The notes under the pieces: model-generated
Told to the model about the DNA's origin: nothing
What the model saw: the letters and a program-made list of their open reading frames with translations, nothing else
Database searches by the model: none
Part shown: piece by piece, positions 1-64,000 of the stretch
Layout: each line of letters opens with the position of its first letter
Numbering within the stretch: the stretch's first letter is position 1
Program-made: the position numbers and the translations under genes
Source of the DNA: Vicinamibacteria bacterium
GTDB taxonomy: Bacteria > Acidobacteriota > Vicinamibacteria > Marinacidobacterales > Marinacidobacteraceae
NCBI GenBank assembly: GCA_965199715.1
Contig: OZ241322.1
Span: 2,080,001 to 2,144,000 of the forward strand
DNA: 64,000 nucleotides
Reading direction: 5' to 3'

Positions 1-558
1 GTACACCCCGACCGGCAGGTGCGTCCCGATCCGCTCGCCGGCGCGTCCGGTGGCGGCGAGCAGCTCCGGGTCCCACAGCGCGGTCATGTCCGGGAAGCGG
101 GGCTCCGGCCCGGGTTCGGGGCCGGTCAGCGGGCTCGCGCCGGTCAGGTTCAGTTGGTCGCGGATCCGGACGAAGTCCCCGACGGCGAGTTCCGGCGCGA
201 TCCCGCCGGTCGCCGCCGTGAGAACGAGCCGGCGCACGCCGAGCGCGGCGAGGAGCCGCACCGAGTACGTCGCGTCGTCGGGGCCGTGGCCCTCGTACAG
301 GTGGTGCCGGCCGAGCAGGATCGCGACCGGCTGCGGCCCGAGCTCGCCGACGATCAGCCGCGGCTGGTGTCCGGGCGCCGAGCACGGCGGACAGCCGGGG
401 ATCTGCTCGAACGGGAGAAACCGGGGATCCCGGACGTTCGCGGCCGCTCCGGCGAGCCCCGACCCGCACACGACCCCGAGCTTCGGGAAGCTCCCGTCGG
501 CCCACCGGCGGACCACCGGAACCGCGCGGTCGAGCCGCTCCCGCACTTCCCGCTTCAT
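1..558 (-). CDS. punA: Purine-nucleoside phosphorylase (3' end runs off the window)
   Basis: Hand translation from ATG 558: MKREVRERLDRAV...GVVCGSGLA...PGHQPRLIVG...GRHHLYEGH...LVLTAATGGI...RFPDMT, all PNP type I motifs. ATGA overlap with the nupC stop. Confidence 0.9.
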   Translation of the reverse strand, partial: MKREVRERLDRAVPVVRRWADGSFPKLGVVCGSGLAGAAANVRDPRFLPFEQIPGCPPCSAPGHQPRLIVGELGPQPVAILLGRHHLYEGHGPDDATYSVRLLAALGVRRLVLTAATGGIAPELAVGDFVRIRDQLNLTGASPLTGPEPGPEPRFPDMTALWDPELLAATGRAGERIGTHLPVGVY

Positions 559-1787
559 GAGCCTCCGAACAACATCCCCGCGAGCGTAGCCGTAAGCAGC
601 GTGGCGAGGGCGCCGCCGGCGAGCGCCCGCAGCCCCAGCCACGCGAGATCGCTCTTGCGTCCCGGCGCCAGGGCGCCGATCCCGCCGATCTGGATGCCCA
701 CCGAGCCGAGGTTGGCGAACCCGCACAGCGCGAAGGTGGCCATGAGTTCGGTGCGGGCCGAGAGCGAGCCCTCGCGGATCAGCTCGGCGAGGTCGAGGTA
801 CGCCACGAACTCGTTGAGGATGAGTTTCTTGCCGATGAGGCCGGCGAGCGCCGCCGCCTCGCCGGGAGGCGCTCCCATGAGCCACGCGAGCGGCGCGAGC
901 GCCCACCCGAGGATCCCGGTGAGCGACAGCCCGACGAGCCCGAGCGGAAGGTCGATCAGCGCGACGATGCTCAGGAACGCGATCACCATGGCGACCACGT
1001 TGATGACGAGGCGGATCCCGTCCGCGGCGCCCCGCGCCGCGGCGTCGATCACGTTCGCGTCCTGGCCGCCGCCGTGTTCGGAGCGGCCCGCAAGCATCTT
1101 CCGGGAGATCCGTCCGGCGGTCTCGGGCGTCGCGGTCTCGGGCACGATGATCTTGGCCATCATGAGGGCCGCCGGAGCGTTCACGAGGCTCGCCGCGAGA
1201 AGGAACTGCGAGTCCACGCCGAGCGCCACGTAGGCGGCGAGCATGCCGCCCGACACCGTGGCCATCCCCGAGACCATGACCGCGTGCAGCTCCGAGCGGG
1301 TCATCGACTCCAGGTAGGGGCGGATCACGAGCGGCGCCTCGGTCTGTCCCATGAACACGTTTGCGGCCGCGCTGAGCGTCTCGGCGCCGCTCGTTCCGAG
1401 CGTGCGCACCATCAACCGCGCCATTACCGCGACCACCGCCTGCAGGACGCCGAGGTAGTAGAGCACCGCGAACACCGACGCGACATAGACGATGGCCGGC
1501 AGCGCCGAGACCGCGAGGATGACCCCGAACCGCTCCCGGTCGGCGAGCGGCCCGAACAGCAGCTCGATCCCGGCGTTCGCCTGCGCGAGCGCGAGGTCCA
1601 CGAAGCCGGCGGCGGCCGCGAGCGCCGCCGCCCCGCCGCTCGTCCGGAGCACGAGAAAGGCGAAGACGACCTGCAGCCCGAGTCCCCAGGCGACCAGCTT
1701 CCACGGGAACCGCCGCCGGTCGGCGGAAATCGCCCACGCGATCCCGATCAGGACCGCGACGCCCACAAGCGGCAGCAACGCGGTCAC
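555..1787 (-). CDS. nupC: Concentrative Na+/H+ nucleoside transporter (CNT/NupC family)
   Basis: Motifs AAANVFMGQTEAPL, GMATVSG, KLILNEFVAY, FALCGFANLGS. Adjacent to PNP. Confidence 0.95.
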   Translation of the reverse strand: MTALLPLVGVAVLIGIAWAISADRRRFPWKLVAWGLGLQVVFAFLVLRTSGGAAALAAAAGFVDLALAQANAGIELLFGPLADRERFGVILAVSALPAIVYVASVFAVLYYLGVLQAVVAVMARLMVRTLGTSGAETLSAAANVFMGQTEAPLVIRPYLESMTRSELHAVMVSGMATVSGGMLAAYVALGVDSQFLLAASLVNAPAALMMAKIIVPETATPETAGRISRKMLAGRSEHGGGQDANVIDAAARGAADGIRLVINVVAMVIAFLSIVALIDLPLGLVGLSLTGILGWALAPLAWLMGAPPGEAAALAGLIGKKLILNEFVAYLDLAELIREGSLSARTELMATFALCGFANLGSVGIQIGGIGALAPGRKSDLAWLGLRALAGGALATLLTATLAGMLFGGS

Positions 1788-1954
1788 TCGTAGATCAGGA
1801 AGAGCAGCCAGCTTACGGCGAGTCCGCTGCCCATCAGCGCGGCGAACGTGAAGAGGCCGAACCGGATCCGCTCGGTGAGCCCGGTCCGCATCAGGCAGGC
1901 GAACGCCGGCGAGACGAACAGGGCGAACAGCGTCATGGCCACGAAGTGCAGCAT
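1784..1954 (-). CDS. Small 2-TM membrane protein (56 aa)
   Basis: MLHFVAMTLFALFVSPAFACLMRTGLTERIRFGLFTFAALMGSGLAVSWLLFLIYE. Start and stop overlap both neighbours (translational coupling). Confidence 0.7.
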   Translation of the reverse strand: MLHFVAMTLFALFVSPAFACLMRTGLTERIRFGLFTFAALMGSGLAVSWLLFLIYE

Positions 1955-2337
1955 CACTCGTCCCCGTTGGCGACGTCCCACGCCTGGAGCGCCGCGAGCA
2001 GGTTCAGGAGCCCGGCGGCGATCAGGAACCCATTTCCGTACTCGTAGCCGATCCCCGAGGGATCGCCCGCGCCGAACCCGAGCGCAGCGGCCGCGAAGCG
2101 CGGAAGGCCGATCCCCATCTCCGCAAGGCCGGCCGCCATGGCGAGCGGCGGCGCGCCGCCGACGGGGAAGAACTGACCCCCGAGCGCGAGCCCGGTGACG
2201 AACATGCCGCCGATCGAAGCGAGGAACGTGAGCCCGGCGCCGCGCCGGCCCAGAACCACGTGGCCGAGGCCCGGCAGGACGAGCGCGAGCGCCGTCGGAA
2301 TCGCCGGGTTTCCCCGTTCGGGAACGGCCTTGGGCAC
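1954..2337 (-). CDS. Membrane protein, DUF6677-like
   Basis: LVLPGLGHVVLGRRGAG...YEYGNGFLIAAGLLNLLA, hydrophobic. TAGACT -10-like box 8 nt before the GTG. Confidence 0.7.
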   Translation of the reverse strand: MPKAVPERGNPAIPTALALVLPGLGHVVLGRRGAGLTFLASIGGMFVTGLALGGQFFPVGGAPPLAMAAGLAEMGIGLPRFAAAALGFGAGDPSGIGYEYGNGFLIAAGLLNLLAALQAWDVANGDE

Positions 2338-2390
2338 GGCGGCGAAGTCTATCCACGGCCCCCGCCCCCGACTGCTAGGCTAGCCGCCCG

Positions 2391-3592
<1,202 letters not shown>

Positions 3593-3596
<4 letters not shown>

Positions 3597-4072
3597 CCGA
3601 GTCCGAACCGTCCCTTCCGCGCCTCGGCGGCGCGAGGGTCGCGATCGTCCATTCGGAGCGGGACGAACCGTCGGGGCGGCTCGCGGACGCCGCCGAGAAC
3701 TTCCTCCGCCGCGCCGGCGCGCGAGTGGAGCGCCATGCGGCCCCGGCGGCGTTCGAGGTGGCCCAGCTCGCGGACTGGATCGCTGCGGCGCGCGAGGCCG
3801 ACGGGATCGTCGCCTGCGCCGCGATCGTCCGCGGCGAGACCGCGCACGACCGCCACCTCGGCGCCGCCGTGACCGATTCGCTCCTTCGCACCGCCGTCCG
3901 CTGGCGGATTCCGGTCGGGAACGCCGTCCTCACCGTGGATTCGGCGGAACAGGCGGACGCTCGCTCGGGAGGCGCCAAGGGCAACCGCGGCGAGGACGCC
4001 GCCCGCGCCGTGGCCGCGCTCCTCGGCCGCCGCCCCGGGCCCTTGGGCGTGGATCTCGGCCCGCGGGCGTGA
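3593..4072 (+). CDS. ribH: 6,7-dimethyl-8-ribityllumazine synthase (divergent)
   Basis: AAFEVA, IVRGETAH, VLTVDSAEQADARSGGAKGNRG. Classic ribH-nusB linkage. GTG overlaps the thiolase stop. Confidence 0.85.
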
Positions 4073-4076
4073 CGCC

Positions 4077-4519
4077 ATGCACCCCAAGGAGGCGCGGGTC
4101 CGGCGCAAGGGCCGTCAGCTCGCCGTCCAGATGCTCGCTTCGTGGGCCGCGAACCCGGCCCCGCCGGAAGCCACCATCGCCCGGGTGCACGAGTTGACCC
4201 GGTCCAACGCGAAGAGCCTCGCGTTCGCCGCCGAGCTGGCCAACGGGGCGTGGGCCCGCCTCGACGAGATCGACGCCCGGGTGCGCGGGGTCACGACCCC
4301 GTTCTGGCGCGAGAACATCGGCCTCGTCGAGATGAGCGTGCTCCGCGTCGCGGTCGCGGAGCTGCTGGCGGGCGCGGTTTCGCCGCGCGTGGTCATGTCC
4401 GAGTTCATCGACATCGGTCGGGCGCTCTCGACCGACCGCGCCGCGCCCTTCATCAACGCCGTCCTCGACAGCGTGCTCAAGGGCCTCTCCGACCCGCCGC
4501 CGGAGCCGGAGCCGCAGCC

Positions 4520-4523
<4 letters not shown>
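4077..4523 (+). CDS. nusB: Transcription antitermination factor NusB
   Basis: RRKGRQLAVQML...VEMSVLRVAVAEL...FINAVLD. Confidence 0.9.
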
Positions 4524-6003
<1,480 letters not shown>

Positions 6004-6007
<4 letters not shown>

Positions 6008-7260
6008 AGGGGACCCTCTCCCGGCTCGGGGGCGCCCTTCCGTTCGAGCTCCAGATCGCGCTGCGCTACCTCGTGCTGCGGCGCGCCGGCCTCTTCGTTT
6101 CGGTGCTCTCGGCGATCTCCACGATCGGCGTGATCCTCGGCGTGGCCATCCTGCTGGTCGCGCTCGCGCTCATGAACGGCTTCCAGGGTGAGCTGCGCGC
6201 CCGCATCCTCGGAGCGCTGTCCCACCTCGTGGTCCAGGACGTGTCCGCGAGCGGTTTCGCCGACCACGAGCAGGCGATCCTCGACCTGGAGACCGTGGAG
6301 GGCGTCGAGGCCGCCGCCCCGGTCATCTACGGGAACGCGCTCGCGATGGGGAGGGGCGAGGCGCTCGTCACCTTCAAGGGCGTGGACCCCGCGCGGGAGC
6401 CCCGGGTCAGCGAGTTCGCGTCGCGCATGACCTCGGGCGACTTCGGCGCGCTCGCCGGGGAGGATCCGGACCGCGACCCGCCGTTGATCTTCGGCGAGGA
6501 GCTCGCGCTCCGGATGGGAGTGACCCTCGGCGACCCGGTGCGCCTGCTCACGCCGGAGGGGCGGCTGAGCCCGATCGGCAACATTCCGCAGAGCCGCCGA
6601 TTCGAGGTCGCCGGGACGTTCCGGCTCGGCCTTTACGAATACGACAACTCGTGGGCGCTGGTCCCGCTTGCCGACGCCCGCCGGCTGGCCGGGGTCACCG
6701 GCGAGGCGAGCCACCTCGAGGTGCGCCTGACCGACATGTTCGCGGTCCGCGAAATCGAGACGGCGGCGAGGGAGCGCCTCGGTGGGGGGTACGCCTTCCT
6801 CAACTGGATCGACATGAACACGACGCTGTTCTCCGCGTTCTGGCTCGAGAAGCTCGCGACCGCGCTGTTCGTCGGGTTCATTATCGGCGTCGCCGCGCTC
6901 AACATCGTCGCCGGCCAGATCGTCACCGTGACCGAGAAGACGCGCGACATCGCGGTCCTGCGCTCCATGGGCGCGACCCGGCGGAGCGTCCTCGCGCTGT
7001 TCATGGCGCAGGGAGCGTTCATCGGCGTTGCCGGGACCGGGCTCGGGGCGGCGCTCGGGATCCTCGCCACGCGGATTCTGGACGGGCGCATCCGCATCCC
7101 CGAGGACGTGTACCAGATCACCGCGGTGCCCTTCACCCTGCTCCCGACCGACCTCGGGCTGGTCTGCCTCTTCGCCCCGATCGTCTGCTTCGTCGCGACG
7201 ATCTTCCCGGCGCGCCGGGCCGCCGCGCTCGTCGTGACCGACGGGCTGCGCTTCCAGTGA
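6004..7260 (+). CDS. lolC: Lipoprotein-releasing ABC transporter permease LolC/E
   Basis: FELQIALRYL, ALMNGFQ, EKTRDIAVLRSMGA, FPARRAA. Followed by lolD. Confidence 0.9.
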
Positions 7261-7955
7261 GCCTCGCCGTCCGCGCCAGGGGCCTCGCCCGGGGGTTCAC
7301 GACGAAGGCCGGGCGTATCCGCGTCCTCGAGGGACTCGACCTCGACGTGCGGCGGGGCGAGATGGTCGCGATCGTCGGCCGCAGCGGGGTCGGGAAGACG
7401 ACGCTGCTCCACATGCTCGGGGCGCTCGAGCTTCCCGAGGACGGCGACCTGCGCCTGCTGGGAGAATCGGTCGGCTCGCTGTCCGAGGTGGACGCCGCCC
7501 GCTTCCGAAACCGCCGCATCGGCTTCGTCTTCCAGCACCACCGTCTCCTCCCCGAGTTCACCGCCGCCGAGAACGTGGCCATGCCGCTTCGGATCCGCCG
7601 GACGCCCCGCGCCGCCGCCGAAAGCCGCGCGCAGGAACTCCTCGCCGAACTCGGCCTCGCCGATCGCGCGGGCCACCGGCCCGAAGAGCTGAGCGGCGGC
7701 GAGCAGCAGCGGACCGCGGTCGCCCGCGCGCTCGCGGCGAGCCCCGGCCTGCTCCTCGCCGACGAGCCCACGGGCAATCTCGACGACGCGGCCAGCGCCG
7801 CGCTCGTGGACCTTCTGATCGCGCAGCACCGCTCCCGCGAACTGACTTCGATCATCGCCACCCACAACCCGGCCGTCGCCGATCGGTGCGACCGCGTGCT
7901 CCGTCTCGAGGCCGGCCGGCTGCGTCCGACCGGCGGCGCCGGCGCGGGCTGCTAA
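7257..7955 (+). CDS. lolD: Lipoprotein-releasing ABC transporter ATPase
   Basis: GRSGVGKTT, GFVFQHHRLLPEFTA, LSGGEQQR, LADEPTGNLD. Confidence 0.9.
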   Translation: MSLAVRARGLARGFTTKAGRIRVLEGLDLDVRRGEMVAIVGRSGVGKTTLLHMLGALELPEDGDLRLLGESVGSLSEVDAARFRNRRIGFVFQHHRLLPEFTAAENVAMPLRIRRTPRAAAESRAQELLAELGLADRAGHRPEELSGGEQQRTAVARALAASPGLLLADEPTGNLDDAASAALVDLLIAQHRSRELTSIIATHNPAVADRCDRVLRLEAGRLRPTGGAGAGC

Positions 7956-7989
7956 ATTCCAAGAGGGCTCCGGCGAACCGGGAGAGTCG

Positions 7990-10416
7990 ATGTTCGAGAG
8001 GTACACCGAGCGAGCGAAGCGGGTCATCTTCTTCGCCCGTTACGAAGCGGCGCAGCTCGGCTCCGAGGCGATGGAGTCCGAGCACGTCCTGCTCGGCCTG
8101 CTCCGGGACGGGAGCGACAAGGGCATCTGCGGGCGGATCTTCAAGCGCGCCGAGCTGACCGCGGACACGGTGCGCCGCGAGGTGATGCGCCAGGCGATGC
8201 TGCGCGACCGGGTCTCCGCGTCGGTGGAGATCCCGCTGTCCGCCGAGTGCCGCCGGGTGCTCAACCACGCCGAAGAAGAAACCGAGCGGATGGGCCACTC
8301 CGCGGTCGGCCCCGAGCACATCCTGCTGGGCGTCCTGCGCGAGGCGAGTTCCTCGGCCGCCCGCATCCTCGCCCGCCACGGCGTGCGCGCCGCCGTCATC
8401 CGCGAGGCGTTCTCGACCGAGACCCGCAAGCCGCGAAACCCCGAGCCGGCTCCGGGGGCGCCGCTGCTCGCCGAGTACGCGGTGGACCTCACCGAGGCCG
8501 CCGCCGAGGGCAAGCTGGATCCGCTCGTCGGCCGCGAGGAGGAGATGGACCGGGTGATCCAGATCCTCTGCCGGCGCGCCAAGAACAACCCGGTGCTCAT
8601 CGGCGAGCCGGGGATCGGCAAGACCGCGATCGTGGAGGGGCTCGCCGCCCGCATCGCGTCCGGCGCATGCCCGATCTTCCTCGAGGGGAGGCGGATTCTC
8701 TCGCTCGACCTCTCGCTGGTGGTCGCCGGCACGAAGTACCGGGGGCAGTTCGAGGAGCGGCTGAAGACGATCATCCGCGAGCTCCGGGAGTCCCCGGAGA
8801 ACATCATCTTCGTGGACGAGCTCCACACCCTGATCGGCGCCGGGTCCGCCGAGGGATCGCTGGACGCCGCCAACATCCTGAAGCCGGCGCTGTCCCGCGA
8901 CGGCGTCCAGTGCATCGGCGCGACCACCCCGGCCGAGTTCCGTCGGCACATCGAGCGCGACCGCAGCCTCGAGCGGCGCTTCCAGGCCGTCACGGTGAAG
9001 CCGCCGACCGAGGAGGAGACGCTCGCGATCCTCGGCGGCGTCCGCGAGCGCTACGAGCGCTTCCACCACGTCGCCTACTCGGACGAGGCCCTGGAGGCCG
9101 CGGTCCGCCAGGCCGAGCGGTACGTCACCGACCGGTTCCTTCCCGACAAGTCGGTGGATCTGCTCGACGAGGCCGGGGCGCGGGTGAAGCTCCGCGACAA
9201 CCCGTGGTCCCCCCAGTTCCGCGAGATCCGCGGACGCATCTCGGAGATCCGGCTGCGCAAGGACGCGGCGCTGCGGGGCGACGACCTCGAGCGGGCGTCG
9301 CTCGCGCAGGACGAGGAGAACGCCGAGCGGCGCAGCCTCGGCCGCGTGGTGAGCAGCTTCGAGGCCCGCGACGAGGAGCCGTCGAGGGTCGTGCGGGAGG
9401 ACATCGACGAGGTGATCGCCGACTGGACGGGCATCCCGCTCGCGTCCATCGCCGAGGACGAGACCCGCAAGCTGCTGCGCATGGAGGACGTGCTCCACGA
9501 GCGCGTCGTCGGCCAGGACGCCGCCGTGGCCGAAGTGGCGCGGGCCGTCCGCCGGGCGCGGGCCGGGATCAAGAGCCCGCTCCGGCCGGGCGGCGTCTTC
9601 CTCTTCCTAGGCCCCACCGGGGTCGGCAAGACCGAGGTGGCCCGCACGCTCGCCGAGGTGCTCCTCGGAACCGAAACCTCGCTCCTGCGTTTCGACATGA
9701 GCGAGTACATGGAGCGCCATTCGGTTTCCCGGTTCATCGGGTCGCCTCCCGGCTACGTCGGCCACGAGGACGGCGGACACCTGACCGAGCGCGTCCGGCG
9801 GAACGCGTATTGCGTCCTCCTGCTCGACGAGATCGAGAAGGCGCACCCGGACGTCTGGAACCTGCTGCTGCAGGTGTTCGAGGACGGGCGCCTCACCGAC
9901 GGTCTCGGCAACACCGTGGACTTCCGCAACGCGATGATCGTGATGACCTCGAACCTCGGGGCGCGGGTCATCCAGAAGGAGGCCGCGGTCGGGTTCGGGG
10001 CGCCGGGCGCGGAGGCGAGCCGCAAGGCGATGCGCGACCTGATCCAGGGCGAGGTCCGCCGCGCCTTCACCCCCGAGTTCGTGAATCGGCTGGACGCCAC
10101 CGTCGTGTTCGACCCGCTCGACGACGGGGATCTGGTAGAGATCCTGCGCCGCATGGTCGCCCGGATGAACCGGGATCTCGCCCACCGCCGCCTCACCGTG
10201 GTTCTCTCCGCCGAGGCCGAGGCGTTCCTGATCGAGTCCACCCGGAGCGAGCGGAACTACGGCGCCCGGCCGCTCCGCCGGGCGCTGCAGCGCCACGTCG
10301 AGGATCCGCTCGCCGAAGCCCTCCTCGAGGGCCGGGTCGGAGCCTCCGGTCCCGTCGAAATCGTCATCGCCGACGGCGTTCCCGCCGTCCGCCAAATGGA
10401 GGAAGCCCTCGTCTGA
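7990..10416 (+). CDS. clpC: ATP-dependent Clp protease ATP-binding subunit (ClpC type)
   Basis: [20 protein letters not shown] Clp-N repeats, two Walker A motifs ([16 protein letters not shown]), YGARPLRR. Confidence 0.93.
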
Positions 10417-12824
10417 TGCGATCCCGTCCGATCCCGTCCGTTCTCGCCGCGCTGCTGCTGACCGCGGCGGCGTCCGCGCAGACCCCCGAAACCATCGAGG
10501 AGGTGCGGATCGAAGGCAACGACCTCATCGCCGACGACGCCTGGATGGCCCACCTCACCGTCGCGGCCGGCGACCCGCTGGACCGGGAGGCGCTGCGCGC
10601 CGAGTTCCGCAATCTGTGGGACACCGGCTTCGCCGACGACCTCCGGGTGGAGCTGCGGCCCGGGACCCGCGGCGGCCGGGTCGTGGTCTTCGTGGTGAGC
10701 GAACGGCCCCGGGTGGCCGCGCTCGAGTTCCGCGGCTCCGAGGAGCTCGATGACGACGACATCCTCGAGAAGCTCGAGGAGGAGGACGCGCTCATCCAGG
10801 TGGGCGCGCCCTACAACCCGCAGCTCGTGGTCCGCGCCCGCGACCTCATCGAGACGATGCTGGTGGACAAGGGCCGCACCGAGGGCGCGGTCTCGAGCGA
10901 CATCCAGCCGGTCGAGAGCGGCGTGCGGATCGCCTTCGACATCCGCGACGAGCAGCAGGTGCGCATCCGCCGGATCCGCTTCGAGGCGATCGAGGCAATC
11001 GACGACTGGACCCTGCGCTGGGCCATGAAGAAGACCCGCGAGAGCCACACGCTCGGTTCGGTCCTCGGCGGCACCACGTACACCTCGGAGACCTACGCCG
11101 AGGACATCGAGGCGGTGCGCCAGGAATACCTGAAGCAGGGGTATCTGGACGTCTCGTTCGGCCCGCCGGAGTTCGCGTACGAGGACGGCACCTCGCGGAC
11201 TTTCGTCTTCTGGGAACGGGATCGCCGCTGGATGGACATCACCATCCCGGTGTTCGAGGGCGAGCCCTACCGGGTGGGGGAGGTCTCCGTCGAGGGGGCC
11301 GAGGTCTTCCCGGCCGACTTCCTCCGGGGCTTCTTCGACCTCCAGGCCGGGGACGTGTACGACGAGTCGCTCGTGACCGAGGGCTTCGATTCGCTGCGCG
11401 AGATCTACGGCGCGCGCGGCTACGTCCAGTTCACCGGGTTCCCCACGTGGCGCCGCCACGAGGACGAGAAGGTCGTGGACGTCACGCTGAACCTGGCCGA
11501 GGAGGACCAGTTCCTCGTGAACCGGATCGAGTTCCGCGGCAACTCGACGACCAAGGACCGCGTGATCCGCCGCGAGATGTGGCTGAACGAGCGGGACATC
11601 ATGAACATGGAGCTGCTCAAGGCCTCCATCCAGCGGATCAACCAGCTCGGCTACTTCCGCCCGATCGAGCAGCCCGACATCCAGCCGAGCGACGACGACG
11701 CCACCCGGCTCGACATCACGCTCGACCTCGTCGAGGAGAACCGCAACCAGCTCACCTTCGGGGCGGGCGTGTCCGGGCTGGAGGGCTTCTTCGGGAACGC
11801 CTCGTTCGGGACGACCAACTTCCTCGGGCGCGGCGAGACCGCGAATTTCACGGTCCAGTACGGCCAGCGCACCCAGAACTACCAGATCGCGATCACCGAT
11901 CCCTACTTCATGGACAAGCCGGTCACCCTCGGCTTCGACGTGTTCAGCCGGGTGCTGAAGCTGCCCGAGTTCACCCGGGAGGACATCGGCGGGCGGCTCA
12001 TCTTCGGCCTGCCGGTGGGGCGCTGGTCCCGCGCGTTCTTCAACTACGGGTACTCGATCATCTCCATCGGCGAACCCGACCCGAACATCAACCTCACGAT
12101 CTACGACCTCTACTACAACAGCGCCTACCTCGACCCCCGCTTCTACGGCCTGTCGGGGAACTTCCGCGAAAGCAAGGTCAGCCCGTCGTTCGTGTACAAC
12201 ACGGTGAACCACCCGATCTTCCCGAGCACGGGCCGGAAGCTGACCGTGGGCCTCGACGTGGCCGGCGGCGCGCTCGGCGGCAACGTCCACTACTACAAGC
12301 CCACCGTGGAGGCCGTCTTCCACACCGAGGTGATCGGCGCCACCTCGCTCGGCATGCGGGTGATGGGCAGCTACCTCCACGGCTACGGCGGGGGCGATCC
12401 TCCGGCCGGCGAGCCCATCGACATCTTCGACGTGGAACAGACCGGCGTTCCGTACTACAACCGGTTCTTCCTCGGCGGCGAGTACCAGTTGCGCGGCTAT
12501 TACATCCGTTCGGTGGGCCCCCGCAACGCCAACGGGCAGCTCCTCGGCGGCAACAAGATGCTGCTGTTCAACGCCGAGTACGCGATCCCGCTGGCGGGGC
12601 CGCTGCGCGCCATCCTCTTCTTCGACGCCGGCAACGCCTTCGCCGAGGAGACGGCGTGGGGCCTCTCGATGCTCAACCAGTTCCGCACCTCGACCGGCAT
12701 CGAGATGCGGGTGTTCATCCCCATGCTCAACGTGCCGTTCCGCCTTATCTTCGCGTACAATCCGCACCGCGATTACTACCATCGGCCCACGGCCTTCGTC
12801 TTCGGGATCGGCACGACGTTCTAG
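10416..12824 (+). CDS. bamA: Outer membrane protein assembly factor BamA
   Basis: Signal peptide, POTRA repeats (IEFRGNSTTKDRVIRRE), FFLGGEYQLRGY, C-terminal Phe (GTTF). Confidence 0.95.
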   Translation: MRSRPIPSVLAALLLTAAASAQTPETIEEVRIEGNDLIADDAWMAHLTVAAGDPLDREALRAEFRNLWDTGFADDLRVELRPGTRGGRVVVFVVSERPRVAALEFRGSEELDDDDILEKLEEEDALIQVGAPYNPQLVVRARDLIETMLVDKGRTEGAVSSDIQPVESGVRIAFDIRDEQQVRIRRIRFEAIEAIDDWTLRWAMKKTRESHTLGSVLGGTTYTSETYAEDIEAVRQEYLKQGYLDVSFGPPEFAYEDGTSRTFVFWERDRRWMDITIPVFEGEPYRVGEVSVEGAEVFPADFLRGFFDLQAGDVYDESLVTEGFDSLREIYGARGYVQFTGFPTWRRHEDEKVVDVTLNLAEEDQFLVNRIEFRGNSTTKDRVIRREMWLNERDIMNMELLKASIQRINQLGYFRPIEQPDIQPSDDDATRLDITLDLVEENRNQLTFGAGVSGLEGFFGNASFGTTNFLGRGETANFTVQYGQRTQNYQIAITDPYFMDKPVTLGFDVFSRVLKLPEFTREDIGGRLIFGLPVGRWSRAFFNYGYSIISIGEPDPNINLTIYDLYYNSAYLDPRFYGLSGNFRESKVSPSFVYNTVNHPIFPSTGRKLTVGLDVAGGALGGNVHYYKPTVEAVFHTEVIGATSLGMRVMGSYLHGYGGGDPPAGEPIDIFDVEQTGVPYYNRFFLGGEYQLRGYYIRSVGPRNANGQLLGGNKMLLFNAEYAIPLAGPLRAILFFDAGNAFAEETAWGLSMLNQFRTSTGIEMRVFIPMLNVPFRLIFAYNPHRDYYHRPTAFVFGIGTTF

Positions 12825-12926
12825 GCCAAGGCGTCTAGACTGACGGGCGCGGCTCCGGGCGCCGGGGTCGACGACGCCCGGCGCGTCGCCAGGGAAGCCA
12901 CAGCCACTCCAGGAGCCACAGGAATC

Positions 12927-13475
12927 ATGAATTCGCCAATTCGCCGCCGGCTGGGCGCCGCCATGCTCGCGGCGGCCTTCGCTCCGCTGCCGGCGTTCGC
13001 CCAGTCCGTTCCGACGCGCATCGCCGTCATCGACATCGACCGCATCGCCCAGGAGTCGGCCAAGGGGCAGGAGCTGATCGCCACGCTCCAGTCGCTCCAG
13101 GAGCAGGTCGGTCGCGAGCGGCAGACCCGCGAGCAGGAGATCGCCGACCTGAACGCCCGGGCGCAGTCCCAGCTGCTCTCCGCGGAGGCGCGGGCGGACA
13201 TGGCCCGCGACCTCGAACGGAAGCAGACCGACCTGCAGCGGTGGCTCGAGGACCAGCAGCGCGACTTCAACGAGCGCCAGACCCAGGGGTTCGCCCAGCT
13301 CGAGGCCGAGCTCGGGCCCGTCGTGGAGCGGGTGGCGCTCGAACAGCAGATCCAGCTCATCTTTCGGGTGACGCCCGGGCTGACTTTCATCATGGATCCG
13401 GCGCTCGACATCTCCGACGAGGTCATCGAGAAGTTCAACGCGTCGAGCGGCGGCGGCGCGGCGGAGCAGGGGTAG
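12927..13475 (+). CDS. skp: OmpH/Skp periplasmic chaperone
   Basis: Signal peptide, RIAVIDIDRI, coiled coil, LDISDEVI. Downstream of bamA. Confidence 0.9.
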   Translation: MNSPIRRRLGAAMLAAAFAPLPAFAQSVPTRIAVIDIDRIAQESAKGQELIATLQSLQEQVGRERQTREQEIADLNARAQSQLLSAEARADMARDLERKQTDLQRWLEDQQRDFNERQTQGFAQLEAELGPVVERVALEQQIQLIFRVTPGLTFIMDPALDISDEVIEKFNASSGGGAAEQG

Positions 13476-13489
13476 CCCGACCCCGGGCC

Positions 13490-13864
13490 GTGCTCGACCG
13501 CATCCTCGAGGTCGATCCGGGAGACGACGCCCGCCCGGCCCGCATCCTCGCCGTGCGCCGGTTCCCGGCGTCCGAGCCGTTCTTCAAGGGCCACTTCCCG
13601 GACCTTCCGGTCGTGCCCGGCGTTCTCAGCCTTGAGGCCATGGTCGCGGCCGCCCGCCGGTTGCTCTCCGAAATCCGTCCCGAGACCCTGGCGTGGCGCC
13701 TCGCGCGGGTCGGGAGCGTGCGGTTCCGCCGCCCCGCCGGCCCGGGCGGCGAGCTGGAGTTCGAGGTGACCGCCGCCGGCCCCGAGGGTTGCTTCGCCGC
13801 CGTCGCCCGCCTTGCCGGAAAGACTGCGGTGGAAGCGGATTTCGAGCTCCGGCCCGCCGTCTGA
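13490..13864 (+). CDS. fabZ: 3-hydroxyacyl-ACP dehydratase FabZ-like (start uncertain, N-terminus short)
   Basis: LDRIL...EPFFKGHFPDLPVVPGVLSLEAM...VRFRRP. Position after skp. Confidence 0.75.
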   Translation: MLDRILEVDPGDDARPARILAVRRFPASEPFFKGHFPDLPVVPGVLSLEAMVAAARRLLSEIRPETLAWRLARVGSVRFRRPAGPGGELEFEVTAAGPEGCFAAVARLAGKTAVEADFELRPAV

Positions 13865-13926
13865 ACCCTCCGGCCGCGCCTGATTCGGGCTGCTAGGGTA
13901 CGAACCTTGCCTTCGCAGCGACCAGC

Positions 13927-15168
13927 GTGACTTCCGATCTGGACGGGCTCGGCCTCGCCGACCGGGACCCGCCGCCCGAGCCGGCGCCGCGCCGCCGCTC
14001 CGCTCCGCCCTTCCGCCGCCGGAGCGGAACCCCCCGGCCGCTCGCGCCCCGGGGGCTCGACGGCCTCAGCGTCGGCGGGACCACCGCCGATCTCGCCGGA
14101 GTGGATCGGGGCCGCCGGATCCGGGGCGCCCTCGTCTCGTCCGGGCTCCACGTGCTCCTGCTGCTCTTGACGATCGGCGGCGCGATCCCGCTGCCCGGGA
14201 CCGACGCGGTCCCGGTCGAGCCGGAGTCCGAGCGTCCGCTCCTCACCTTCGAGGCCCCTGCGGTCGAGGAGGAGGCGCTCGCGCCGCCGCTCATTGCCGA
14301 GGCGGTCCCCGTCGAACCGGTCCCCGAGGCCGAGCCGGTTCCCGAACCTCCGGCGCCGCCGCAGACCGCGCAGCTCCAGATCCCCGAAGCGATGATCGCG
14401 CGGCCCTCCACCGGCTTCCAGAACGACCTTCCCTTCGCCGACGGCCCGGACGAGCAGTTCTATTTCGACCAGCCGATGGGCGACGAGGACGCCCTCGCCG
14501 AGGCTCCGGTCCCCACTCCGCCGGCTCCCGATCCCGATCCGGAGCCGGCGTTCGAGCCCGTTCCCGACGCGCCTCCGGAGATGCTGGCCGACGCTGGCTC
14601 CGCGGATCCGGGCGACCCCTCCCGGCTCGACTTCGACGCCGACGCCTTCCGCCGGCTCCTCGCCGATCCGGCCGGCGACGCCCGCCGCCGCGCCGACGAG
14701 ATCGCCACCCGCGCCGCCCGCGCCCGCGCGGAGGAGGCCGACCGCCGCCGGGGGATCCCCACCGACATCTGGCGGTTCCTCGAGGGCAAGCGCTTCCGCA
14801 ACCCCGAGGGCGGCCTCGTCTCGAACCGCAACAACACGCTCTACTACGACGACCGGGGCGCCAACATGGTCCCCTGGATCGGTCGGCTCATCGCCGAGGT
14901 CCGCCGCAACTGGTACGTCCCCTACGCGGCCGCGTTCCAGGCCGGGCACGTGGCGATCGCCATCAGCGTGCTCCGCGACGGAACCCTCGAGTGGATGCAG
15001 GTCGTGATCCCGTCCGGCACTCGCGGATTCGACAACGCCGCCGTCGGCGCGCTGCGCGGCGCCGAGCTGCTCCCGCTGCCGGACGACTACCCGGGCCGCA
15101 ACTTCGAGATCATGCTGGTGTTCTGGTACAACGAGCAGCCGTACGACATCTTCGGATCGGCTCCTTGA
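13927..15168 (+). CDS. TonB/TolA-like energy transducer with TonB C-terminal domain
   Basis: TM with SxxxH (VSSGLHVLL), long Pro/Glu-rich linker, C-terminal VRRNWYVP...SGTRGFDNAAVGAL...PLP. Confidence 0.75.
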   Translation: MTSDLDGLGLADRDPPPEPAPRRRSAPPFRRRSGTPRPLAPRGLDGLSVGGTTADLAGVDRGRRIRGALVSSGLHVLLLLLTIGGAIPLPGTDAVPVEPESERPLLTFEAPAVEEEALAPPLIAEAVPVEPVPEAEPVPEPPAPPQTAQLQIPEAMIARPSTGFQNDLPFADGPDEQFYFDQPMGDEDALAEAPVPTPPAPDPDPEPAFEPVPDAPPEMLADAGSADPGDPSRLDFDADAFRRLLADPAGDARRRADEIATRAARARAEEADRRRGIPTDIWRFLEGKRFRNPEGGLVSNRNNTLYYDDRGANMVPWIGRLIAEVRRNWYVPYAAAFQAGHVAIAISVLRDGTLEWMQVVIPSGTRGFDNAAVGALRGAELLPLPDDYPGRNFEIMLVFWYNEQPYDIFGSAP

Positions 15169-17258
15169 TCGGGTTCGTCGCCCCGCTGGCGCTGGCGCTC
15201 GCCGGCCAGCCGCAGCCCGTGGATCCGGCCCGGATCCGCATCGCGCTCGCCGACGCCGAGCCGGCCGCGCGGATCTCCGCCGCGACCCCGTTCACCGTCC
15301 TCGCCGGCGAGCTCCGGATCGAGGCTTCGGACCTGCTCGTCGGGCCGGAGACCCGGCCGGGCGAGCCGGCGCTCGCGCTGGGGTCGTTTTCGACCCGGGA
15401 GGACGCCCGCGACGCCGAGCGCCGCTTCCGCGGGGACGCGCCGCGCCCCTCGCCGACGCGCCCGGAACCTCCGCTCGCGGACGAGGCCCAGCGCCGGGCG
15501 CGCACCGCCATCCGCCGCGACCCGGCCACCGGGCGCTTCCTCGTCACGCTCGGGCCCCCGGCCGACGAGGCGACGCTGCGGGCGAGCGGGTTCCCGCGCA
15601 CCGGCCGGTTCCCGCTCGCGGTCCCCGACGGCGACGCGCTCGTCCTCCGGCCCGCGGGCGGTCTGCCGATCCGCATTCCGGCCGGCGTGCCCCTCCGCAT
15701 CCTCCCCGGCGGCAGCTTCCTCGAGTGGGAGGGCCAGCCGTACCGGGGTTCGTTCGAGGCGCGCCGCGCCGGCGCCGGAGTCATCGTGGTGAACCTCGTG
15801 CCGGTGGAGGAATACCTGCTCGGCGTCGTCCCGCGGGAGCTTCCGCCCGACCGGTTCCCCGAGCCCGAGGCGCTGAAGGCGCAGGCGCTCGTCGCCCGGA
15901 CGTACGCGCTGCGTCCCCGGCCCGGCTGGCGGGAGCGCGGCTACGACCTGTGCAGCGGCCCCGCCTGCCAGGTGTACGGCGGCGTCGCCGCCGAGCACCC
16001 GGTCTCGACCGCCGCGGTCCGGGCGACCGCGGGAGAGGTGCTCACCCACCAAGGCCGGCTCGCGGACGCGCTCTACACGGCGGCGTGCGGAGGCGGCACC
16101 GAAAACGCCGAGAACGTCTTCACCAACCCCACCCCGTACCTCGTCGCCCGCGCCGGCTTCCGCGAGGCGGACGGCGCGGAGCTGGCCACGACCGCCGCGC
16201 CGGTCCCGTTCGACGCGGCGCTCGCGGATCTCGCCGGCGCGCTGCCGCCGGGCTGGCCCGGCGACCTCGGAACCCCGGCGGCGCCGGGGGAAATTTCCTT
16301 CGCGCTCTCCGGCGCGTTCGACTCGCTCGGGCTGCGCGCCTGCGAGGCCGCGCCCCGGGGCCCACGGCTCGACCAGTACGCTGAATTCGTGGACGCGCTG
16401 CGCTGCAGTCCGGGAGAACGGGTGCGCCTGCGGTCCTCGCCGCTCGAACGCCTCGTCGCCGAGGGACTCCTCGACCCCTCCGAGCTCGGACTCGACCCGG
16501 TCCGCCCGGTCACCCGCCGCGAGACGCTCTCGACCGTCGCCGCGCTGTTCCGCCGCAACGGCCTCCGGCTCGCCCGCGGCCAGGTCCTGCAAGCCGGGCC
16601 GGACGGCCTCGTGGTCGCCCCCGACCGGAACCCCGACGAGCCGATCCAACTGCGCGGCGCCCCCGATGCGCGCCTGTATCGCGAGATCCGCACGCTGCGG
16701 GTTCCCGGCCGGCCCGACGCGACTCCGCCGCCCATTCCCGAGACGGGCGTCCGCGCGCGTCCCGGGGACTTCGTGCGCTACCGCGCCGCAGCGGACGGGA
16801 CGTTCGAACTGCTCGTCCTCGAGGACGCCGGGGAGACGTGGGACCGCTTCTCGGCCCAGACCGCCTGGCTGGTCCCGAAGGACAACGCCGCGCTCTCGCA
16901 GTCGCTCCGGAATCGCTATCCCGAGCGCGACATCGGCCGGATCGTCGCGCTCGAGCCGCTGGAGTTCGGGGCCTCGGGCCGGATCAGCCGCCTGCGCATC
17001 CGCGGCTCGCGCGGCTCGCTCGACGTGCGCGGGCTCGCCGTGCGCCGCGCGCTCGGCCTCGCCGACACGCTGTTCTTCGCCGAGCCGCTCCACGGGGACG
17101 ACGGGCAGGTGGACTCGTGGTGGTTCACCGGGCGCGGCTGGGGCCACGGCCTCGGGCTCTGCCAGGCCGGCGCCTACGGCATGGCCGCCCACGGCTTCGA
17201 CTACCGGGACATCCTCGCGCGCTACTACCCACAGACCCGCGTCGAGACCCGGCGGTGA
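15165..17258 (+). CDS. SpoIID/LytB-domain peptidoglycan lytic transglycosylase-like protein
   Basis: VNLVPVEEYLLGVVPRE, EALKAQALVARTYA, CQVYGG, GRGWGHGLGLCQAGA, ILARYYP. TTG start overlaps the upstream stop. Confidence 0.9.
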   Translation: MIGFVAPLALALAGQPQPVDPARIRIALADAEPAARISAATPFTVLAGELRIEASDLLVGPETRPGEPALALGSFSTREDARDAERRFRGDAPRPSPTRPEPPLADEAQRRARTAIRRDPATGRFLVTLGPPADEATLRASGFPRTGRFPLAVPDGDALVLRPAGGLPIRIPAGVPLRILPGGSFLEWEGQPYRGSFEARRAGAGVIVVNLVPVEEYLLGVVPRELPPDRFPEPEALKAQALVARTYALRPRPGWRERGYDLCSGPACQVYGGVAAEHPVSTAAVRATAGEVLTHQGRLADALYTAACGGGTENAENVFTNPTPYLVARAGFREADGAELATTAAPVPFDAALADLAGALPPGWPGDLGTPAAPGEISFALSGAFDSLGLRACEAAPRGPRLDQYAEFVDALRCSPGERVRLRSSPLERLVAEGLLDPSELGLDPVRPVTRRETLSTVAALFRRNGLRLARGQVLQAGPDGLVVAPDRNPDEPIQLRGAPDARLYREIRTLRVPGRPDATPPPIPETGVRARPGDFVRYRAAADGTFELLVLEDAGETWDRFSAQTAWLVPKDNAALSQSLRNRYPERDIGRIVALEPLEFGASGRISRLRIRGSRGSLDVRGLAVRRALGLADTLFFAEPLHGDDGQVDSWWFTGRGWGHGLGLCQAGAYGMAAHGFDYRDILARYYPQTRVETRR

Positions 17259-17356
17259 CGGACCCCGAGCGCTTCGCCTTCACGCCGGGCCAGCTTCTCG
17301 CCGGCTCGGTCGTCGTCGCCGCGCTCGCGCTGCTCGCGCTGTGCCGCAGCGTCTGA
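17255..17356 (+). CDS. Putative 33-aa single-TM small protein
   Basis: MTDPERFAFTPGQLLAGSVVVAALALLALCRSV. GTGA overlap with the SpoIID stop, and it fills the gap to miaA. Confidence 0.45.
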   Translation: MTDPERFAFTPGQLLAGSVVVAALALLALCRSV

Positions 17357-18282
17357 ACGCGCCGTCCTCCCGGACGGTCCTCGCGCTGGTCGGGCCGAAC
17401 GCCTCGGGGAAGTCCGCGCTCGCGGTCCGGCTCGCCGCCCGCCTCCCACCGCCGGTCGAGATCGTTTCCTGCGACGCGATCCAGGTCTATCGGGGGCTCG
17501 ACGTCGGCTCCGGCAAGCTGCCGCCGGCGGAACGCGGCGGAGTCCCCCACCACCTGCTGGACACGCTGGACCCGGACGACGCCTGCACCGCCGGACGCTA
17601 CGCCGAGATGGCCGCCGCCGCGATCCGGGACGTCCGCCGGCGGGGCGCGCTTCCGCTCGTCGTGGGCGGCAGCGGGCTGTACTTCCGCGCGCTGCGCGAC
17701 GGCGTCTTCGAGGAGCCGGCGCCGCGCTCCCCCGAGCTGCGCCGCCGCCTGCAGCGCCTCTACCGGAGTCCCGCGGGCGCGCGCCGGCTCGACGCGATGC
17801 TCGCCCGGCGCGATCCCGGCGCGGCGGCGCGGATCCACGCCCGCGACCTCGTCCGCCGGGTGCGGGCGCTGGAGGTCGTCCTGCTCGCGGGGGTTCCGAT
17901 CACCAAGCTCCAGGGCGAGAACCGCCCCCCGCTGCCAGACGCGGAATGGAGGGCGGCGTGGCTGGATCCGCCGCGCGAGACCGACCGCGCCCGCATCGCC
18001 GCCCGGGTCCGGAGCATGTTCGGGGCCGGCCTCCTCGAGGAGGCCGCGGCGCTCGAGCGCCGGCATGGGGACCGCTGGCGCGCCCGCAACGCCATCGGCT
18101 ACCGGGAGGCGATCGCCGGACTCCCGGACGCCGAGGCCGCGATCGTCGCCGCCTCGCGCCGCTACGCCCGCCGCCAGCGCGCGTGGTTCCGCGCCGAGCG
18201 GAACGTCCAGCGCCACGCCGGGGACGCCCGGGACGTCGAGGACGCCGTCCTCGCGCAGTTCCTCACAGCTCCTCCACGGTGA
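17341..18282 (+). CDS. miaA: tRNA dimethylallyltransferase (start approximate)
   Basis: GPNASGKS, EIVSCDAIQVYRGLDVGSGK, VPHHLLD, VVGGSGLY, YARRQRAWFR. Confidence 0.93.
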   Translation: MPQRLNAPSSRTVLALVGPNASGKSALAVRLAARLPPPVEIVSCDAIQVYRGLDVGSGKLPPAERGGVPHHLLDTLDPDDACTAGRYAEMAAAAIRDVRRRGALPLVVGGSGLYFRALRDGVFEEPAPRSPELRRRLQRLYRSPAGARRLDAMLARRDPGAAARIHARDLVRRVRALEVVLLAGVPITKLQGENRPPLPDAEWRAAWLDPPRETDRARIAARVRSMFGAGLLEEAAALERRHGDRWRARNAIGYREAIAGLPDAEAAIVAASRRYARRQRAWFRAERNVQRHAGDARDVEDAVLAQFLTAPPR

Positions 18283-20455
18283 GCCGCCCGGCGAGTTCGG
18301 GAAGTTCGAGGAACCCGCGGATCCGCCGGCGCAGCGCCGCGACCTCGCGGGGCTCGGACTTCGCGAGCAGCCGGAACCGGGCCAGTCCTCCGACGCGGTC
18401 GTCGGGCGCCGGGGCCGGGCCGACGATCTCCGGACCCACCTCCTTCAGCACGTCCGCGACCGAGCCGAGCAGCGCCGCCGCCCGCTCCCGTTTCCGGTCG
18501 GCGATCGTGAGCGTTAGCACCCGGACGAACGGCGGGTAGCGGAACCGCCGCCGCATCGGCTCCTCCTCCTCCCGGAAGCGGGCGAAGTCCTGCGCCGCGG
18601 CGGCCTCCACCGCGTAGTGATCGGGATTCGCCGCCTGCACCAGCACCCGCCCCGGACGCTCGCCGCGTCCGGCTCGCCCCGCGACCTGCGTCAGCAACTG
18701 GAAGGTCCGCTCCGCCGCCCGGAAGTCGGGAACGCCGAGTCCGGCGTCCGCCGCGACCACGCCGACGACGGTCACCGCCGGGAAGTCGTGGCCCTTCGCG
18801 AGCATCTGGGTTCCCGCGACCACCCGGATCCGCCCTTCCCGGAACCCGTCGAGGATGTCCTCGTGGCTCCCCCGGGTGCGGGTCGCGTCGCGGTCGAACC
18901 GCCCGACCGGAACGCCCGGCAACAGGCGGCGGAGCTCCTCCTCGACCCGCTCGGTCCCGAACCCCTCCGAGCGCAGGACCTCGCCGCCGCAGGGCGGACA
19001 CTCGGCCGGCGTGGGCTCGCCGAAGCCGCACCCGTGGCACAGCGCGAGATGGCCGCGCCGGTGGAGCGTCAGGGCCATCCCGCAGCGCTTGCACTCGAGA
19101 ACCCTCCCGCAGCGTAGGCAGACGAGGCGCCCCCCGTACCCGCGCCGGTTCAACAGCACCATCGCCTGCTCGCCGGCGGCGGTCGCCCGCGCGAGCGCCT
19201 CCGCCAGCCTCGGCGCGAGCACCAGCGGACCCTGCTGCTTCCGCCGGACGTGCTCCCGGTACGCCGGGCGCATATCCACGACCTCGACCTCGGGCATCGG
19301 CCGGCCGGCGACCCGCTCGGGCAGCCGCAACCGCTCGAGCGCCCCGTCGTCCGCCGCGCGCGCCGCCTCGAGCGACGGCGTGGCCGATCCGAGCACGAGC
19401 GCGCCCCCCGCCGCCTGCGCCCGCATCCACGCGACCTGCCGGGCGTGGTAGCGGGGGGCCTCCTCCTGCCGGAACGCTGCGTCGTGCTCCTCGTCGAGGA
19501 TCACGAGGCCGAGGTCGGGAACCGGCGCGAGCGCCGCCGACCGCGCTCCGAGCACCACCGGCGCCCGGCCCAGCCGAACCCGCCAGAAGGCGTCGCGGCG
19601 TTCGGCGGGGGTCAGCCCGCTGTGGAGCACCGCGACCTCGCCGCCGAACCGGTTCCGCACCAGCGGCGCCATCCGCGTCGCCAGCGCGATCTCCGGAGCG
19701 AGCAGCACCGCGCTCCGGCCCTGCCGCCGGGCGGCGGCGATCGCCGCCAGATAGACCTCGGTCTTCCCGCTCCCGGTCACCCCCTCGAGCAGGAACGCCC
19801 CGAAGCGTCGGGCCTCGAGCGCGTCCCCGATGCGGTCGGCGGCGTCCCGCTGGCGGCGGTTCAGGACCGCCGGAACGCCCGGCGTGGGCGCCGGCGGGGC
19901 CGGCTCGGGCGCCGCCTCGAGGATGCGCAGGAGCCCTTCCCGCTCAAGCCGCCGAAAGCTCCGCCCGGGGGACAGGTCCAGCTCGCGGCGGATGCGGGTC
20001 AGGGGCACGCCGGTCGGCCCCGGCGACACGGCGAGCAGGCTCAGGATCCGCCGGTCGTCCTCGCTGATCCGGGGCGGGGCGCCCCCGTCGGGCTCGCCCA
20101 GCCGGTGGTTCCCCTCGGGTGTGATTCGGGCGCACTGGGCCGTCCGCGCCGGGGGAACCCGGCCCGGAGTCATCGCCCGCAGCACGAGGCCGAGCGGACA
20201 CACCGTGGTCTCCGCGACGCGTCGGGCGAGGCGGAGCAGGTCGGCGGGGACCGCGGGCGCGGGGTCGGGAAGCGTCCGCCGGATCTCCTTGTCACGGGGT
20301 CCCGGCGCGCCGGAGTCCGGGCCCAGCGCGACCCCCACCAGATCCTGTCCGGCGAAGGGAACCACGACCCGGCTCCCCGCCGGAATTTTTTCCGCGGCGC
20401 GGTATCGAAACGCGCGGAACAGCGGCCTCGGCACCGCCACCGAGACCAGATGCAC
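18263..20455 (-). CDS. priA: Primosomal protein N' (replication restart helicase)
   Basis: LEGVTGSGKTEVY, DEEHD, LGSATPS, four CxxC Zn motifs, GTQMLAKGHDFP, QVAGRAGR. GTG start at 20455. Confidence 0.95.
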   Translation of the reverse strand: MHLVSVAVPRPLFRAFRYRAAEKIPAGSRVVVPFAGQDLVGVALGPDSGAPGPRDKEIRRTLPDPAPAVPADLLRLARRVAETTVCPLGLVLRAMTPGRVPPARTAQCARITPEGNHRLGEPDGGAPPRISEDDRRILSLLAVSPGPTGVPLTRIRRELDLSPGRSFRRLEREGLLRILEAAPEPAPPAPTPGVPAVLNRRQRDAADRIGDALEARRFGAFLLEGVTGSGKTEVYLAAIAAARRQGRSAVLLAPEIALATRMAPLVRNRFGGEVAVLHSGLTPAERRDAFWRVRLGRAPVVLGARSAALAPVPDLGLVILDEEHDAAFRQEEAPRYHARQVAWMRAQAAGGALVLGSATPSLEAARAADDGALERLRLPERVAGRPMPEVEVVDMRPAYREHVRRKQQGPLVLAPRLAEALARATAAGEQAMVLLNRRGYGGRLVCLRCGRVLECKRCGMALTLHRRGHLALCHGCGFGEPTPAECPPCGGEVLRSEGFGTERVEEELRRLLPGVPVGRFDRDATRTRGSHEDILDGFREGRIRVVAGTQMLAKGHDFPAVTVVGVVAADAGLGVPDFRAAERTFQLLTQVAGRAGRGERPGRVLVQAANPDHYAVEAAAAQDFARFREEEEPMRRRFRYPPFVRVLTLTIADRKRERAAALLGSVADVLKEVGPEIVGPAPAPDDRVGGLARFRLLAKSEPREVAALRRRIRGFLELPELAGRLTVEEL

Positions 20456-20473
20456 CCCCCTATACTCGCGCAG
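20456..20473. promoter_or_regulatory. Putative bidirectional leaderless promoter for priA and pepA
   Basis: 18-bp gap between divergent starts. TATACT on + (20461-20466) overlaps GAGTAT on - (20467-20462). Confidence 0.55.
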
Positions 20474-21973
20474 ATGAGCACTGTCGGCCCCCCGCCGGTT
20501 TCGCCGGCGCCGCGCGCGCCGGCCGTCGCTTCGGCGTGGCCCGCCCTCGACCCCGCCATCCACGTCTTCCTGTTCGACGACCGGATCCGGTGCGTCGGCG
20601 GCGGCGAAGGCTGGCGGGGAGCCTTCGTGCGCGAGGCGAACGCCGTGTTCGAGGGAACGAAGGCCAAGCGGCCCTTCGCCCGCCCCGGCCAGGACGGCGA
20701 GCCGATGGCGGTGGCGTTCCACGGCCGCGGCGTCCCCGGCAGGCCGCCGGCGGAACGCGCCCGGATCCTCGCGGCGCGGGCGGTCGCCTGGGCCCGCGAC
20801 TTCGGCTTCTCCGAGCTCGCGTTCGTCCTCGACGGGCCGGACGGGCCCGGATTCGCTCCGGCCGTGGCCGAGGGCGCGACGCTCGCGTCGTACGAGTTCA
20901 GCCGCTATCTCTCGAACCCCGCAGAGCAGCCGGCGACGACACTTCTCGTTAGCGCCGCCGACGAGGCGGAGACCTCGGCCCGCGTCGCCGCCGCGGCCGC
21001 GCTCGCCGCCGACGTGAACCGGGCGCGGGACCTCATCAACGAACCCGCCGAGGCGCTGCCGCCGGAGGGACTCGCCGCCGAGGCCTGCGCCATCGCCGCC
21101 GAGGGGGACCTTGAGGTCGAGATCCTCGACGAGGCCGCGCTGCGCCGCGACGGCTACCCGGGGCTGATCTCGGTCGGGCAGGGAAGCCCCCGCCCGCCGC
21201 GCCTGATCGTCCTCCGCCATCGTCCCGAAGGCGCGGACCCCGAGCGCCACCTGGCGCTCGTCGGCAAGGGCATCACCTTCGACACCGGCGGCATCTCGCT
21301 GAAGCCGCCGAGCGGCATGTGGACCATGAAGGGGGACATGTCGGGCGCGGCGGCGGTGCTGCGGGCGATGGCCTCGGTCGCCCGAAGGAAGGTTCCGGCG
21401 CGGGTCACCGGAATCGTCGCGACCGCCGAGAACTTCGTCGGCCCGATGGCGACGCGCCCGGGCGACGTCTTCGTCGCCCGCAACGGCAAGTCGGTGATGG
21501 TGGATAACACCGACGCCGAGGGAAGGCTCGTCCTGAGCGACGCCCTCGCCCGCGCCGGCGAGGAGGGCGCCACCCACATCGTGGACGTGGCGACGCTCAC
21601 CGGAGCGGCGGTGCGGGCGCTCGGCACGGCGGTCGCGGCGGTCATGGGCAACGACCGCGACTGGGTCGGGCAGGTCATCGAGGCCGGCGAGCCGCACGGC
21701 GAGGCGTTCTGGGAGCTGCCGCTGGTCGAGGAGTACGTCGAGCAGCTCCGCACCGACTCGGCGGACCTCAAGAACATCGGCGGGATCAACGCCGGGGCGA
21801 TCACCGCGGGGCTGTTCCTGAAGGAGTTCGTGCCCGACAGGACGACGTGGGCCCACCTCGACATCGCCGGGCCGTTCCTCGTGGAGAAGCCGTGGAAGTA
21901 CTTCCCGAAGGGCGCCACCGGGTTCGGCGTGCGGACCCTCTACGAGCTCGCGAGCCGCTTCGCGGGCGGCTGA
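20474..21973 (+). CDS. pepA: Leucyl aminopeptidase (M17)
   Basis: VGKGITFDTGGISLK, MKGDMSGAA, NTDAEGRL, DVATLTGA, WAHLDIAG. Confidence 0.95.
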   Translation: MSTVGPPPVSPAPRAPAVASAWPALDPAIHVFLFDDRIRCVGGGEGWRGAFVREANAVFEGTKAKRPFARPGQDGEPMAVAFHGRGVPGRPPAERARILAARAVAWARDFGFSELAFVLDGPDGPGFAPAVAEGATLASYEFSRYLSNPAEQPATTLLVSAADEAETSARVAAAAALAADVNRARDLINEPAEALPPEGLAAEACAIAAEGDLEVEILDEAALRRDGYPGLISVGQGSPRPPRLIVLRHRPEGADPERHLALVGKGITFDTGGISLKPPSGMWTMKGDMSGAAAVLRAMASVARRKVPARVTGIVATAENFVGPMATRPGDVFVARNGKSVMVDNTDAEGRLVLSDALARAGEEGATHIVDVATLTGAAVRALGTAVAAVMGNDRDWVGQVIEAGEPHGEAFWELPLVEEYVEQLRTDSADLKNIGGINAGAITAGLFLKEFVPDRTTWAHLDIAGPFLVEKPWKYFPKGATGFGVRTLYELASRFAGG

Positions 21974-21979
21974 CCGCGC

Positions 21980-23125
21980 TCAGTCGCGGTCGTCGGTGAC
22001 TTCGAAGAAGGGCCGTTCCCGCTCGCGGAACTGCCCGACCAGCATGCGCACCACGCTTCCGTAGCTGCGGGCGCCGCCCGCGACCCGCATCGTTCTCAGG
22101 TAGGAGTCGTTCACGCGCCGGGCGGCGCCGCGGACGAGGCCCCGGTGCCGCGCCCAGAAGGCGTTGAGCGCCTCCAGATCGCGCCGCGGCCCGGAGCCGA
22201 GCCGGGCGAGGGCCCGCTCCCGGTCCGCGGGAGGCGCCGCGGCGACCAGGTGCCGGGTCGCGTAGAAGGAGGCGGCGTACTGGAGATAGGGGTGGGAGCC
22301 GGGCCGGGACAGCGCGAGGAACGCGGCGAAGCTGGCTTCGCCCTCGTGGGTGACCGCCCGCTGGTGCGCCTTCTCGTGGGCGGCGGTGAAGGCGATCGCC
22401 ACGTCGGGCGGCCCGGTGTTCAGGGTCGGCTCGCCGGTGAACGGCACGAAGATGCCGCTGATCCCGAGCCGCGACATGACTCCGGAGAGGATCGCGGGCT
22501 TCACCGGAACCGTCCGTCCGCCCCTGGGATCGCCCGGCAGGTCGATCCCCCGATACGCGGCGTCGATTCGCTGGCTGAGGTCGCGGTATCCGAGCGGATT
22601 CGTCGAGACCGCGTCGGTCGGAAGCCCGGCCAGCGCATGCAGGCGGGTGGTCTCGGCGGCCGACTCCTCGGCGAACCGGCCCAGTTCCGCCCCGGTGATG
22701 TCCCGGGTCAGGAGCCCCAGCCGGGGTTCGAGGAGCGGCCGCGCGTAGTTGAGGCCCCAGACCACGAGGAACAGCGCGTACAGCGCCCCGGCGACCGAGA
22801 GCACGAGAAGCGCCAGCGTCCCGAGCTGCCGGGGGAGGCTCGCCGCCGGCCCCGCCGGGGTTCGCCGGCGCGCGATGCGCCAGGCGAGGCGGACGACGAT
22901 CAGCGCCGACGCGCCGAGCACCAGCACCTCGGCGACGGAGAAGGGGACGAGGCCCGTGCCCCACGCGAAGACCGCGAGCACCCACGAGTAGAGGCCCTCG
23001 GTGTAGGAGGCCTCGACCGCCAGCGGCCGGGTGAGCCCGAGCCGGAACAGGAGCGCCGCCAGCAGGCCGGCGGCGACCCCGGCGAGCGCGATCCAGGGAC
23101 GCACGCGGCGGAGCCGGGAAGCCAT
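21980..23125 (-). CDS. DUF3810-family membrane-anchored zincin-like protein
   Basis: N-terminal TMs, WGLNYAR, GIFVPFTGE, AHEKAHQ (HExxH) followed by EGEASF. Confidence 0.8.
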   Translation of the reverse strand: MASRLRRVRPWIALAGVAAGLLAALLFRLGLTRPLAVEASYTEGLYSWVLAVFAWGTGLVPFSVAEVLVLGASALIVVRLAWRIARRRTPAGPAASLPRQLGTLALLVLSVAGALYALFLVVWGLNYARPLLEPRLGLLTRDITGAELGRFAEESAAETTRLHALAGLPTDAVSTNPLGYRDLSQRIDAAYRGIDLPGDPRGGRTVPVKPAILSGVMSRLGISGIFVPFTGEPTLNTGPPDVAIAFTAAHEKAHQRAVTHEGEASFAAFLALSRPGSHPYLQYAASFYATRHLVAAAPPADRERALARLGSGPRRDLEALNAFWARHRGLVRGAARRVNDSYLRTMRVAGGARSYGSVVRMLVGQFRERERPFFEVTDDRD

Positions 23126-23163
23126 CGGACTTCATGCTAGCAGCCGTAGGGGACAATGCCGGC

Positions 23164-24348
23164 GTGCCCGGCCGCCCCTTCGACGCCGCGGTGGTCGGGG
23201 CCGGAATCGTCGGCCTCGCGATCGCCCGCGAGCTCCAGCGGCGGGGTCGCCGGCGCGTCGTCGTGCTCGAGAAGGAGGCGCGCGTCGCGAGCCACCAGAC
23301 CGGCCGGAACAGCGGGGTCATGCACTCCGGGATCTACTACGCGCCGGGTTCGCTGCGGGCCCGGCTGTGCCGGCGCGGCGGCCAGCTCCTGCGCGATTTC
23401 TGCGACCGGAACGGCGTTGCGTACCGGCTCTCGGGCAAGCTCGTCGTGGCCCGGGAAGCCGGGCGCGAGACTGAGGCGCTGGAGTCGCTGCTCGAGCGCG
23501 GAACGGCGAACGGGGTGCCCGACCTGAAGATACTGGATCGCTCCGGGCTCCGGGCCGTCGAGCCGTGCGCCGACGGGGCGGCGGCGCTCCACGTCCCCTC
23601 GGCCGGCGTGGTGCGTTTCGACGAAGTCGCCGAAGCGCTCGCCGAATCGGTCCGGGAGGCGGGCGGGGAGGTCCGCACCGGGTTTCGCGTCGCGCGCATC
23701 GACGCCGAGAGAACCGGAGTCCGGCTGGACGGCGGAATCCGCGCCGGGATGCTGGTGACCGCGGCCGGCCTCCACGCCGACCGCGTCGCCCGCCTCGCCG
23801 GCGAGGACCCGGAAATCCTTGTCGCGCCCTTCCGGGGCGAGTACTTCCGGCTCCGGCGCCCCGAGCTGGTGCGCGGCCTAATCTACCCGGTTCCCGACCC
23901 GCGCTTCCCGTTCCTCGGGGTGCACGTCCACCGAAACCTCGACGGGGAGGTGCACGCCGGCCCCAACGCGGTGCTCGCGCTGGCGCGGGAGGGCTACCGC
24001 CGGCGGGACGCGCGCGCCGCCGACCTTTTCGAGATGGCGGCGTTCGTGGGCATGCGCCGGTTCCTGCGCCGCGAGTGGCGCGCCGGCGTGGTCGAAGTCC
24101 GGCGGTCGTTCTCCAGGCGGCGCTTCGCCGCGTCGCTCGCCCGGCTGGTTCCCGCGATCCGGCCGGAGGATCTGGAGCCCGCCCCCCCCGGCGTGCGCGC
24201 CATCGCCATGCTGCCGGACGGCCGGATCGCCGACGATTTTCGGATCCGGCGGAGCGAGAACCGCATCCACCTGCTCAACGCGCCCTCTCCCGCCGCGACG
24301 GCGGCGCTCGCCGTCGCCGAGCGCGTCGGGGAGCTTGCCGACGGGTAG
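23164..24348 (+). CDS. lhgO: L-2-hydroxyglutarate oxidase (FAD)
   Basis: VVGAGIVGLA, HQTGRNSGVMHSGIYYAPGSLRA, IYPVPDPRFPFLGVH, NAPSPAATAA. Confidence 0.88.
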   Translation: MPGRPFDAAVVGAGIVGLAIARELQRRGRRRVVVLEKEARVASHQTGRNSGVMHSGIYYAPGSLRARLCRRGGQLLRDFCDRNGVAYRLSGKLVVAREAGRETEALESLLERGTANGVPDLKILDRSGLRAVEPCADGAAALHVPSAGVVRFDEVAEALAESVREAGGEVRTGFRVARIDAERTGVRLDGGIRAGMLVTAAGLHADRVARLAGEDPEILVAPFRGEYFRLRRPELVRGLIYPVPDPRFPFLGVHVHRNLDGEVHAGPNAVLALAREGYRRRDARAADLFEMAAFVGMRRFLRREWRAGVVEVRRSFSRRRFAASLARLVPAIRPEDLEPAPPGVRAIAMLPDGRIADDFRIRRSENRIHLLNAPSPAATAALAVAERVGELADG

Positions 24349-24358
24349 CATCCGCCCC

Positions 24359-25642
24359 ATGCGTTTCCCCCTGCTCGCGCTCTTTCTGTTCGCCGGCGCC
24401 GCGTCCGCCCGGACCACCGTCATCCGCGCCGACCGCCTCATCGTCGGAACCGACGCGCCGGTGATGCTGGATCCGGTCGTGGTCATCGAGGGAGACCGCA
24501 TCGTCGAGGTCGGCCCCGCCGGATCGATTCCGGAGCCGCCCGGCGCGACGGTGATCGACCTCGCCGGCCACACGCTGCTCCCCGGACTCTTCGACGCGCA
24601 CGTCCATCTCGGCGGCGTTCCCGGCGACGGCGGGGATACCCAGAAGATGCGCGAGACCGTGGCGCACGAGGCCATCTACGCCGTGGCCCACGCCCGGATC
24701 ACGCTGGAGAAGGGGTTCACCAGCGTGCGCAACATCGGGGCGGGGAACTACCACGACGCCGCGCTGCGGGACATGATCGAGCGCGGAATCGTGCCCGGGC
24801 CGCGCATCCAGGCGGCCACCTGGGGCGTGGGCTCGACCGGCGGCCACGCCGACATCAACGGCTGGAGCGCCGACGTGGCGACGCCCGGCTACGCGATGAT
24901 CGCCGACGGCCCGGAAGAACTGCGCCGCGCGGTCCGCCACCAGGTCAAGTACGGCGCCGACGTGATCAAGGTCACCGCGTCCGGGGGCGTGCTCTCGCAC
25001 GGCGACGCGATCGACGACCAGGCCTACGACTTCGAGGAGCTGAAGGCGATCGTGGACGCGGCGGCGATGCTGCACACCCCGGTCGCGGCCCACGCCCACT
25101 CGCCGGCGGCCATGAACGACGCGATCCGGGCCGGCGTCGTGAGCATCGAGCACGGCACGCTCATCGACGACGAGGGCATCCGGCTCGCGAGAGAGCACGG
25201 CACGTTCATCGTCCCCACGCTCTACACGCTCGATTTCATCGTGGACGAGGGCGCGGCCAGCGGCGTCCCCGAGGAATCGATCGAGAAGGCGCGCTCCATC
25301 GCGGTCCAGCAGCGCGAGCGGCTCTCCGCCGCCTTCCACGCCGGGGTCCGGTTCGCCTACGGCACCGACGCCGCCGTCTTCCCGCACGGGCGGAACGCGA
25401 AGGACTTCGCGATCTTGGTCGAGGAGATGGACGTCTCGCCGATGGCGGCGATCCGGACGGCCACGATCAACGCCGCCGAGCTGCTGGGCTGGGAGGCGGA
25501 CCTCGGCTCGATCGAGGCCGGCAAGCTCGCCGACGTCATCGCGGTCGAGGGCGACCCGCTGGCGAACATCCGCCTGCTGGAGGATGTCCGCTTCGTCATG
25601 AAGGGCGGCGAGGTGTTTAGGTCGGCCCTATCCTCGCAATAG
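24359..25642 (+). CDS. Secreted metal-dependent amidohydrolase (Xaa-Pro dipeptidase-like)
   Basis: Signal peptide, [46 protein letters not shown] 7 nt before the ATG. Confidence 0.88.
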
Positions 25643-25662
25643 AAGAAATGTCCTGGAGCTAT
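25617..25662 (+). promoter_or_regulatory. Putative OxyR binding site upstream of katG
   Basis: TTAG-N7-CTAT-N7-ATAG, plus a further CTAT at 25659. The OxyR consensus is ATAG-N7-CTAT-N7-ATAG-N7-CTAT. Confidence 0.55.
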
Positions 25663-25703
25663 CAACTCCAGTGCGGCAGAGTTCCCGTCGGGAGACAGAC
25701 GTC

Positions 25704-27881
<2,178 letters not shown>

Positions 27882-27887
27882 GAGCTC

Positions 27888-28793
27888 TCAGCCCGCCCGG
27901 ACCGTCTTCCGGATGGTCCGGGCGACCTCGCGCATCGCTCCGCCCACCGCGGAGCGACCGCGAAAGGCGAGCACGACGGTGCGGTGCGGCTCCGGCGCCC
28001 GCAGCGGCCGGATCCGAAGCTCGGAGCGCAGCGTCTCGGTGGGCGCCGCGATTTCGGGCAGCAGCGTGACTCCCATGCCGGCCCCCACCATCTGGACCAG
28101 CGTCGGCAGGCTCGTGGCCCGCACGCTCAGATCCCGCACCCCGCCCCCGGCGCAGAACTCGATGATCTGGTCGCGCAGGCAGTGGCCGTCGTCCAGCAGG
28201 AGCACCGGCTCGCTTCGCAGCTTGCGGAAGGGAACCGGCCCCGGGCCCTCGGCGAGCGGATGGCCCGGCGGCGTGGCGAGCACGAACGGGTCGCGGTCGA
28301 TGGTCTCCGACTCCAGTTCGCCGATCCCCGCCTCGAGCGCCAGCAGCGCCCCGTCGAGCTCGCCCTGCCCGATGCGCCGGAGCAGCGCTTCGGTCTTGTC
28401 CTCGAGCCACTCGAGCGAAAGCTGCGGGTGCTCCTCCCGCAGCGCGAGCGACGCCTTCGGCAGCAGGTAGGGGCCGATCGTCGGGATCGCGCCGATCCGG
28501 AGCGTCCCGGCGAGTGGGTCCACGAACCGCCGGGCGGTTCCGACCACGTCCTCGGTCTCGAGGAGGACGCGCCGCATGCGCTCGATCACGCCCTTCCCGG
28601 CGCGGGTGACCAGCGCGCCCCGGCGGTCGCGCTCGAACAGGCGCACCCCGAGCGCGGTCTCGATCCCGCGGATCTGGACGCTCAGCGACGGCTGCGAGAC
28701 GTGGCAGCGCTCCGCCGCCCGACGAAAGCTGCCGAGGTCCGCCACGGCGATGGCGTACTGCATCTGCCGCAGCGTGAAGTTATACAGCCTCAT
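27888..28793 (-). CDS. oxyR: Hydrogen peroxide-sensing LysR regulator OxyR
   Basis: LysR HTH (SFRRAAERCHVSQPSLS), redox Cys pair in GHCLRDQIIEFC, ATSLPTLVQMV. Adjacent to katG. Confidence 0.92.
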   Translation of the reverse strand: MRLYNFTLRQMQYAIAVADLGSFRRAAERCHVSQPSLSVQIRGIETALGVRLFERDRRGALVTRAGKGVIERMRRVLLETEDVVGTARRFVDPLAGTLRIGAIPTIGPYLLPKASLALREEHPQLSLEWLEDKTEALLRRIGQGELDGALLALEAGIGELESETIDRDPFVLATPPGHPLAEGPGPVPFRKLRSEPVLLLDDGHCLRDQIIEFCAGGGVRDLSVRATSLPTLVQMVGAGMGVTLLPEIAAPTETLRSELRIRPLRAPEPHRTVVLAFRGRSAVGGAMREVARTIRKTVRAG

Positions 28794-28800
28794 GTTCCCG

Positions 28801-28815
28801 ATAGCAGGAATCTAT
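28801..28815. promoter_or_regulatory. OxyR autoregulatory box
   Basis: Exact ATAG-caggaat-CTAT (ATAG-N7-CTAT) 7 nt upstream of the oxyR ATG, overlapping a TAGATT -10-like hexamer on the - strand. Confidence 0.65.
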
Positions 28816-28865
28816 CGCGCCAGGCCCGCTGCGACACACTCCCGCCCCTCCGAGGAGGTACCCTG

Positions 28866-29955
28866 ATGCACAGGTTGCTCGCTGGAACGCTGTTCGTCGC
28901 AGTGGCGGCGACCACGCCTGCGGAAGCTGCGGAAGCGTCCGGGTATCGGTTCTTTACCGGGTCGCGGGATCCCGGTGTGCCGTTGTCTGGCGACGCCCTG
29001 CGCTGGAGCCCGGGGAAGTGGAGGACGGGAGGGATCTTGGAGTGGGCGATCTCGGGCGGCCCGGTGTGGACCGAGGCATGGGTGGACGACGAGGAGGAGG
29101 CGCATGAGGCGCCGTTCGGGAGCCTCGATGAAGTGGAGTCGTTCGTCCGGACTGCCGTTGCCGACTGGTCGGAGACTCCAACCGCCGACATGCGGATGGA
29201 GGTCTCTGGGATTGCCAGGGAACTCGGGTCGGTCCGGGACGGCTGAATTCGATCCGGGTTCTCGGTGAGAGTGATCCTCATAACGGGTCTTCGCACGGAC
29301 GGCTTTGGGAAAGAAGATCCGGGAACCGTTGGGTCACGGAAGAATGTGAGGTCAATCTTCCGGGCCACGTCCGGCACCCAAACAAGGACGCCCCGATGAG
29401 CGTGCTGTTGCACGAGCTGGGGCGCTGTCTGGGTCTTCAACATGCGGGACTGACGCCCACCTGGAACGCCAGGTTGGCGCTTTGGGGATGGCAGGAGAAA
29501 AGCGCCGTGTTCTCCGGAGATCCCGTGATGTCGTACGGGTGGGGGTATCCGCTGACCTACGACGATCGCATCGGCGCGTCCCTGCTTGGTCCGGCGCCGG
29601 TGTGGGTGCGCACGACCGGGAGCGTCGCCGGCGAAGTGATTCGCGCCGGGGCCCGGCGCGCTTCGTCCATGTCGCCGCGACGCGTGTCTCGGAAGACGGC
29701 CTCGGCGAAACGACGACCGCTCTTGCGAATCGCGAAGGGAAGTTCGAGATCGAGGGACTCGCTCCCGGCGAGTACCTCCTCGGCGTGCAGCCGGCGCTGA
29801 GGCCCGTCGCACATCCTCGGCTGGCCCGACGGGGGATGGCCCTTGATTTCGACGATCAGTTCGTGCTCGCGCAGACGACGGTGGTCGCCGGGAATGCAAC
29901 TTCCGTCGATCCGATTCAGGTCGGCGGCGAGCGCCGGGGCATGACTCCTCGGTGA
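28866..29955 (+). pseudogene. Fragmented secreted matrixin-like metalloprotease with C-terminal carboxypeptidase-regulatory-like domain
   Basis: RBS GAGGAGG and signal peptide. Split over several frames (stop at 29246, shift near 29660). Degenerate zinc motif HELGRCLGLQH, Met-turn PVMSYG, then GKFEIEGLAPGEYLL. Confidence 0.65.
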
Positions 29956-30050
29956 GAGCCCATGCTGCGCATTGTCCAGGACAGCCTGCGCCGAGGGTCT
30001 TTATCGGGGACGTGCTTCCGAACACACCCCGCGGGGATAGGGCTTCCGTT

Positions 30051-30593
30051 TCAACGGAGTCCGAAGAGAGCCAAGTCCGCGAGCGACCGGGCGAGCTCGT
30101 CCAAGGTGCCGATCCGGTCGGCGCCATCGAGCGCGAGTGGCGGCAGGATGCCTTCATGACCATCCTCGCCAAGCCGCAGCGTCCGCTTGCCGGCCTCCCC
30201 CCCGGTCACGCGGGGCATGCGGCCGGGATCGCCGGCGAGGAACACCAGCACCCGCTCCCCGGGTTCGAAACGGGGCGAGTGGGACTGGCTCATGGCGACA
30301 TCGCCCACGACGCCGCCCGGAACCTGGAACTGGACCTCACTCCCGGAGCTGCCGCGGAGCGAGCGCTCCACCCGTAGCGTGACGGTCGTGAGGATCAGGG
30401 TTCGCTCAGCGTTCCAGTGCGGGCGAGCGTCCACGACCTCGCCGGCGACGACGGCCTTCGAGCGTTGGACCAATTCCGCCGCTGAGGGCCATGCGTAGGG
30501 ATTCCGCGGCCCCTGGCGGCCCCGCTGAGCTGGGGCGCCGCTGGCCACGGCGAGCGCCGCCGCGAGAACGATTACGGAGTTCGGGAAACGCAC
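30051..30593 (-). CDS. Secreted hypothetical protein (beta-rich domain resembling the N-terminus of matrixin-type proteins)
   Basis: GTG 30593 with TATATT 7 nt upstream. Signal peptide, ELVQRSKAVVAGEV...VPGGVVGD...PRFEPGERVLVFL. Confidence 0.65.
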   Translation of the reverse strand: MRFPNSVIVLAAALAVASGAPAQRGRQGPRNPYAWPSAAELVQRSKAVVAGEVVDARPHWNAERTLILTTVTLRVERSLRGSSGSEVQFQVPGGVVGDVAMSQSHSPRFEPGERVLVFLAGDPGRMPRVTGGEAGKRTLRLGEDGHEGILPPLALDGADRIGTLDELARSLADLALFGLR

Positions 30594-30641
30594 GGCGACC
30601 AATATAGTCCGGTCCGCATGAGTGCTCGAGAAGGGTGTTCC

Positions 30642-31471
30642 ATGCGCAGACTTCCGGCGGCGCCGTCGACCGCCAGAGCGGCGGCCACCATCCTCGTGCT
30701 CGCGTCGATCGTGGGATGCGAGGACGCCAGCGCTCCCGCGGCCCCCGCGCCGCCTTCCCCTCCATACTCGGTCCGCTTCGCGGATGCGCAAATTCGGGTC
30801 GGCGAGGGCGACACGGTCATGGTCCGGCGCCTGTACGACGTGCGCAGTCTCGCGTCGCCCACGACGCAGCGGCCGACGGCGTCGTCCGATTCGGCCGTCT
30901 CCGAAGAGGACTACACGCTCTCGGGAGATACGGTGACCATCCCATCCGGGAACGGGATACAGGGCGAGGCGAGCGTCTCGCTCGAGGCGTTGCCCGACAC
31001 CTTCGTTACCGAAGGGGAAGAAACCCTGAGCATCTCGCTCACTCTGCGGGAGCCACGGGCGCCTTGCCGTCGCCGCTCGACGTCGTGATCGCCGATGGTC
31101 CGGTTCCGGTGTGCCCGGGAATCCGGCTCGCGGCAACTCCGCTGACGTCGCTCCATGGAGATGAACATGCGAGCACGCAGCTCCCGATCGAGGTGGATGG
31201 CGACGTCGGGGGCGCGCGGCTCGAGCTGCTCGGGAGCTACGAGAACACGCGCCATTCCGGCCCCCTGCCCACCTTGGGCATTCGTTCGTGGCGGGTTCGC
31301 TCCACTCCCGCCGGCGTGGCGCACGAGATGGACATCAACTGGCCCGGAACGGAGGATTTTCTCGACGCGCCGCCATGGCTCGAGCTCCAGCTCTCCGGAG
31401 GGGCGTGCCCCTACGCCTCCGTCATCGCCTGCGACGAGGCGGGCTGCGAGGTGCGTCCCGGCGAGCGTTAG
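30642..31471 (+). pseudogene. Frameshifted lipoprotein with Calx-beta-like domain
   Basis: Lipobox-like IVGC, SVRFADAQIRVGEGD...EDYTL...TVTIPSG...EGEETLSISL. Continues in another frame near 31050 (LDVVIADG...). Confidence 0.5.
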
Positions 31472-31472
31472 G

Positions 31473-32927
31473 TCAGGCGCGGCGCAGCCGGTCCATCGTC
31501 TCGACGAGGACGTCGAGGAACTCGTCGAGGTGCTCGGCGTGGGTGCGGAAGATTCCGAGCGACGGGCGCTGCCAGAACACCCCGTCCAGCACGGTCGCCG
31601 TGATGAACACGCGCCCGTCGTCCTGGATCGCGTCCTGAAGCTCCCGGTTGCGGGCGTTGATCGCCGGCTCGTCGAGACCCGGCGGCTTCCAGCGGAAGCA
31701 GACGGTCTGCAGCTCCGGCTCCGGCCCGACCTCGATCTCGGGGAGTTCCGCAAGCCGGGCGTGGAGGTAGCGGGCCAGCACCCACTTCTCCTCCAGCGCG
31801 GCGGCGAAGGCCCCCGTCCCGTGGAGCGCGAGGGGGAGGAACATCCGCAGCGCCCGGAAGTGGCGGGTCAGCTCGATGGAGCGCTCGGAAGGTGAGGGTA
31901 CCGGTTGCTCCTCGTCCACGAGATACGGCGCGCGGAATCGGAAGGTGTCCAGATGGCGCGCGTCGCGCAGCACGACTGCCCCGCTGCCGTAGGGCAGGAA
32001 CAGCGTCTTGTGGGGATCGAGCACGACCGAGTCGGAGTCCTCGATTCCCTCGAACAGGTCGCGGCGCGCCGGGACCAGCAGGTAGAACCCGCCGTAGGCC
32101 GCGTCCACGTGGTGCCACAGCCCGGCGGAGCGGGCGATCTCGCCCACCTCGCGAATCGGATCCACGACCCCGGTGTTCGTCGTTCCGCCGGTGGTGACGA
32201 CGAGCCACGGCCGCAGCCCGGCCCGCTGGTCGTCGCGGATCAGGCCGGCGAGCGACTCGGGGACCATCCGGTGGCGCTCGTCGGCGGCGACGATCCGGCA
32301 CTGCGCCTCGCCGGCGCCGGCCAGATGCACCGCCTTTCGCACCGAGTAGTGCTCCTCGTTCGACACATAGACGACAGCGTTCTCGAAGTCGCGGCCCTTC
32401 AGCCCCTTGGCTTCCCGCGCCGCGATGATCGCGGTCAGCCCGGCGACGCTCCCGCCGGACGTGAGCGTGCCGCCCGAGGTCTTCGGATACCCGACCAGCT
32501 CGGCGATCCATTCCACCATCCGGTTCTCGAGGAGCGCCGCTCCCGAGCTCGCGGGAAAGTAGCCGGCGAAGGCGTTCCCGATCGCGGCCAGCCAGTCGCC
32601 CAGCGCCGACGTGAACACGCCGCCGCCGGGAACCCAGCCGAAGTCCCGGGGCGAGGCGGGATTGAGGCCCTGTTCCTCGATCTCTCGCCGGACCAGGTCC
32701 AGCACCTCGCCGATGCTGCGGCCCTCCTCCCCGATCTCCAGTGTCGCGATCTCCGACGCGCCGGACGGGTTCCGCCACCCCGGCCCGGTCTCGAGCGCCT
32801 CGAGGAACCGTTCCGTGTGCGCGCGCGTGGCGTCCTGCAGCGTCTCGCGTTCGGCGGCGTCCGGTTCCAGCCGCTCGCCCCGCCGGCGCAGCCGCTCGGC
32901 CCTTCGTCTCAGTTCCTTCGCGTCCAC
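31473..32927 (-). CDS. Group II PLP-dependent (aromatic) amino-acid decarboxylase
   Basis: GTLTSGGSVA, HYSVRKA, TGGTTNTGVVD, WHHVDAAYGG, SDSVVLDPHKTLFLPYG (PLP lysine). Confidence 0.92.
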   Translation of the reverse strand: MDAKELRRRAERLRRRGERLEPDAAERETLQDATRAHTERFLEALETGPGWRNPSGASEIATLEIGEEGRSIGEVLDLVRREIEEQGLNPASPRDFGWVPGGGVFTSALGDWLAAIGNAFAGYFPASSGAALLENRMVEWIAELVGYPKTSGGTLTSGGSVAGLTAIIAAREAKGLKGRDFENAVVYVSNEEHYSVRKAVHLAGAGEAQCRIVAADERHRMVPESLAGLIRDDQRAGLRPWLVVTTGGTTNTGVVDPIREVGEIARSAGLWHHVDAAYGGFYLLVPARRDLFEGIEDSDSVVLDPHKTLFLPYGSGAVVLRDARHLDTFRFRAPYLVDEEQPVPSPSERSIELTRHFRALRMFLPLALHGTGAFAAALEEKWVLARYLHARLAELPEIEVGPEPELQTVCFRWKPPGLDEPAINARNRELQDAIQDDGRVFITATVLDGVFWQRPSLGIFRTHAEHLDEFLDVLVETMDRLRRA

Positions 32928-34291
32928 GACGGAATCCTACGCATTCCGAGCCCGTAGCCGAGCGCGCTCAGGGCGGTCAGCCCGAACGCCGTCGGCAGCG
33001 GCGTCTGGAGGAATCCGTCCCAGCCGAGCGCGACGTGGAGCAGCCACCCGCCGGTTCCGAACGCCATCGAAGCGAGCGCCGCGGTCTCGCCCCCGCGCTG
33101 CCCGAAGAGCCCGAGCGTGAGCGGCACGAAGAGCCCGACGAGGGTCAGCTCGTAGGCGTCCGCCAGCAGCGACCGCGCGCTCGCCCCGGAAAGGCCCTGG
33201 GCGAGGCTCGCGCCGCCGACGACGAGCACCGCGACCCGGGTGAGCCGGAGCGCGCCGGTCTTCGGGAAAACGTGCCGCATCAGGTTCCAGCCGAGCACCG
33301 AGGCCGCCGACATGAGCGCGCTGTCCACCGTCGAGAGCAGCGCCGAGACGACGAGCACCGTGACGACGAGCGTCGCGAGCGGGCTGAGGATCACGTCCAG
33401 CAGCGCCGCGCCTTCGGGGAGCGTCCGCGCGGCGATGAGGCCGGACAGCGCCGGCAGCGCTCCCAGCAGGCAGTAGAGGATCCCGGCGAGCACGCACGAC
33501 CGCCGCGCCTGGGCTCCGGTCCGGCAGGACAGCACCCGCTGCATCACGTCCTGCCCGGGAACGTTCCCGAGCGCGCCGGCGGCGAGAAGCCCGGCCCACA
33601 TGAGCAGCGGCTCGCCTCCGGCGGGGAAGGGGCGCAGCATCTGCGGCGGGGTCTCCGCGCCGAGGCGCGCGAGCCCGGCGAGGACCGAGCCGTCCCCGAA
33701 GCCGGCCAGCGCCGTGACCGCGACCGCGCCGAGTCCGATCGCCACGAGCGCCATCTGGCCGGCGTCGGTGAGCGTGACCGACCACATGCCGCCCGCCATG
33801 GTGCAGCCCACGGCGAGCGCGGTCACCACGAGCAGCGAGCCAAGTTCCGGCGTTCCGAGCGCGTCCGCGACGAGCGAGCCGAGGACGGTGAGCTGGGCGG
33901 CGATCCACCCGAGGAAACTCGCGACCATGACGACCGCGGCGAGGACTTCGGCGCGGCGCCCGAAGCGCTCCGCGAAGAAGTCGCCGAGCGTCAGGAGACC
34001 GGCGCGGCGGAGCGGGACCGCGTAGAACAGGCCCACGAGCACGAGGCAGATTCCCGGGCCGATGGGCTCGAGCGCGGCGGCCTCGATCCCGCGACGGCGC
34101 ACTTCCTCCGCCGAGGTCAGCAGCGTTCCGGCCCCGAACCAGGTCGCGAGCAGGCCGAGCGTGGCGAGCGGGGTTCCGAGCCGCCGCCCGGCCACGGTGA
34201 AGTCGGCGAAGGAGCCGACCCGCCGCCACGCCAGCGCCGCGACCGCGATCAGCCCGGCGGCGTAGAGGCCGAGCGCGACCGCCGCGATCAG
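32909..34291 (-). CDS. Sodium:solute symporter (SSS, choline/proline-transporter-like; start uncertain)
   Basis: DFTVAGRRLG, LLATWFGAG, MAGGMWSVTLTDAGQ, GQDVMQR, SALLSTVDSAL. Probable CTG start overlapping the upstream stop. Confidence 0.85.
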   Translation of the reverse strand: MIAAVALGLYAAGLIAVAALAWRRVGSFADFTVAGRRLGTPLATLGLLATWFGAGTLLTSAEEVRRRGIEAAALEPIGPGICLVLVGLFYAVPLRRAGLLTLGDFFAERFGRRAEVLAAVVMVASFLGWIAAQLTVLGSLVADALGTPELGSLLVVTALAVGCTMAGGMWSVTLTDAGQMALVAIGLGAVAVTALAGFGDGSVLAGLARLGAETPPQMLRPFPAGGEPLLMWAGLLAAGALGNVPGQDVMQRVLSCRTGAQARRSCVLAGILYCLLGALPALSGLIAARTLPEGAALLDVILSPLATLVVTVLVVSALLSTVDSALMSAASVLGWNLMRHVFPKTGALRLTRVAVLVVGGASLAQGLSGASARSLLADAYELTLVGLFVPLTLGLFGQRGGETAALASMAFGTGGWLLHVALGWDGFLQTPLPTAFGLTALSALGYGLGMRRIPSWTRRN

Positions 34292-34476
34292 GGCTTTTTC
34301 CGCAGGAGAAGCGCGAGTTGGACCAGCGGCGCGCCGAGCAGCAGCGCCGCCATCAACCAGCCGAACGTCGCGACTCCGAGGAACGCGCCGCCGCCCCAGA
34401 TCGGCAGGAACGCGACGACCGAGAAGCCGACGAGGCCCAGCAGCATGGCGCGGTCCCGCGCCGCCATCGGGAACAT
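34288..34476 (-). CDS. Small 2-TM protein associated with SSS transporters (62 aa)
   Basis: MFPMAARDRAMLLGLVGFSVVAFLPIWGGGAFLGVATFGWLMAALLLGAPLVQLALLLRKKP. Coupled to both SSS genes. Confidence 0.7.
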   Translation of the reverse strand: MFPMAARDRAMLLGLVGFSVVAFLPIWGGGAFLGVATFGWLMAALLLGAPLVQLALLLRKKP

Positions 34477-35891
34477 CAGGCGTGCAGCCTCGCCACCGCG
34501 TCGAGGCGGTCCGGCGGATCGCTCCGGCCGAGCCGGGCCCCGAGGATCATCGCGAGGAGGCTGAGCGGGAGCGCGACCACGATGGGCGGGAGCGCGGTTC
34601 CCGCGAAGAGCGCCGCCGCGTAGGCGACGACGCCGACGACGAGCGCCGCGACGCCTCCCGCGAGGTTGGCCCGCTTCCACCACAACCCGAGGACCACCGG
34701 GACGAAGAGCCCGGCGGACAGCAGGCCGACGCCGGCGGTGTAGAACTGGGAGAGCACCTCCGGCGGCGACCACGCCCAGTAGAGCGCCGCCGCCCCCACC
34801 ATCCAAGTGGCGCCCATCCGCGCTGCGTTCTGGACGAGCTGCGACCGACCCCGCAGCCATCCGCCGAGAAGGTCGTGGGCGATCGCCGAGCTCACCGCGA
34901 GCAGGAAGGCGTCGGTCGTGGACATGACCGCGGCCAGCACCCCCGCCGCCGCGAGGCCCCGGAACAGCGGCGGGAAGTGCCCGCCGATCACCTGGAGGAA
35001 CACTTGATCGGGATCCGTCAGGCCCGGGTACAGGAGGACGCCGACCGGGGCGATCACGAGCACCGCGAGGAAGATCATGAAGCTGTAGCCGACCATGGCG
35101 AGGTTCAGCGAGAGCCGCGCGCTTTCGGGGTTCTTCGCGGTCGCGACGCGCATCACGATGTGCGGGATCACCGGGATCGCGGTGGCCCAGATCACGAAGA
35201 AGCCGAGATGGCCGAGACCGCTTTCGGGCAGCGCGCCGAACTCGGGCAGGGCGCGGGTCGCACCATCGACGAGCGCGAGCGGCGATCCGTGGGCCCAGAC
35301 CAGCGCCACGGCGGCCCCGACCATCACGAGGAACATGACCGCCCCTTGGATGAGGTCGGTCTGCGTGACCGCGACCATGCCGCCGAAGGAGACGTAGAGC
35401 ACGAACACCACGGTGGCGACGGCGATGGCGGTGTCGTACGGCACGCCGAGGAACACTTCGGCGGTGATCCCGGCCGCCTTCATCTGGGCGACCATGTACA
35501 CGGTCAGCGCGACCACGATCACGACCGGGACGAGCGTCCGCACGACCGGATGCGGGAACCGGAAGGCCATGAAGTCGGTGATCGTGAACTTCCCGAACCG
35601 CCGCAGCGGCCCCGCGACCAGCACCGTGGCCAGCGGGAACCCCACGACCGCGCCGGTGAATAGCGCGAGCGTCGCCGGGATCCCGCCCTCGTAGGCGAGC
35701 CCGAGCACGCCCACGAGCGAGCCGCCGCTCGCGATCGCGGCCATGATCGCGAAGGCGTTGGTCCACGTGCCGATCCGCCGCCCGGCCACCCAGTACTCGG
35801 ACTCCGAGCCGAGCACCCGGCGGGTCGCGAGCGCCCCGACCCCGAGGCAGACGCCGAGGTAGCCGAGAACCAGCCAGTGCTCGAGCGTCAC
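34476..35891 (-). CDS. Sodium:solute symporter (SSS)
   Basis: EYWVAGRRIG, FTITDFMAFRF, YVSFGGMVAVTQTD, PHIVMR, AAVMSTTD. GTGA overlap with the halogenase stop. Confidence 0.9.
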   Translation of the reverse strand: MTLEHWLVLGYLGVCLGVGALATRRVLGSESEYWVAGRRIGTWTNAFAIMAAIASGGSLVGVLGLAYEGGIPATLALFTGAVVGFPLATVLVAGPLRRFGKFTITDFMAFRFPHPVVRTLVPVVIVVALTVYMVAQMKAAGITAEVFLGVPYDTAIAVATVVFVLYVSFGGMVAVTQTDLIQGAVMFLVMVGAAVALVWAHGSPLALVDGATRALPEFGALPESGLGHLGFFVIWATAIPVIPHIVMRVATAKNPESARLSLNLAMVGYSFMIFLAVLVIAPVGVLLYPGLTDPDQVFLQVIGGHFPPLFRGLAAAGVLAAVMSTTDAFLLAVSSAIAHDLLGGWLRGRSQLVQNAARMGATWMVGAAALYWAWSPPEVLSQFYTAGVGLLSAGLFVPVVLGLWWKRANLAGGVAALVVGVVAYAAALFAGTALPPIVVALPLSLLAMILGARLGRSDPPDRLDAVARLHA

Positions 35892-37120
35892 GCGGTCGCC
35901 GGCGCCCCGTAGGGTAGGTCGGGCGGCGTGCGGGCGAACTCGGCGAGGGCGCGCTGGAGCGCGGTGAAGTCGCGGGTCAGGTTCCCGATCAGGCAGTCGG
36001 TGAGGTCGCTCCGCAGATCCGGATGCGCCTCCAGCAGGTCGGCGAACCGGAACCCCTCGTCGTAGAACGCGTACACCAGCTTGCGCATCGCCTCGAGGCT
36101 CGCCGTCAGCTCGCGCCCGTACTCCGCGAACCGCTCGGCTCCGAAGTCCCCGTCGCGGATGGCCGAAACCGCCGCGTCCGCCGCCATCTCGCCGCTGCGC
36201 AGCGCGAGGAAGACCCCCGACGAGAAGACCGGGTCGAGGAAGGCGAAGGCGTCGCCGGCGAGGAGGAGACCCTCGGTCGCGCAATGCCGGGAGCGGTAGG
36301 AGTAGTCCCCGGTGACGCGCACCGGGCCGACCCGGGTGGCCGGGCGAAGGCGCTCCCGGATCCACGGGTTGGACTCGGTCTCGCGCGCGAACGCGCGCTC
36401 GGGGTCGCGGCCCTCCCGGTAGAGCCATGAGGCCTCCGCCGTGGCCCCGACGCTCGTGAGCCCGCCGGGCAGGGGGATGTGCCAGATCCAGCCCTTCTCC
36501 GGGAGCATGGCGACGGTGGTTGCCCCGGCGTCGAAGGCCCGCGCCTTGAGGCCCCGGCGGAAGTAGGACCACAGCGAGACCTTCTTCAGCTTTGGGTCCA
36601 CCACCCGCCAGCCGAACGCGCGGGCGGCGAGCGCGTCGCGCCCCGTGCAGTCGATCGTCACCGGCGCCCTGAACACGGATCCGCCGGCGGCCTGGACTCC
36701 CTCGACTCGCCGTTCGTCGCCGAGAAGGTCCCGCGCCTGCGTGTCCTCGAAGACGGTCGCGCCCGACTTCCGGGCGTGGTCCAGCAGGATGCGGTCGAAG
36801 TCGGCGCGCGGCACCTGCCACGTCCGGGCGGCCTCGTGGTCGAGGCACTCGAAGAAATAGAACGGCCGCGACATCCGCCCCGAGGCCGAGGCGAACTGGA
36901 CGCTGTACTTGTTCACGAACCCCGCGTCCCGCACCGCGTCGGCCGCGCCGATCCGCTGGAGCGGGAAGAAGCACCACGGAAGGAGCGACTCGCCGACCTT
37001 GTAACGCGGGAAGCGGCGCTTCTCCAGCACCGCCGTCCGCATCCCCGCCTGCGCGAGGACGGACGCCGCCGTAGCCCCCGCCGGGCCGCCGCCGATGACG
37101 ACCGCGTCCCAGTCAGACAT
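35888..37120 (-). CDS. Flavin-dependent halogenase-like FAD protein
   Basis: GGGPAG, FPRYKVGESL, GFVNK (candidate catalytic Lys), GWIWHIP (WxWxIP), GDAFAFLDPVFSSG. Confidence 0.8.
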   Translation of the reverse strand: MSDWDAVVIGGGPAGATAASVLAQAGMRTAVLEKRRFPRYKVGESLLPWCFFPLQRIGAADAVRDAGFVNKYSVQFASASGRMSRPFYFFECLDHEAARTWQVPRADFDRILLDHARKSGATVFEDTQARDLLGDERRVEGVQAAGGSVFRAPVTIDCTGRDALAARAFGWRVVDPKLKKVSLWSYFRRGLKARAFDAGATTVAMLPEKGWIWHIPLPGGLTSVGATAEASWLYREGRDPERAFARETESNPWIRERLRPATRVGPVRVTGDYSYRSRHCATEGLLLAGDAFAFLDPVFSSGVFLALRSGEMAADAAVSAIRDGDFGAERFAEYGRELTASLEAMRKLVYAFYDEGFRFADLLEAHPDLRSDLTDCLIGNLTRDFTALQRALAEFARTPPDLPYGAPATA

Positions 37121-38450
37121 AGGCGATCTCGCGGTGCTCCGGCAGGAAGAACATCGGCAGCACCCGGTCCACCCGCAGGATCCCGCGATCGCTCAGCACC
37201 GGCCCCGAATCGTTGATCTCCAGGTAGCCGGCGCCCTCCAGCAGCTTCAGTTGCTCGCCGAAGCGCTCCAGCACGTCGGTCCCGAAGTCGTCGAGGAATC
37301 GCCGGCGGGAGACCCGGCCCAGCTTCATCTGCAGGACGAACTGGCGGACGAGGCGCTCCTCGTCGGAGATGGGGAGCGCCCGCAGCGCTGGGAGCTCGCC
37401 CCGGCGCACCCGCTCCACGTAGGGGCCGATGGACGTCTCGTTCTGGTAGTGGCAGCCCGAGGCGTGGCCGAACGACGAGACCCCGATCGCCAGCATGTCG
37501 GCGCCTCGCCACAGCGCGTCCCGGTACACGAAGCCGCCCCGACCCGGATCGCGCACCGCCGTGTAGGCGCTCGACCGGGAGTAGCCGGCGGCCTCCAGCG
37601 CCGCGAACGCCTCGGCGGTCCAGCGCCGCTTCGTCTCCCAGTCGGGCAGCTCGAGCGTCTCCTCGCCGTCCTCGCGGATCCGCCGGGCGATGGTGGTGTT
37701 CCGGGGCACTTCCATCTGGTAGATCGTGACCGCGTCGGGGGCGAGCCGGATGGTTTCGCGAACCGCTTCCGTCCAGCGGGCGTCGTCGTCGCCGAGCATC
37801 CCCGCGATCAGGTCGATGTTGATCTGCGGAAAGCCGACCTCGCGCGCCCGGTCGAAGGCGTTCTCGATCTCCGCCGACCGGTGCGCGCGGTTGTTCGCCT
37901 CGAGGACGCCGTCGTGGAAGTGCTCCACGCCGAGGCTCAGCCGGGTGACGCCGAGCTCCCGGATGCGATCGAGCTTCCCCGGCGTGAGCGTGCCCGGCTC
38001 GCACTCGAAGGCGAACTCCTCTAGCTGCGAGAGATCCAGCGCCGCGTCGAGGCCCTCCATCAGGCCGTCTAGCTGCGCGACCGAGAGATACGACGGGGTG
38101 CCGCCGCCGAAGTAGAGGAACTGCAGCGGGCGCCGTCCGAAGGGCGCGCGCCCGAGCCGCCGCGCCTCGGCGACCACCGCGTCGAGGTACTCCCGCACGG
38201 CCGAAGCGTTCTTGTCGGTATAGACGCGGAAGTAGCAGAAATGGCAGCGCTTGCGGCAGAAGGGGATGTGGACGTAGGCGCCGAACGGGACCCCGGCGCG
38301 GCCGGGCCGGGCGATCCGGTCGAGCAGCGCCGGCACGTGGTCCGGCGACCAGAGCGAGAACGGCGGGTAGTTCGCGACGAAGTAGTTCCCGAGGCTCCCC
38401 TCGTCGTCGTCGGAGAGCAACGTCTCGGCGATTCTCTGGACCTCGGGCAC
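37113..38450 (-). CDS. HemN-like radical SAM enzyme (not canonical HemN)
   Basis: YVHIPFCRKRCHFCYF (CxxxCxxC), YFGGGTPS, RLSLGV, NIDLIAG. N-terminus GNYFVANYPPF replaces the HemN PRYTSYPT. Confidence 0.88.
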   Translation of the reverse strand: MPEVQRIAETLLSDDDEGSLGNYFVANYPPFSLWSPDHVPALLDRIARPGRAGVPFGAYVHIPFCRKRCHFCYFRVYTDKNASAVREYLDAVVAEARRLGRAPFGRRPLQFLYFGGGTPSYLSVAQLDGLMEGLDAALDLSQLEEFAFECEPGTLTPGKLDRIRELGVTRLSLGVEHFHDGVLEANNRAHRSAEIENAFDRAREVGFPQINIDLIAGMLGDDDARWTEAVRETIRLAPDAVTIYQMEVPRNTTIARRIREDGEETLELPDWETKRRWTAEAFAALEAAGYSRSSAYTAVRDPGRGGFVYRDALWRGADMLAIGVSSFGHASGCHYQNETSIGPYVERVRRGELPALRALPISDEERLVRQFVLQMKLGRVSRRRFLDDFGTDVLERFGEQLKLLEGAGYLEINDSGPVLSDRGILRVDRVLPMFFLPEHREIAYV

Positions 38451-38482
38451 GGCGGCCCAAGTCTAGGCGTAGCATCCCCCGC

Positions 38483-39274
38483 GTGCGCATCATCACGTGG
38501 AACCTGAACTCGATCCGCACCCGCCGCGCCCGGCTGCTGCGCCTGCTGCGGCGGCACCGGCCGGACTTCCTCTGCTTGCAGGAGCTGCGCGCCGAGCCGG
38601 AGGCGTTCCCGTGGATGGAGGTCCGGGCCGCCGGATACGCCGGCGCGGTCGAGTCGCAGGCGGCCCGCAACGGCGTCGCGGTGCTGTCCCGGGCGCCGGT
38701 CGAGACGCGGTCGCGCCGCCTCGCCGTCGGGGGTCGCGCCGAATCGCGTTTTCTCGACGTGGCGCAGGGTCCGCTGCGGGTGATGTCGGCGTACGTGCCG
38801 AACGGCAAGGCGGTAGCGCACGACGACTGGGGGTACAAGCTCGAGTGGCTCGGCGCGCTCCGGAATCATCTCGACGCGACCGCCCGGACCGACGAGCCGC
38901 TCGCGCTGTGCGGCGACTTCAACGTGGCGCCCGCCGACCGGGACGCCGCGGTCGCCAACCCGAACGGGGTCCTCTGCCACCCCTCGGGACGCGAGGCGCT
39001 CGCCGGCGTGGCCGAGTGGGGGCTCCAGGACGCCTACCGGCTCCGCCACCGGGAGGGCGAGGAGCCGGAGAAGGGGATCTACACGTGGTGGGACTACACC
39101 CGGCTCTCCTTCGCCCGGAACGTGGGAGCGCGCATCGACCACATCTACGTCACCGCGCCGCTCGCCGCCCGCCTCGTGGACGTCCGAGTGGACCGGGACG
39201 AGCGCCGCCAGCGCAAGGGCGAGGACATCCCCTCCGACCACGCTCCCGTGATCGCGGATTTCCGGGACGCGTGA
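38483..39274 (+). CDS. xth: Exodeoxyribonuclease III
   Basis: ITWNLNSIR, LCLQE, YVPNG, GDFNVAP, YTWWDY, RIDHI, SDHAPV. Confidence 0.95.
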   Translation: MRIITWNLNSIRTRRARLLRLLRRHRPDFLCLQELRAEPEAFPWMEVRAAGYAGAVESQAARNGVAVLSRAPVETRSRRLAVGGRAESRFLDVAQGPLRVMSAYVPNGKAVAHDDWGYKLEWLGALRNHLDATARTDEPLALCGDFNVAPADRDAAVANPNGVLCHPSGREALAGVAEWGLQDAYRLRHREGEEPEKGIYTWWDYTRLSFARNVGARIDHIYVTAPLAARLVDVRVDRDERRQRKGEDIPSDHAPVIADFRDA

Positions 39275-39362
39275 GGCTGCGTCGCTTCGAATCACCGACG
39301 TGCCGGATCCCGCGCCGTCCCGAGGCCGCTCGGCCCGCGCCGGAGGGAGCGGAATGGCTCCC

Positions 39363-39457
39363 AGCCTTGCACATGAGCCGCTGGGCCGATTTTGTTGAAG
39401 GTAGCCTTGCATGAATCGCGCTCCATCGCGTCCAACGCAAGGAACCTTGCATATGAG
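39363..39457 (+). repeat. Three CCTTGCA-(n)-ATGA motifs at 40-bp period, operator-like
   Basis: CCTTGCA at 39365, 39405 and 39445. The third copy is part of the palindrome GCAAGG-aa-CCTTGC. Confidence 0.5.
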
Positions 39458-39650
39458 GGACCGATCCGCTGGTCGGCTGCGCGCCGGACGCCACGTGCGT
39501 CAGCCGACTGGCCACAGAGCCTTCCTGCCCGAGCCGCTTCCGCCCGACCCGCCCGTCCGGATCGAGGGGGAGCTGCTGGACCCGCTCTCCCAAGCTGACC
39601 TGGCGCTGGGGCGCCTCGACGGCTCCGTGAGCACGTTGCCCAACCGCGCC
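39453..39650 (+). pseudogene. Remnant of a Fic/DOC family gene (N-terminal domain only)
   Basis: AGRHVRQPTGHRAFLPEPLPPDPP...LSQADLALGRLDG...LPN. Homology stops there and no Fic HPFxDGNGR motif follows. Confidence 0.75.
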
Positions 39651-40043
39651 AAGCGGCGGCGATCTCCGCCACGGACATGGAGCCGCTCGTCGAGCAGGGC
39701 CGGGAGCGGCTGGACGCGGTGATCCACCGATGGCGCGCCGCCGGGGTCTCCGACGAGGCCATCGGGGAGTGGCGCGAGCGGGCGGAGGCTCTTTTTCGCC
39801 GAGGCGATCGCTCAAGGTTGTTCGCCGGACCCGAACACGGCGGAGGAGCGCTTCGAGGTCTCCGCCGGGCGACCCGAAGGGCCGTCGAGCCGGGCCGCAC
39901 CACCGAGGAGCGGGCGGCCTCGCTGATCGCGCAGTACGAGGAGCACGCGCCGATAGCGAACGCCCGGCCAGCCGTTGCGGGGCCCCCCGCGCTCCCCTAA
40001 AATGAGCGGTGCGGCTTTGCCCGGTTCTCGGCTGCCGCCCCCC

Positions 40044-42503
40044 ATGCTGACGCGCTCATTCCGAGTCCTGCCGGTCGCGCTCGCGGCGCTCGCCCTTGCC
40101 GGGATCGCGTCCGCCGAGGAGCCCTCGATTCGGGCGGCGCGGGAGTGGTCGCCGAACGAGGCGACCGCCGCCGAGCACAACCAGGTGCTCCGCCGCTACT
40201 GCATGACCTGTCACAACGACCGGATGCAGACGGGCAACCTCTCGCTGACCGGGTTCGACGCCGGCGCCGCCGAGAGCCATCCCGACGTGGCCGAGAAGGT
40301 GATCCGCAAGCTGCGGCTCGGGATGATGCCGCCGCCGGGGGCCCGCCGCCCCGAAGAAACCGTTCTCGCCGACATCGCCCTCAGCCTCGAGGCGCGGATG
40401 GACCAGGCCGCCGCCGACCAGCCGAACCCGGGCCGCCGTTCCTTCCAGCGCCTGAACCGGGCCGAGTACAGCGCCGCCGTGCGCGATCTCCTCGCGCTCC
40501 CGGTGGACGGCGCCGACTACCTGCCGCAGGACACGATCAGCGCCAACTTCGACAACATCGCCGACGTCCAGCTCCTGTCGGCGACGCTCATGGACTCGTA
40601 CCTGCGGGCCGCGAGCGACATCAGCCGGCTGGCCGTCGGCGACCCCCGGGCCAGCGCCGCCGAGACCGGCTACCACGTGTCCCGCTGGTCCTCTCAGCTC
40701 GAGCGGGTCGAGGGCGCGCCCCACGGCACCCGCGGCGGGATCTCGGTGGAGCACATCTTCCCGGCGGACGGCGAGTACCGGTTCCGGATCGCCTTCCACC
40801 ACGAGACCACCGGCGCCATCGTGGGTTCGGGATCCAGCTCGATCCACACCTACGGCGAACCGGAGCAGGTCGAGATCTCCATCGACGGCGAGCGCGTCGC
40901 GCTCCTCGACGTGGGCCGCTGGATGCATGTCTCCGACCCGGACGGCGTGAACCTGCGCACCGAGCCGGTCTTCGTCCGCGCCGGCGCCCGCCGCCTCGCC
41001 GCTGCCTTCCTGCGCCGGTTCGAGGGGCCGGTGCTGGACCTGATCTCGCCGCACAAGTGGTCGCTCGCGAGCACCGCGACCTCGCGCACCTACGGCATCC
41101 ACGGGATGCCCCACCTGCGCGACCTCTTCGTCACCGGCCCCTTCGACGCGACCGGCGTGGCCGAAACGCGCAGCCGGGCGCGCGTCTTCAGTTGCCGCCC
41201 GCTCGCGCCCGAGGAGGCGCGTCCCTGCGCCGAGTCGATCATCGACCGCCTCGGGCGCCTCGCCTACCGCCGCTCGCTCGACGCCGCGGATCGCTCCCGC
41301 CTGCTGGAACTCTATGAACGGGGCGCCGCGGAGTCCGGGTTCGAGGAAGGCGTCCGGATGGCCGTCGAGGGGATGCTCGCGAGCCCCAACTTCGTCTTCC
41401 GCCTCGAGGAGCCGCTCGATCCGAGGGAAGCGGAGTTCGGCTACCGCATCACCGAGACCGATCTGGCATCCCGGCTGTCCTTCTTCCTGTGGGGGACGAT
41501 CCCCGACGAGCAGCTTCTGGACGCCGCCGAATCCGGCGAGCTGGCCGAACCCGAGGTCTTCGACGCGCAGGTGCTGCGGATGCTCCGCGACCCGCGCTCC
41601 GATGCGCTCGCGCGGCGGTTCGCGGCGCAGTGGTTCCGGCTCCAGGACCTCAAGAAGATCAACCCGAACGTCCGCCTCTACCCCGACTTCCACCAGCAGC
41701 TCAAGGCCGCGATGGCGAAGGAGACCGAGCTCTTCTTCCACCACCTCGTCGCCGAGGATCTCAGCCTGCTCGACCTGTTCACCGCCGACTACACGTTCGT
41801 GAACGAGCGCCTCGCCGACCACTACGGCTTCTCGGGCGTGGTCGGCCCCGAGCACCGGATGGTGCGGTACCCGGACGACACGCGCCGCGGGGTCTTCGGG
41901 CACGGCAGCATGCTGACCCTGACCTCGCACCCGTACCGCACCTCGGCGGTGCTGCGGGGCAAGTGGATCATGGAGGTGCTGCTCGGCAGCCCGCCGCCGC
42001 CCCCGCCGCCCGACGTGCCCGACCTCGACGCGGTCGCCTCGGACGTGCCCGGACGCGAGTTGACGGCCCGGGAGCAGCTCGAGATCCACCGGGACAACCC
42101 GGCCTGCCGGTCGTGCCACCGGATGATGGACCCGATCGGCCTCGCGCTCGAGCACTTCGACGTGACCGGTCGGGCGCGGGTCAAGGACCAGGGCCAGCCG
42201 ATCGACGCTTCGGGCGAGTTCTACGACGGCACCCCGATCCGCGACGCGGCGGACCTGCGGGAAGCCCTGCTGAAGCGCCCGGAGCCGCTGCTTCGGACCT
42301 TCACCGAGAACCTGATGGCCTACGCCCTGGGCCGCCGGGTGGAGCACTTCGACCAGCCGCATGTCCGCGCCATCGTGCGCGCCGCGGCGGAATCCGACTA
42401 CCGGATGTCGGCCTTCGTGCTTGGAGTCACGAGGAGCGCGGCGTTCCAGATGAAGGGCAGCGCCCCGCCGGTCGCGACGGACGACGTCGCCGGCGAGCAC
42501 TGA
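40044..42503 (+). CDS. Secreted di-heme cytochrome c domain protein of the DUF1587/1592/1588/1585 family (copy 1)
   Basis: Signal peptide, CMTCH, GMMPPPG, QRLNRAEY, LASRLSFFLW, ADYTFVNERLA, RTSAVLRGKW, CRSCH, DPIGLALEHFD. Confidence 0.9.
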   Translation: MLTRSFRVLPVALAALALAGIASAEEPSIRAAREWSPNEATAAEHNQVLRRYCMTCHNDRMQTGNLSLTGFDAGAAESHPDVAEKVIRKLRLGMMPPPGARRPEETVLADIALSLEARMDQAAADQPNPGRRSFQRLNRAEYSAAVRDLLALPVDGADYLPQDTISANFDNIADVQLLSATLMDSYLRAASDISRLAVGDPRASAAETGYHVSRWSSQLERVEGAPHGTRGGISVEHIFPADGEYRFRIAFHHETTGAIVGSGSSSIHTYGEPEQVEISIDGERVALLDVGRWMHVSDPDGVNLRTEPVFVRAGARRLAAAFLRRFEGPVLDLISPHKWSLASTATSRTYGIHGMPHLRDLFVTGPFDATGVAETRSRARVFSCRPLAPEEARPCAESIIDRLGRLAYRRSLDAADRSRLLELYERGAAESGFEEGVRMAVEGMLASPNFVFRLEEPLDPREAEFGYRITETDLASRLSFFLWGTIPDEQLLDAAESGELAEPEVFDAQVLRMLRDPRSDALARRFAAQWFRLQDLKKINPNVRLYPDFHQQLKAAMAKETELFFHHLVAEDLSLLDLFTADYTFVNERLADHYGFSGVVGPEHRMVRYPDDTRRGVFGHGSMLTLTSHPYRTSAVLRGKWIMEVLLGSPPPPPPPDVPDLDAVASDVPGRELTAREQLEIHRDNPACRSCHRMMDPIGLALEHFDVTGRARVKDQGQPIDASGEFYDGTPIRDAADLREALLKRPEPLLRTFTENLMAYALGRRVEHFDQPHVRAIVRAAAESDYRMSAFVLGVTRSAAFQMKGSAPPVATDDVAGEH

Positions 42504-42505
42504 TC

Positions 42506-43911
42506 CGGGAGAAAGAGATGAACTACCTGACGGGCAAGAGCATTCCTCGGCGGACGTTCCTGCGTGGGGCTGGGGCGACGGTGGCGGTTCCGTTCCTCGA
42601 CGCGATGGTTCCGGCGAGCGTCCTGGGGCGGACGACGGCGGACCGCGAGGCGGACCCGACGCGGCTGGTGGCGATCGAGATCGTGCACGGGGCGGCGGGG
42701 AGCAACAAGTACGGTCGTGAGCGGAACCTGTGGTCTCCGGCGGCGGAGGGGCGCGGGTTCGACCTGTCGGCGGGGGCGCTGGCGCCGCTGGAGCCGGTGC
42801 GGGACTACGTGACGATCGTGAGCGACGCGGACGTGGAGCCGGCGGAGGCGCGGACGGCGCGCGAGATCGGGGGGGACCACTTCCGTTCGAGCGCGGCGTT
42901 CCTGACGCAGTCGTACCCGAAGCAGACGGAGAGTTCGGACGTGTACGCGGGGACGTCGATGGACCAGTTGTACGCGCAGCGCTACGGGCAGAACACGCCG
43001 ATCCCGTCGATGCAGTTGTGCATCGAGACGGTGGACCAGGCGGGGGGCTGCGCGTACGGGTACGCCTGCGTGTACACGGACACGATCAGTTGGGCGTCGC
43101 CGACGGAGCCGCTGCCGATGACGCGGGATCCGCGGATCGTGTTCGACCAGTTGTTCGGTGCGGGGGGGACGCCGGAGGGCCGGATCGCGCGGCAGCGGGC
43201 GCGCCAGAGCGTGCTGGACTTCATCGGCTCGGAGGTGACGGACCTGCTGCTGCGGCTGGACCCGGAGGACGTGCGGCGGATGGACCGGTACATGACGGAC
43301 ATCCGGGAGATGGAGCGTCGGATCGAGCGGATCGTGGAGCGGAACACGAGCGGTGAGCTGCGGGAGCTTCCGGACGCGCCGGCGGGGGTTCCGGACTCGT
43401 TCGACGAGCACGTGAAGATCATGTTCGACCTTCAGGCGCTGGCGTTCCAGTCGGACATGACGCGGGTGTTCAGCTTCAAGCTGGGGCGGGACGCTTCGAG
43501 CCGGGTGTACCCGGAGAGCGGTGAGGCGACGGCGTTCCATCCGGCGTCGCATCACGGGAACGACGAGGAGCGGGTGGAGGTTCTGGGCCGGATCAACCGG
43601 TACCACGTGGGCCTGGTTCCGTACTTCATGGAGAAGCTGCGGAGCGTCGAGGAGGAGGGTCAGTCGCTGCTGGACAAGACGATGATCCTGTACGGGTCGC
43701 CGATGGGCGACCCGAACATCCACAACCACAAGCGGGTTCCGTTCTTCGTGGCGGGAGGCGCGAACGGGACGCTGGAGCACGACCTGCATCTGCGCGCTGC
43801 GCCGGGGACGCCGCTGGCGAACGTGATGCTGACGCTGCTGCGGAAGCTGGGCCTCGAGGACCTCGAGAGCTTCGGGAACAGCACCGGCGACTTCTCGCTC
43901 TCCGCATGACC
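42506..43911 (+). repeat. 1406-bp direct repeat, copy 1 (G/T-skewed, GRINS-like)
   Basis: Appears identical to 48424-49829 (offset 5918). The shadow-frame ORF translations are also identical. Confidence 0.92.
42518..43909 (+). CDS. DUF1552 (HxxSHH) protein with Tat-like signal (copy 1)
   Basis: RRTFLRGAG...PFLDAM, SMDQ, ISW, FHPASHH, HNH. RBS GGGAGA. Confidence 0.9.
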   Translation: MNYLTGKSIPRRTFLRGAGATVAVPFLDAMVPASVLGRTTADREADPTRLVAIEIVHGAAGSNKYGRERNLWSPAAEGRGFDLSAGALAPLEPVRDYVTIVSDADVEPAEARTAREIGGDHFRSSAAFLTQSYPKQTESSDVYAGTSMDQLYAQRYGQNTPIPSMQLCIETVDQAGGCAYGYACVYTDTISWASPTEPLPMTRDPRIVFDQLFGAGGTPEGRIARQRARQSVLDFIGSEVTDLLLRLDPEDVRRMDRYMTDIREMERRIERIVERNTSGELRELPDAPAGVPDSFDEHVKIMFDLQALAFQSDMTRVFSFKLGRDASSRVYPESGEATAFHPASHHGNDEERVEVLGRINRYHVGLVPYFMEKLRSVEEEGQSLLDKTMILYGSPMGDPNIHNHKRVPFFVAGGANGTLEHDLHLRAAPGTPLANVMLTLLRKLGLEDLESFGNSTGDFSLSA

Positions 43912-43923
43912 GGGAGAACCATC

Positions 43924-45861
43924 ATGAGAAAAGCGACCATCCTGCTTTCGGCCCTTCTGCTCGTCACCGTCGCGTGGGCCGCGAACGCCCGCCTCTCGCC
44001 GGTCCTCGACGCGGCGAAGACCGGCGACGTTTCCGCGCTCAAGGACGAGCTGCGCTCGGGCGGCGACGTGAACGCGGCGCAGGGCGACGGGTTCACCGCG
44101 CTGCACTGGGCGGCGAAGCTCGGGAACGAGGAGATCGCCCGGGTGCTGATCGCGGCGGGGGCGGACGTGCGGGCGACGACCCGGATCGGCAACCACATGC
44201 CGCTCCACGTCGCTTCGGCCGCGGGCCAGCCCCTCGTCGTCGAGGCGCTTCTCGTCGGCGGCGCGCCGGTCGGGGCCCTGACGGCCACCGGAACCCGGCC
44301 GATCCACTACGCGGCGGCCTCGGGCAGCGGCGCGACGGTCGCGTCCCTCGCGGCCGGCGGCGCCGACGTGGACGCGGTCGAGCCGCAGTGGGGCCAGACC
44401 CCGCTCATGTTCGCCGCCGGCGGCGGCCGGTCGGAGTCGGTGCAGGCGCTTCTGGACGCCGGGGCCGATCCCTCGATCACCGCGAAGGTGCTGGACGTGG
44501 CGTCCCGCGCCGAGGCCGACCTCGTGGCGCGCCGCGCCCGCCAGCGGCGGATCGCCGAGGCGCGGGGCGGCGGCGCCGCCAACGTGATCTTCGATCCGCG
44601 GGAGCGCGAGCGGCGGCGGCGCGAGGCGGCCGCGAAAGCCGCGGCCGAGAAGGCCGAGCGCGAGAAGGGGCGCACCGCCCCCGAGACGGCCGACGTCGAG
44701 GCGGACAAGGCCGAGGAGGCCGAAGAGGAGGAGCACGCCCGCGCCCACGGCCATCCCGAGGACGAGCTGAAGAAGCTCGAGGACGAGGAGAAGGCCAAGG
44801 AGGAAGAGGACGCGAAACAGCAGGCCGAGCGCGAGCAGCGCGCCCGCGAGCCGCAGTTCCTCGGCTACGCCGAGCTCGTCGGAACCCACGGCGGGCTGAC
44901 CCCGCTGCTGCTGGCGGCGCGCGACGGCTACCGGGAGACCGCACTGACGCTCATGGACGGCGGCGCCGACGTGAACCAGCGCGCCGAGGGGCACCTCACG
45001 ACGCCGCTCATGATGGCCTCGCTCAACGGTCATTACGACATCGGCATGGACATGCTCGAGCGCGGGGCCGACCCGAACCTGCGGAACATCTCCGGCGGCG
45101 CGCCGCTCTACGCGGCGATCAACGCCCGCTGGATCTCCCAGCCGTTCCACCCACAGCCGGCGGACCACCTCCGGCAGAGCACGTCGCACGTCGAGTTCAT
45201 GGAGGCGCTGCTCGACGCGGGCGCGGACGTGAACGCCCGGCTCCACCGCAAGCAGTGGTACAGCACCTACAACACCGACCAGTTGGGCGTGGACCGCGCC
45301 GGCGCCACCGCGTTCTGGCGCGCCGCCTACGCGCTCGACGTCCCGGCGATGAAGCTGCTCGTCGAGCGCGGGGCCGACCCGCACATCCCGACGATCAAGG
45401 TCGCCCAGCGGCGCTACCGCGGGTCGATCCTCGAGGACGAGTTCGGCGGGGAGGATCCCTCCGGGCTTCCGCCCGCGCCCTTCGGCGGACCGGCGGTCTA
45501 TCCGATCCACGCGGCCGCGGGAGTCGGCTACGGCCTCGGCCTCGCCGCCAACTCGCACCGCCACGCCCCGGACGCCTGGATGCCGGCGGTGCGGTACCTG
45601 GTCGAGGAGCTCGGAGCCGACGTGAGCTCGCGCGACCACGACGGGTACAGCGTGATCCACCACGCGGCCTCGCGCGGCGACAACGAGATGATCGAGTACC
45701 TCGTCGATAAGGGCGCCGACCCGCTGGTGATCGCCCGCACCGGGCAGACGACGATCGACCTCGCGAACGGACCCGTCCAGCGGATCAGCCCGTTCCCCGA
45801 CACGATCGAGCTCCTCGCGGGCTATGGCGTCAAGAACAACAACCGCTGCGTCGGCTGCTGA
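43924..45861 (+). CDS. Secreted ankyrin-repeat protein with C-terminal CVGC (copy 1)
   Basis: Signal peptide, GFTALHWAA, GQTPLMFAA, TPLLLAAR, GADVNA repeats, charged insert, ends NNNRCVGC. Alternative start at 43906. Confidence 0.9.
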   Translation: MRKATILLSALLLVTVAWAANARLSPVLDAAKTGDVSALKDELRSGGDVNAAQGDGFTALHWAAKLGNEEIARVLIAAGADVRATTRIGNHMPLHVASAAGQPLVVEALLVGGAPVGALTATGTRPIHYAAASGSGATVASLAAGGADVDAVEPQWGQTPLMFAAGGGRSESVQALLDAGADPSITAKVLDVASRAEADLVARRARQRRIAEARGGGAANVIFDPRERERRRREAAAKAAAEKAEREKGRTAPETADVEADKAEEAEEEEHARAHGHPEDELKKLEDEEKAKEEEDAKQQAEREQRAREPQFLGYAELVGTHGGLTPLLLAARDGYRETALTLMDGGADVNQRAEGHLTTPLMMASLNGHYDIGMDMLERGADPNLRNISGGAPLYAAINARWISQPFHPQPADHLRQSTSHVEFMEALLDAGADVNARLHRKQWYSTYNTDQLGVDRAGATAFWRAAYALDVPAMKLLVERGADPHIPTIKVAQRRYRGSILEDEFGGEDPSGLPPAPFGGPAVYPIHAAAGVGYGLGLAANSHRHAPDAWMPAVRYLVEELGADVSSRDHDGYSVIHHAASRGDNEMIEYLVDKGADPLVIARTGQTTIDLANGPVQRISPFPDTIELLAGYGVKNNNRCVGC

Positions 45862-45868
45862 CACGACC

Positions 45869-48319
45869 ATGACCCGCATCCTGCTCGCCTCCCTGCTTCT
45901 CGCCGGTCCGGTCGCGGCCGAGACCGAGCCGACCGTCGCGCGGGCGCTCGCCTGGGAGCCGGCCGGGACGGCGGCGGAGACGGCCGCCGAGCACAACCAG
46001 GTCATGCGCCGCTACTGCATGACCTGCCACAACGACCGGATGCGGACGGGCAACCTGTCGCTCACCGGATTCGACGCCGGGGCCGCGGCGGCCCATCCGG
46101 ACGTCGCCGAGAAGGTCGTCTCCAAGCTCCATTTGGGCATGATGCCGCCGCCGGGCGCGCGGCGGCCCGACGAGGAGACGCTCGTCGAGATCGCCGGCGC
46201 GCTCGAGGACCAGTTGGACGAGTCGGCGACGCTCCAGCCGAACCCGGGCCGGCGCTCGTTCCAGCGGCTGAACCGGGCCGAGTACACCGCGGCGATCCGG
46301 GATCTGCTGGATCTCGACGTGGACGCCGCCGAGTACCTGCCGCAGGACACCATCAGCGCCAACTTCGACAACATCGCCGACGTCCAGCTCCTGTCGGCGA
46401 CGCTCATGGACTCGTACCTGCGGGCGGCCGGCGAGATCAGCCGGGTCGCGGTCGGGGATCCCGACACCGCGCCGGCGGAGACCAGCTACTTCGTCTCGCG
46501 CTGGGCCTCGCAGCGGATGCAGGTCGAGGGCGCTCCCTACGGCACCCGCGGTGGGATTGCGGTCGAGCACACCTTTCCGGCGGACGGCCACTACGTCTTC
46601 CGGGTCTCGCTCCACCACGAGGTCTGCGGCCCGATCGTGGGGACCGCCGCCGGCGCGCTGAACGACGCGAGCACCCCCGAGCAGCTCGAGGTGTCCATCG
46701 ACGGGCAGCGGGTCGCGCTCCTGCCGGTGGACCCGTGGATGCACACCTCGGATCCCGACGGCGCGACGATGCGCACCGAGCCTATCTTCGTCCGCGCCGG
46801 GCCCCGCATGGTGGCCGCCGCGTTCCTGCGCACCTTCGACGGCCCGACGCTGGACCTGGTCTCGCCGCATGAATGGTCGCTCGCAAGCACGAACATCGCG
46901 CTGACCTACGGCATCCACAGCCTCCCGCACCTGCGCGACGTGCTGATCCGGGGGCCGTTCGAGGCGACCGGCGTCTCCGACACGCCGAGCCGCCAGCGCA
47001 TCTTCTCCTGCCGCCCGCTCTCGCCCGAAGAGGCGCGTCCGTGCGCCGAGGAGATCGTGGACCGGCTCGGGCGCCTCGCCTACCGGCGCTCGCTCGAGGA
47101 CCAAAACCGGAACGCGCTGCTCGCGCTCTACGACGCCGGCTACGAGGCCGAGGGGTTCGAGGCGGGGATCCGGATGGCGCTGGAAGGGGTTCTCGCGAGC
47201 CCCAACTTCGTGTTCCGGATCGAGGAGCCGCTCGATCCGAGGGAAGCGGAGTTCGGCTACCGCATCACCGACACGGACCTCGCGTCCCGGCTGTCCTTCT
47301 TCCTGTGGGGGACGATCCCCGACGACGAGCTTCTGGACGCCGCCGAATCCGGCGAGCTCTCCGAACCCCAGACGCTGCGCGCCCAGGTCCTGCGCATGCT
47401 GCGGGACGACCGCGCCCGCGCGCTGTCGCGGCGATTCGCCCACCAGTGGTTCCGTCTCCAGGATCTCAAGAAGATCAACCCGAACGTCCGCATCTACCCC
47501 GACTTCCACCAACAGCTCAAGACGGCCATGGTGAAGGAGACGGAGATGTTCTTCGACCACCTCGTGGCCGAGGACCGGAGCGTCTTCGATCTCTACGCGG
47601 CGGACTACACGTTCCTGAACGAGCGGCTCGCGAAGCACTACGGGATTCCCGGGGTGGTCGGCCCCGAGCACCGGATGGTGCGGTACCCGGACGACACGCG
47701 CCGCGGGGTCTTCGGGCACGGCAGCATGCTGACCCTGACCTCGCACCCGTACCGCACCTCGGCGGTGCTGCGGGGCAAGTGGATCATGGAGGTGCTGCTC
47801 GGCAGCCCGCCGCCGCCCCCGCCGCCCGACGTGCCCGACCTCGACGCCGTGGAGTCCGGCGAGCCGGGCCGGCAGCTCACCGCCCGGGAGCAGCTCGAGA
47901 TCCACCGGGACAACCCGGCCTGCCGATCCTGCCACCGGATGATGGACCCGATCGGCCTCGCGCTCGAGCACTTCGACGTGACCGGACGGACCCGTGTCAA
48001 GGACCAGGGCCAGCCGGTGGACGCTTCGGGCGAGTTCTACGACGGCACCCCGATCCAGGACGTGAAGGACCTGCGGGAAGCCCTGCTGAAGCGCCCGATC
48101 CCGCTGCTTCGGACCTTCACCGAGAACCTGATGGCCTACGCCCTGGGCCGCCGGATCGAGTACTTCGACCAGCCGCGGATCCGCGAGATCGTGGCCGCCG
48201 CCGAGGCCGAGGACCACCGCTTCTCGGCCTTCGTTCTGGGCGTGGTCACGAGCCCCGCGTTCCAGGAGAAGGGCGAGGCCATGGAAGTCGCGACGGACGC
48301 GGTCGCGGGAGAGCAGTAA
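45869..48319 (+). CDS. DUF1592-family di-heme cytochrome c protein (copy 2)
   Basis: Same architecture as copy 1 (CMTCH, CRSCH). Diverged, with identical patches. Confidence 0.9.
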   Translation: MTRILLASLLLAGPVAAETEPTVARALAWEPAGTAAETAAEHNQVMRRYCMTCHNDRMRTGNLSLTGFDAGAAAAHPDVAEKVVSKLHLGMMPPPGARRPDEETLVEIAGALEDQLDESATLQPNPGRRSFQRLNRAEYTAAIRDLLDLDVDAAEYLPQDTISANFDNIADVQLLSATLMDSYLRAAGEISRVAVGDPDTAPAETSYFVSRWASQRMQVEGAPYGTRGGIAVEHTFPADGHYVFRVSLHHEVCGPIVGTAAGALNDASTPEQLEVSIDGQRVALLPVDPWMHTSDPDGATMRTEPIFVRAGPRMVAAAFLRTFDGPTLDLVSPHEWSLASTNIALTYGIHSLPHLRDVLIRGPFEATGVSDTPSRQRIFSCRPLSPEEARPCAEEIVDRLGRLAYRRSLEDQNRNALLALYDAGYEAEGFEAGIRMALEGVLASPNFVFRIEEPLDPREAEFGYRITDTDLASRLSFFLWGTIPDDELLDAAESGELSEPQTLRAQVLRMLRDDRARALSRRFAHQWFRLQDLKKINPNVRIYPDFHQQLKTAMVKETEMFFDHLVAEDRSVFDLYAADYTFLNERLAKHYGIPGVVGPEHRMVRYPDDTRRGVFGHGSMLTLTSHPYRTSAVLRGKWIMEVLLGSPPPPPPPDVPDLDAVESGEPGRQLTAREQLEIHRDNPACRSCHRMMDPIGLALEHFDVTGRTRVKDQGQPVDASGEFYDGTPIQDVKDLREALLKRPIPLLRTFTENLMAYALGRRIEYFDQPRIREIVAAAEAEDHRFSAFVLGVVTSPAFQEKGEAMEVATDAVAGEQ

Positions 48320-48334
48320 CCCGCAAGCGTTCAA

Positions 48335-48373
48335 CGACTTGTGCCCGCAGGCCTTCGCTGCGGGCGCGAGTTG
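48335..48373 (+). other. Intergenic RNA hairpin (16-bp stem with G-U pairs)
   Basis: cgacttgtgcccgcag-gccttcg-ctgcgggcgcgagttg. All three non-Watson-Crick positions are G-U on the + strand. Confidence 0.6.
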
Positions 48374-48423
48374 CGGCGGACCGGCGGCCGCCATATCCTA
48401 GACGGCCGGATTCCACCTCCACA

Positions 48424-49829
48424 CGGGAGAAAGAGATGAACTACCTGACGGGCAAGAGCATTCCTCGGCGGACGTTCCTGCGTGGGGCTGGGGCGACGGT
48501 GGCGGTTCCGTTCCTCGACGCGATGGTTCCGGCGAGCGTCCTGGGGCGGACGACGGCGGACCGCGAGGCGGACCCGACGCGGCTGGTGGCGATCGAGATC
48601 GTGCACGGGGCGGCGGGGAGCAACAAGTACGGTCGTGAGCGGAACCTGTGGTCTCCGGCGGCGGAGGGGCGCGGGTTCGACCTGTCGGCGGGGGCGCTGG
48701 CGCCGCTGGAGCCGGTGCGGGACTACGTGACGATCGTGAGCGACGCGGACGTGGAGCCGGCGGAGGCGCGGACGGCGCGCGAGATCGGGGGGGACCACTT
48801 CCGTTCGAGCGCGGCGTTCCTGACGCAGTCGTACCCGAAGCAGACGGAGAGTTCGGACGTGTACGCGGGGACGTCGATGGACCAGTTGTACGCGCAGCGC
48901 TACGGGCAGAACACGCCGATCCCGTCGATGCAGTTGTGCATCGAGACGGTGGACCAGGCGGGGGGCTGCGCGTACGGGTACGCCTGCGTGTACACGGACA
49001 CGATCAGTTGGGCGTCGCCGACGGAGCCGCTGCCGATGACGCGGGATCCGCGGATCGTGTTCGACCAGTTGTTCGGTGCGGGGGGGACGCCGGAGGGCCG
49101 GATCGCGCGGCAGCGGGCGCGCCAGAGCGTGCTGGACTTCATCGGCTCGGAGGTGACGGACCTGCTGCTGCGGCTGGACCCGGAGGACGTGCGGCGGATG
49201 GACCGGTACATGACGGACATCCGGGAGATGGAGCGTCGGATCGAGCGGATCGTGGAGCGGAACACGAGCGGTGAGCTGCGGGAGCTTCCGGACGCGCCGG
49301 CGGGGGTTCCGGACTCGTTCGACGAGCACGTGAAGATCATGTTCGACCTTCAGGCGCTGGCGTTCCAGTCGGACATGACGCGGGTGTTCAGCTTCAAGCT
49401 GGGGCGGGACGCTTCGAGCCGGGTGTACCCGGAGAGCGGTGAGGCGACGGCGTTCCATCCGGCGTCGCATCACGGGAACGACGAGGAGCGGGTGGAGGTT
49501 CTGGGCCGGATCAACCGGTACCACGTGGGCCTGGTTCCGTACTTCATGGAGAAGCTGCGGAGCGTCGAGGAGGAGGGTCAGTCGCTGCTGGACAAGACGA
49601 TGATCCTGTACGGGTCGCCGATGGGCGACCCGAACATCCACAACCACAAGCGGGTTCCGTTCTTCGTGGCGGGAGGCGCGAACGGGACGCTGGAGCACGA
49701 CCTGCATCTGCGCGCTGCGCCGGGGACGCCGCTGGCGAACGTGATGCTGACGCTGCTGCGGAAGCTGGGCCTCGAGGACCTCGAGAGCTTCGGGAACAGC
49801 ACCGGCGACTTCTCGCTCTCCGCATGACC
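48424..49829 (+). repeat. 1406-bp direct repeat, copy 2 (G/T-skewed, GRINS-like)
   Basis: Appears identical to 42506-43911. Confidence 0.92.
48436..49827 (+). CDS. DUF1552 (HxxSHH) protein (copy 2, identical to copy 1)
   Basis: Translation identical to 42518..43909. Confidence 0.9.
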   Translation: MNYLTGKSIPRRTFLRGAGATVAVPFLDAMVPASVLGRTTADREADPTRLVAIEIVHGAAGSNKYGRERNLWSPAAEGRGFDLSAGALAPLEPVRDYVTIVSDADVEPAEARTAREIGGDHFRSSAAFLTQSYPKQTESSDVYAGTSMDQLYAQRYGQNTPIPSMQLCIETVDQAGGCAYGYACVYTDTISWASPTEPLPMTRDPRIVFDQLFGAGGTPEGRIARQRARQSVLDFIGSEVTDLLLRLDPEDVRRMDRYMTDIREMERRIERIVERNTSGELRELPDAPAGVPDSFDEHVKIMFDLQALAFQSDMTRVFSFKLGRDASSRVYPESGEATAFHPASHHGNDEERVEVLGRINRYHVGLVPYFMEKLRSVEEEGQSLLDKTMILYGSPMGDPNIHNHKRVPFFVAGGANGTLEHDLHLRAAPGTPLANVMLTLLRKLGLEDLESFGNSTGDFSLSA

Positions 49830-51587
49830 TTTCGCCTCCTGCTGGTCGCGATCCTCGCGGTGGCGTGGCAGGCGCTCGCCCAGTCGTCCGTGCTGGACGC
49901 CGCCATGCGCGGCGATCTCGCGGCGCTCAAGGAGCGCGTGCGCTCGGGCGGCGACGTGAACGCGGCGCAGGGCGACGGGTTCACCGCGCTGCACTGGGCG
50001 GCGAAGCTCGGGAACGAGGAGATCGCCCGGGTGCTGATCGCGGCGGGGGCGGACGTGCGGGCGACGACCCGGATCGGCAACCACATGCCGCTCCACGTCG
50101 CGGCGGCGGCCGGTCAGGCCGGAGTCGCCGAGGCGCTGCTCGGGGGCGGGGCTCCGATCGCCCCGGCCACCGCCACCGGCGCCCTGCCGATCCACTTCGC
50201 CGCCGCCGCCGGCGATCCGAAGACCGTCCGGGCGCTTCTCGCGGCGGGCGCCGATCCCGGAGCGACCGAGGAGCATTGGGGCATGACGCCCCTCATGTTC
50301 GCCTCGGTGCGCGACCGGACGACGGTGATTCCCGTGCTGCTCGGGGCGGGCGCCGACGCGGACGCGGCCGCGAACGTCCTCGACGTGGTGGAGCGCGCCC
50401 GGCTCGACGCCGAGGAGCGCCGGGCGTGGCAGGAGCAGCTCGCCGCCGAGCGCGGGGAGTCCGGCGTGCTCCGCGCCGAACGGCCGCTCACGGCCACCGG
50501 CTCCGATCCGACGCGCGGAACCGGCGGGACCGGCGGCGGCGCGCCCCCCGAGCCCGAGGCGCGCGAGCGCGACCCGGACGAGCCCCGCCCGCTCAGCTAC
50601 GAGGAGCGGGTGCGCTCCCACGGCGGCCTCACCGCGCTGCTCCTCGCCGCGCGCGAGGGACAGGTCGCGTCCGCGCTCGCGCTTCTCGACGCCGGGGCCG
50701 ACGTGAACCGGCCTGCCGAGGGGACCGGCACCACGCCGCTGCTCATGGCGGTCATCAACGGGCACTTCGACCTCGCGATGACGCTGCTCGGACGGGGCGC
50801 CGACCCCACGATCGCCGACGTCCAGGGCGCGACGCCGCTCTACGGAGCCGTCAACACCTATTGGATCCCGAAGGCCCGTCACCCGCAGCCCGCCGACTAC
50901 CTGCGCCAGGAGACTTCGCACCTCGATCTCATGCAGGCGCTCATCGACGCGGGAGCCGACGTGGACGCGCGGATCGACCACTCGCTCTGGTACACGGTCT
51001 TCAACGTGGACCAGCTCGGCGTGGACCGCAGCGGCGCCACCGCGTTCTGGCGCGCCGCCTACGCGCTCGACGTCCCGGCGATGAAACTGCTCGTCGAAAA
51101 CGGCGCGAACCCCCACCTTCCCACGGTGAAGGTTCCGGAACGGCGACGGCTTCCGAACCTGCTCGAGGAGGGCGAGGCCGATCCGTCCGGCCTGCCTCCG
51201 TCCGAGCTCGGGGATCCCGCCGTCTATCCGATCCACGCCGCCGCCGGAGTCGGCTACGGCCTCGGCCTCGCCGCCAACTCGCATCGCCACGCCCCGGACG
51301 CATGGATGCCCGCCGTCCGGTACCTGGTGGAGGAGGCGGGCGCCGACGTGAGCGTGCGCGACCACAACGGATACACCACCATCCACCATGCGGCCTCGCG
51401 CGGCCACACCGAGATGGTCCAGTACTTGATCGACCACGGCGCCGACCCGCTCGCGGTCGCCCGGACCGGCCAGACGACGATCGATCTCGCGAACGGCCCG
51501 GTGCAGCGGATCAACCCGTTCCCGGAAACCATCGCGCTGCTCGAGACGTACGGAGCGAAGAACAACCACGCATGCGTCGGTTGTTGA
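49824..51587 (+). CDS. Secreted ankyrin-repeat protein with C-terminal CVGC (copy 2)
   Basis: Signal peptide, ankyrin repeats, ends NNHACVGC. Confidence 0.9.
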   Translation: MTFRLLLVAILAVAWQALAQSSVLDAAMRGDLAALKERVRSGGDVNAAQGDGFTALHWAAKLGNEEIARVLIAAGADVRATTRIGNHMPLHVAAAAGQAGVAEALLGGGAPIAPATATGALPIHFAAAAGDPKTVRALLAAGADPGATEEHWGMTPLMFASVRDRTTVIPVLLGAGADADAAANVLDVVERARLDAEERRAWQEQLAAERGESGVLRAERPLTATGSDPTRGTGGTGGGAPPEPEARERDPDEPRPLSYEERVRSHGGLTALLLAAREGQVASALALLDAGADVNRPAEGTGTTPLLMAVINGHFDLAMTLLGRGADPTIADVQGATPLYGAVNTYWIPKARHPQPADYLRQETSHLDLMQALIDAGADVDARIDHSLWYTVFNVDQLGVDRSGATAFWRAAYALDVPAMKLLVENGANPHLPTVKVPERRRLPNLLEEGEADPSGLPPSELGDPAVYPIHAAAGVGYGLGLAANSHRHAPDAWMPAVRYLVEEAGADVSVRDHNGYTTIHHAASRGHTEMVQYLIDHGADPLAVARTGQTTIDLANGPVQRINPFPETIALLETYGAKNNHACVGC

Positions 51588-51616
51588 TCCGCTCCGCTCT
51601 CTCGCGAGGAATCCCG

Positions 51617-52531
51617 ATGCGCCCGCTCCTTCTCTCCGCTCTCGCGCTGCTGCTCGCCGCGCCCGCCCTCGCGCAGGATCCCGACTGGGACGCCGTCGAG
51701 ATCACCTCCGAGGATCTCGGGAACGGCGTCCACGTGCTGTTCGGCCGGGGCGGCAACATCGGCGTCAGCGCCGGAGCCGACGGGGCGCTGCTCGTCGATG
51801 ACCAGTACGCGCCGCTCACCGACAAGATCCTCGCCGCCGTCGGCGGGATCACCGACGAGCCGGTCCGGTTCGTCGTGAACACGCACTGGCACGGCGACCA
51901 CACCGGCGGCAACGAGAACCTCGGGAAGGCCGGCAGCCTCATCGTGGCGCACGAGAACGTCCGCCGCCGGATGAACCCCGCCGACTTCGCCGACCTCGTC
52001 GGCCGCAGCGACCAGGCGGCCCCCGAAGCGCTCCCGGTGGTCACCTTCGAGCACGGCGTCACCCTGCACTGGAACGGTCTCGCCATCGAGGCCGTCCACG
52101 CCCCGAGCGCCCACACCGACGGCGATTCGATCATCTTCTTCGAGGGCGCCGACGTCGTCCACATGGGCGACCTCTTCTTCAACGGCGCCTTCCCGTTCAT
52201 CGACGTGGACTCGGGCGGCCACATCGACGGCCTGATCGCCGCCGCCGCGCTCGTCGCCGACCGCACCGACGCCCAGACCCAGATCATTCCCGGACACGGT
52301 CCGATGGCCGACCGGGCGCGGCTGCTGCGCTACCAAGCGGCGCTCGAGGCGGCGAAGGAGCGCATCGGCGCCCGGGTCGAGGCGGGCCAGTCGGAGGACG
52401 AGGCCGCGGCGGACTACGCGGCGCTCGTCACCGGGATCGGGACCGACGTCGGCTGGTCCCCCGACGCCGCCGGCTTCGTGAACGCGGAGCGGTTCGTCCG
52501 GCTCGTCCACCGGAGCCTCAGCTCGAACTAG
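51617..52531 (+). CDS. Secreted MBL-fold metallo-hydrolase
   Basis: RBS GAGGA, signal peptide, NTHWHGDHTGGN, AHTDGD, HMGD, IIPGHG. Confidence 0.9.
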   Translation: MRPLLLSALALLLAAPALAQDPDWDAVEITSEDLGNGVHVLFGRGGNIGVSAGADGALLVDDQYAPLTDKILAAVGGITDEPVRFVVNTHWHGDHTGGNENLGKAGSLIVAHENVRRRMNPADFADLVGRSDQAAPEALPVVTFEHGVTLHWNGLAIEAVHAPSAHTDGDSIIFFEGADVVHMGDLFFNGAFPFIDVDSGGHIDGLIAAAALVADRTDAQTQIIPGHGPMADRARLLRYQAALEAAKERIGARVEAGQSEDEAAADYAALVTGIGTDVGWSPDAAGFVNAERFVRLVHRSLSSN

Positions 52532-54030
52532 CGCGAGACCGGCTCCAGCGTCAGCGGGTCGCGCTCCGGCAGGTGCGTGATCTTCCCGCCGAACAGCGCG
52601 TCGAGGCTACTGCGCCCTTCCGGATCGCCGGGCGCCACGTCCCCGAACACGCCCACGACCAGCATCACCATCTCCTCGGGGCGGAGGTACTTCCGCGCGG
52701 CTTCGCGGACGGCTTCGGCGGTGACCGCCTCCACCTGCTCGCGCCAGCGCGCCCAGTAGGCGTGATCGCGGGCGTAGAGCACGTCGGCGGCGAAGATGCC
52801 GCTGCGGGCTGAAGCGCTCTCGAACCGGCGCGGGAAGCTGTCCACGAGCGCCCGCTTCGCGACCGCGAGCTCCTCGTCGGGAACCAGGTCGTCGCGCATC
52901 CGGTTCACTTCCTCGAGGCAGATGGCCGCGGCCAGCGCGACCGTGGGGCTTTGCGACTGGAACCCGAGCGAGTAGTCGCTCGCGCCGAGCGGGTTCAGGT
53001 TGTAGCGGCCGCCCGCGCCGTAGGCGAGGCCCTCGTCGGACCGCACGCGCTGCATGATCCGGGACGTGAAGCCGCTCGCGCCGAGCACGTGATCCATGAC
53101 CTGGATGGCGGCGCGGTCCGGGTTCTCCCAGTCGGTCCAGCGCGGCCCGAGGTGGCCGATGCGCACCTTGCCCTGCGGAATGTCCTTCTCCACGAAGTAG
53201 ATCCCCGCCGCGGGCGACGCGGTCTCCTCCTCGGGCGGCCACGCGACGGCCGCGTCGGACTCCGGCTCCGGCCACTGCGCGAGCCGGTCGCCCAGCTCGG
53301 CGAGGATCGCCTCCGCGTCCACGTCGCCCGACACCGAGATCACCATGTGCTCGGGCCGCCAGTACTTCCGGTGGAACGCGCGGAGGTCGTCGGTTCCGAC
53401 CGCCTCCACGTGCGCCGCGGCGCGCTTGCGGCCCCGGTGATGCGCCTCGCCGTACAGCAGCATGTCCCACTCCCGGCGCAGGAGCGCGTCCCCGTCATCG
53501 TTGCGCTGCTTCATGTCCTCGAGGAGGTTCCCCTTGCGCACTTCGAGCCGCGCCTCGTCGAAGCGGGGCCGCCGGAGCACGTCGAAGAAGAGGTCGAGGC
53601 TCTCGTCGAGCACCGGCGTGATCGTCCGCAGCGAGGCGCTCGACTGGACGCCCGAGGACGAGGTGCTGATCGAGGCGGCGAGGAACTCGATCCGCTCGTC
53701 CAGTTCGTCGGGGGATCGCTCGCCGGCCCCGCCGGTGCGCATCATCCCCGCGGTCATCGAAGCCAGGCCCACTTGGTCCGCCGGATCGAGGAACGAGCCG
53801 ATCCGCAGCGTGATCGACACGCGCACGAGCGGCAGCGCGTGGTCCTCGACGACGACCGCCGGGACCCCGTCCGGCGCCCCCGGATGCGGAATCCGGTGCA
53901 CGGACTCGGCGCCGTCGGGCACCGTGAAGTCGAAGTCGGGGAACGTCAGGTCTTCCGGACGGTCCGGGATCTCCACCTGCGCCGCCGCCGGCGCGGCCAG
54001 AAGCAGCGCGGTCGCGAGGAACGTTCTCAT
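52528..54030 (-). CDS. M16 peptidase family protein, non-catalytic subunit
   Basis: Signal peptide, EDHALPLV, GLASMTAGMMRTGG (no HxxEH), RVRSDEGLAY (R/Y pair). Confidence 0.88.
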   Translation of the reverse strand: MRTFLATALLLAAPAAAQVEIPDRPEDLTFPDFDFTVPDGAESVHRIPHPGAPDGVPAVVVEDHALPLVRVSITLRIGSFLDPADQVGLASMTAGMMRTGGAGERSPDELDERIEFLAASISTSSSGVQSSASLRTITPVLDESLDLFFDVLRRPRFDEARLEVRKGNLLEDMKQRNDDGDALLRREWDMLLYGEAHHRGRKRAAAHVEAVGTDDLRAFHRKYWRPEHMVISVSGDVDAEAILAELGDRLAQWPEPESDAAVAWPPEEETASPAAGIYFVEKDIPQGKVRIGHLGPRWTDWENPDRAAIQVMDHVLGASGFTSRIMQRVRSDEGLAYGAGGRYNLNPLGASDYSLGFQSQSPTVALAAAICLEEVNRMRDDLVPDEELAVAKRALVDSFPRRFESASARSGIFAADVLYARDHAYWARWREQVEAVTAEAVREAARKYLRPEEMVMLVVGVFGDVAPGDPEGRSSLDALFGGKITHLPERDPLTLEPVSR

Positions 54031-55775
54031 TGCAGGCCTCCCGGTTCCAGTTCGGCGAGCCGTTCCCGGATCACCCCGACGACGTACTCGAGCGCCGGAC
54101 GCATCGGCGGCGGCGCCTGTCCCATCCCCTGCTCGAACTGGGCGAGCGCCCCCTCGAGCGCGGTCCGGTCCTCGCTGGCGCGGATCTCCCGGGTCTGCGC
54201 CATCACCTGGCTGCGAACCTCCGCCGGAAGGCCCTCGAGTTCGGGGGGCACCTCCTCGGCGACCGAACCTTCCGTCCGGAAGTAGTGCGCCACCGAGCGC
54301 TTGTCGGGGACGAGGTACTCCCCGGCGACCCGCCGGAGGTCCTCGGCGGTCACCGCGAGCGAGTCCTCGGTCCACGTGTTCAGGTACTCCCACTCGCCGA
54401 GCGAGTCGTACACGAGAAGCTGGACCAGCAGGAAGAACGGACTCTCGAGCCGCTCGTAGGCGGCGGCGGTGATCTGGTTCTGGACTTTCTGGATCTCCTC
54501 GGCGGGAATCTCTTCCTCGACCAGCTTCCGGATCTCCTCGCCGATCGCCGCCTCCAGTTCGGCGGGGCTCGTCTCGCCCCGCGCCTCGGCGTTGAACTCG
54601 AAGTACCCGCCGTACTTCATGTTGTTCTGGAAGGCGCCCGCCGAGCTCGCGATCTCGCTCCCGAGCACCATGGACCGGTAGAGCCGCCCGGTGCGGCCGT
54701 TGAGGAGGCCCGCCAGCACGTCGAGCGCGTACATGTCCTTGTGGCGGAAGGGGACCGAGTGGTAGCGCAGCTTCACCTGCGGCTGGCAGTCGCAGCTTGC
54801 GGCCATGCGCTTCTCGGCGTTCTGCTCCATCTCGAGCGTGACCACGTCGGGAGGCCGGTCGCCCGCCGGGAGCCGCCCGAAGTACGCCGTCGCGAGCCGC
54901 TTCGCCTCCTCGGGATCGAAGTTGCCCACGAGCGCGGCGATCAGGTTGCCGGGCGCGTACCACGTCTCGTAGTACTCGTTCGCCTGTTCGAGGGTGTAGG
55001 AACGCAGGTCGGACGGCCAGCCGATCACCGGCCACGAATACGGGTGCGACTGCCAGAACATGGCGTTGAACGCCTCGTCGAACTCGCCGGTGGGGGTGGA
55101 CTCGGTCCGCAGCCGCCGCTCCTCGTGGACCACGTCGCGCTCGGTGTAGAACTCGCGGAACACCGGCCGCAGCAGCCGCTCGGACTCCATCCAGAACCAC
55201 AGCTCCAGCCGGTTCTGGGGCACGGTGATGAAGTACACGGTGTTGTCCTGCGAGGTGAAGGCGTTCATCCCGGTGCCTCCCGCCTCGGTGTAGATGCGGT
55301 CGAACTCGTCCTTCACGACGAGCTCGCGCTGCTCGTCGGCGAGCCGCTGGAACTCCGCCTCCAGCCGCGCCATCTCCTCGGACTTGTCCTCCTCGCCGAA
55401 GGGATCGTCGATCTCGCCGAGGCGGTGCCGCTCCCGGCGCTCCCGGTGGATCTCGCGGATCGCCTCCTGGACGGCCTCCTGCTCCTCGATGACCGCCGCG
55501 TCCCGCTCGGGATCGTTCGTCCCGACCCGCGGCGATCCCTTGAACATCATGTGCTCGAAGAAGTGGCTGATCCCGGTGATCCCGGGCCGCTCGTTCACCG
55601 AGCCCACCTTGGCGACCCAGCCGCCGCTGACGGTGGTCATGTCGTCGCGGGACACGAGCAGAAAACGCATGCCGTTGTCGAGCTGGAACTCCTCGACCGG
55701 CACGCGGGCCTGCGCTCCGGCCAGCGTCGGCGCGACCGCCAGCGCCGCGAGCGGAGCGATGCGAATTCGTCTCAT
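54027..55775 (-). CDS. M16 (pitrilysin) zinc peptidase, catalytic subunit
   Basis: Signal peptide, LDNGMRF, GISHFFEHMMFKGS (HxxEH), NAFTS, ERDVVHEERR. Confidence 0.92.
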   Translation of the reverse strand: MRRIRIAPLAALAVAPTLAGAQARVPVEEFQLDNGMRFLLVSRDDMTTVSGGWVAKVGSVNERPGITGISHFFEHMMFKGSPRVGTNDPERDAAVIEEQEAVQEAIREIHRERRERHRLGEIDDPFGEEDKSEEMARLEAEFQRLADEQRELVVKDEFDRIYTEAGGTGMNAFTSQDNTVYFITVPQNRLELWFWMESERLLRPVFREFYTERDVVHEERRLRTESTPTGEFDEAFNAMFWQSHPYSWPVIGWPSDLRSYTLEQANEYYETWYAPGNLIAALVGNFDPEEAKRLATAYFGRLPAGDRPPDVVTLEMEQNAEKRMAASCDCQPQVKLRYHSVPFRHKDMYALDVLAGLLNGRTGRLYRSMVLGSEIASSAGAFQNNMKYGGYFEFNAEARGETSPAELEAAIGEEIRKLVEEEIPAEEIQKVQNQITAAAYERLESPFFLLVQLLVYDSLGEWEYLNTWTEDSLAVTAEDLRRVAGEYLVPDKRSVAHYFRTEGSVAEEVPPELEGLPAEVRSQVMAQTREIRASEDRTALEGALAQFEQGMGQAPPPMRPALEYVVGVIRERLAELEPGGLQ

Positions 55776-55829
55776 GCCGGCACCATAGCAGCGCACTGCT
55801 AGCATCCTGAATCCTTGGAGGGCCGACCG

Positions 55830-57557
55830 ATGTTCCACTCGCTCGCCGGCGCGGCGCGCCGGTTCGCACCCGCCGTCCTCGCGCTCGCGGTGGGATCCCA
55901 GGTCGACGCCCGCAGCGTCGCCGTCCGCGCCCGCCAGGGCATGGTCATCTCCCAGAACGCGGTGGCTTCCGAGGTCGGCGCGGCCGTCCTGCGCGAGGGC
56001 GGGAACGCCGTGGACGCGGCCGTCGCCACCGCCTTCGCGCTCGCGGTCACGCACCCGACCGCCGGAAACATCGGCGGCGGCGGGTTCCTCGTCTGGAGGC
56101 CGGCCGACGGCGGCGACCCGCTCGCCTACGACTTCCGCGAGATGGCCCCGGCGGCGGCGACTCCCGACATGTGGCTCGACGAGAACGGCGAGTACAGCTT
56201 CCAGATCCACCACCTGAGCCACAAGGCGGTCGGCGTTCCGGGAACGGTGGCCGGCCTGCGGCTCGCGTGGGAGCAGCAGGGCACGCTCCCGTGGGAGCGG
56301 CTCGTGCGCCCGGCGGTGGAGATGGCGCGCGACGGGTTCGAGGTCACCCACGGGCTCGCCGGTTCGCTCGCGCGGGTGCTCGACCGGATGGCGGCCTACC
56401 CGGCGTCGACGGCCCAGTTCTCGCGCGACGGGACTCCCTACGAGGCCGGCGAAACCCTGCGCCAGCCCGACCTCGCGGCGAGCCTCGAGCGCATCCTCGA
56501 GAACGGCGTGGCCGGCTTCTACGAGGGCGCGACGGCCGAGATGCTGGTGAAGGAGATGGAGGAGAACGGCGGCCTCATCACGCTGGAGGACCTCAAGAAC
56601 TACAAGGCGCACGTGCGCGAGCCGATCCGGGGCACCTACCGGGGCCACGAGATCATCTCGATGCCGCCCCCGAGCTCGGGCGGCGTGGCGCTCGTCCAGA
56701 TGCTCAACATCCTCGAGGCGCGCGACCTCGCCGGCGCCGGGTTCGGCTCGGCGGAGAACGTCCACCACATGGTCGAGGCGATGCGCCGGGCGTACGCGGA
56801 CCGGGCGCGCTTCCTCGGCGACCCCGACTTCAACCCGGACATCCCGATCGAGCGCCTCACCTCGAAGGAGTACGCCGCCGAGCTTCGCCGGACCATCGAG
56901 GACCGGCGCGCCTCGGTGTCCAGCCCGACGAGCTTCGAGTGGACGACCGAGAGCGAGGAGACCACCCATCTTTCGGTCGTGGACGCGGACCGCAACGCGG
57001 TCTCGCTCACCTACACGCTCGAGTTCGGCTACGGCTCGGGGATCGTCGCGCCGGGCACCGGCTTCCTGCTCAACAACGAGATGGGCGACTTCAACGGCGC
57101 TCCCGGGCTCACCAACGAGCGCGGGCTGATCGGGACCGGTCCCAACCTCGCGGCGCCCGGCAAGCGCATGCTCTCCAGCATGACCCCGACGATCGTGGCG
57201 AAGGACGGCGAGCTCTTCATGGTCACCGGCACCCCCGGCGGGCGCACCATCATCAACACCGTGATGCAGACGATCCTGAACGTCGTGGATCACGGGATGA
57301 ACGCGCAGGAGGCGGTGGACGCCGGACGCATCCACCACCAGTGGCTCCCGGACACGATCATCTACGAGGAGCAGAAGTTCTCGCCCGACACGGTGACGAT
57401 GCTCGAGTCGTGGGGGCACGCGCTGACCTCGAGGGAGGCGCAGGGAGCCGCCGAGGTGATCCTGAACCTCGTGGACGAGGGCGTCCTCGAGGGCGGCGTG
57501 GACCAGCGGGCCCCCGACGGGGGCGCCGGCGTCCATGACGAGCGGAGCCAGCAGTGA
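55830..57557 (+). CDS. ggt: Gamma-glutamyltransferase
   Basis: GGNAVDAAVA, DFREMAP, PPPSSGG, ETTHLSVVD, LNNEMGDF, RMLSSMTP, GTPGG. Confidence 0.96.
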   Translation: MFHSLAGAARRFAPAVLALAVGSQVDARSVAVRARQGMVISQNAVASEVGAAVLREGGNAVDAAVATAFALAVTHPTAGNIGGGGFLVWRPADGGDPLAYDFREMAPAAATPDMWLDENGEYSFQIHHLSHKAVGVPGTVAGLRLAWEQQGTLPWERLVRPAVEMARDGFEVTHGLAGSLARVLDRMAAYPASTAQFSRDGTPYEAGETLRQPDLAASLERILENGVAGFYEGATAEMLVKEMEENGGLITLEDLKNYKAHVREPIRGTYRGHEIISMPPPSSGGVALVQMLNILEARDLAGAGFGSAENVHHMVEAMRRAYADRARFLGDPDFNPDIPIERLTSKEYAAELRRTIEDRRASVSSPTSFEWTTESEETTHLSVVDADRNAVSLTYTLEFGYGSGIVAPGTGFLLNNEMGDFNGAPGLTNERGLIGTGPNLAAPGKRMLSSMTPTIVAKDGELFMVTGTPGGRTIINTVMQTILNVVDHGMNAQEAVDAGRIHHQWLPDTIIYEEQKFSPDTVTMLESWGHALTSREAQGAAEVILNLVDEGVLEGGVDQRAPDGGAGVHDERSQQ

Positions 57558-58063
57558 GGCTCGCGCTTCTCCTCGCGTTCCTCGCCGGGGCGCAGGACCA
57601 GGGCCTCGGCGACATCCACAACTTCGTGCGGATCTCCGACCGGCTCTCGACCTCCGGCCAGATTGACGACGCCGAGATCGCCCGCATCGGCGACGCCGGC
57701 TTCGACGTGGTGGTGAACCTCGCGCCGGCGCGGCGCGAGCGCAACCTCGAGGAGGGGTTCCGGGTGACCGACGCCGGGATGGCCTACTTCCAGATCCCGG
57801 TGGACTGGCAGGATCCGGCGCTCGACGACCTCGACCTCTTCTTCCAGGTCATGGACGTCACGAGCGACCGCTCGGTGTACGTCCACTGCTTCGCCAACAT
57901 GCGGGTGTCGGTGTTCGTGTACCTCTACCGGACGCTGCGCGAGGGCGCATCCGAGGCCGAGGCGCGGACGGACCTGCTCAAGGTCTGGGATCCGGCCGAG
58001 GATCCGGAGTACGCCCAGTGGCCCCGGTTCATCGAGGCGGCGCGGGAGCGGTTCGGGAGTTGA
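57554..58063 (+). CDS. Secreted PTP-like / DUF442 sulfurtransferase-phosphatase fold protein
   Basis: LSTSGQ, VVNLAP, YFQIPV, VYVHCFANMR (Cx5R-like). Confidence 0.75.
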   Translation: MRLALLLAFLAGAQDQGLGDIHNFVRISDRLSTSGQIDDAEIARIGDAGFDVVVNLAPARRERNLEEGFRVTDAGMAYFQIPVDWQDPALDDLDLFFQVMDVTSDRSVYVHCFANMRVSVFVYLYRTLREGASEAEARTDLLKVWDPAEDPEYAQWPRFIEAARERFGS

Positions 58064-58988
58064 CGCTCGTCCGCAGGGCGCGTTCCTGCGGTGAGAGGTC
58101 GTCGAGGTCCGGCACGACCAGCGTGCCGATTCCCTCGGGGGTGAAGATTTCGAGCAGGAGGCTGTCCGGCACGTCCACCGGAATCAGGTGGGCGCGGGCC
58201 ACGCCGCCCCGCAGCGCCTGAGTGACGCACCGCGCCTTCGGGCGCATGCCGGTCCGGACCGCGCCCGACCCGGTCAGCCGGTTCAGCTCCTTCAGGTCGA
58301 GGAAGGAGATCACGCTGGACGGGTCCGCCGGATCGCGCAGCAGCCCGGGAGCCGCGCCCAGCAGGATCAGCTTCTCGGCGCGCAGCGCCCCGGCGAGCGC
58401 CGCCGCGACCGTGTCGGCGTTGATGTTCAGCAGCGTCCCCGACTCGTCGGCGGAGAGCGGGCTCACCACCGGGACGTTCCCGAGCCGGAGCTGCTCGGTG
58501 AGCACCTCGGCCCGCACGCCGTGGACGTCCCCGACGAGGCCGTAGTCCACTATCTCACCGTCCACTTCCACCGGACGGCGGCGGCGCGCGGCGATGAGGC
58601 CGCCGGACACCCCGGAGAAGCCGATCGCCGGAAGGTCCCACGCCCGGCACGCGGCGAGGATGCGGGTGTTGATCTCGCCGTTCATCGCCATGGCCATGAC
58701 GCGGATCCCGCTCTCGTCGGTGACCCGCCGCCCGGCGACGAAGCGCGTCTCGACTCCGAGCGCGCCGGCGAGCTCGGTCCCCTGCGGACCGCCGCCGTGG
58801 ACGAACACCACCTGGATCCCGAGCCGGTGGAGCAGCGCGACCTGCTCCACGACGGCGGCGATCCCCGACTCGCTGGCCATCGTGGCGCCGCCCGCCTTGA
58901 TGAGGAGCGTGCGCCCCCGGTAGCGCTTGAGGTACGGCGCGGCGTGCTTGAGGGCGCGCACCCGCGTCGCCCGCTCCTGCGGGTCCAT
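58029..58988 (-). CDS. argB: N-acylglutamate kinase
   Basis: IKAGG, VHGGGPQ, GRRVTD, LNINADT, GMRPK, LLEIFTPEGIGT. Confidence 0.93.
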   Translation of the reverse strand: MDPQERATRVRALKHAAPYLKRYRGRTLLIKAGGATMASESGIAAVVEQVALLHRLGIQVVFVHGGGPQGTELAGALGVETRFVAGRRVTDESGIRVMAMAMNGEINTRILAACRAWDLPAIGFSGVSGGLIAARRRRPVEVDGEIVDYGLVGDVHGVRAEVLTEQLRLGNVPVVSPLSADESGTLLNINADTVAAALAGALRAEKLILLGAAPGLLRDPADPSSVISFLDLKELNRLTGSGAVRTGMRPKARCVTQALRGGVARAHLIPVDVPDSLLLEIFTPEGIGTLVVPDLDDLSPQERALRTSVNSRTAPAPPR

Positions 58989-59977
58989 CAGCACAGCATC
59001 CGGTGGAGAACCGCCTGCTGCGCCCACATCCGGTTCTCGGCCTGCGGCACGACCCGCGAGCGCGGCCCCTCGAGCACCTCGCGGGAGACCACGACGCCGC
59101 GGCGCACCGGCAGGCAGTGGAGGAAGGAGCACGCCTCCCGCGCGTTCTCGAACCAGCTCTCCTCGACGGTCCAGCCGGAGAGCCGACGCCGCAGTTCGAG
59201 GTCCGCCTCGGGGTCGCCGTAGCAGGCGGTCGAGGCCCACGACTTCGCGTACAGCACGCGCGCGCCGTCCATCGCGTCCCGCCGGTCGTCGGTCTCGCGG
59301 ACCGACCCGCCCGACGCCGCCGCGAGCCCCCGCGCCGTCTCCATGATGGACTCGGGCAGCGCGTATCCCTCGGGACGCAGCACCGTGACCTCCATGCCGC
59401 GCATCGCCGCCATGCGAAGCGCGTCCGCCGCGACCGCAAGCGGGAGCGGCCTCGGATGGGTCGCCCAACTGAGCGTGAACTTGTCCCCGACCCCCAGGTC
59501 GTCGAGCGTGAGCCAGTCGGCGACCGCCTGGCACGGATGCCGCGTCGCCGACTCCATGTTCAGGAAGGGCTTCCCTGCGAGCTCCCGGATGCGCTCGAAA
59601 GACGGGTCGGCCAGGTCCTCCTTCAGATCGCGCTGCGCGGCGAAGGCGCGGACGCCGAGCGCGTCGGCGTAGCTGGCCAGCACCGGAATCGCCTCGGCGA
59701 GGTTCTCGGACGGGCCGCCGTCCATGATCGCCGCCGGGTCCATCTCGAGCGGGTGAATGGACCGGTCCGGCGAGAGCACGAAGCACCCGCCGCCGAGCCG
59801 CGCCATGGCCGCCTGGAAGGACGCCTGCGTCCGCAGCGACGGACTCAGGAAGAGGAGTCCGAGCACGCGGCCGCGCAGCGCCTCCGGTTCCGGACGTTCG
59901 CGGAGCCGGCGGGCGAGCGCGGCGATCGCGCGCATCCCCTCGGGGCCCAGGTGCTCCAGCCGGTGGAGTTCCCTCAC
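58988..59977 (-). CDS. argF': N-acylornithine carbamoyltransferase ArgF' (probably N-succinyl-specific)
   Basis: SLRT, MDGGPSENLAEAIPV, HPCQ, WATHPRPLP, YAKSW, HCLPVRR, QAENR. Confidence 0.88.
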   Translation of the reverse strand: MRELHRLEHLGPEGMRAIAALARRLRERPEPEALRGRVLGLLFLSPSLRTQASFQAAMARLGGGCFVLSPDRSIHPLEMDPAAIMDGGPSENLAEAIPVLASYADALGVRAFAAQRDLKEDLADPSFERIRELAGKPFLNMESATRHPCQAVADWLTLDDLGVGDKFTLSWATHPRPLPLAVAADALRMAAMRGMEVTVLRPEGYALPESIMETARGLAAASGGSVRETDDRRDAMDGARVLYAKSWASTACYGDPEADLELRRRLSGWTVEESWFENAREACSFLHCLPVRRGVVVSREVLEGPRSRVVPQAENRMWAQQAVLHRMLC

Positions 59978-61110
59978 CGGGCCAGCTCCTCGAGCAGCCG
60001 GTCCACGTGCTCGTCCCGCAGCACGAGCGGCGGGAGCAGCCGCAGCACCGCCGGATCCGTCGAGGTTCCCGCGAAGATCCCCCGCTCGAGCAGCCGGTCG
60101 CGCACCTCGCGCGCCGGGCGGGAGCAGCGGAGCCCGAGCAGGAAGCCCCGCCCCCGCACCGACTCCACGACCCCGCCGGGAGCCTCCGCCCGGATGCGCG
60201 CCGAGAGCCGGTTCACCTCGTCGAGAAGGCCCTCGCGGCGGATGGTCTCGATGACGGCGGAAATGAGCGCGGCGGCGACCGGACCGCCGCCGAACGTCGT
60301 GCCGAGCGATCCGACGGGCAGATCCCCGGCGACCGCCTCGGTCGCGATCACCGCGCCCGCCGGGTACCCCGCCGCGATGGCCTTGGCGGTCGTCAGCAGG
60401 TCGGGCCGCACGTCCGGCCACTCGCAGGCGAACGGCTTGCCAGTGCGGCCCATCCCGCACTGCACCTCGTCGAGGATCAGGAGCGCGCCGGTCCGGTCGC
60501 AGGCGGCGCGCGCCGCGCGGAGGAACTCGTCGGAGAGGACGACCGCGCCGGCCATGCCCTGCACCGGCTCCAGCAGGACCGCGGCGACCCGTTCGTCCAC
60601 CGCGTTCGCGAACGCGTCGGGGTCGTCGCGCGGCACGGTTCGGGTCTCGAAGGGGGTTCGGGGGAACCCGTACCAGCGGTCCGAGCCGGCGGTCGCGGCC
60701 GCAGCTGCCGCCGTTCGCCCGTGGAAGCCGCCGCTCGCGACCGCGACCGCGTCGCGCCCCGGATGGAGGCGGAACGCGAGCCGCAGCGCGTTCTCGTTGG
60801 CCTCCGCGCCGCTGTTCACGAAGAAGACCCGGTCGAGGCCGTCGGGCGCGAAGTCCGCGAGCGCGGCGGCGGCCGCCGCCCGCTCGTCGCTCGGAACCGC
60901 GTTCGTCTGGAAGAAGAGCCGTTCCGCGGCTTCGCGCAACGCGCCCACGACCGCCGGATGCCCGTAGCCGAGCCCGGCCACCGCGTGCCCGCCGTAGAAG
61001 TCGAGGAGCGTCCGCCCGTCGTCGGTCGTGAGCGTGACCCCGTCGCCGCGGACGATCCGAACCGGAAGCTGGGCGTACACCGGGAAGAGATGCGGAGATT
61101 CAGCGGTCAT
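59974..61110 (-). CDS. argD: N-acylornithine aminotransferase
   Basis: DFYGGHAV..LGYGHP, NSGAEANE, FHGRT, EPVQG, DEVQCGMGRTG, TTFGGGP. Confidence 0.92.
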   Translation of the reverse strand: MTAESPHLFPVYAQLPVRIVRGDGVTLTTDDGRTLLDFYGGHAVAGLGYGHPAVVGALREAAERLFFQTNAVPSDERAAAAAALADFAPDGLDRVFFVNSGAEANENALRLAFRLHPGRDAVAVASGGFHGRTAAAAAATAGSDRWYGFPRTPFETRTVPRDDPDAFANAVDERVAAVLLEPVQGMAGAVVLSDEFLRAARAACDRTGALLILDEVQCGMGRTGKPFACEWPDVRPDLLTTAKAIAAGYPAGAVIATEAVAGDLPVGSLGTTFGGGPVAAALISAVIETIRREGLLDEVNRLSARIRAEAPGGVVESVRGRGFLLGLRCSRPAREVRDRLLERGIFAGTSTDPAVLRLLPPLVLRDEHVDRLLEELAR

Positions 61111-61111
61111 G

Positions 61112-62149
61112 TCACATCCAGGAGGGGGGCGGCGCGGTCAGGCCCGCGTCGTCGGGGAGGCCGAGGATGCGGTTCATCCACTGCATGCCGCCGCTGGCGG
61201 CCCCCTTGCCGAGGTTGTCCAGAACCGCGAATGCGACCGCCGTGTCCCCCTCGGCGCAAGCGCCGACGACCGCCCCGGCCGCGCCGACGACCTCCTTGAG
61301 CCGCGGGACGGCGGTCGCGCGCACGAGCGGCTTGTCGGCGTAGAACTCGGCGAGGACCGCGCCGGGGTCGGCGCCGTCGCGGCGCCGTGCGAACACGGTG
61401 GCGTGGATGCCCCGCGCGAACGGTCCGGAGTGCGGAACGAAGTGCGTCTTTGCGCCGACGAGGAAGTCCATCTCGGGGGCGTGGCGGTGCGCGAGCGGCT
61501 TGTAGGCGAACAGGTTCGCGTGGCGCTCGGGGTGGTGCGCGTTCGGCTTCGGGGAGCCGCCCGAGCCGGTGCTGCCGGTGATCGCGGCGACCTGGATCGA
61601 GGGGACGATCGCGCCGGCCCCTACGAGCGGACGCGCGGCCAGCGCGACCGCGGTGGCGAAGCAGCCCGGATGGGCGATGCGCTGCGACGGAACGCCCGGG
61701 GCGTGCTCGGGAAGCCCGCAGAAGACCTCGGGGAGAAGCTCCGGGGCGGGGTGGGGGACGCCGTAGATCGCGGCGTAGTCCGCGGCGTCGCGATGCCGGA
61801 AGTCCGCGGAGAGGTCCACGACGGGAACGTCGATCCCGAGCCTCGCCGCGGTCTCGAGGAGGCGCGCGAGCTGCGGCGCCGAGCGGGTGTGCGGGGCCGC
61901 CGAGAAGGCGACGACCCGGTCCGCCTCGCCCGCCGCCCGCCGCAACTCGTCCTCGAGCGCGCCGGCTCCGGCGAAGCGCGTCTCGGCGAACGCGGAGTGA
62001 AGCGTCGGGAACGAAGCGGCGACCGGCTCGCCGGCGTGGCTCGCCGAGACCGCCGCGCCGAGCTCGATCTCGGGGTGCAGCGCGATCCAGCGCAGAAGCT
62101 CCCCGGCCACGTATCCGGACGCGCCGAGCACCACTGCGCGAGCGCTCAT
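61112..62149 (-). CDS. argC: N-acyl-gamma-glutamyl-phosphate reductase
   Basis: GASGYVAGEL, DLSADFR, PGCFATA, TGSTGSG, HRHAPE, DNLGKGAA. Confidence 0.93.
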   Translation of the reverse strand: MSARAVVLGASGYVAGELLRWIALHPEIELGAAVSASHAGEPVAASFPTLHSAFAETRFAGAGALEDELRRAAGEADRVVAFSAAPHTRSAPQLARLLETAARLGIDVPVVDLSADFRHRDAADYAAIYGVPHPAPELLPEVFCGLPEHAPGVPSQRIAHPGCFATAVALAARPLVGAGAIVPSIQVAAITGSTGSGGSPKPNAHHPERHANLFAYKPLAHRHAPEMDFLVGAKTHFVPHSGPFARGIHATVFARRRDGADPGAVLAEFYADKPLVRATAVPRLKEVVGAAGAVVGACAEGDTAVAFAVLDNLGKGAASGGMQWMNRILGLPDDAGLTAPPPSWM

Positions 62150-62577
62150 GACCCGCCTACGGCCAGCGCCGTCCGCAGCCGCTTCACGAGGCGCGCCTGC
62201 GCGTCCGCGCTCTCGCTCGCGACGAACACGGTGTCGTCCCCGGCGACCGTGCCGGCGATCTCCGGCCAGCCGGCGCTGTCGAAGGCGTGGCCCGCCCGCT
62301 GCGCCCCGCCGGGAACGGTCCGCACGACGAGGATGTTCGGCCCCGCGGGCACGAAGGAATCCATGAGCGCGGCGAGGTCGTTGAACCGCGGATCGGTCGG
62401 TTCCATGCGGTAGCGGCCCTCGACCTTCCGCGCGCCCAGATCCCGCAGGTCCCGGCTCACGCCCGACTGGGTCGCCGCGAACCCCGCCTCCCGTAACGCC
62501 GCCGCGACCGCCGCCTGGGTCGTCATGCGGCGCTCGGCGAGGAGCGTCCGCAGCGCCTCCCGCCGGGAACCGTTCAT
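62146..62577 (-). CDS. argR: Arginine repressor (alternative start 62586)
   Basis: TQAAV, ATQSGVSRDLRDLG, VVRTVPGGA, GTVAGDDT. Confidence 0.92.
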   Translation of the reverse strand: MNGSRREALRTLLAERRMTTQAAVAAALREAGFAATQSGVSRDLRDLGARKVEGRYRMEPTDPRFNDLAALMDSFVPAGPNILVVRTVPGGAQRAGHAFDSAGWPEIAGTVAGDDTVFVASESADAQARLVKRLRTALAVGGS

Positions 62578-62605
62578 TGATTGCATACTATGATGAATAG
62601 TAGCA
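62574..62605 (-). promoter_or_regulatory. arg operon promoter with imperfect ARG-box-like operator
   Basis: AT-rich patch. The - strand has the extended -10 TGcTACTAT, and the + strand reads TTGCATACTATGATGAATA (TGCAT/TGAAT half-sites). Confidence 0.5.
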
Positions 62606-63030
62606 CCCTCCGTGCGCCGGAGGGTCGGCCTGCGAACATGGTTCGGAGACGGCGTTCCCACTCCTCCTGATCCACGACCTCGTAGCGCATGGCTGTGCCC
62701 TTCATCGCCGGCACGAACTCGGCCCAGTCCTTCTTCTTCGCGTGTTCGGAGCAGATGTCGAAGACCGACCGCTTGTAGGTCGTGTCCTCGGACTGCTTCA
62801 GGTGGAGGCCCTTGGTCTCGATCACGAACACCCTGTGGAAGGCGTCCTCGGTATCGGGCTCGTTCGGTCGCAGGGTCGCGATGAAGTCGGCGTAGATGCG
62901 CCCGCGCTTCCAGCCCTGCACGAAGTAGTCCTTGCGCGGCCGGTTTCGGTGTCAGAAGAAGAGCCGCTCCTGTTGATCCAGGTAGGTCGCGACCTTCCGC
63001 TCCAACGAGTTGAGCGCGTCCTCGGGCGTG
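62574..63030 (-). pseudogene. C-terminal nuclease fragment of a type III restriction (Res-like) protein
   Basis: LNSLERKVATYLD...LFF*HRN...VQGWKRGRIYADFI...VIETKGLHL. In-frame TGA at 62952-62954, and the helicase part is absent. Confidence 0.7.
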
Positions 63031-63982
63031 CCTCGGAAGCCGTCGGCGCGCTGTCCGCGATCGGCGCGTGCCGGTCGCTTCAGGACGCGCTTGGGGGGTC
63101 GTCGCCGGTGCGCGGCCTTCCGCTGGAGGCGTTCGCGCTTCCGGCGGGGGGACTTCCCGAGTTGTTCGAACGGTCGGAAGTCCGCTTCACCCTCGAAGCC
63201 GACCTCGTGGTGGACCGCGAGCGCTACCGCTACCGCGTCGAGCCGAGCATCGAACCGCGGTCGGGAAGGCTCGGCGTGGCCGACGAGTGCGTCGCTCGTT
63301 CCGGCGAGGCCGTGATCGAGCGGTTGGGCGACCGGCTGCGCTTGCGTCCCGGGGGGATCCGCGTTTCTCCGCGCGTGCTGGAACTCGGCCTCGGACACAC
63401 GGTGTTGTCCGACCTGAGTCACTCCGGGAGGGGATACCGCTCCCTTGAGATCGTCAAGAAGGAGCTTGGGGGATGGCGCTCCCACGACCTTGTTCCCGGA
63501 CCGGCCATGCGCAATCCGAGCGGACCCGGCGACGCTTCCGACGTCGGGGCTCATGGGGAGCTTCTCGCGCCGTTCCGGTACCGGCTGCGCGCGGCGGAGC
63601 CCGAGCGCTTCCGGGCCATGCTCCGGACGCTGCGGACCATCGTTCCCGGGGTCGAGTCGGTGGATGTGACGTTGGACGGACGGTCGAGGGCGCGATGCGC
63701 GCGCTCGCGCCGTGCGCGATCGTCGCGAACCCGTGGGGCGGATCCCCGGTCGCTGTCGAGGAGCCGGAGAACGGCGTGCATCCGGGGCGACTCGAAGTGG
63801 TCGTCCAACCGCTCGCTTCGCTCGTGACTCACGCCAACCGCCAGGTGATCGTCACCACCCATTCCCCGCGATTCTGCGAGCTGGCGCTCCGGACCGCGCC
63901 CGACGACGCGGGCGCGTTCCATGTGCAGCGCGTCGGGAGCGCCACGGAAGTGACGTCGGGCGAGGCGAAGGCGAATCGCTGA
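63030..63982 (+). pseudogene. Degraded AAA_21/AbiEii-like ABC ATPase
   Basis: No Walker A. Frameshift or deletion near 63680, then VAVEEPENGVHP (Walker B/D-loop) and VIVTTHSP (H-loop). Confidence 0.7.
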
Positions 63983-64000
63983 TCGCGGCTCGCAACGCCG

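What the first reader, a model, noticed from the sequence alone, without database searches (positions are those of the whole stretch)
31473..38450. Orphan cluster: HemN-like radical SAM + halogenase + two symporters + aromatic decarboxylase
Seen: six overlapping, co-oriented genes. The FAD protein has the halogenase fingerprints (GxGxxG, candidate Lys, WxWxIP, FxDPxFSxG). The radical SAM lacks the canonical HemN N-terminal motif. No ACP, PKS, NRPS or precursor peptide was found in the window. Established: HemN-like class C enzymes can methylate or cyclopropanate, short FDHs often act on phenols or carrier-bound substrates, and group II decarboxylases make tyramine or tryptamine. Inference: an undescribed pathway that imports an amino acid or amine and makes a halogenated, possibly methylated biogenic amine (e.g. 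halotyramine-like). Caveat: the decarboxylase has its own -10-like box (TAGGAT, 32939-32934) and may be independent.
Basis: partly seen in the sequence, partly recalled or inferred. Interest (0 to 1): 0.7.

Follow-up and report, generated by a model that had tools for sequence, protein, structure and literature searches.

The report
Halogenase cassette inserted into importer-decarboxylase operon
A travelling pair of genes for a halogen-adding enzyme and a radical enzyme has been slotted in front of an older nutrient-import and decarboxylation operon in one group of sponge-associated bacteria, so the six genes are read together but may not form a single pathway.

Summary
The six tightly overlapping, co-oriented genes are real. 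They are a HemN-like radical SAM enzyme, a flavin-dependent halogenase (FDH) with all signature motifs, an SSF symporter, a 62-aa membrane protein, a second choline-transporter-like SSF symporter, and a group II PLP decarboxylase.

The block has two ancestries.

- **Radical SAM + FDH pair.** It is a co-inherited cassette, adjacent in 69 of 80 loci from Acidobacteriota, Verrucomicrobiota and Planctomycetota. There its neighbours are aryl-acid-type genes, never these transporters or this decarboxylase.
- **Symporter/decarboxylase operon.** Decarboxylase orthologues are in 18 of 18 genomes of the window's family. In 5 of 5 loci from sister genera the operon sits beside the same xth gene without the cassette.

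The cassette was therefore inserted at the head of an autonomous operon in three genera (7 genomes).

RNA-library contigs bridge three of the junctions inside the operon, but DNA carry-over is not excluded.

A single pathway to a halogenated, methylated amine remains possible (about one in three) but is not shown. The decarboxylase's aromatic specificity is also unproven.

This scan has already met the same uncharacterised radical SAM + FDH pair on four other genomes. A 2026 preprint lists an A/FDH/rSAM/P450 core in sponge Acidobacteriota.

The parts
37113..38450 (-). HemN-like radical SAM enzyme (445 aa), first gene of the inserted cassette
   Evidence: Pfam Radical_SAM 87.5 bits plus HemN_C 28.6 bits. 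CRKRCHFCYF and GGGTPS motifs are present. It scores below every NCBIfam cut-off: HemW 177.1/205.4, HemN 170.9/324.95, ChuW/HutW 165.9/400. PDB matches: HemN 1olt 2e-34, NocN 3.5e-27. It is 48-58% identical to 36 homologues from other phyla.
35888..37120 (-). Flavin-dependent halogenase, variant-B type (410 aa), second gene of the cassette
   Evidence: Motifs GGGPAG, K71, GWIWHIP and FLDPVFSSG are present and invariant in 26 of 26 homologues. Pfam Trp_halogenase scores 96.5 bits. PDB matches at 4e-52 to 1e-37: ChlB4, 8zop halogenase, PltA, 3e1t halogenase, 5buk, CmlS and the 5bva halogenase. K71 aligns to a lysine in the four printed alignments.
34476..35891 (-). SSF2, sodium:solute symporter (471 aa), GTG start overlapping the FDH stop (GTGA)
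   Evidence: Pfam SSF 158.3 bits. Nearest NCBIfam models are VC_2705 family 153.6, PanF 142.2 and PutP 126.6, all below cut-off. Junction read.
34288..34476 (-). 62-aa membrane ORF with no known family, conserved beside the symporters
   Evidence: Translation. Homologues of 69-91 aa occur in relatives, upstream of SSF2 in genera g3, g4, g2 and g6. No Pfam or NCBIfam family matched.
32909..34291 (-). SSF1, divergent sodium:solute symporter (460 aa), probable CTG start
   Evidence: Pfam SSF 63.4 bits. Best solved relatives are high-affinity choline transporters (9rws 3.5e-32; CHT1 1e-20). Start codon examined.
31473..32927 (-). Group II PLP-dependent decarboxylase (484 aa), substrate unassigned
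   Evidence: Pfam Pyridoxal_deC 193.2 bits. The DPHK lysine motif is in the sequence. PDB and NCBIfam give no clear specificity. Orthologues of 63-80% identity are in 18 of 18 genomes of the family.
38483..39274 (+). xth (exodeoxyribonuclease III), a divergent neighbour that marks the insertion site; not part of the system
   Evidence: TIGR00633 198.4 bits, above its cut-off of 99.05. It lies directly next to (small)-SSF2-SSF1-decarboxylase in 5 of 5 sister-genus loci, and next to the radical SAM gene in the window and in G003, G005, G006 and G011.

Best explanation
**Two modules of different ancestry in one packed unit.**

Module B is the small membrane protein, the two Na+/solute symporters and the group II PLP decarboxylase. 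It is the ancestral operon of this bacterial family. It works without the halogenase. It most likely takes up an amino acid or amine and decarboxylates it to an amine.

Module A is the HemN-like radical SAM enzyme plus the variant-B flavin-dependent halogenase. It is a two-gene cassette inherited as a unit across several phyla. In the ancestor of three genera it was inserted between xth (and the promoter region) and the first gene of module B.

**Inferred chemistry of module A.**
- The halogenase uses FADH2, O2 and halide to make hypohalous acid. Lys71 holds this and delivers it to an electron-rich phenol- or pyrrole-type ring.
- The radical SAM enzyme performs a radical step on the same scaffold, most plausibly C-methylation or alkylation as in class C methyltransferases.

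**What is shown and what is inferred.**
- Shown: gene identities, motifs, the overlaps, the two ancestries and the insertion site.
- Inferred: the chemistry, the substrate and the halide.

I read the two modules as autonomous and co-expressed. It is possible, but not required, that the cassette uses module B's substrate or product.
For: **The pair is a co-inherited unit.**
- The radical SAM gene lies upstream on the same strand in 69 of 80 FDH loci from genome contigs. Of the other 11, three have under 300 nt of upstream sequence and one (L047) has only a fragment on the opposite strand.
- It is also adjacent in 10 of 10 relatives.
- In the FDH and radical SAM trees the 7 window-type rows form one clade (SH-aLRT 100). 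In the radical SAM tree that clade lies unresolved beside the clade of 10 Bryobacterales rows. In the FDH tree it is sister to one of those rows, within the same 17-row group (SH-aLRT 89-94).

**The pair's partners differ elsewhere.**
- In Verrucomicrobiota, Planctomycetota and some Acidobacteriota: a 190-aa ORF, GT4, 4HBT thioesterase, PaaK-like ligase, ABC/FtsX and PQQ propellers.
- In sister genera: P450 plus AMP-ligase.
- In Bryobacterales: DUF885 and an FAA-hydrolase-family gene.
- A decarboxylase match was found in 0 of 80 loci, and an SSF match in 1 of 80 (weak, 26%, 5 kb away).

**Module B is autonomous.**
- Decarboxylase orthologues are in 18 of 18 genomes of the family.
- The layout xth <> (small)-SSF2-SSF1-decarboxylase, without the cassette, is in 5 of 5 loci fetched from genera g2, g5 and g6.
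- G014 (94% complete) keeps module B but has no FDH match at E <= 1e-40.

**Distribution is accessory.** The FDH family is in 68 of 301 genomes of the phylum sample at E <= 1e-80.

**Transcription.** RNA-library contigs identical or nearly identical to the window bridge rSAM/FDH (36242-38086), FDH/SSF2 (35387-35943) and SSF2/small/SSF1 (34072-34984).

**Halogenase identity:**
Against: - The cassette is translationally coupled to module B: GTGA in the window, and 4-nt overlaps FDH/small/SSF2 in G005.
- The block has stayed intact in 7 of 7 genomes of three genera at 56-85% amino-acid identity, even though the small ORF changed place and xth was not found beside the cluster in G001 and G002.
- These genera had no match to the P450/ligase-linked pair of their sister genera: one FDH match each at E <= 1e-40.

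All three points fit recruitment into one pathway as well.

No activity, substrate or product was measured. The radical SAM enzyme's reaction is unknown. The RNA contigs cover the flanks and an ORF-free stretch at similar depth, so DNA carry-over is not excluded.
Confidence: 0.5

Rival explanations
1. **One integrated pathway.** An amino acid is imported by the symporters and decarboxylated. The ring of the amino acid or its amine is then halogenated by the FDH and C-methylated by the radical SAM enzyme. The product would be a halotyramine- or halotryptamine-like compound.
For: - All five junctions overlap.
- The block is conserved in 7 of 7 genomes of three genera despite internal rearrangement.
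- RNA-library contigs bridge three junctions.
- The decarboxylase's best solved relatives are a gut-bacterial PLP decarboxylase (4obu) and a DOPA decarboxylase (1e-58). Its nearest Atlas clusters are auto-named aromatic-L-amino-acid decarboxylase (a lead only).
- No match to the P450/ligase-linked pair was found in these genera.
- The DNA is held by runs labelled sponge metagenome. A 2025 review states that the biosynthetic origins of sponge bromotyrosine and bromopyrrole alkaloids are unknown (PMC12426817, passages).
Against: - Module B exists without the cassette in 5 of 5 sister-genus loci, and in a genome with no FDH match.
- The cassette is never next to SSF or decarboxylase genes elsewhere: 0 of 80 loci had a decarboxylase match, 1 of 80 a weak SSF match.
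- Decarboxylase homologues elsewhere are never next to SSF, rSAM or FDH: 0 of 29 and 0 of 80.
- Decarboxylase specificity is unresolved.
- The solved variant-B FDHs closest to this one act, as I recall, mostly on carrier-bound substrates. There is no carrier protein in the window.
Confidence: 0.32
2. **Not a halogenation system.** The FDH-like flavoprotein is a monooxygenase-type or maturase-type enzyme. With the HemN-like protein it would modify a common cellular molecule such as a quinone, a tetrapyrrole or a protein-bound cofactor.
For: - Both proteins are unusually conserved (48-59% identity across phyla).
- The family is very large: 7788 of 8000 scored candidates at E <= 0.001.
- The second-best NCBIfam model is the monooxygenase QhpG (137.6 bits, below its cut-off of 240). 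LodB/GoxB maturases also score.
- As I recall, HemN-family members often bind tetrapyrroles.
Against: - K71, WxWxIP and FxDPxxSSG are invariant in 26 of 26 homologues. The lysine aligns with a lysine in the four printed alignments to solved halogenases.
- Solved halogenases score far better than any other flavoprotein.
- Distribution is patchy: 68 of 301 genomes in the phylum sample, and G014 had no match. That does not fit a housekeeping role.
Confidence: 0.1

Closest known systems
Variant-B flavin-dependent halogenases with solved structures (ChlB4 7fco, halogenase 8zop, PltA 5dbj, halogenase 3e1t, 5buk, CmlS 3i3l, 5bva)
   Same: Same motifs and conserved lysine. Sequence matches of 4e-52 to 1e-37 cover nearly the whole protein.
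   Different: It scores below the only NCBIfam equivalog model hit (CmlS, 185 against 900). There is no PKS, NRPS or carrier-protein context. It is always paired with a HemN-like radical SAM enzyme. Substrate and halide are unknown.
HemN / HemW / class C radical SAM methyltransferases (NocN, ChuW/HutW)
   Same: Radical_SAM plus HemN_C architecture, with CxxxCxxC and GGGTP motifs. It aligns to HemN over residues 27-430 and to NocN over 58-258.
   Different: It scores below the curated cut-offs of HemN, HemW, HemZ and ChuW/HutW. The cluster motif ends in YF (CRKRCHFCYF) rather than with the fourth cysteine that I recall for true HemN. It has its own conserved N-terminal motif, with core residues invariant across the 37-sequence alignment. 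The reaction is unknown.
'Halo_AMP' connected component A of sponge-associated Acidobacteriota (bioRxiv 10.64898/2026.08.03.742642; passages read)
   Same: The preprint reports a conserved core of A-domain ligase, FDH, rSAM and P450, with the FDH likened to Bmp2 and the rSAM unlike any characterised one. I found the same gene content (P450-rSAM-FDH-AMP-ligase) in sister genera of the window's family (L100; ligase also in L101).
   Different: The window's cluster has no AMP-binding gene and no P450, so the preprint's detection rule would miss it. The window's pair belongs to a different clade. No sequences from the preprint could be compared because supplements are closed. No function is shown in the preprint either.
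Conserved multi-gene operon of Planctomycetota, Verrucomicrobiota and Acidobacteriota noted earlier by this scan, with the BaaA/BaaB proposal for 3,5-dibromo-p-anisic acid (bioRxiv 10.1101/723874; passages read)
   Same: It has the same rSAM-FDH core. The genome also holds scattered look-alikes of other operon parts: ALDH-ABC-FtsX, Fe-ADH plus PQQ propellers, and GT4 plus a weak AMP-binding gene.
   Different: At this locus the 190-aa ORF, thioesterase, PaaK-like ligase and the rest are missing, and tblastn found none of those three in the genome. BaaA/BaaB was never genetically tested, by the authors' own words.
Amino-acid decarboxylase plus transporter modules (for example tyrosine decarboxylase with its antiporter; recalled, no call)
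   Same: A group II PLP decarboxylase overlaps a transporter gene and is conserved as a unit in a whole family.
   Different: The transporters are two SSF symporters plus a small subunit-like protein, not an APC antiporter. SSF1 resembles choline transporters. The substrate is unknown.

Membership tests
Flavin-dependent halogenase (variant B, phenol/pyrrole type) | GxGxxG FAD fingerprint, WxWxIP and FxxPxxSxG motifs | tested here: met
   GGGPAG, GWIWHIP and FLDPVFSSG are present. They are invariant in 26 of 26 homologues and present in the 7 window-type rows.
Flavin-dependent halogenase (variant B, phenol/pyrrole type) | Conserved lysine that carries the halogenating species | tested here: met
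   K71 is invariant. It aligns with a lysine in the four printed alignments: ChlB4, the 8zop halogenase, PltA and the 3e1t halogenase. That this lysine is the catalytic one is recalled.
Flavin-dependent halogenase (variant B, phenol/pyrrole type) | Curated model score | tested here: inconclusive
   Pfam Trp_halogenase scores 96.5 bits against a cut-off of 21, but over only part of the profile. The NCBIfam CmlS equivalog scores 185 against a cut-off of 900, which is not met.
Flavin-dependent halogenase (variant B, phenol/pyrrole type) | Halide-, O2- and FADH2-dependent halogenation | not testable with these tools
   This needs an enzyme assay.
HemN (oxygen-independent coproporphyrinogen III oxidase) | TIGR00538 equivalog cut-off | tested here: not met
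   170.9 bits against 324.95.
HemW heme chaperone | TIGR00539 equivalog cut-off | tested here: not met
   177.1 bits against 205.4. A second HemN-like gene (28% identical) lies elsewhere in the genome.
Class C radical SAM methyltransferases | HemN-like architecture: radical SAM core with CxxxCxxC, GGGTP and a HemN_C domain | tested here: met
   It matches the solved methyltransferase NocN at 3.5e-27 over residues 58-258.
Class C radical SAM methyltransferases | Methyl or methylene transfer using two SAM molecules | not testable with these tools
   No sequence feature that I could test separates methyltransferases from other HemN-like enzymes. The ChuW/HutW model is not met (165.9 against 400).
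Group II PLP-dependent decarboxylase | Pyridoxal_deC domain above cut-off, with a PLP-binding lysine | tested here: met
   193.2 bits against 27. DPHK is in the sequence.
Aromatic L-amino-acid decarboxylase | Specificity for Tyr, Trp or DOPA | tested here: inconclusive
   The best PDB hits are 4obu and a DOPA decarboxylase at 1e-58, but diaminobutyrate and desferrioxamine decarboxylases reach 1e-50. The best NCBIfam model is diaminobutyrate decarboxylase, at 184.5 against 900. Atlas names are automatic.
Sodium:solute symporter family | Pfam SSF above cut-off | tested here: met
   SSF2 scores 158.3 and SSF1 63.4, against a cut-off of 22.8.
'Halo_AMP' gene clusters (preprint rule: Trp_halogenase plus AMP-binding) | An AMP-binding gene near the halogenase | tested here: not met
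   None of the genome's 5 AMP-binding matches lies in the window. The feature is met in sister genera (L100, L101).

The most novel reading that the evidence does not exclude
The radical SAM + halogenase pair is a self-contained, laterally moving 'halogenate and alkylate' cassette. In this sponge-associated, Acidobacteriota-like lineage it was plugged into an amino-acid import and decarboxylation operon to make brominated aromatic amines. That would be a bacterial source of bromotyramine- or bromotryptamine-type building blocks of sponge alkaloids, whose genes are still unknown.
Probability: 0.12. Interest if true: 0.8.

Novelty: new variant of a known kind. Interest (0 to 1): 0.45.

Why it matters
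The HemN-like radical SAM + flavin halogenase pair is very widespread. Thousands of homologues span at least three phyla, and it was present in 68 of 301 genomes sampled in this phylum. It is strongly conserved and, in the searches I ran, has no characterised member. Working out its chemistry would annotate a large block of dark matter and probably add a new halogenated scaffold.

This window adds an evolutionary point. The pair moves as a cassette and can be bolted onto an unrelated, older operon. Tight operon packing and conserved synteny within a family are therefore not enough to infer one pathway.

If the two halves do cooperate, the locus would be a candidate bacterial route to halogenated amines in a sponge holobiont. 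That is an open question in marine natural products.

Tried and rejected
- **Complex prediction.** Complex prediction of the radical SAM enzyme with the FDH (alignments A2 and A1) gave no verdict (score 0.00, controls not run). It says nothing either way.
- **Signal scans.** The promoter/terminator scan of 30500-39500 found 0 promoter-like sites and 2 terminator-like sites, against 2.7 expected. Rfam and tRNA scans of the window found nothing.
- **Geranylgeranyl-reductase reading.** Rejected: 3e-17 against 4e-52 for halogenases.
- **Halide (iodide-symporter-like) importer idea for the SSF genes.** Not supported. The only solved relatives at E <= 0.01 are choline and glucose transporters.
- **Small ORF as a known small subunit of VC_2705-type symporters.** No family match.
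- **Import forced by loss of the shikimate pathway.** Rejected, because chorismate synthase is present.
- **Wider search for window-type decarboxylase orthologues.** The best hit in metagenome contigs is 45% identical, and 0 of 80 loci carry SSF, rSAM or FDH. In the phylum sample the best outside the family is 45%, and 0 of 29 loci carry them.
- **Naming the organism.** The listing of cluster members gave no names and kinship is not told for named genomes. The C-terminal half of RpoB is 64% identical to two Acidobacteriota and 54-56% to PVC and Omnitrophota genomes. FDH hits of 57-58% identity in a 'same phylum' family mirror the Bryobacterales loci. The organism is therefore Acidobacteriota-like, not proven.
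- **Literature.** Five searches found no paper that assigns a function to a HemN-like + FDH pair. The terms were:
  - 'HemN-like' / halogenase / Verrucomicrobia
  - 'class C radical SAM' / 'flavin-dependent halogenase' / 'gene cluster'
  - 'coproporphyrinogen III oxidase' / 'tryptophan halogenase' / neighborhood
  - flexirubin / 'radical SAM' / halogenase
  - bromotyrosine / sponge / halogenase / decarboxylase / symbiont

  PMC8269204 holds none of the terms I searched in it. The analogy with flexirubin ring chlorination and methylation stays an untested idea.
- **ORF-free stretch.** tblastx of 28794-31472 gave only low-complexity noise.

Full report
**Anatomy**

The window has about 72% G+C, so raw ORF lists are full of spurious frames. 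Third-position GC and translations give six minus-strand genes:

| Gene | Coordinates | Size |
|---|---|---|
| HemN-like radical SAM enzyme | 37113-38450 | 445 aa |
| Flavin-dependent halogenase (FDH) | 35888-37120 | 410 aa |
| SSF2 symporter | 34476-35891 | 471 aa |
| Small membrane ORF | 34288-34476 | 62 aa |
| SSF1 symporter | 32909-34291 | 460 aa |
| Group II PLP decarboxylase | 31473-32927 | 484 aa |

All five junctions overlap:
- rSAM/FDH: 8 nt
- FDH/SSF2: GTGA
- SSF2/small ORF: TGATG
- small ORF/SSF1: CTGA
- SSF1/decarboxylase: 19 nt

SSF1 has no ATG, GTG or TTG before 34195. Its conserved first helix lies upstream of that point, and G003 has GTG where the window and G002 have CTG. A CTG start or coupled re-initiation is therefore likely.

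It lies 7 nt before the decarboxylase GTG, so it looks like a ribosome-binding site. Upstream, 32 nt away and divergent, is xth.

**Identities**

*FDH.*
- It has GGGPAG, K71, GWIWHIP and FLDPVFSSG. All are invariant in 26 of 26 homologues.
- K71 aligns with a lysine in the four printed alignments to solved halogenases.
- Solved variant-B halogenases match at 4e-52 to 1e-37. A geranylgeranyl reductase matches at only 3e-17.
- No NCBIfam cut-off is reached: CmlS 185 against 900, QhpG 137.6 against 240.

*Radical SAM enzyme.*
- It has Radical_SAM plus HemN_C, and CRKRCHFCYF and GGGTPS.
- It aligns to HemN over residues 27-430 and to the methyltransferase NocN over 58-258.
- It falls below the cut-offs of HemW, HemN, HemZ and ChuW/HutW.

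*Symporters.*
- Both pass Pfam SSF.
- SSF1's best solved relatives are choline transporters.
- SSF2 is nearest to VC_2705-type, PanF and PutP models, below their cut-offs.

*Decarboxylase.*
- It passes Pyridoxal_deC.
- Its specificity is open. 4obu and a DOPA decarboxylase score 1e-58. Diaminobutyrate and desferrioxamine decarboxylases score 1e-50.

*Carrier proteins and ligases.* The genome has two PP-binding domains and five AMP-binding domains. None is in the window.

**The radical SAM + FDH pair is a widespread cassette**

- The FDH family is huge: 7788 of 8000 scored candidates at E <= 0.001, with the best 120 mostly at 54-69% identity.
- I kept the best 80 loci of 558 confirmed in genome contigs. 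They come mainly from Bryobacterales and other Acidobacteriota, Verrucomicrobiota and Planctomycetota.
- In 69 of those 80 the radical SAM gene lies upstream on the same strand. Three of the other 11 have almost no upstream sequence.
- None of the 80 has a decarboxylase match. One has a weak SSF match 5 kb away.
- Clustering of neighbouring ORFs and Pfam show a larger conserved operon in many of these loci:

| Neighbour | Loci (of 80) |
|---|---|
| PaaK-like ligase | 45 |
| 190-aa ORF between the two genes | 44 |
| 4HBT thioesterase | 43 |
| GT4 | 37 |
| PQQ-type propeller | 31 |
| ABC ATPase | 28 |
| Fe-ADH | 18 |
| FtsX permease | 15 |
| Aldehyde dehydrogenase | 14 |

- This is the operon that four earlier notes of this scan described on other genomes.
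- In the phylum sample the FDH family is patchy: 68 of 301 genomes at E <= 1e-80.

**Relatives of the window**

- Of 31 genomes of the order, 24 have an FDH match.
- The three same-genus genomes (83-86% identity) and three genomes of two other genera (64-67%) carry the same block: rSAM, FDH, SSF2, small ORF, SSF1, decarboxylase. That is 6 of 6.
- In genera g3 and g4 the small ORF lies between the FDH and SSF2. In G005 it has 4-nt overlaps on both sides.
- Other genera of the family and order have a more distant pair (41-53% identity). There P450 lies upstream in G004, and an AMP-ligase downstream in G004 and G007.
- That gene content matches the A, FDH, rSAM, P450 core that a 2026 preprint reports from sponge-associated Acidobacteriota, without a function (bioRxiv 10.64898/2026.08.03.742642; passages read).
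- In trees of both proteins the 7 window-type rows form one clade (SH-aLRT 100). In the radical SAM tree the clade is unresolved beside the clade of 10 Bryobacterales rows. In the FDH tree it is sister to one of those rows within the same 17-row group (SH-aLRT 89-94). The pair of the sister genera forms a separate clade (100) (quick searches, midpoint root).

The two genes therefore travel together. The window's pair is not the one its sister genera carry.

**The symporter/decarboxylase operon is older and autonomous**

- Decarboxylase orthologues of 63-80% identity are in 18 of 18 genomes of the family.
- I fetched five loci from genera g2, g5 and g6. All five read PSD-domain gene, xth, then divergently (small ORF)-SSF2-SSF1-decarboxylase, with no radical SAM or FDH gene. 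tblastn detected the small ORF in 3 of the 5.
- G014 (94% complete) has this operon but no FDH match at E <= 1e-40.
- Outside the family, decarboxylase homologues reach at most 45-50% identity.
- They have no SSF, rSAM or FDH neighbour in 0 of 29 loci (1.5-kb flanks) and 0 of 80 loci.

The simplest history is one insertion of the cassette between xth and the first gene of the operon, in the ancestor of genera g1, g3 and g4. No match to the P450/ligase-linked pair was found in those genera.

**Expression**

- Nine runs from four studies hold the stretch or part of it. Two of them are RNA libraries from the study that may be the source of the DNA.
- Their contigs, with 0-2 differences from the window, bridge four junctions:
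  - rSAM/FDH (36242-38086)
  - FDH/SSF2 (35387-35943)
  - SSF2/small ORF/SSF1 (34072-34984)
  - the decarboxylase stop into downstream DNA (30611-31814)
- Cover is similar over xth, the flanks and an ORF-free stretch.
- This is therefore consistent with co-transcription, but it does not exclude DNA in the libraries.

**Reading**

The identities, the overlaps, the two ancestries and the insertion site are shown. The chemistry is inferred. The FDH would halogenate an electron-rich ring. The radical SAM enzyme would do a radical alkylation or another radical step on the same scaffold. Module B would import an amino acid and decarboxylate it.

Whether the cassette uses module B's compound is open.
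- For coupling: translational coupling, retention through three genera despite internal rearrangement, and no match to the other pair in these genera.
- Against: both halves work alone elsewhere. The cassette's partners elsewhere point to aryl acids. The decarboxylase's substrate is unknown.

I put autonomy with co-expression at about 0.5, one pathway at about 0.3, and a non-halogenating role at about 0.1.

**Other parts in the genome**

Look-alikes of other operon parts are scattered in the same genome:
- aldehyde dehydrogenase-ABC-FtsX at C1:190-195 kb
- Fe-ADH with PQQ propellers at C1:109-115 kb
- GT4 followed by a weak AMP-binding gene at C1:143-146 kb

tblastn found no homologue of the 190-aa ORF, the thioesterase or the PaaK-like ligase of L004.

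**Limits**

- No enzyme activity is known for any member.
- Supplements of the preprint are closed, so I could not test identity with its clusters.
- The BaaA/BaaB proposal (bioRxiv 10.1101/723874; passages) is untested by its authors and could not be compared by sequence.
- Tallies include genomes flagged unpublished (G027; G054, G079, G182). The synteny and insertion claims do not rest on them.

Noticed in passing
window 28794-31472: About 2.7 kb between the decarboxylase and a LysR gene has no convincing ORF. GC3 stays at or below about 0.85 and the best frame switches every few hundred bases. The two longest ORFs have no Pfam hit. There is no Rfam family and no homologue in relatives or in the genome. 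The stretch is still covered by RNA-library contigs.
   Followed up: partly
window 34289-34291: SSF1 seems to start at CTG, overlapping the small ORF's TGA. G003 has GTG at the same codon, G002 also has CTG and G005 has ATG nearby.
   Followed up: partly
It reads as a Shine-Dalgarno-like AGGA.
   Followed up: yes
window 39975-42503 and 45824-48319: Two paralogous genes (76% identical) encode proteins with DUF1587/1592/1588/1585/1595 domains and a weak cytochrome c domain. A third copy (56%) lies elsewhere in the genome. Both window copies keep their place next to xth in relatives.
   Followed up: no
G000 C1:109-115 kb, 143-146 kb, 190-195 kb (L103, L105, L104): Scattered look-alikes of parts of the large rSAM-FDH operon of other phyla: Fe-ADH with PQQ propellers, GT4 followed by a weak AMP-binding gene, and aldehyde dehydrogenase-ABC-FtsX. 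Whether they work with the cassette is unknown.
   Followed up: partly
L100 7978-13503, L101 7910-12006: Sister genera carry P450-rSAM-FDH-AMP-ligase (P450 checked in L100 only). This matches the gene content of the 'Halo_AMP' component A of a 2026 preprint on sponge Acidobacteriota.
   Followed up: partly
G010, G015, G017 (FDH matches): In three genomes of genus g2 the FDH match holds one in-frame TGA. This could be a broken gene, a sequencing error or recoding. I did not look further.
   Followed up: no
L052, L055, L059, L080: Records labelled Akkermansia muciniphila, Pelagibacteraceae and Chitinophaga pinensis sit inside Verrucomicrobiota clades of the FDH tree. The labels of these bins are probably wrong.
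   Followed up: no

Follow-up and report, generated by a model that had tools for sequence, protein, structure and literature searches.

A tandem DUF1552 gene pair in an uncultured acidobacterium, kept identical probably by gene conversion and enriched in coding-strand G at silent sites

The stretch of DNA analysed here (the window, 64,000 nt) comes from an uncultured acidobacterium whose genome, G000, is 2.66 Mb and 93% complete. Between 40 and 52 kb of the window lie two neighbouring operon units, each made of a DUF1592-family gene, a DUF1552 gene and an ankyrin-repeat gene, which together form a tandem duplication. The features of the two units are:

40017..42503, + strand: DUF1592-family gene A (longest open reading frame from 39975), outside the identical tract in G000
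42506..43911, + strand: identical block copy A, the putative conversion tract; 1406 nt, GC skew +0.186
42506..42517, + strand: shared ribosome-binding region of the GGGAGAAAGAG type, read from the sequence, just 5' of the start codon
42518..43909, + strand: DUF1552 gene A, 463 aa, Pfam PF07586 (HXXSHH/DUF1552)
43906..45861, + strand: ankyrin-repeat gene A, Pfam Ank families; in-frame alternative start at 43924
45869..48319, + strand: DUF1592-family gene B, from Pfam; longest open reading frame from 45824
48320..48423, + strand: spacer of 104 nt present only in unit B, from sequence comparison; unit A has 2 nt there
48424..49829, + strand: identical block copy B, 1406 nt; coding sequence 48436-49827
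49824..51587, + strand: ankyrin-repeat gene B, from Pfam

DUF1592 gene A matches Pfam PSD4/DUF1592 (4.5e-47) as well as DUF1588, DUF1585, DUF1587 and DUF1595, and encodes a secreted protein in which alignment with copy B brings out two CXXCH motifs, a pair that appears to resemble a c-type cytochrome; its GC skew is -0.08 and its third-position skew -0.16. The DUF1552 protein matches PF07586 with an E-value of 1.3e-76 (258.6 bits, above the curated cut-off of 30) and starts with what reads as a twin-arginine-type signal, SIPRRTFLRGAGA; it gave no NCBIfam match and no PDB sequence match. The start of ankyrin gene A overlaps the DUF1552 stop codon (ATGA), and its product has a signal-peptide-like N-terminus and a Glu/Lys-rich insert absent from copy B. 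The genes adjoining DUF1552 overlap it at their start and stop codons and probably share its transcript. A Pfam domain search found no PKS or NRPS gene nearby, in agreement with the original prediction, and among the literature matches listed for DUF1552 and DUF1592 nothing concerned their evolution.

The two blocks had been predicted to be identical and their flanks to differ, and alignment bears out both statements. Across 1406 nt there are 0 mismatches, and identity ends at both edges. Each block consists of the 12-nt ribosome-binding region, which forms the left edge of the identical tract, the DUF1552 coding sequence and 2 further nt; the spacer indel (104 nt vs 2 nt) falls on this same left edge. 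The flanking paralogs share 77-85% of nucleotides in 300-nt pieces: the DUF1592 proteins agree at 614 of 813 residues (76%; 82.6% nucleotide identity over 2367 nt) and the ankyrin proteins at 379 of 640 (59%). A search of the rest of the 2.66-Mb genome found no other copy of the 1406-nt pair, and a third DUF1552 paralog located elsewhere has 69% nucleotide identity. Sequencing depth, checked for a collapsed assembly, speaks for two true copies: contigs from three runs (two studies) have their breaks precisely at 42506 and 49829 and about twice the depth of the flanks, and in a low-depth run of a third study contigs bridge the borders of copy B (47652-49344 and 49320-50400), each with 0 differences. 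Depth gaps at 43522-43808 and 48688-49261 arise from a two-place contig counted once and were not used as evidence. Single-contig assemblies of relatives carry the same pairs.

In trees built from 20 related genomes (40 DUF1552 rows), 9 genomes of four genera have their two DUF1552 copies as sisters, with support of 99-100 for the seven non-identical pairs, the two remaining pairs being identical; being related, the 9 skewed genomes are not independent and may amount to only 2-4 separate histories. In the downstream ankyrin DNA, rows group instead by position. Ankyrin gene B clusters with the second-unit ankyrin genes of relatives, the 17 second-position rows form one clade (support 97), and the tree needs 3 label changes vs 13.4 expected from shuffles. 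Identity within DUF1552 pairs is 97.5-100% in the 9 genomes; it falls to 86-92% in 10 genomes from genus g2 and to 71% for the outgroup pair. The DUF1552 paralogs are closer within genomes than between them and their duplication is older than the species, the pattern of concerted evolution. The sequence comparisons support gene conversion, as originally proposed, as the process that keeps the DUF1552 copies identical. The accompanying idea that a whole gene is held constant while its partners diversify describes G000 but not all of its relatives: in G006, G008 and G011 the tract runs at least 1.4 kb into DUF1592, and in G006 and G011 it also enters the ankyrin gene by about 0.3 kb.

At silent sites of DUF1552, as far as the amino acid permits, the coding strand has G in place of C or A, and the protein and codon positions 1 and 2 are ordinary. 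Third positions are G 62.3%, C 30.8%, T 6.2% and A 0.6%, compared with C 51-55% and G 40-43% in the four neighbouring genes; four-fold boxes are G.814, C.095, T.083 and A.008 (n=264), against G.453, C.483, T.034 and A.030 genome-wide. These counts confirm the predicted switch from C-ending to G- or T-ending codons. GC skew at four-fold sites is about +0.79, and by codon position it is +0.16, -0.08 and +0.34 (genome means +0.18, -0.08 and -0.08), the last value ranking 3rd-4th of 1186 genes of at least 900 nt. Over 150-nt windows the block has a mean GC skew of +0.197 (range +0.06 to +0.29), and just 0.1% of genome segments of equal length attain a mean absolute skew of 0.197. The unlinked third paralog is ordinary in this respect (third-position skew -0.13). 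The strongest third-position G skews elsewhere in the genome belong to IS256, IS3 and IS5 transposases and a DUF1156 methyltransferase, and the skewed repeats of the genome (DUF1552, the CBM9/DUF5916 pair, IS3, IS5 and segments of DUF1156) are all G-rich on the coding strand, whichever strand that is.

The original prediction had estimated skews from a hand count of four lines, which is exact (G110 C66 T38 A26). The positive GC skew derived from it (about +0.25) is real but lower at full length, at the +0.186 listed above; for DUF1592, given as about -0.1, the full-length skews are -0.078 and -0.050 for genes A and B. The TA skew of about +0.19 does not hold, the counted lines being unrepresentative for T and A: over the full block it is -0.04 (A229, T211), and the mean absolute TA skew of 0.082 is below that of 96% of genome segments. 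T exceeds A only at third positions (29 vs 3).

Concerted evolution of the tufA/tufB type is familiar in bacteria, with paralogs near-identical within a genome and diverging between genomes. The DUF1552 tract in G000 resembles this type in corresponding roughly to a coding sequence between flanks that are not homogenised. It differs in that 81% of its four-fold sites are G; we know of no synonymous recoding or strand skew in the tufA/tufB type.

A closer comparison is with GRINS, defined as duplicated regions of >500 bp and >80% DNA identity whose mean absolute GC and TA skews, in 150-nt windows with a 30-nt step, both exceed 0.15 (PMC8256042). In the five phyla surveyed by their main description, 53-90% of genomes carry GRINS, for the most part within transposases (PMC8256042, 2021); a position outside PKS genes, correctly predicted for this locus, is therefore not new alone. 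The same source gives a correlation of about 0.70 between GC and TA window skews and describes more Gly, Val, Cys and Trp in positively skewed regions (PMC8256042). The DUF1552 block, 1406 nt at 100% identity, is a duplication of the kind defined, and it shares with the GRINS of that main text an intense GC skew (0.197 here, 0.17-0.23 in the 9 skewed genomes) that is strongest at third positions (+0.34), an abrupt change of skew at the tract borders, and a link to conversion, with sister copies near-identical within a genome and diverged between genomes. The 'life cycle' of build-up and then erosion described there also fits our data. It differs in TA skew, which stands at 0.082 in this block and at 0.07-0.11 in every one of the 9 skewed genomes, and in the GC-TA correlation (r = 0.16 for the block and -0.56 to +0.03 for the coding sequences of the 9 genomes). 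At a genomic GC of about 70%, codon positions 1 and 2 dominate the TA skew of windows, and the published pipeline would overlook elements of this kind. Because window-level TA skew is absent, the tract lies outside the published definition; of the label GRINS-like, the identity, GC skew and conversion stand, and the TA skew and its correlation with GC skew do not. Since conversion is here joined to a synonymous, tract-tied skew outside PKS and NRPS genes, the comparison nevertheless remains apt. Further differences from the published account are that the skew has a single sign (coding-strand G-rich) rather than both signs on one strand, that codon positions 1 and 2 show no shift, and that the host is an operon for an exported protein in Acidobacteriota, outside the five phyla of PMC8256042. 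The dominant change, moreover, is a C>G transversion, unpredicted by the transition-based tautomer model of that paper; as a transversion is required, a transition-only model cannot be the whole story. Set against the GRINS main text, the tract is a GC-only, coding-strand variant of GRINS in Acidobacteriota. Among the literature matches listed, those joining GRINS with gene conversion concern PKS or NRPS only.

Across the relatives, the skew follows near-identity rather than the gene, as the original prediction had supposed in tying it to the converted repeat. All 16 segments that are at least 97% identical between copies have a GC skew of at least +0.15 (mean +0.24), compared with a mean of +0.035 for 100 segments below 95% identity. 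In G008, skew stays at +0.22 to +0.42 through 1.4 kb of 100% identical DUF1592, drops to about 0 where identity is 0.72-0.79, and climbs again to between +0.33 and +0.45 once identity is back near 1; the counterpart of this skewed DUF1592 region in G000 is unskewed (-0.07, -0.03). G000 has a second such locus, an exact 896-nt block in tandem CBM9/DUF5916 genes (G000:C1:597755-598650 and 600036-600931), in which four-fold G is.81-.96, against.33-.58 outside the block in the same genes. Here the comparison takes in 13 homologues from five relatives: of 48 four-fold sites at which these have C, G000 has G at 39, and of 21 conserved G sites it keeps G at 19; the CBM9/DUF5916 arrays of 7 relatives show no such tract and no positive skew. 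Judged from these homologues, the C-to-G recoding is derived and limited to the tract. Because recoding recurs at other near-identical tracts of G000, it would be a property of frequently converted DNA and not of the gene. There are counter-cases, all of them unskewed: in G000 an exact 40-mer scan gave an exact tract of 520 nt belonging to another tandem pair (four-fold G.38-.40) and duplications of 3.6 kb and 7 kb, and relatives add short windows of 97-100% identity in their CBM9 arrays and, in G036, no fewer than 12 dispersed DUF1552 copies that are 96-100% identical.

We favour, at a probability of roughly 70%, the reading that an old tandem duplication has undergone recurrent conversion with tract-linked silent recoding, as a GRINS-type element. 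The data establish the identity of the copies, how old the duplication is, their concerted evolution, the restriction of the skew to the tract and the predominance of C-to-G among the substitutions. The DUF1592-DUF1552-ankyrin operon was duplicated in tandem before the acidobacterial family radiated; recurrent gene conversion between the units would then have kept one stretch homogeneous, in G000 the ribosome-binding site and DUF1552, flanked by indels and diverged sequence; and the converted stretch would have been recoded at silent sites, coding-strand G taking the place of C or A.

The direction of change bears on how such recoding could arise. Recent differences between copies run G>C 12 vs C>G 1 and G>T 25 vs C>A 1, and changes fixed at third positions in both DUF1552 copies of single genomes run G>C 80 (39 of them unambiguous) vs C>G 12 and G>T 90 vs C>A 2. 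As the recent differences erode G, present mutation bias does not make the skew, contrary to the biased mutation of the original prediction, and some other directional force, or an earlier one, is required for the G excess. A count that took the consensus of the unskewed genus g2 as ancestor (C>G 42 vs G>C 3) was dropped: the rooted RpoB tree places g2 inside the family, sister to g6 (96/92), so that this count may be polarised wrongly. On that tree the skew may be ancestral in the family and lost in g2, and the family-level direction of change is ambiguous.

More tentatively, the G excess could have been made in episodes by a strand-asymmetric fixation bias in conversion, for example biased heteroduplex repair that retains the coding-strand G, and ordinary mutation (C>T, G>T, G>C) would later erode it. 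The general form of this proposal, a conversion-coupled, strand-specific and episodic recoding of ordinary protein genes to coding-strand G, mainly by C>G, throughout the radiation of the family, is if anything slightly more doubtful. GC-biased gene conversion is a fixation bias tied to recombination that acts mainly at silent sites, and the bias proposed here is similar on both counts. It differs in that GC is not raised in the tract (GC3.93 vs.92-.95 in neighbours; tract GC.687 vs.72 for the window), the bias being one of G vs C on one strand, beyond ordinary GC-biased conversion.

Other sources of the bias were considered. One idea was that conversion proceeds through cDNA from an error-prone reverse transcriptase, which would account for the polarity toward the coding strand; it was dropped, as the 93% complete genome gave no RVT_1 match. 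Loss of repair genes offers no contrast of presence and absence: MutS_V, MutL_C and RuvA_N were found in all 5 genomes examined (skewed G000, G003, G008 and G011; unskewed G010). For a replication-strand account, the cumulative GC skew along contig C1 shows neither a clean minimum nor a clean maximum by which to tell leading from lagging strand.

The alternative that survives best, although we think it unlikely, is that skew came first and drives an otherwise unbiased conversion, a G-rich non-template strand (through R-loops) or low complexity raising recombination. The authors of PMC8256042 proposed the same order of events, and several of our observations are compatible with it: every skewed repeat of the genome is G-rich on its coding strand; current changes in DUF1552 erode G, yet copies stay 97.5-100% identical; and in genus g2 lower skew accompanies lapsed conversion. 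It leaves the source of the skew unexplained, however, and the build-up of G at CBM9/DUF5916 (39 of 48 conserved C sites) is confined to the exact block, a result difficult to explain unless conversion is part of the cause. Furthermore, the overlapping neighbour genes, probably co-transcribed with DUF1552, are unskewed, and a search for G-quadruplex motifs gave none, either in the tract or in the copies of six relatives.

Two other alternatives treat the codon usage of the tract as separate from conversion. Selection on DUF1552 for G-ending codons, related to expression or mRNA, with copy identity a separate matter, would account for a skew seen only at synonymous positions and for a tract that equals the gene in G000. 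We consider it very improbable: the unlinked paralog and the g2 orthologues have no skew, and it is contradicted by relatives in which skew enters DUF1592 and ends inside it where identity ends, and by the CBM9/DUF5916 skew, which spans only an internal 896 nt. There is equally little to be said for a foreign allele of different codon usage, acquired by horizontal transfer, having overwritten both copies. The other genes of strongest third-position G skew are indeed mobile or defence genes, but the tract tree follows the genera of the family, and the CBM9/DUF5916 proteins have the same amino acid identity to relatives within the block (0.756) as beyond it (0.765). Finally, exact identity stopping at gene edges looks suspicious at first, but an assembly or polishing artefact (a collapsed or copied repeat) or a very recent duplication is scarcely credible given the contig breaks at the exact borders with twofold depth, the bridging contigs of the third study, the 3-35 differences between copies in the single-contig relatives G001, G002, G003, G006, G007, G011 and G014, and flanks that have 59-76% protein identity and group by position across genera.

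GRINS are recently described and unexplained, and the main text of the original paper only speculated on their origin (PMC8256042). Silent positions turned almost wholly to G within a copied stretch make a rare pattern, known to date chiefly from antibiotic-synthesis genes. The DUF1552 locus and its relatives are simpler than megasynthase genes, with two copies, small genomes and many complete relatives. The mechanism is constrained here in three ways: tract borders vary among relatives and the skew moves along with them, the second locus gives an unambiguous direction (conserved C to G), and recent mutations are separable from older fixed changes. The locus is also a warning that a strong anomaly of codon usage inside an ordinary gene need not mean horizontal transfer. 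If the proposed recoding is true, it would be a strand-specific biased gene conversion, a form not yet described in bacteria, and the family would constitute a natural time series of fresh, eroding and lapsed tracts from which the rules of the process could be read.

Positions 42506-43911 and 48424-49829 of the window match across 1406 nt with 0 mismatches, and the identity ends at either edge. Both blocks are carried by tandem units (A and B) of ~5.9 kb, two in number, each encoding a DUF1592-family protein with two CXXCH motifs, a DUF1552 protein and an ankyrin-repeat protein. The original prediction of an identical pair between divergent flanking paralogs is borne out: the DUF1592 proteins share 614 of 813 residues (76%; 82.6% at the nucleotide level), and the ankyrin proteins 379 of 640 (59%). 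A 104-nt spacer, found in unit B only, adjoins the tract on its left, and on the right the tract ends where the ankyrin signal peptides differ. Each block consists of:

First 12 nt: ribosome-binding stretch
42518-43909 (copy A) and 48436-49827 (copy B): DUF1552 coding sequence, 1392 nt, followed by 2 more bases of the block

The product is a 463-residue DUF1552/HXXSHH protein (Pfam 1.3e-76) with a putative twin-arginine-type signal, read off the sequence. A third operon with the same three genes lies elsewhere in this genome (G000); its DUF1552 gene is 59% identical in amino acids and 69% in nucleotides to the repeat gene. As anticipated, the repeat lies outside any PKS/NRPS, none being found among ten other neighbouring proteins scanned, ~10 kb either side. 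Ankyrin A contains a Glu/Lys-rich insert of ~90 residues, missing from ankyrin B, that appears as a spike of A over T at 44550-44999 (AT skew +0.54 to +0.74).

The block contains G573, C393, A229 and T211, with a GC skew of +0.186 and a TA skew of -0.04; the GC skew of the whole window is -0.014. A hand count of four lines had suggested skew of both kinds; the count is exact and its GC skew persists at full length, but it exaggerates T over A relative to the full block, and the TA skew does not persist. The GC skew is equally evident in sliding 150-nt windows, as had been expected, with a block mean of +0.197 (range +0.06 to +0.29) versus -0.078 and -0.050 in the two DUF1592 genes. Only 0.1% of equal-length genome segments match the block's mean absolute GC skew, and 96% exceed its mean absolute TA skew (0.082). 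The third-position GC skew of the DUF1552 gene is +0.34 (genome mean -0.08, sd 0.10), rank 3-4 among 1186 genes of at least 900 nt, and at codon positions 1 and 2 the skew equals the genome mean. Four-fold boxes of the repeat gene (n=264) contain G.814, C.095, T.083 and A.008, confirming the proposed switch from the C-ending codons of the neighbours; the genome has G.453, C.483, T.034 and A.030, and the third, unlinked DUF1552 paralog G.438 and C.512. Two-fold purine-ending codons never end in A (0 of 58; genome.119), and two-fold pyrimidine-ending codons keep C (T.056; genome.094). The codon rule of the block is therefore "G wherever it is synonymous". Just 3' of ankyrin B, a metallo-beta-lactamase-fold gene (51581-52531, plus strand) is C-rich, opposite to the tract, with a third-position skew of -0.36.

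The repeat is not an assembly artefact. Nine public runs, from three studies, contain the stretch, and relatives assembled as single contigs also have the gene pair. In three runs from two studies, one contig begins at exactly 42506 and one terminates at exactly 49829, and these contigs have roughly double the depth of the unique flanking sequence (127 versus 54-95; 129-146 versus 55-81; 311-330 versus 129-154); this is the outcome expected of an exact two-copy repeat in a de Bruijn graph. The runs that match the stretch best may be the source sample and hence not independent. One run from the third study has contigs spanning the two borders of copy B with 0 differences.

Among named records, MAGs with the label Vicinamibacteria or Candidatus Marinacidobacterium (Acidobacteriota) come closest. 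The DUF1552 repeat has a match in 34 of 41 genomes searched, including 23 of 24 of the same family, and most matching genomes have two near-equal copies a few kb apart. We retrieved the pair from 19 relatives, of which 18 belong to the family and one is an outgroup. The pairs are 97.5-100% identical in nine genomes of four genera (G000-G003; G006 and G011; G007 and G014; G008), 86-92% in ten genomes of genus g2, and 71% in the outgroup. In the tree of coding sequences the two copies are sisters inside each of the nine genomes (support 99-100, or copies identical). The downstream ankyrin DNA instead clusters by position, 17 second-position rows forming one clade (support 97) and the position label changing 3 times versus 13.4 expected from shuffles. 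The duplication therefore predates the family, and recurrent gene conversion, the process originally proposed to keep the copies identical, has homogenised DUF1552 in every lineage separately. Conversion has been episodic in the 3' half of DUF1592: genera g1 and g5 show grouping of the copies by genus, g4 and g6 by genome, and g2 by position. In G001, of the same genus as G000, the DUF1552 copies (L054, L055) lie 1.3 Mb apart on opposite strands, yet are 97.5% identical and skewed.

The skew is tied to the near-identical tract rather than to the gene. Third-position skew is +0.23 to +0.44, with T3 > A3 (e.g. 57:3, 44:1), in the nine genomes with near-identical pairs, which are related and may amount to only a few independent histories; it is -0.06 to +0.20 in g2 and -0.10 and -0.05 in the outgroup. 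In G008 the identical tract extends 1.4 kb into DUF1592 with skew of +0.22 to +0.42. The skew is lost (~0) in the part that is 0.72-0.79 identical, and a second identical piece is skewed once more, at +0.33 to +0.45; G006 and G011 show a similar pattern, and the corresponding DUF1592 region of G000 is unskewed. Across six fixed segments in 20 genomes, all 16 segments of at least 97% identity have skew of at least +0.15 (mean +0.24), and the 100 segments below 95% have a mean of +0.035 and reach at most +0.27, where the ankyrin gene begins; a window-based version gave the same outcome. The first 300 nt of the ankyrin gene in g2 genomes (L039-L052) have a between-unit identity of 0.66-0.86 versus ~0.55 elsewhere in the gene and a GC skew of +0.13 to +0.29, and may be an old tract under erosion.

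A whole-genome scan of G000 (contigs C1 and C2) for exact repeats identified 27 blocks of at least 250 nt, and those that are skewed are G-rich on the coding strand in every case. The skewed blocks, and the genes with the highest third-position G excess besides the repeat, are:

Window 42506-43911 and 48424-49829, plus strand: DUF1552 pair
G000:C1:597755-598650 and 600036-600931 (L177; outside the window), minus strand: exact 896-nt block inside two tandem CBM9_1/DUF5916 genes, GC skew +0.21 on the coding strand
G000:C1:758081-759084 and 762433-763442; C2:8569-9581, 13050-14077 and 304013-305160: DUF1156/methyltransferase-like genes
Further skewed blocks: IS3- and IS5-type transposase genes
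G000:C1:2217412-2218662, 1697986-1699011, 687947, 1636578 and 1941009: IS256-, IS3- and IS5-type transposase genes, highest G excess (+0.25 to +0.41)

The DUF1156 segments (~1 kb, coding-strand GC skew ~+0.17) are 90-96% identical among five copies within units of ~81% identity, include exact blocks of 0.26-0.7 kb, and are probably a third GRINS-like tract.

The CBM9/DUF5916 genes have four-fold G of.81-.96 within the block versus.33-.58 elsewhere, where identity is 71-84%. Thirteen homologues from five relatives served to polarise the changes: of the 48 four-fold sites with conserved C in the block, 39 are now G, 4 are T and 5 still C, and 19 of 21 conserved-G sites are still G; outside it, conserved C has become G at 23 of 60 sites and conserved G remains at 26 of 38. 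C>G is the main change. Amino acid identity to the relatives is 0.756 inside the block and 0.765 outside, and the homologous arrays of seven relatives contain no long identical tract and have skews of -0.24 to +0.10. The recoding is derived, lineage-specific, purely synonymous and restricted to the conversion tract. This rules out both codon selection at the level of the gene and a foreign origin.

Identity alone need not bring skew. The counter-example in G000 is a 520-nt exact block (C1:1759442-1759961 and 1763350-1763869) with four-fold G of.38-.40, in a tandem gene pair 90.7% identical overall. Also unskewed are a 7-kb inverted exact repeat (C2:1-6998, from the first base of the contig, and 15645-22642) and a 3.6-kb exact repeat (C1:758739-762338 and C2:304812-308411, the last bases of C2); both touch contig ends and may bear on how C1 and C2 join. 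The same is true of short windows of 97-100% identity in the relatives' CBM9 arrays and of at least 12 dispersed DUF1552 copies, 96-100% identical, in G036 (9.2 Mb; L137-L148). The G036 unit, ~1.7-1.8 kb with a lone DUF1552 gene and unrelated flanks, may be a mobile or amplified cassette; no DUF1592 gene lies directly upstream in the three loci with ORFs listed.

In seven genomes the two DUF1552 copies differ by recent mutations, of which relatives polarise 101 and leave 5 unpolarised; the polarised ones include C>T 30 versus G>A 12, G>T 25 versus C>A 1, and G>C 12 versus C>G 1. Current mutational input thus produces T, which accounts for T3 > A3, and takes away G. Third-position changes that are fixed in the two copies of one genome run the same way (G>C 80 versus C>G 12; G>T 90 versus C>A 2; C>T 58 versus G>A 27), and 39 of the 80 fixed G>C changes are unambiguous, since the unskewed genus also has G there. 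The G excess of the DUF1552 tract is therefore eroding now though the copies remain homogenised, and the originally suggested biased mutation is not what is seen at present. An RpoB tree rooted on two neighbouring families places g2 as sister to g6 (96/92), and skew declines stepwise within g2 (.18-.19,.07,.17, then ~0); the family's ancestor therefore probably already had the DUF1552 skew, which g2 then lost. Scoring changes against the g2 consensus gave C>G 42 and G>C 3; this count was set aside, its direction being ambiguous under such a history.

We infer an episodic build-up of the skew, driven by a force linked to conversion and followed by decay. The candidate we favour, with a probability of about one in three, is strand-asymmetric heteroduplex repair that would retain coding-strand G. 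C-C mismatches may evade mismatch repair, and such mismatches could supply a route if the transferred strand is always the same one. The tautomer model of the GRINS authors predicts transitions (PMC8256042); C>G needs at least one transversion, so this model is not the whole story here. The main rival to asymmetric repair holds that the G-rich non-template strand itself promotes recombination. MutS, MutL and RuvA occur in skewed and unskewed genomes alike among those tested, and no reverse transcriptase was found in G000.

GRINS are defined as duplicated sequences of >500 bp and >80% identity with mean absolute GC and TA skews both >0.15 (PMC8256042). The DUF1552 block has the duplication and the GC skew; its TA skew falls short in G000 and in all nine skewed genomes, and the usual GC-TA correlation is missing too. 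At third positions of the tract T exceeds A, and the window measure of TA skew is insensitive because codon positions 1 and 2 contain most of the A and T (genome 69-72% GC). Episodic build-up and decay agree with the "life cycle" idea of the GRINS authors, who report GRINS outside PKS genes, mostly in transposases, in five phyla that exclude Acidobacteriota (PMC8256042). The DUF1552 block is a GRINS-like conversion tract, skewed in GC only and on the coding strand, within an ordinary exported-protein operon. The uncultured organism restricts direct tests; the comparative evidence for the tract is unusually clear.
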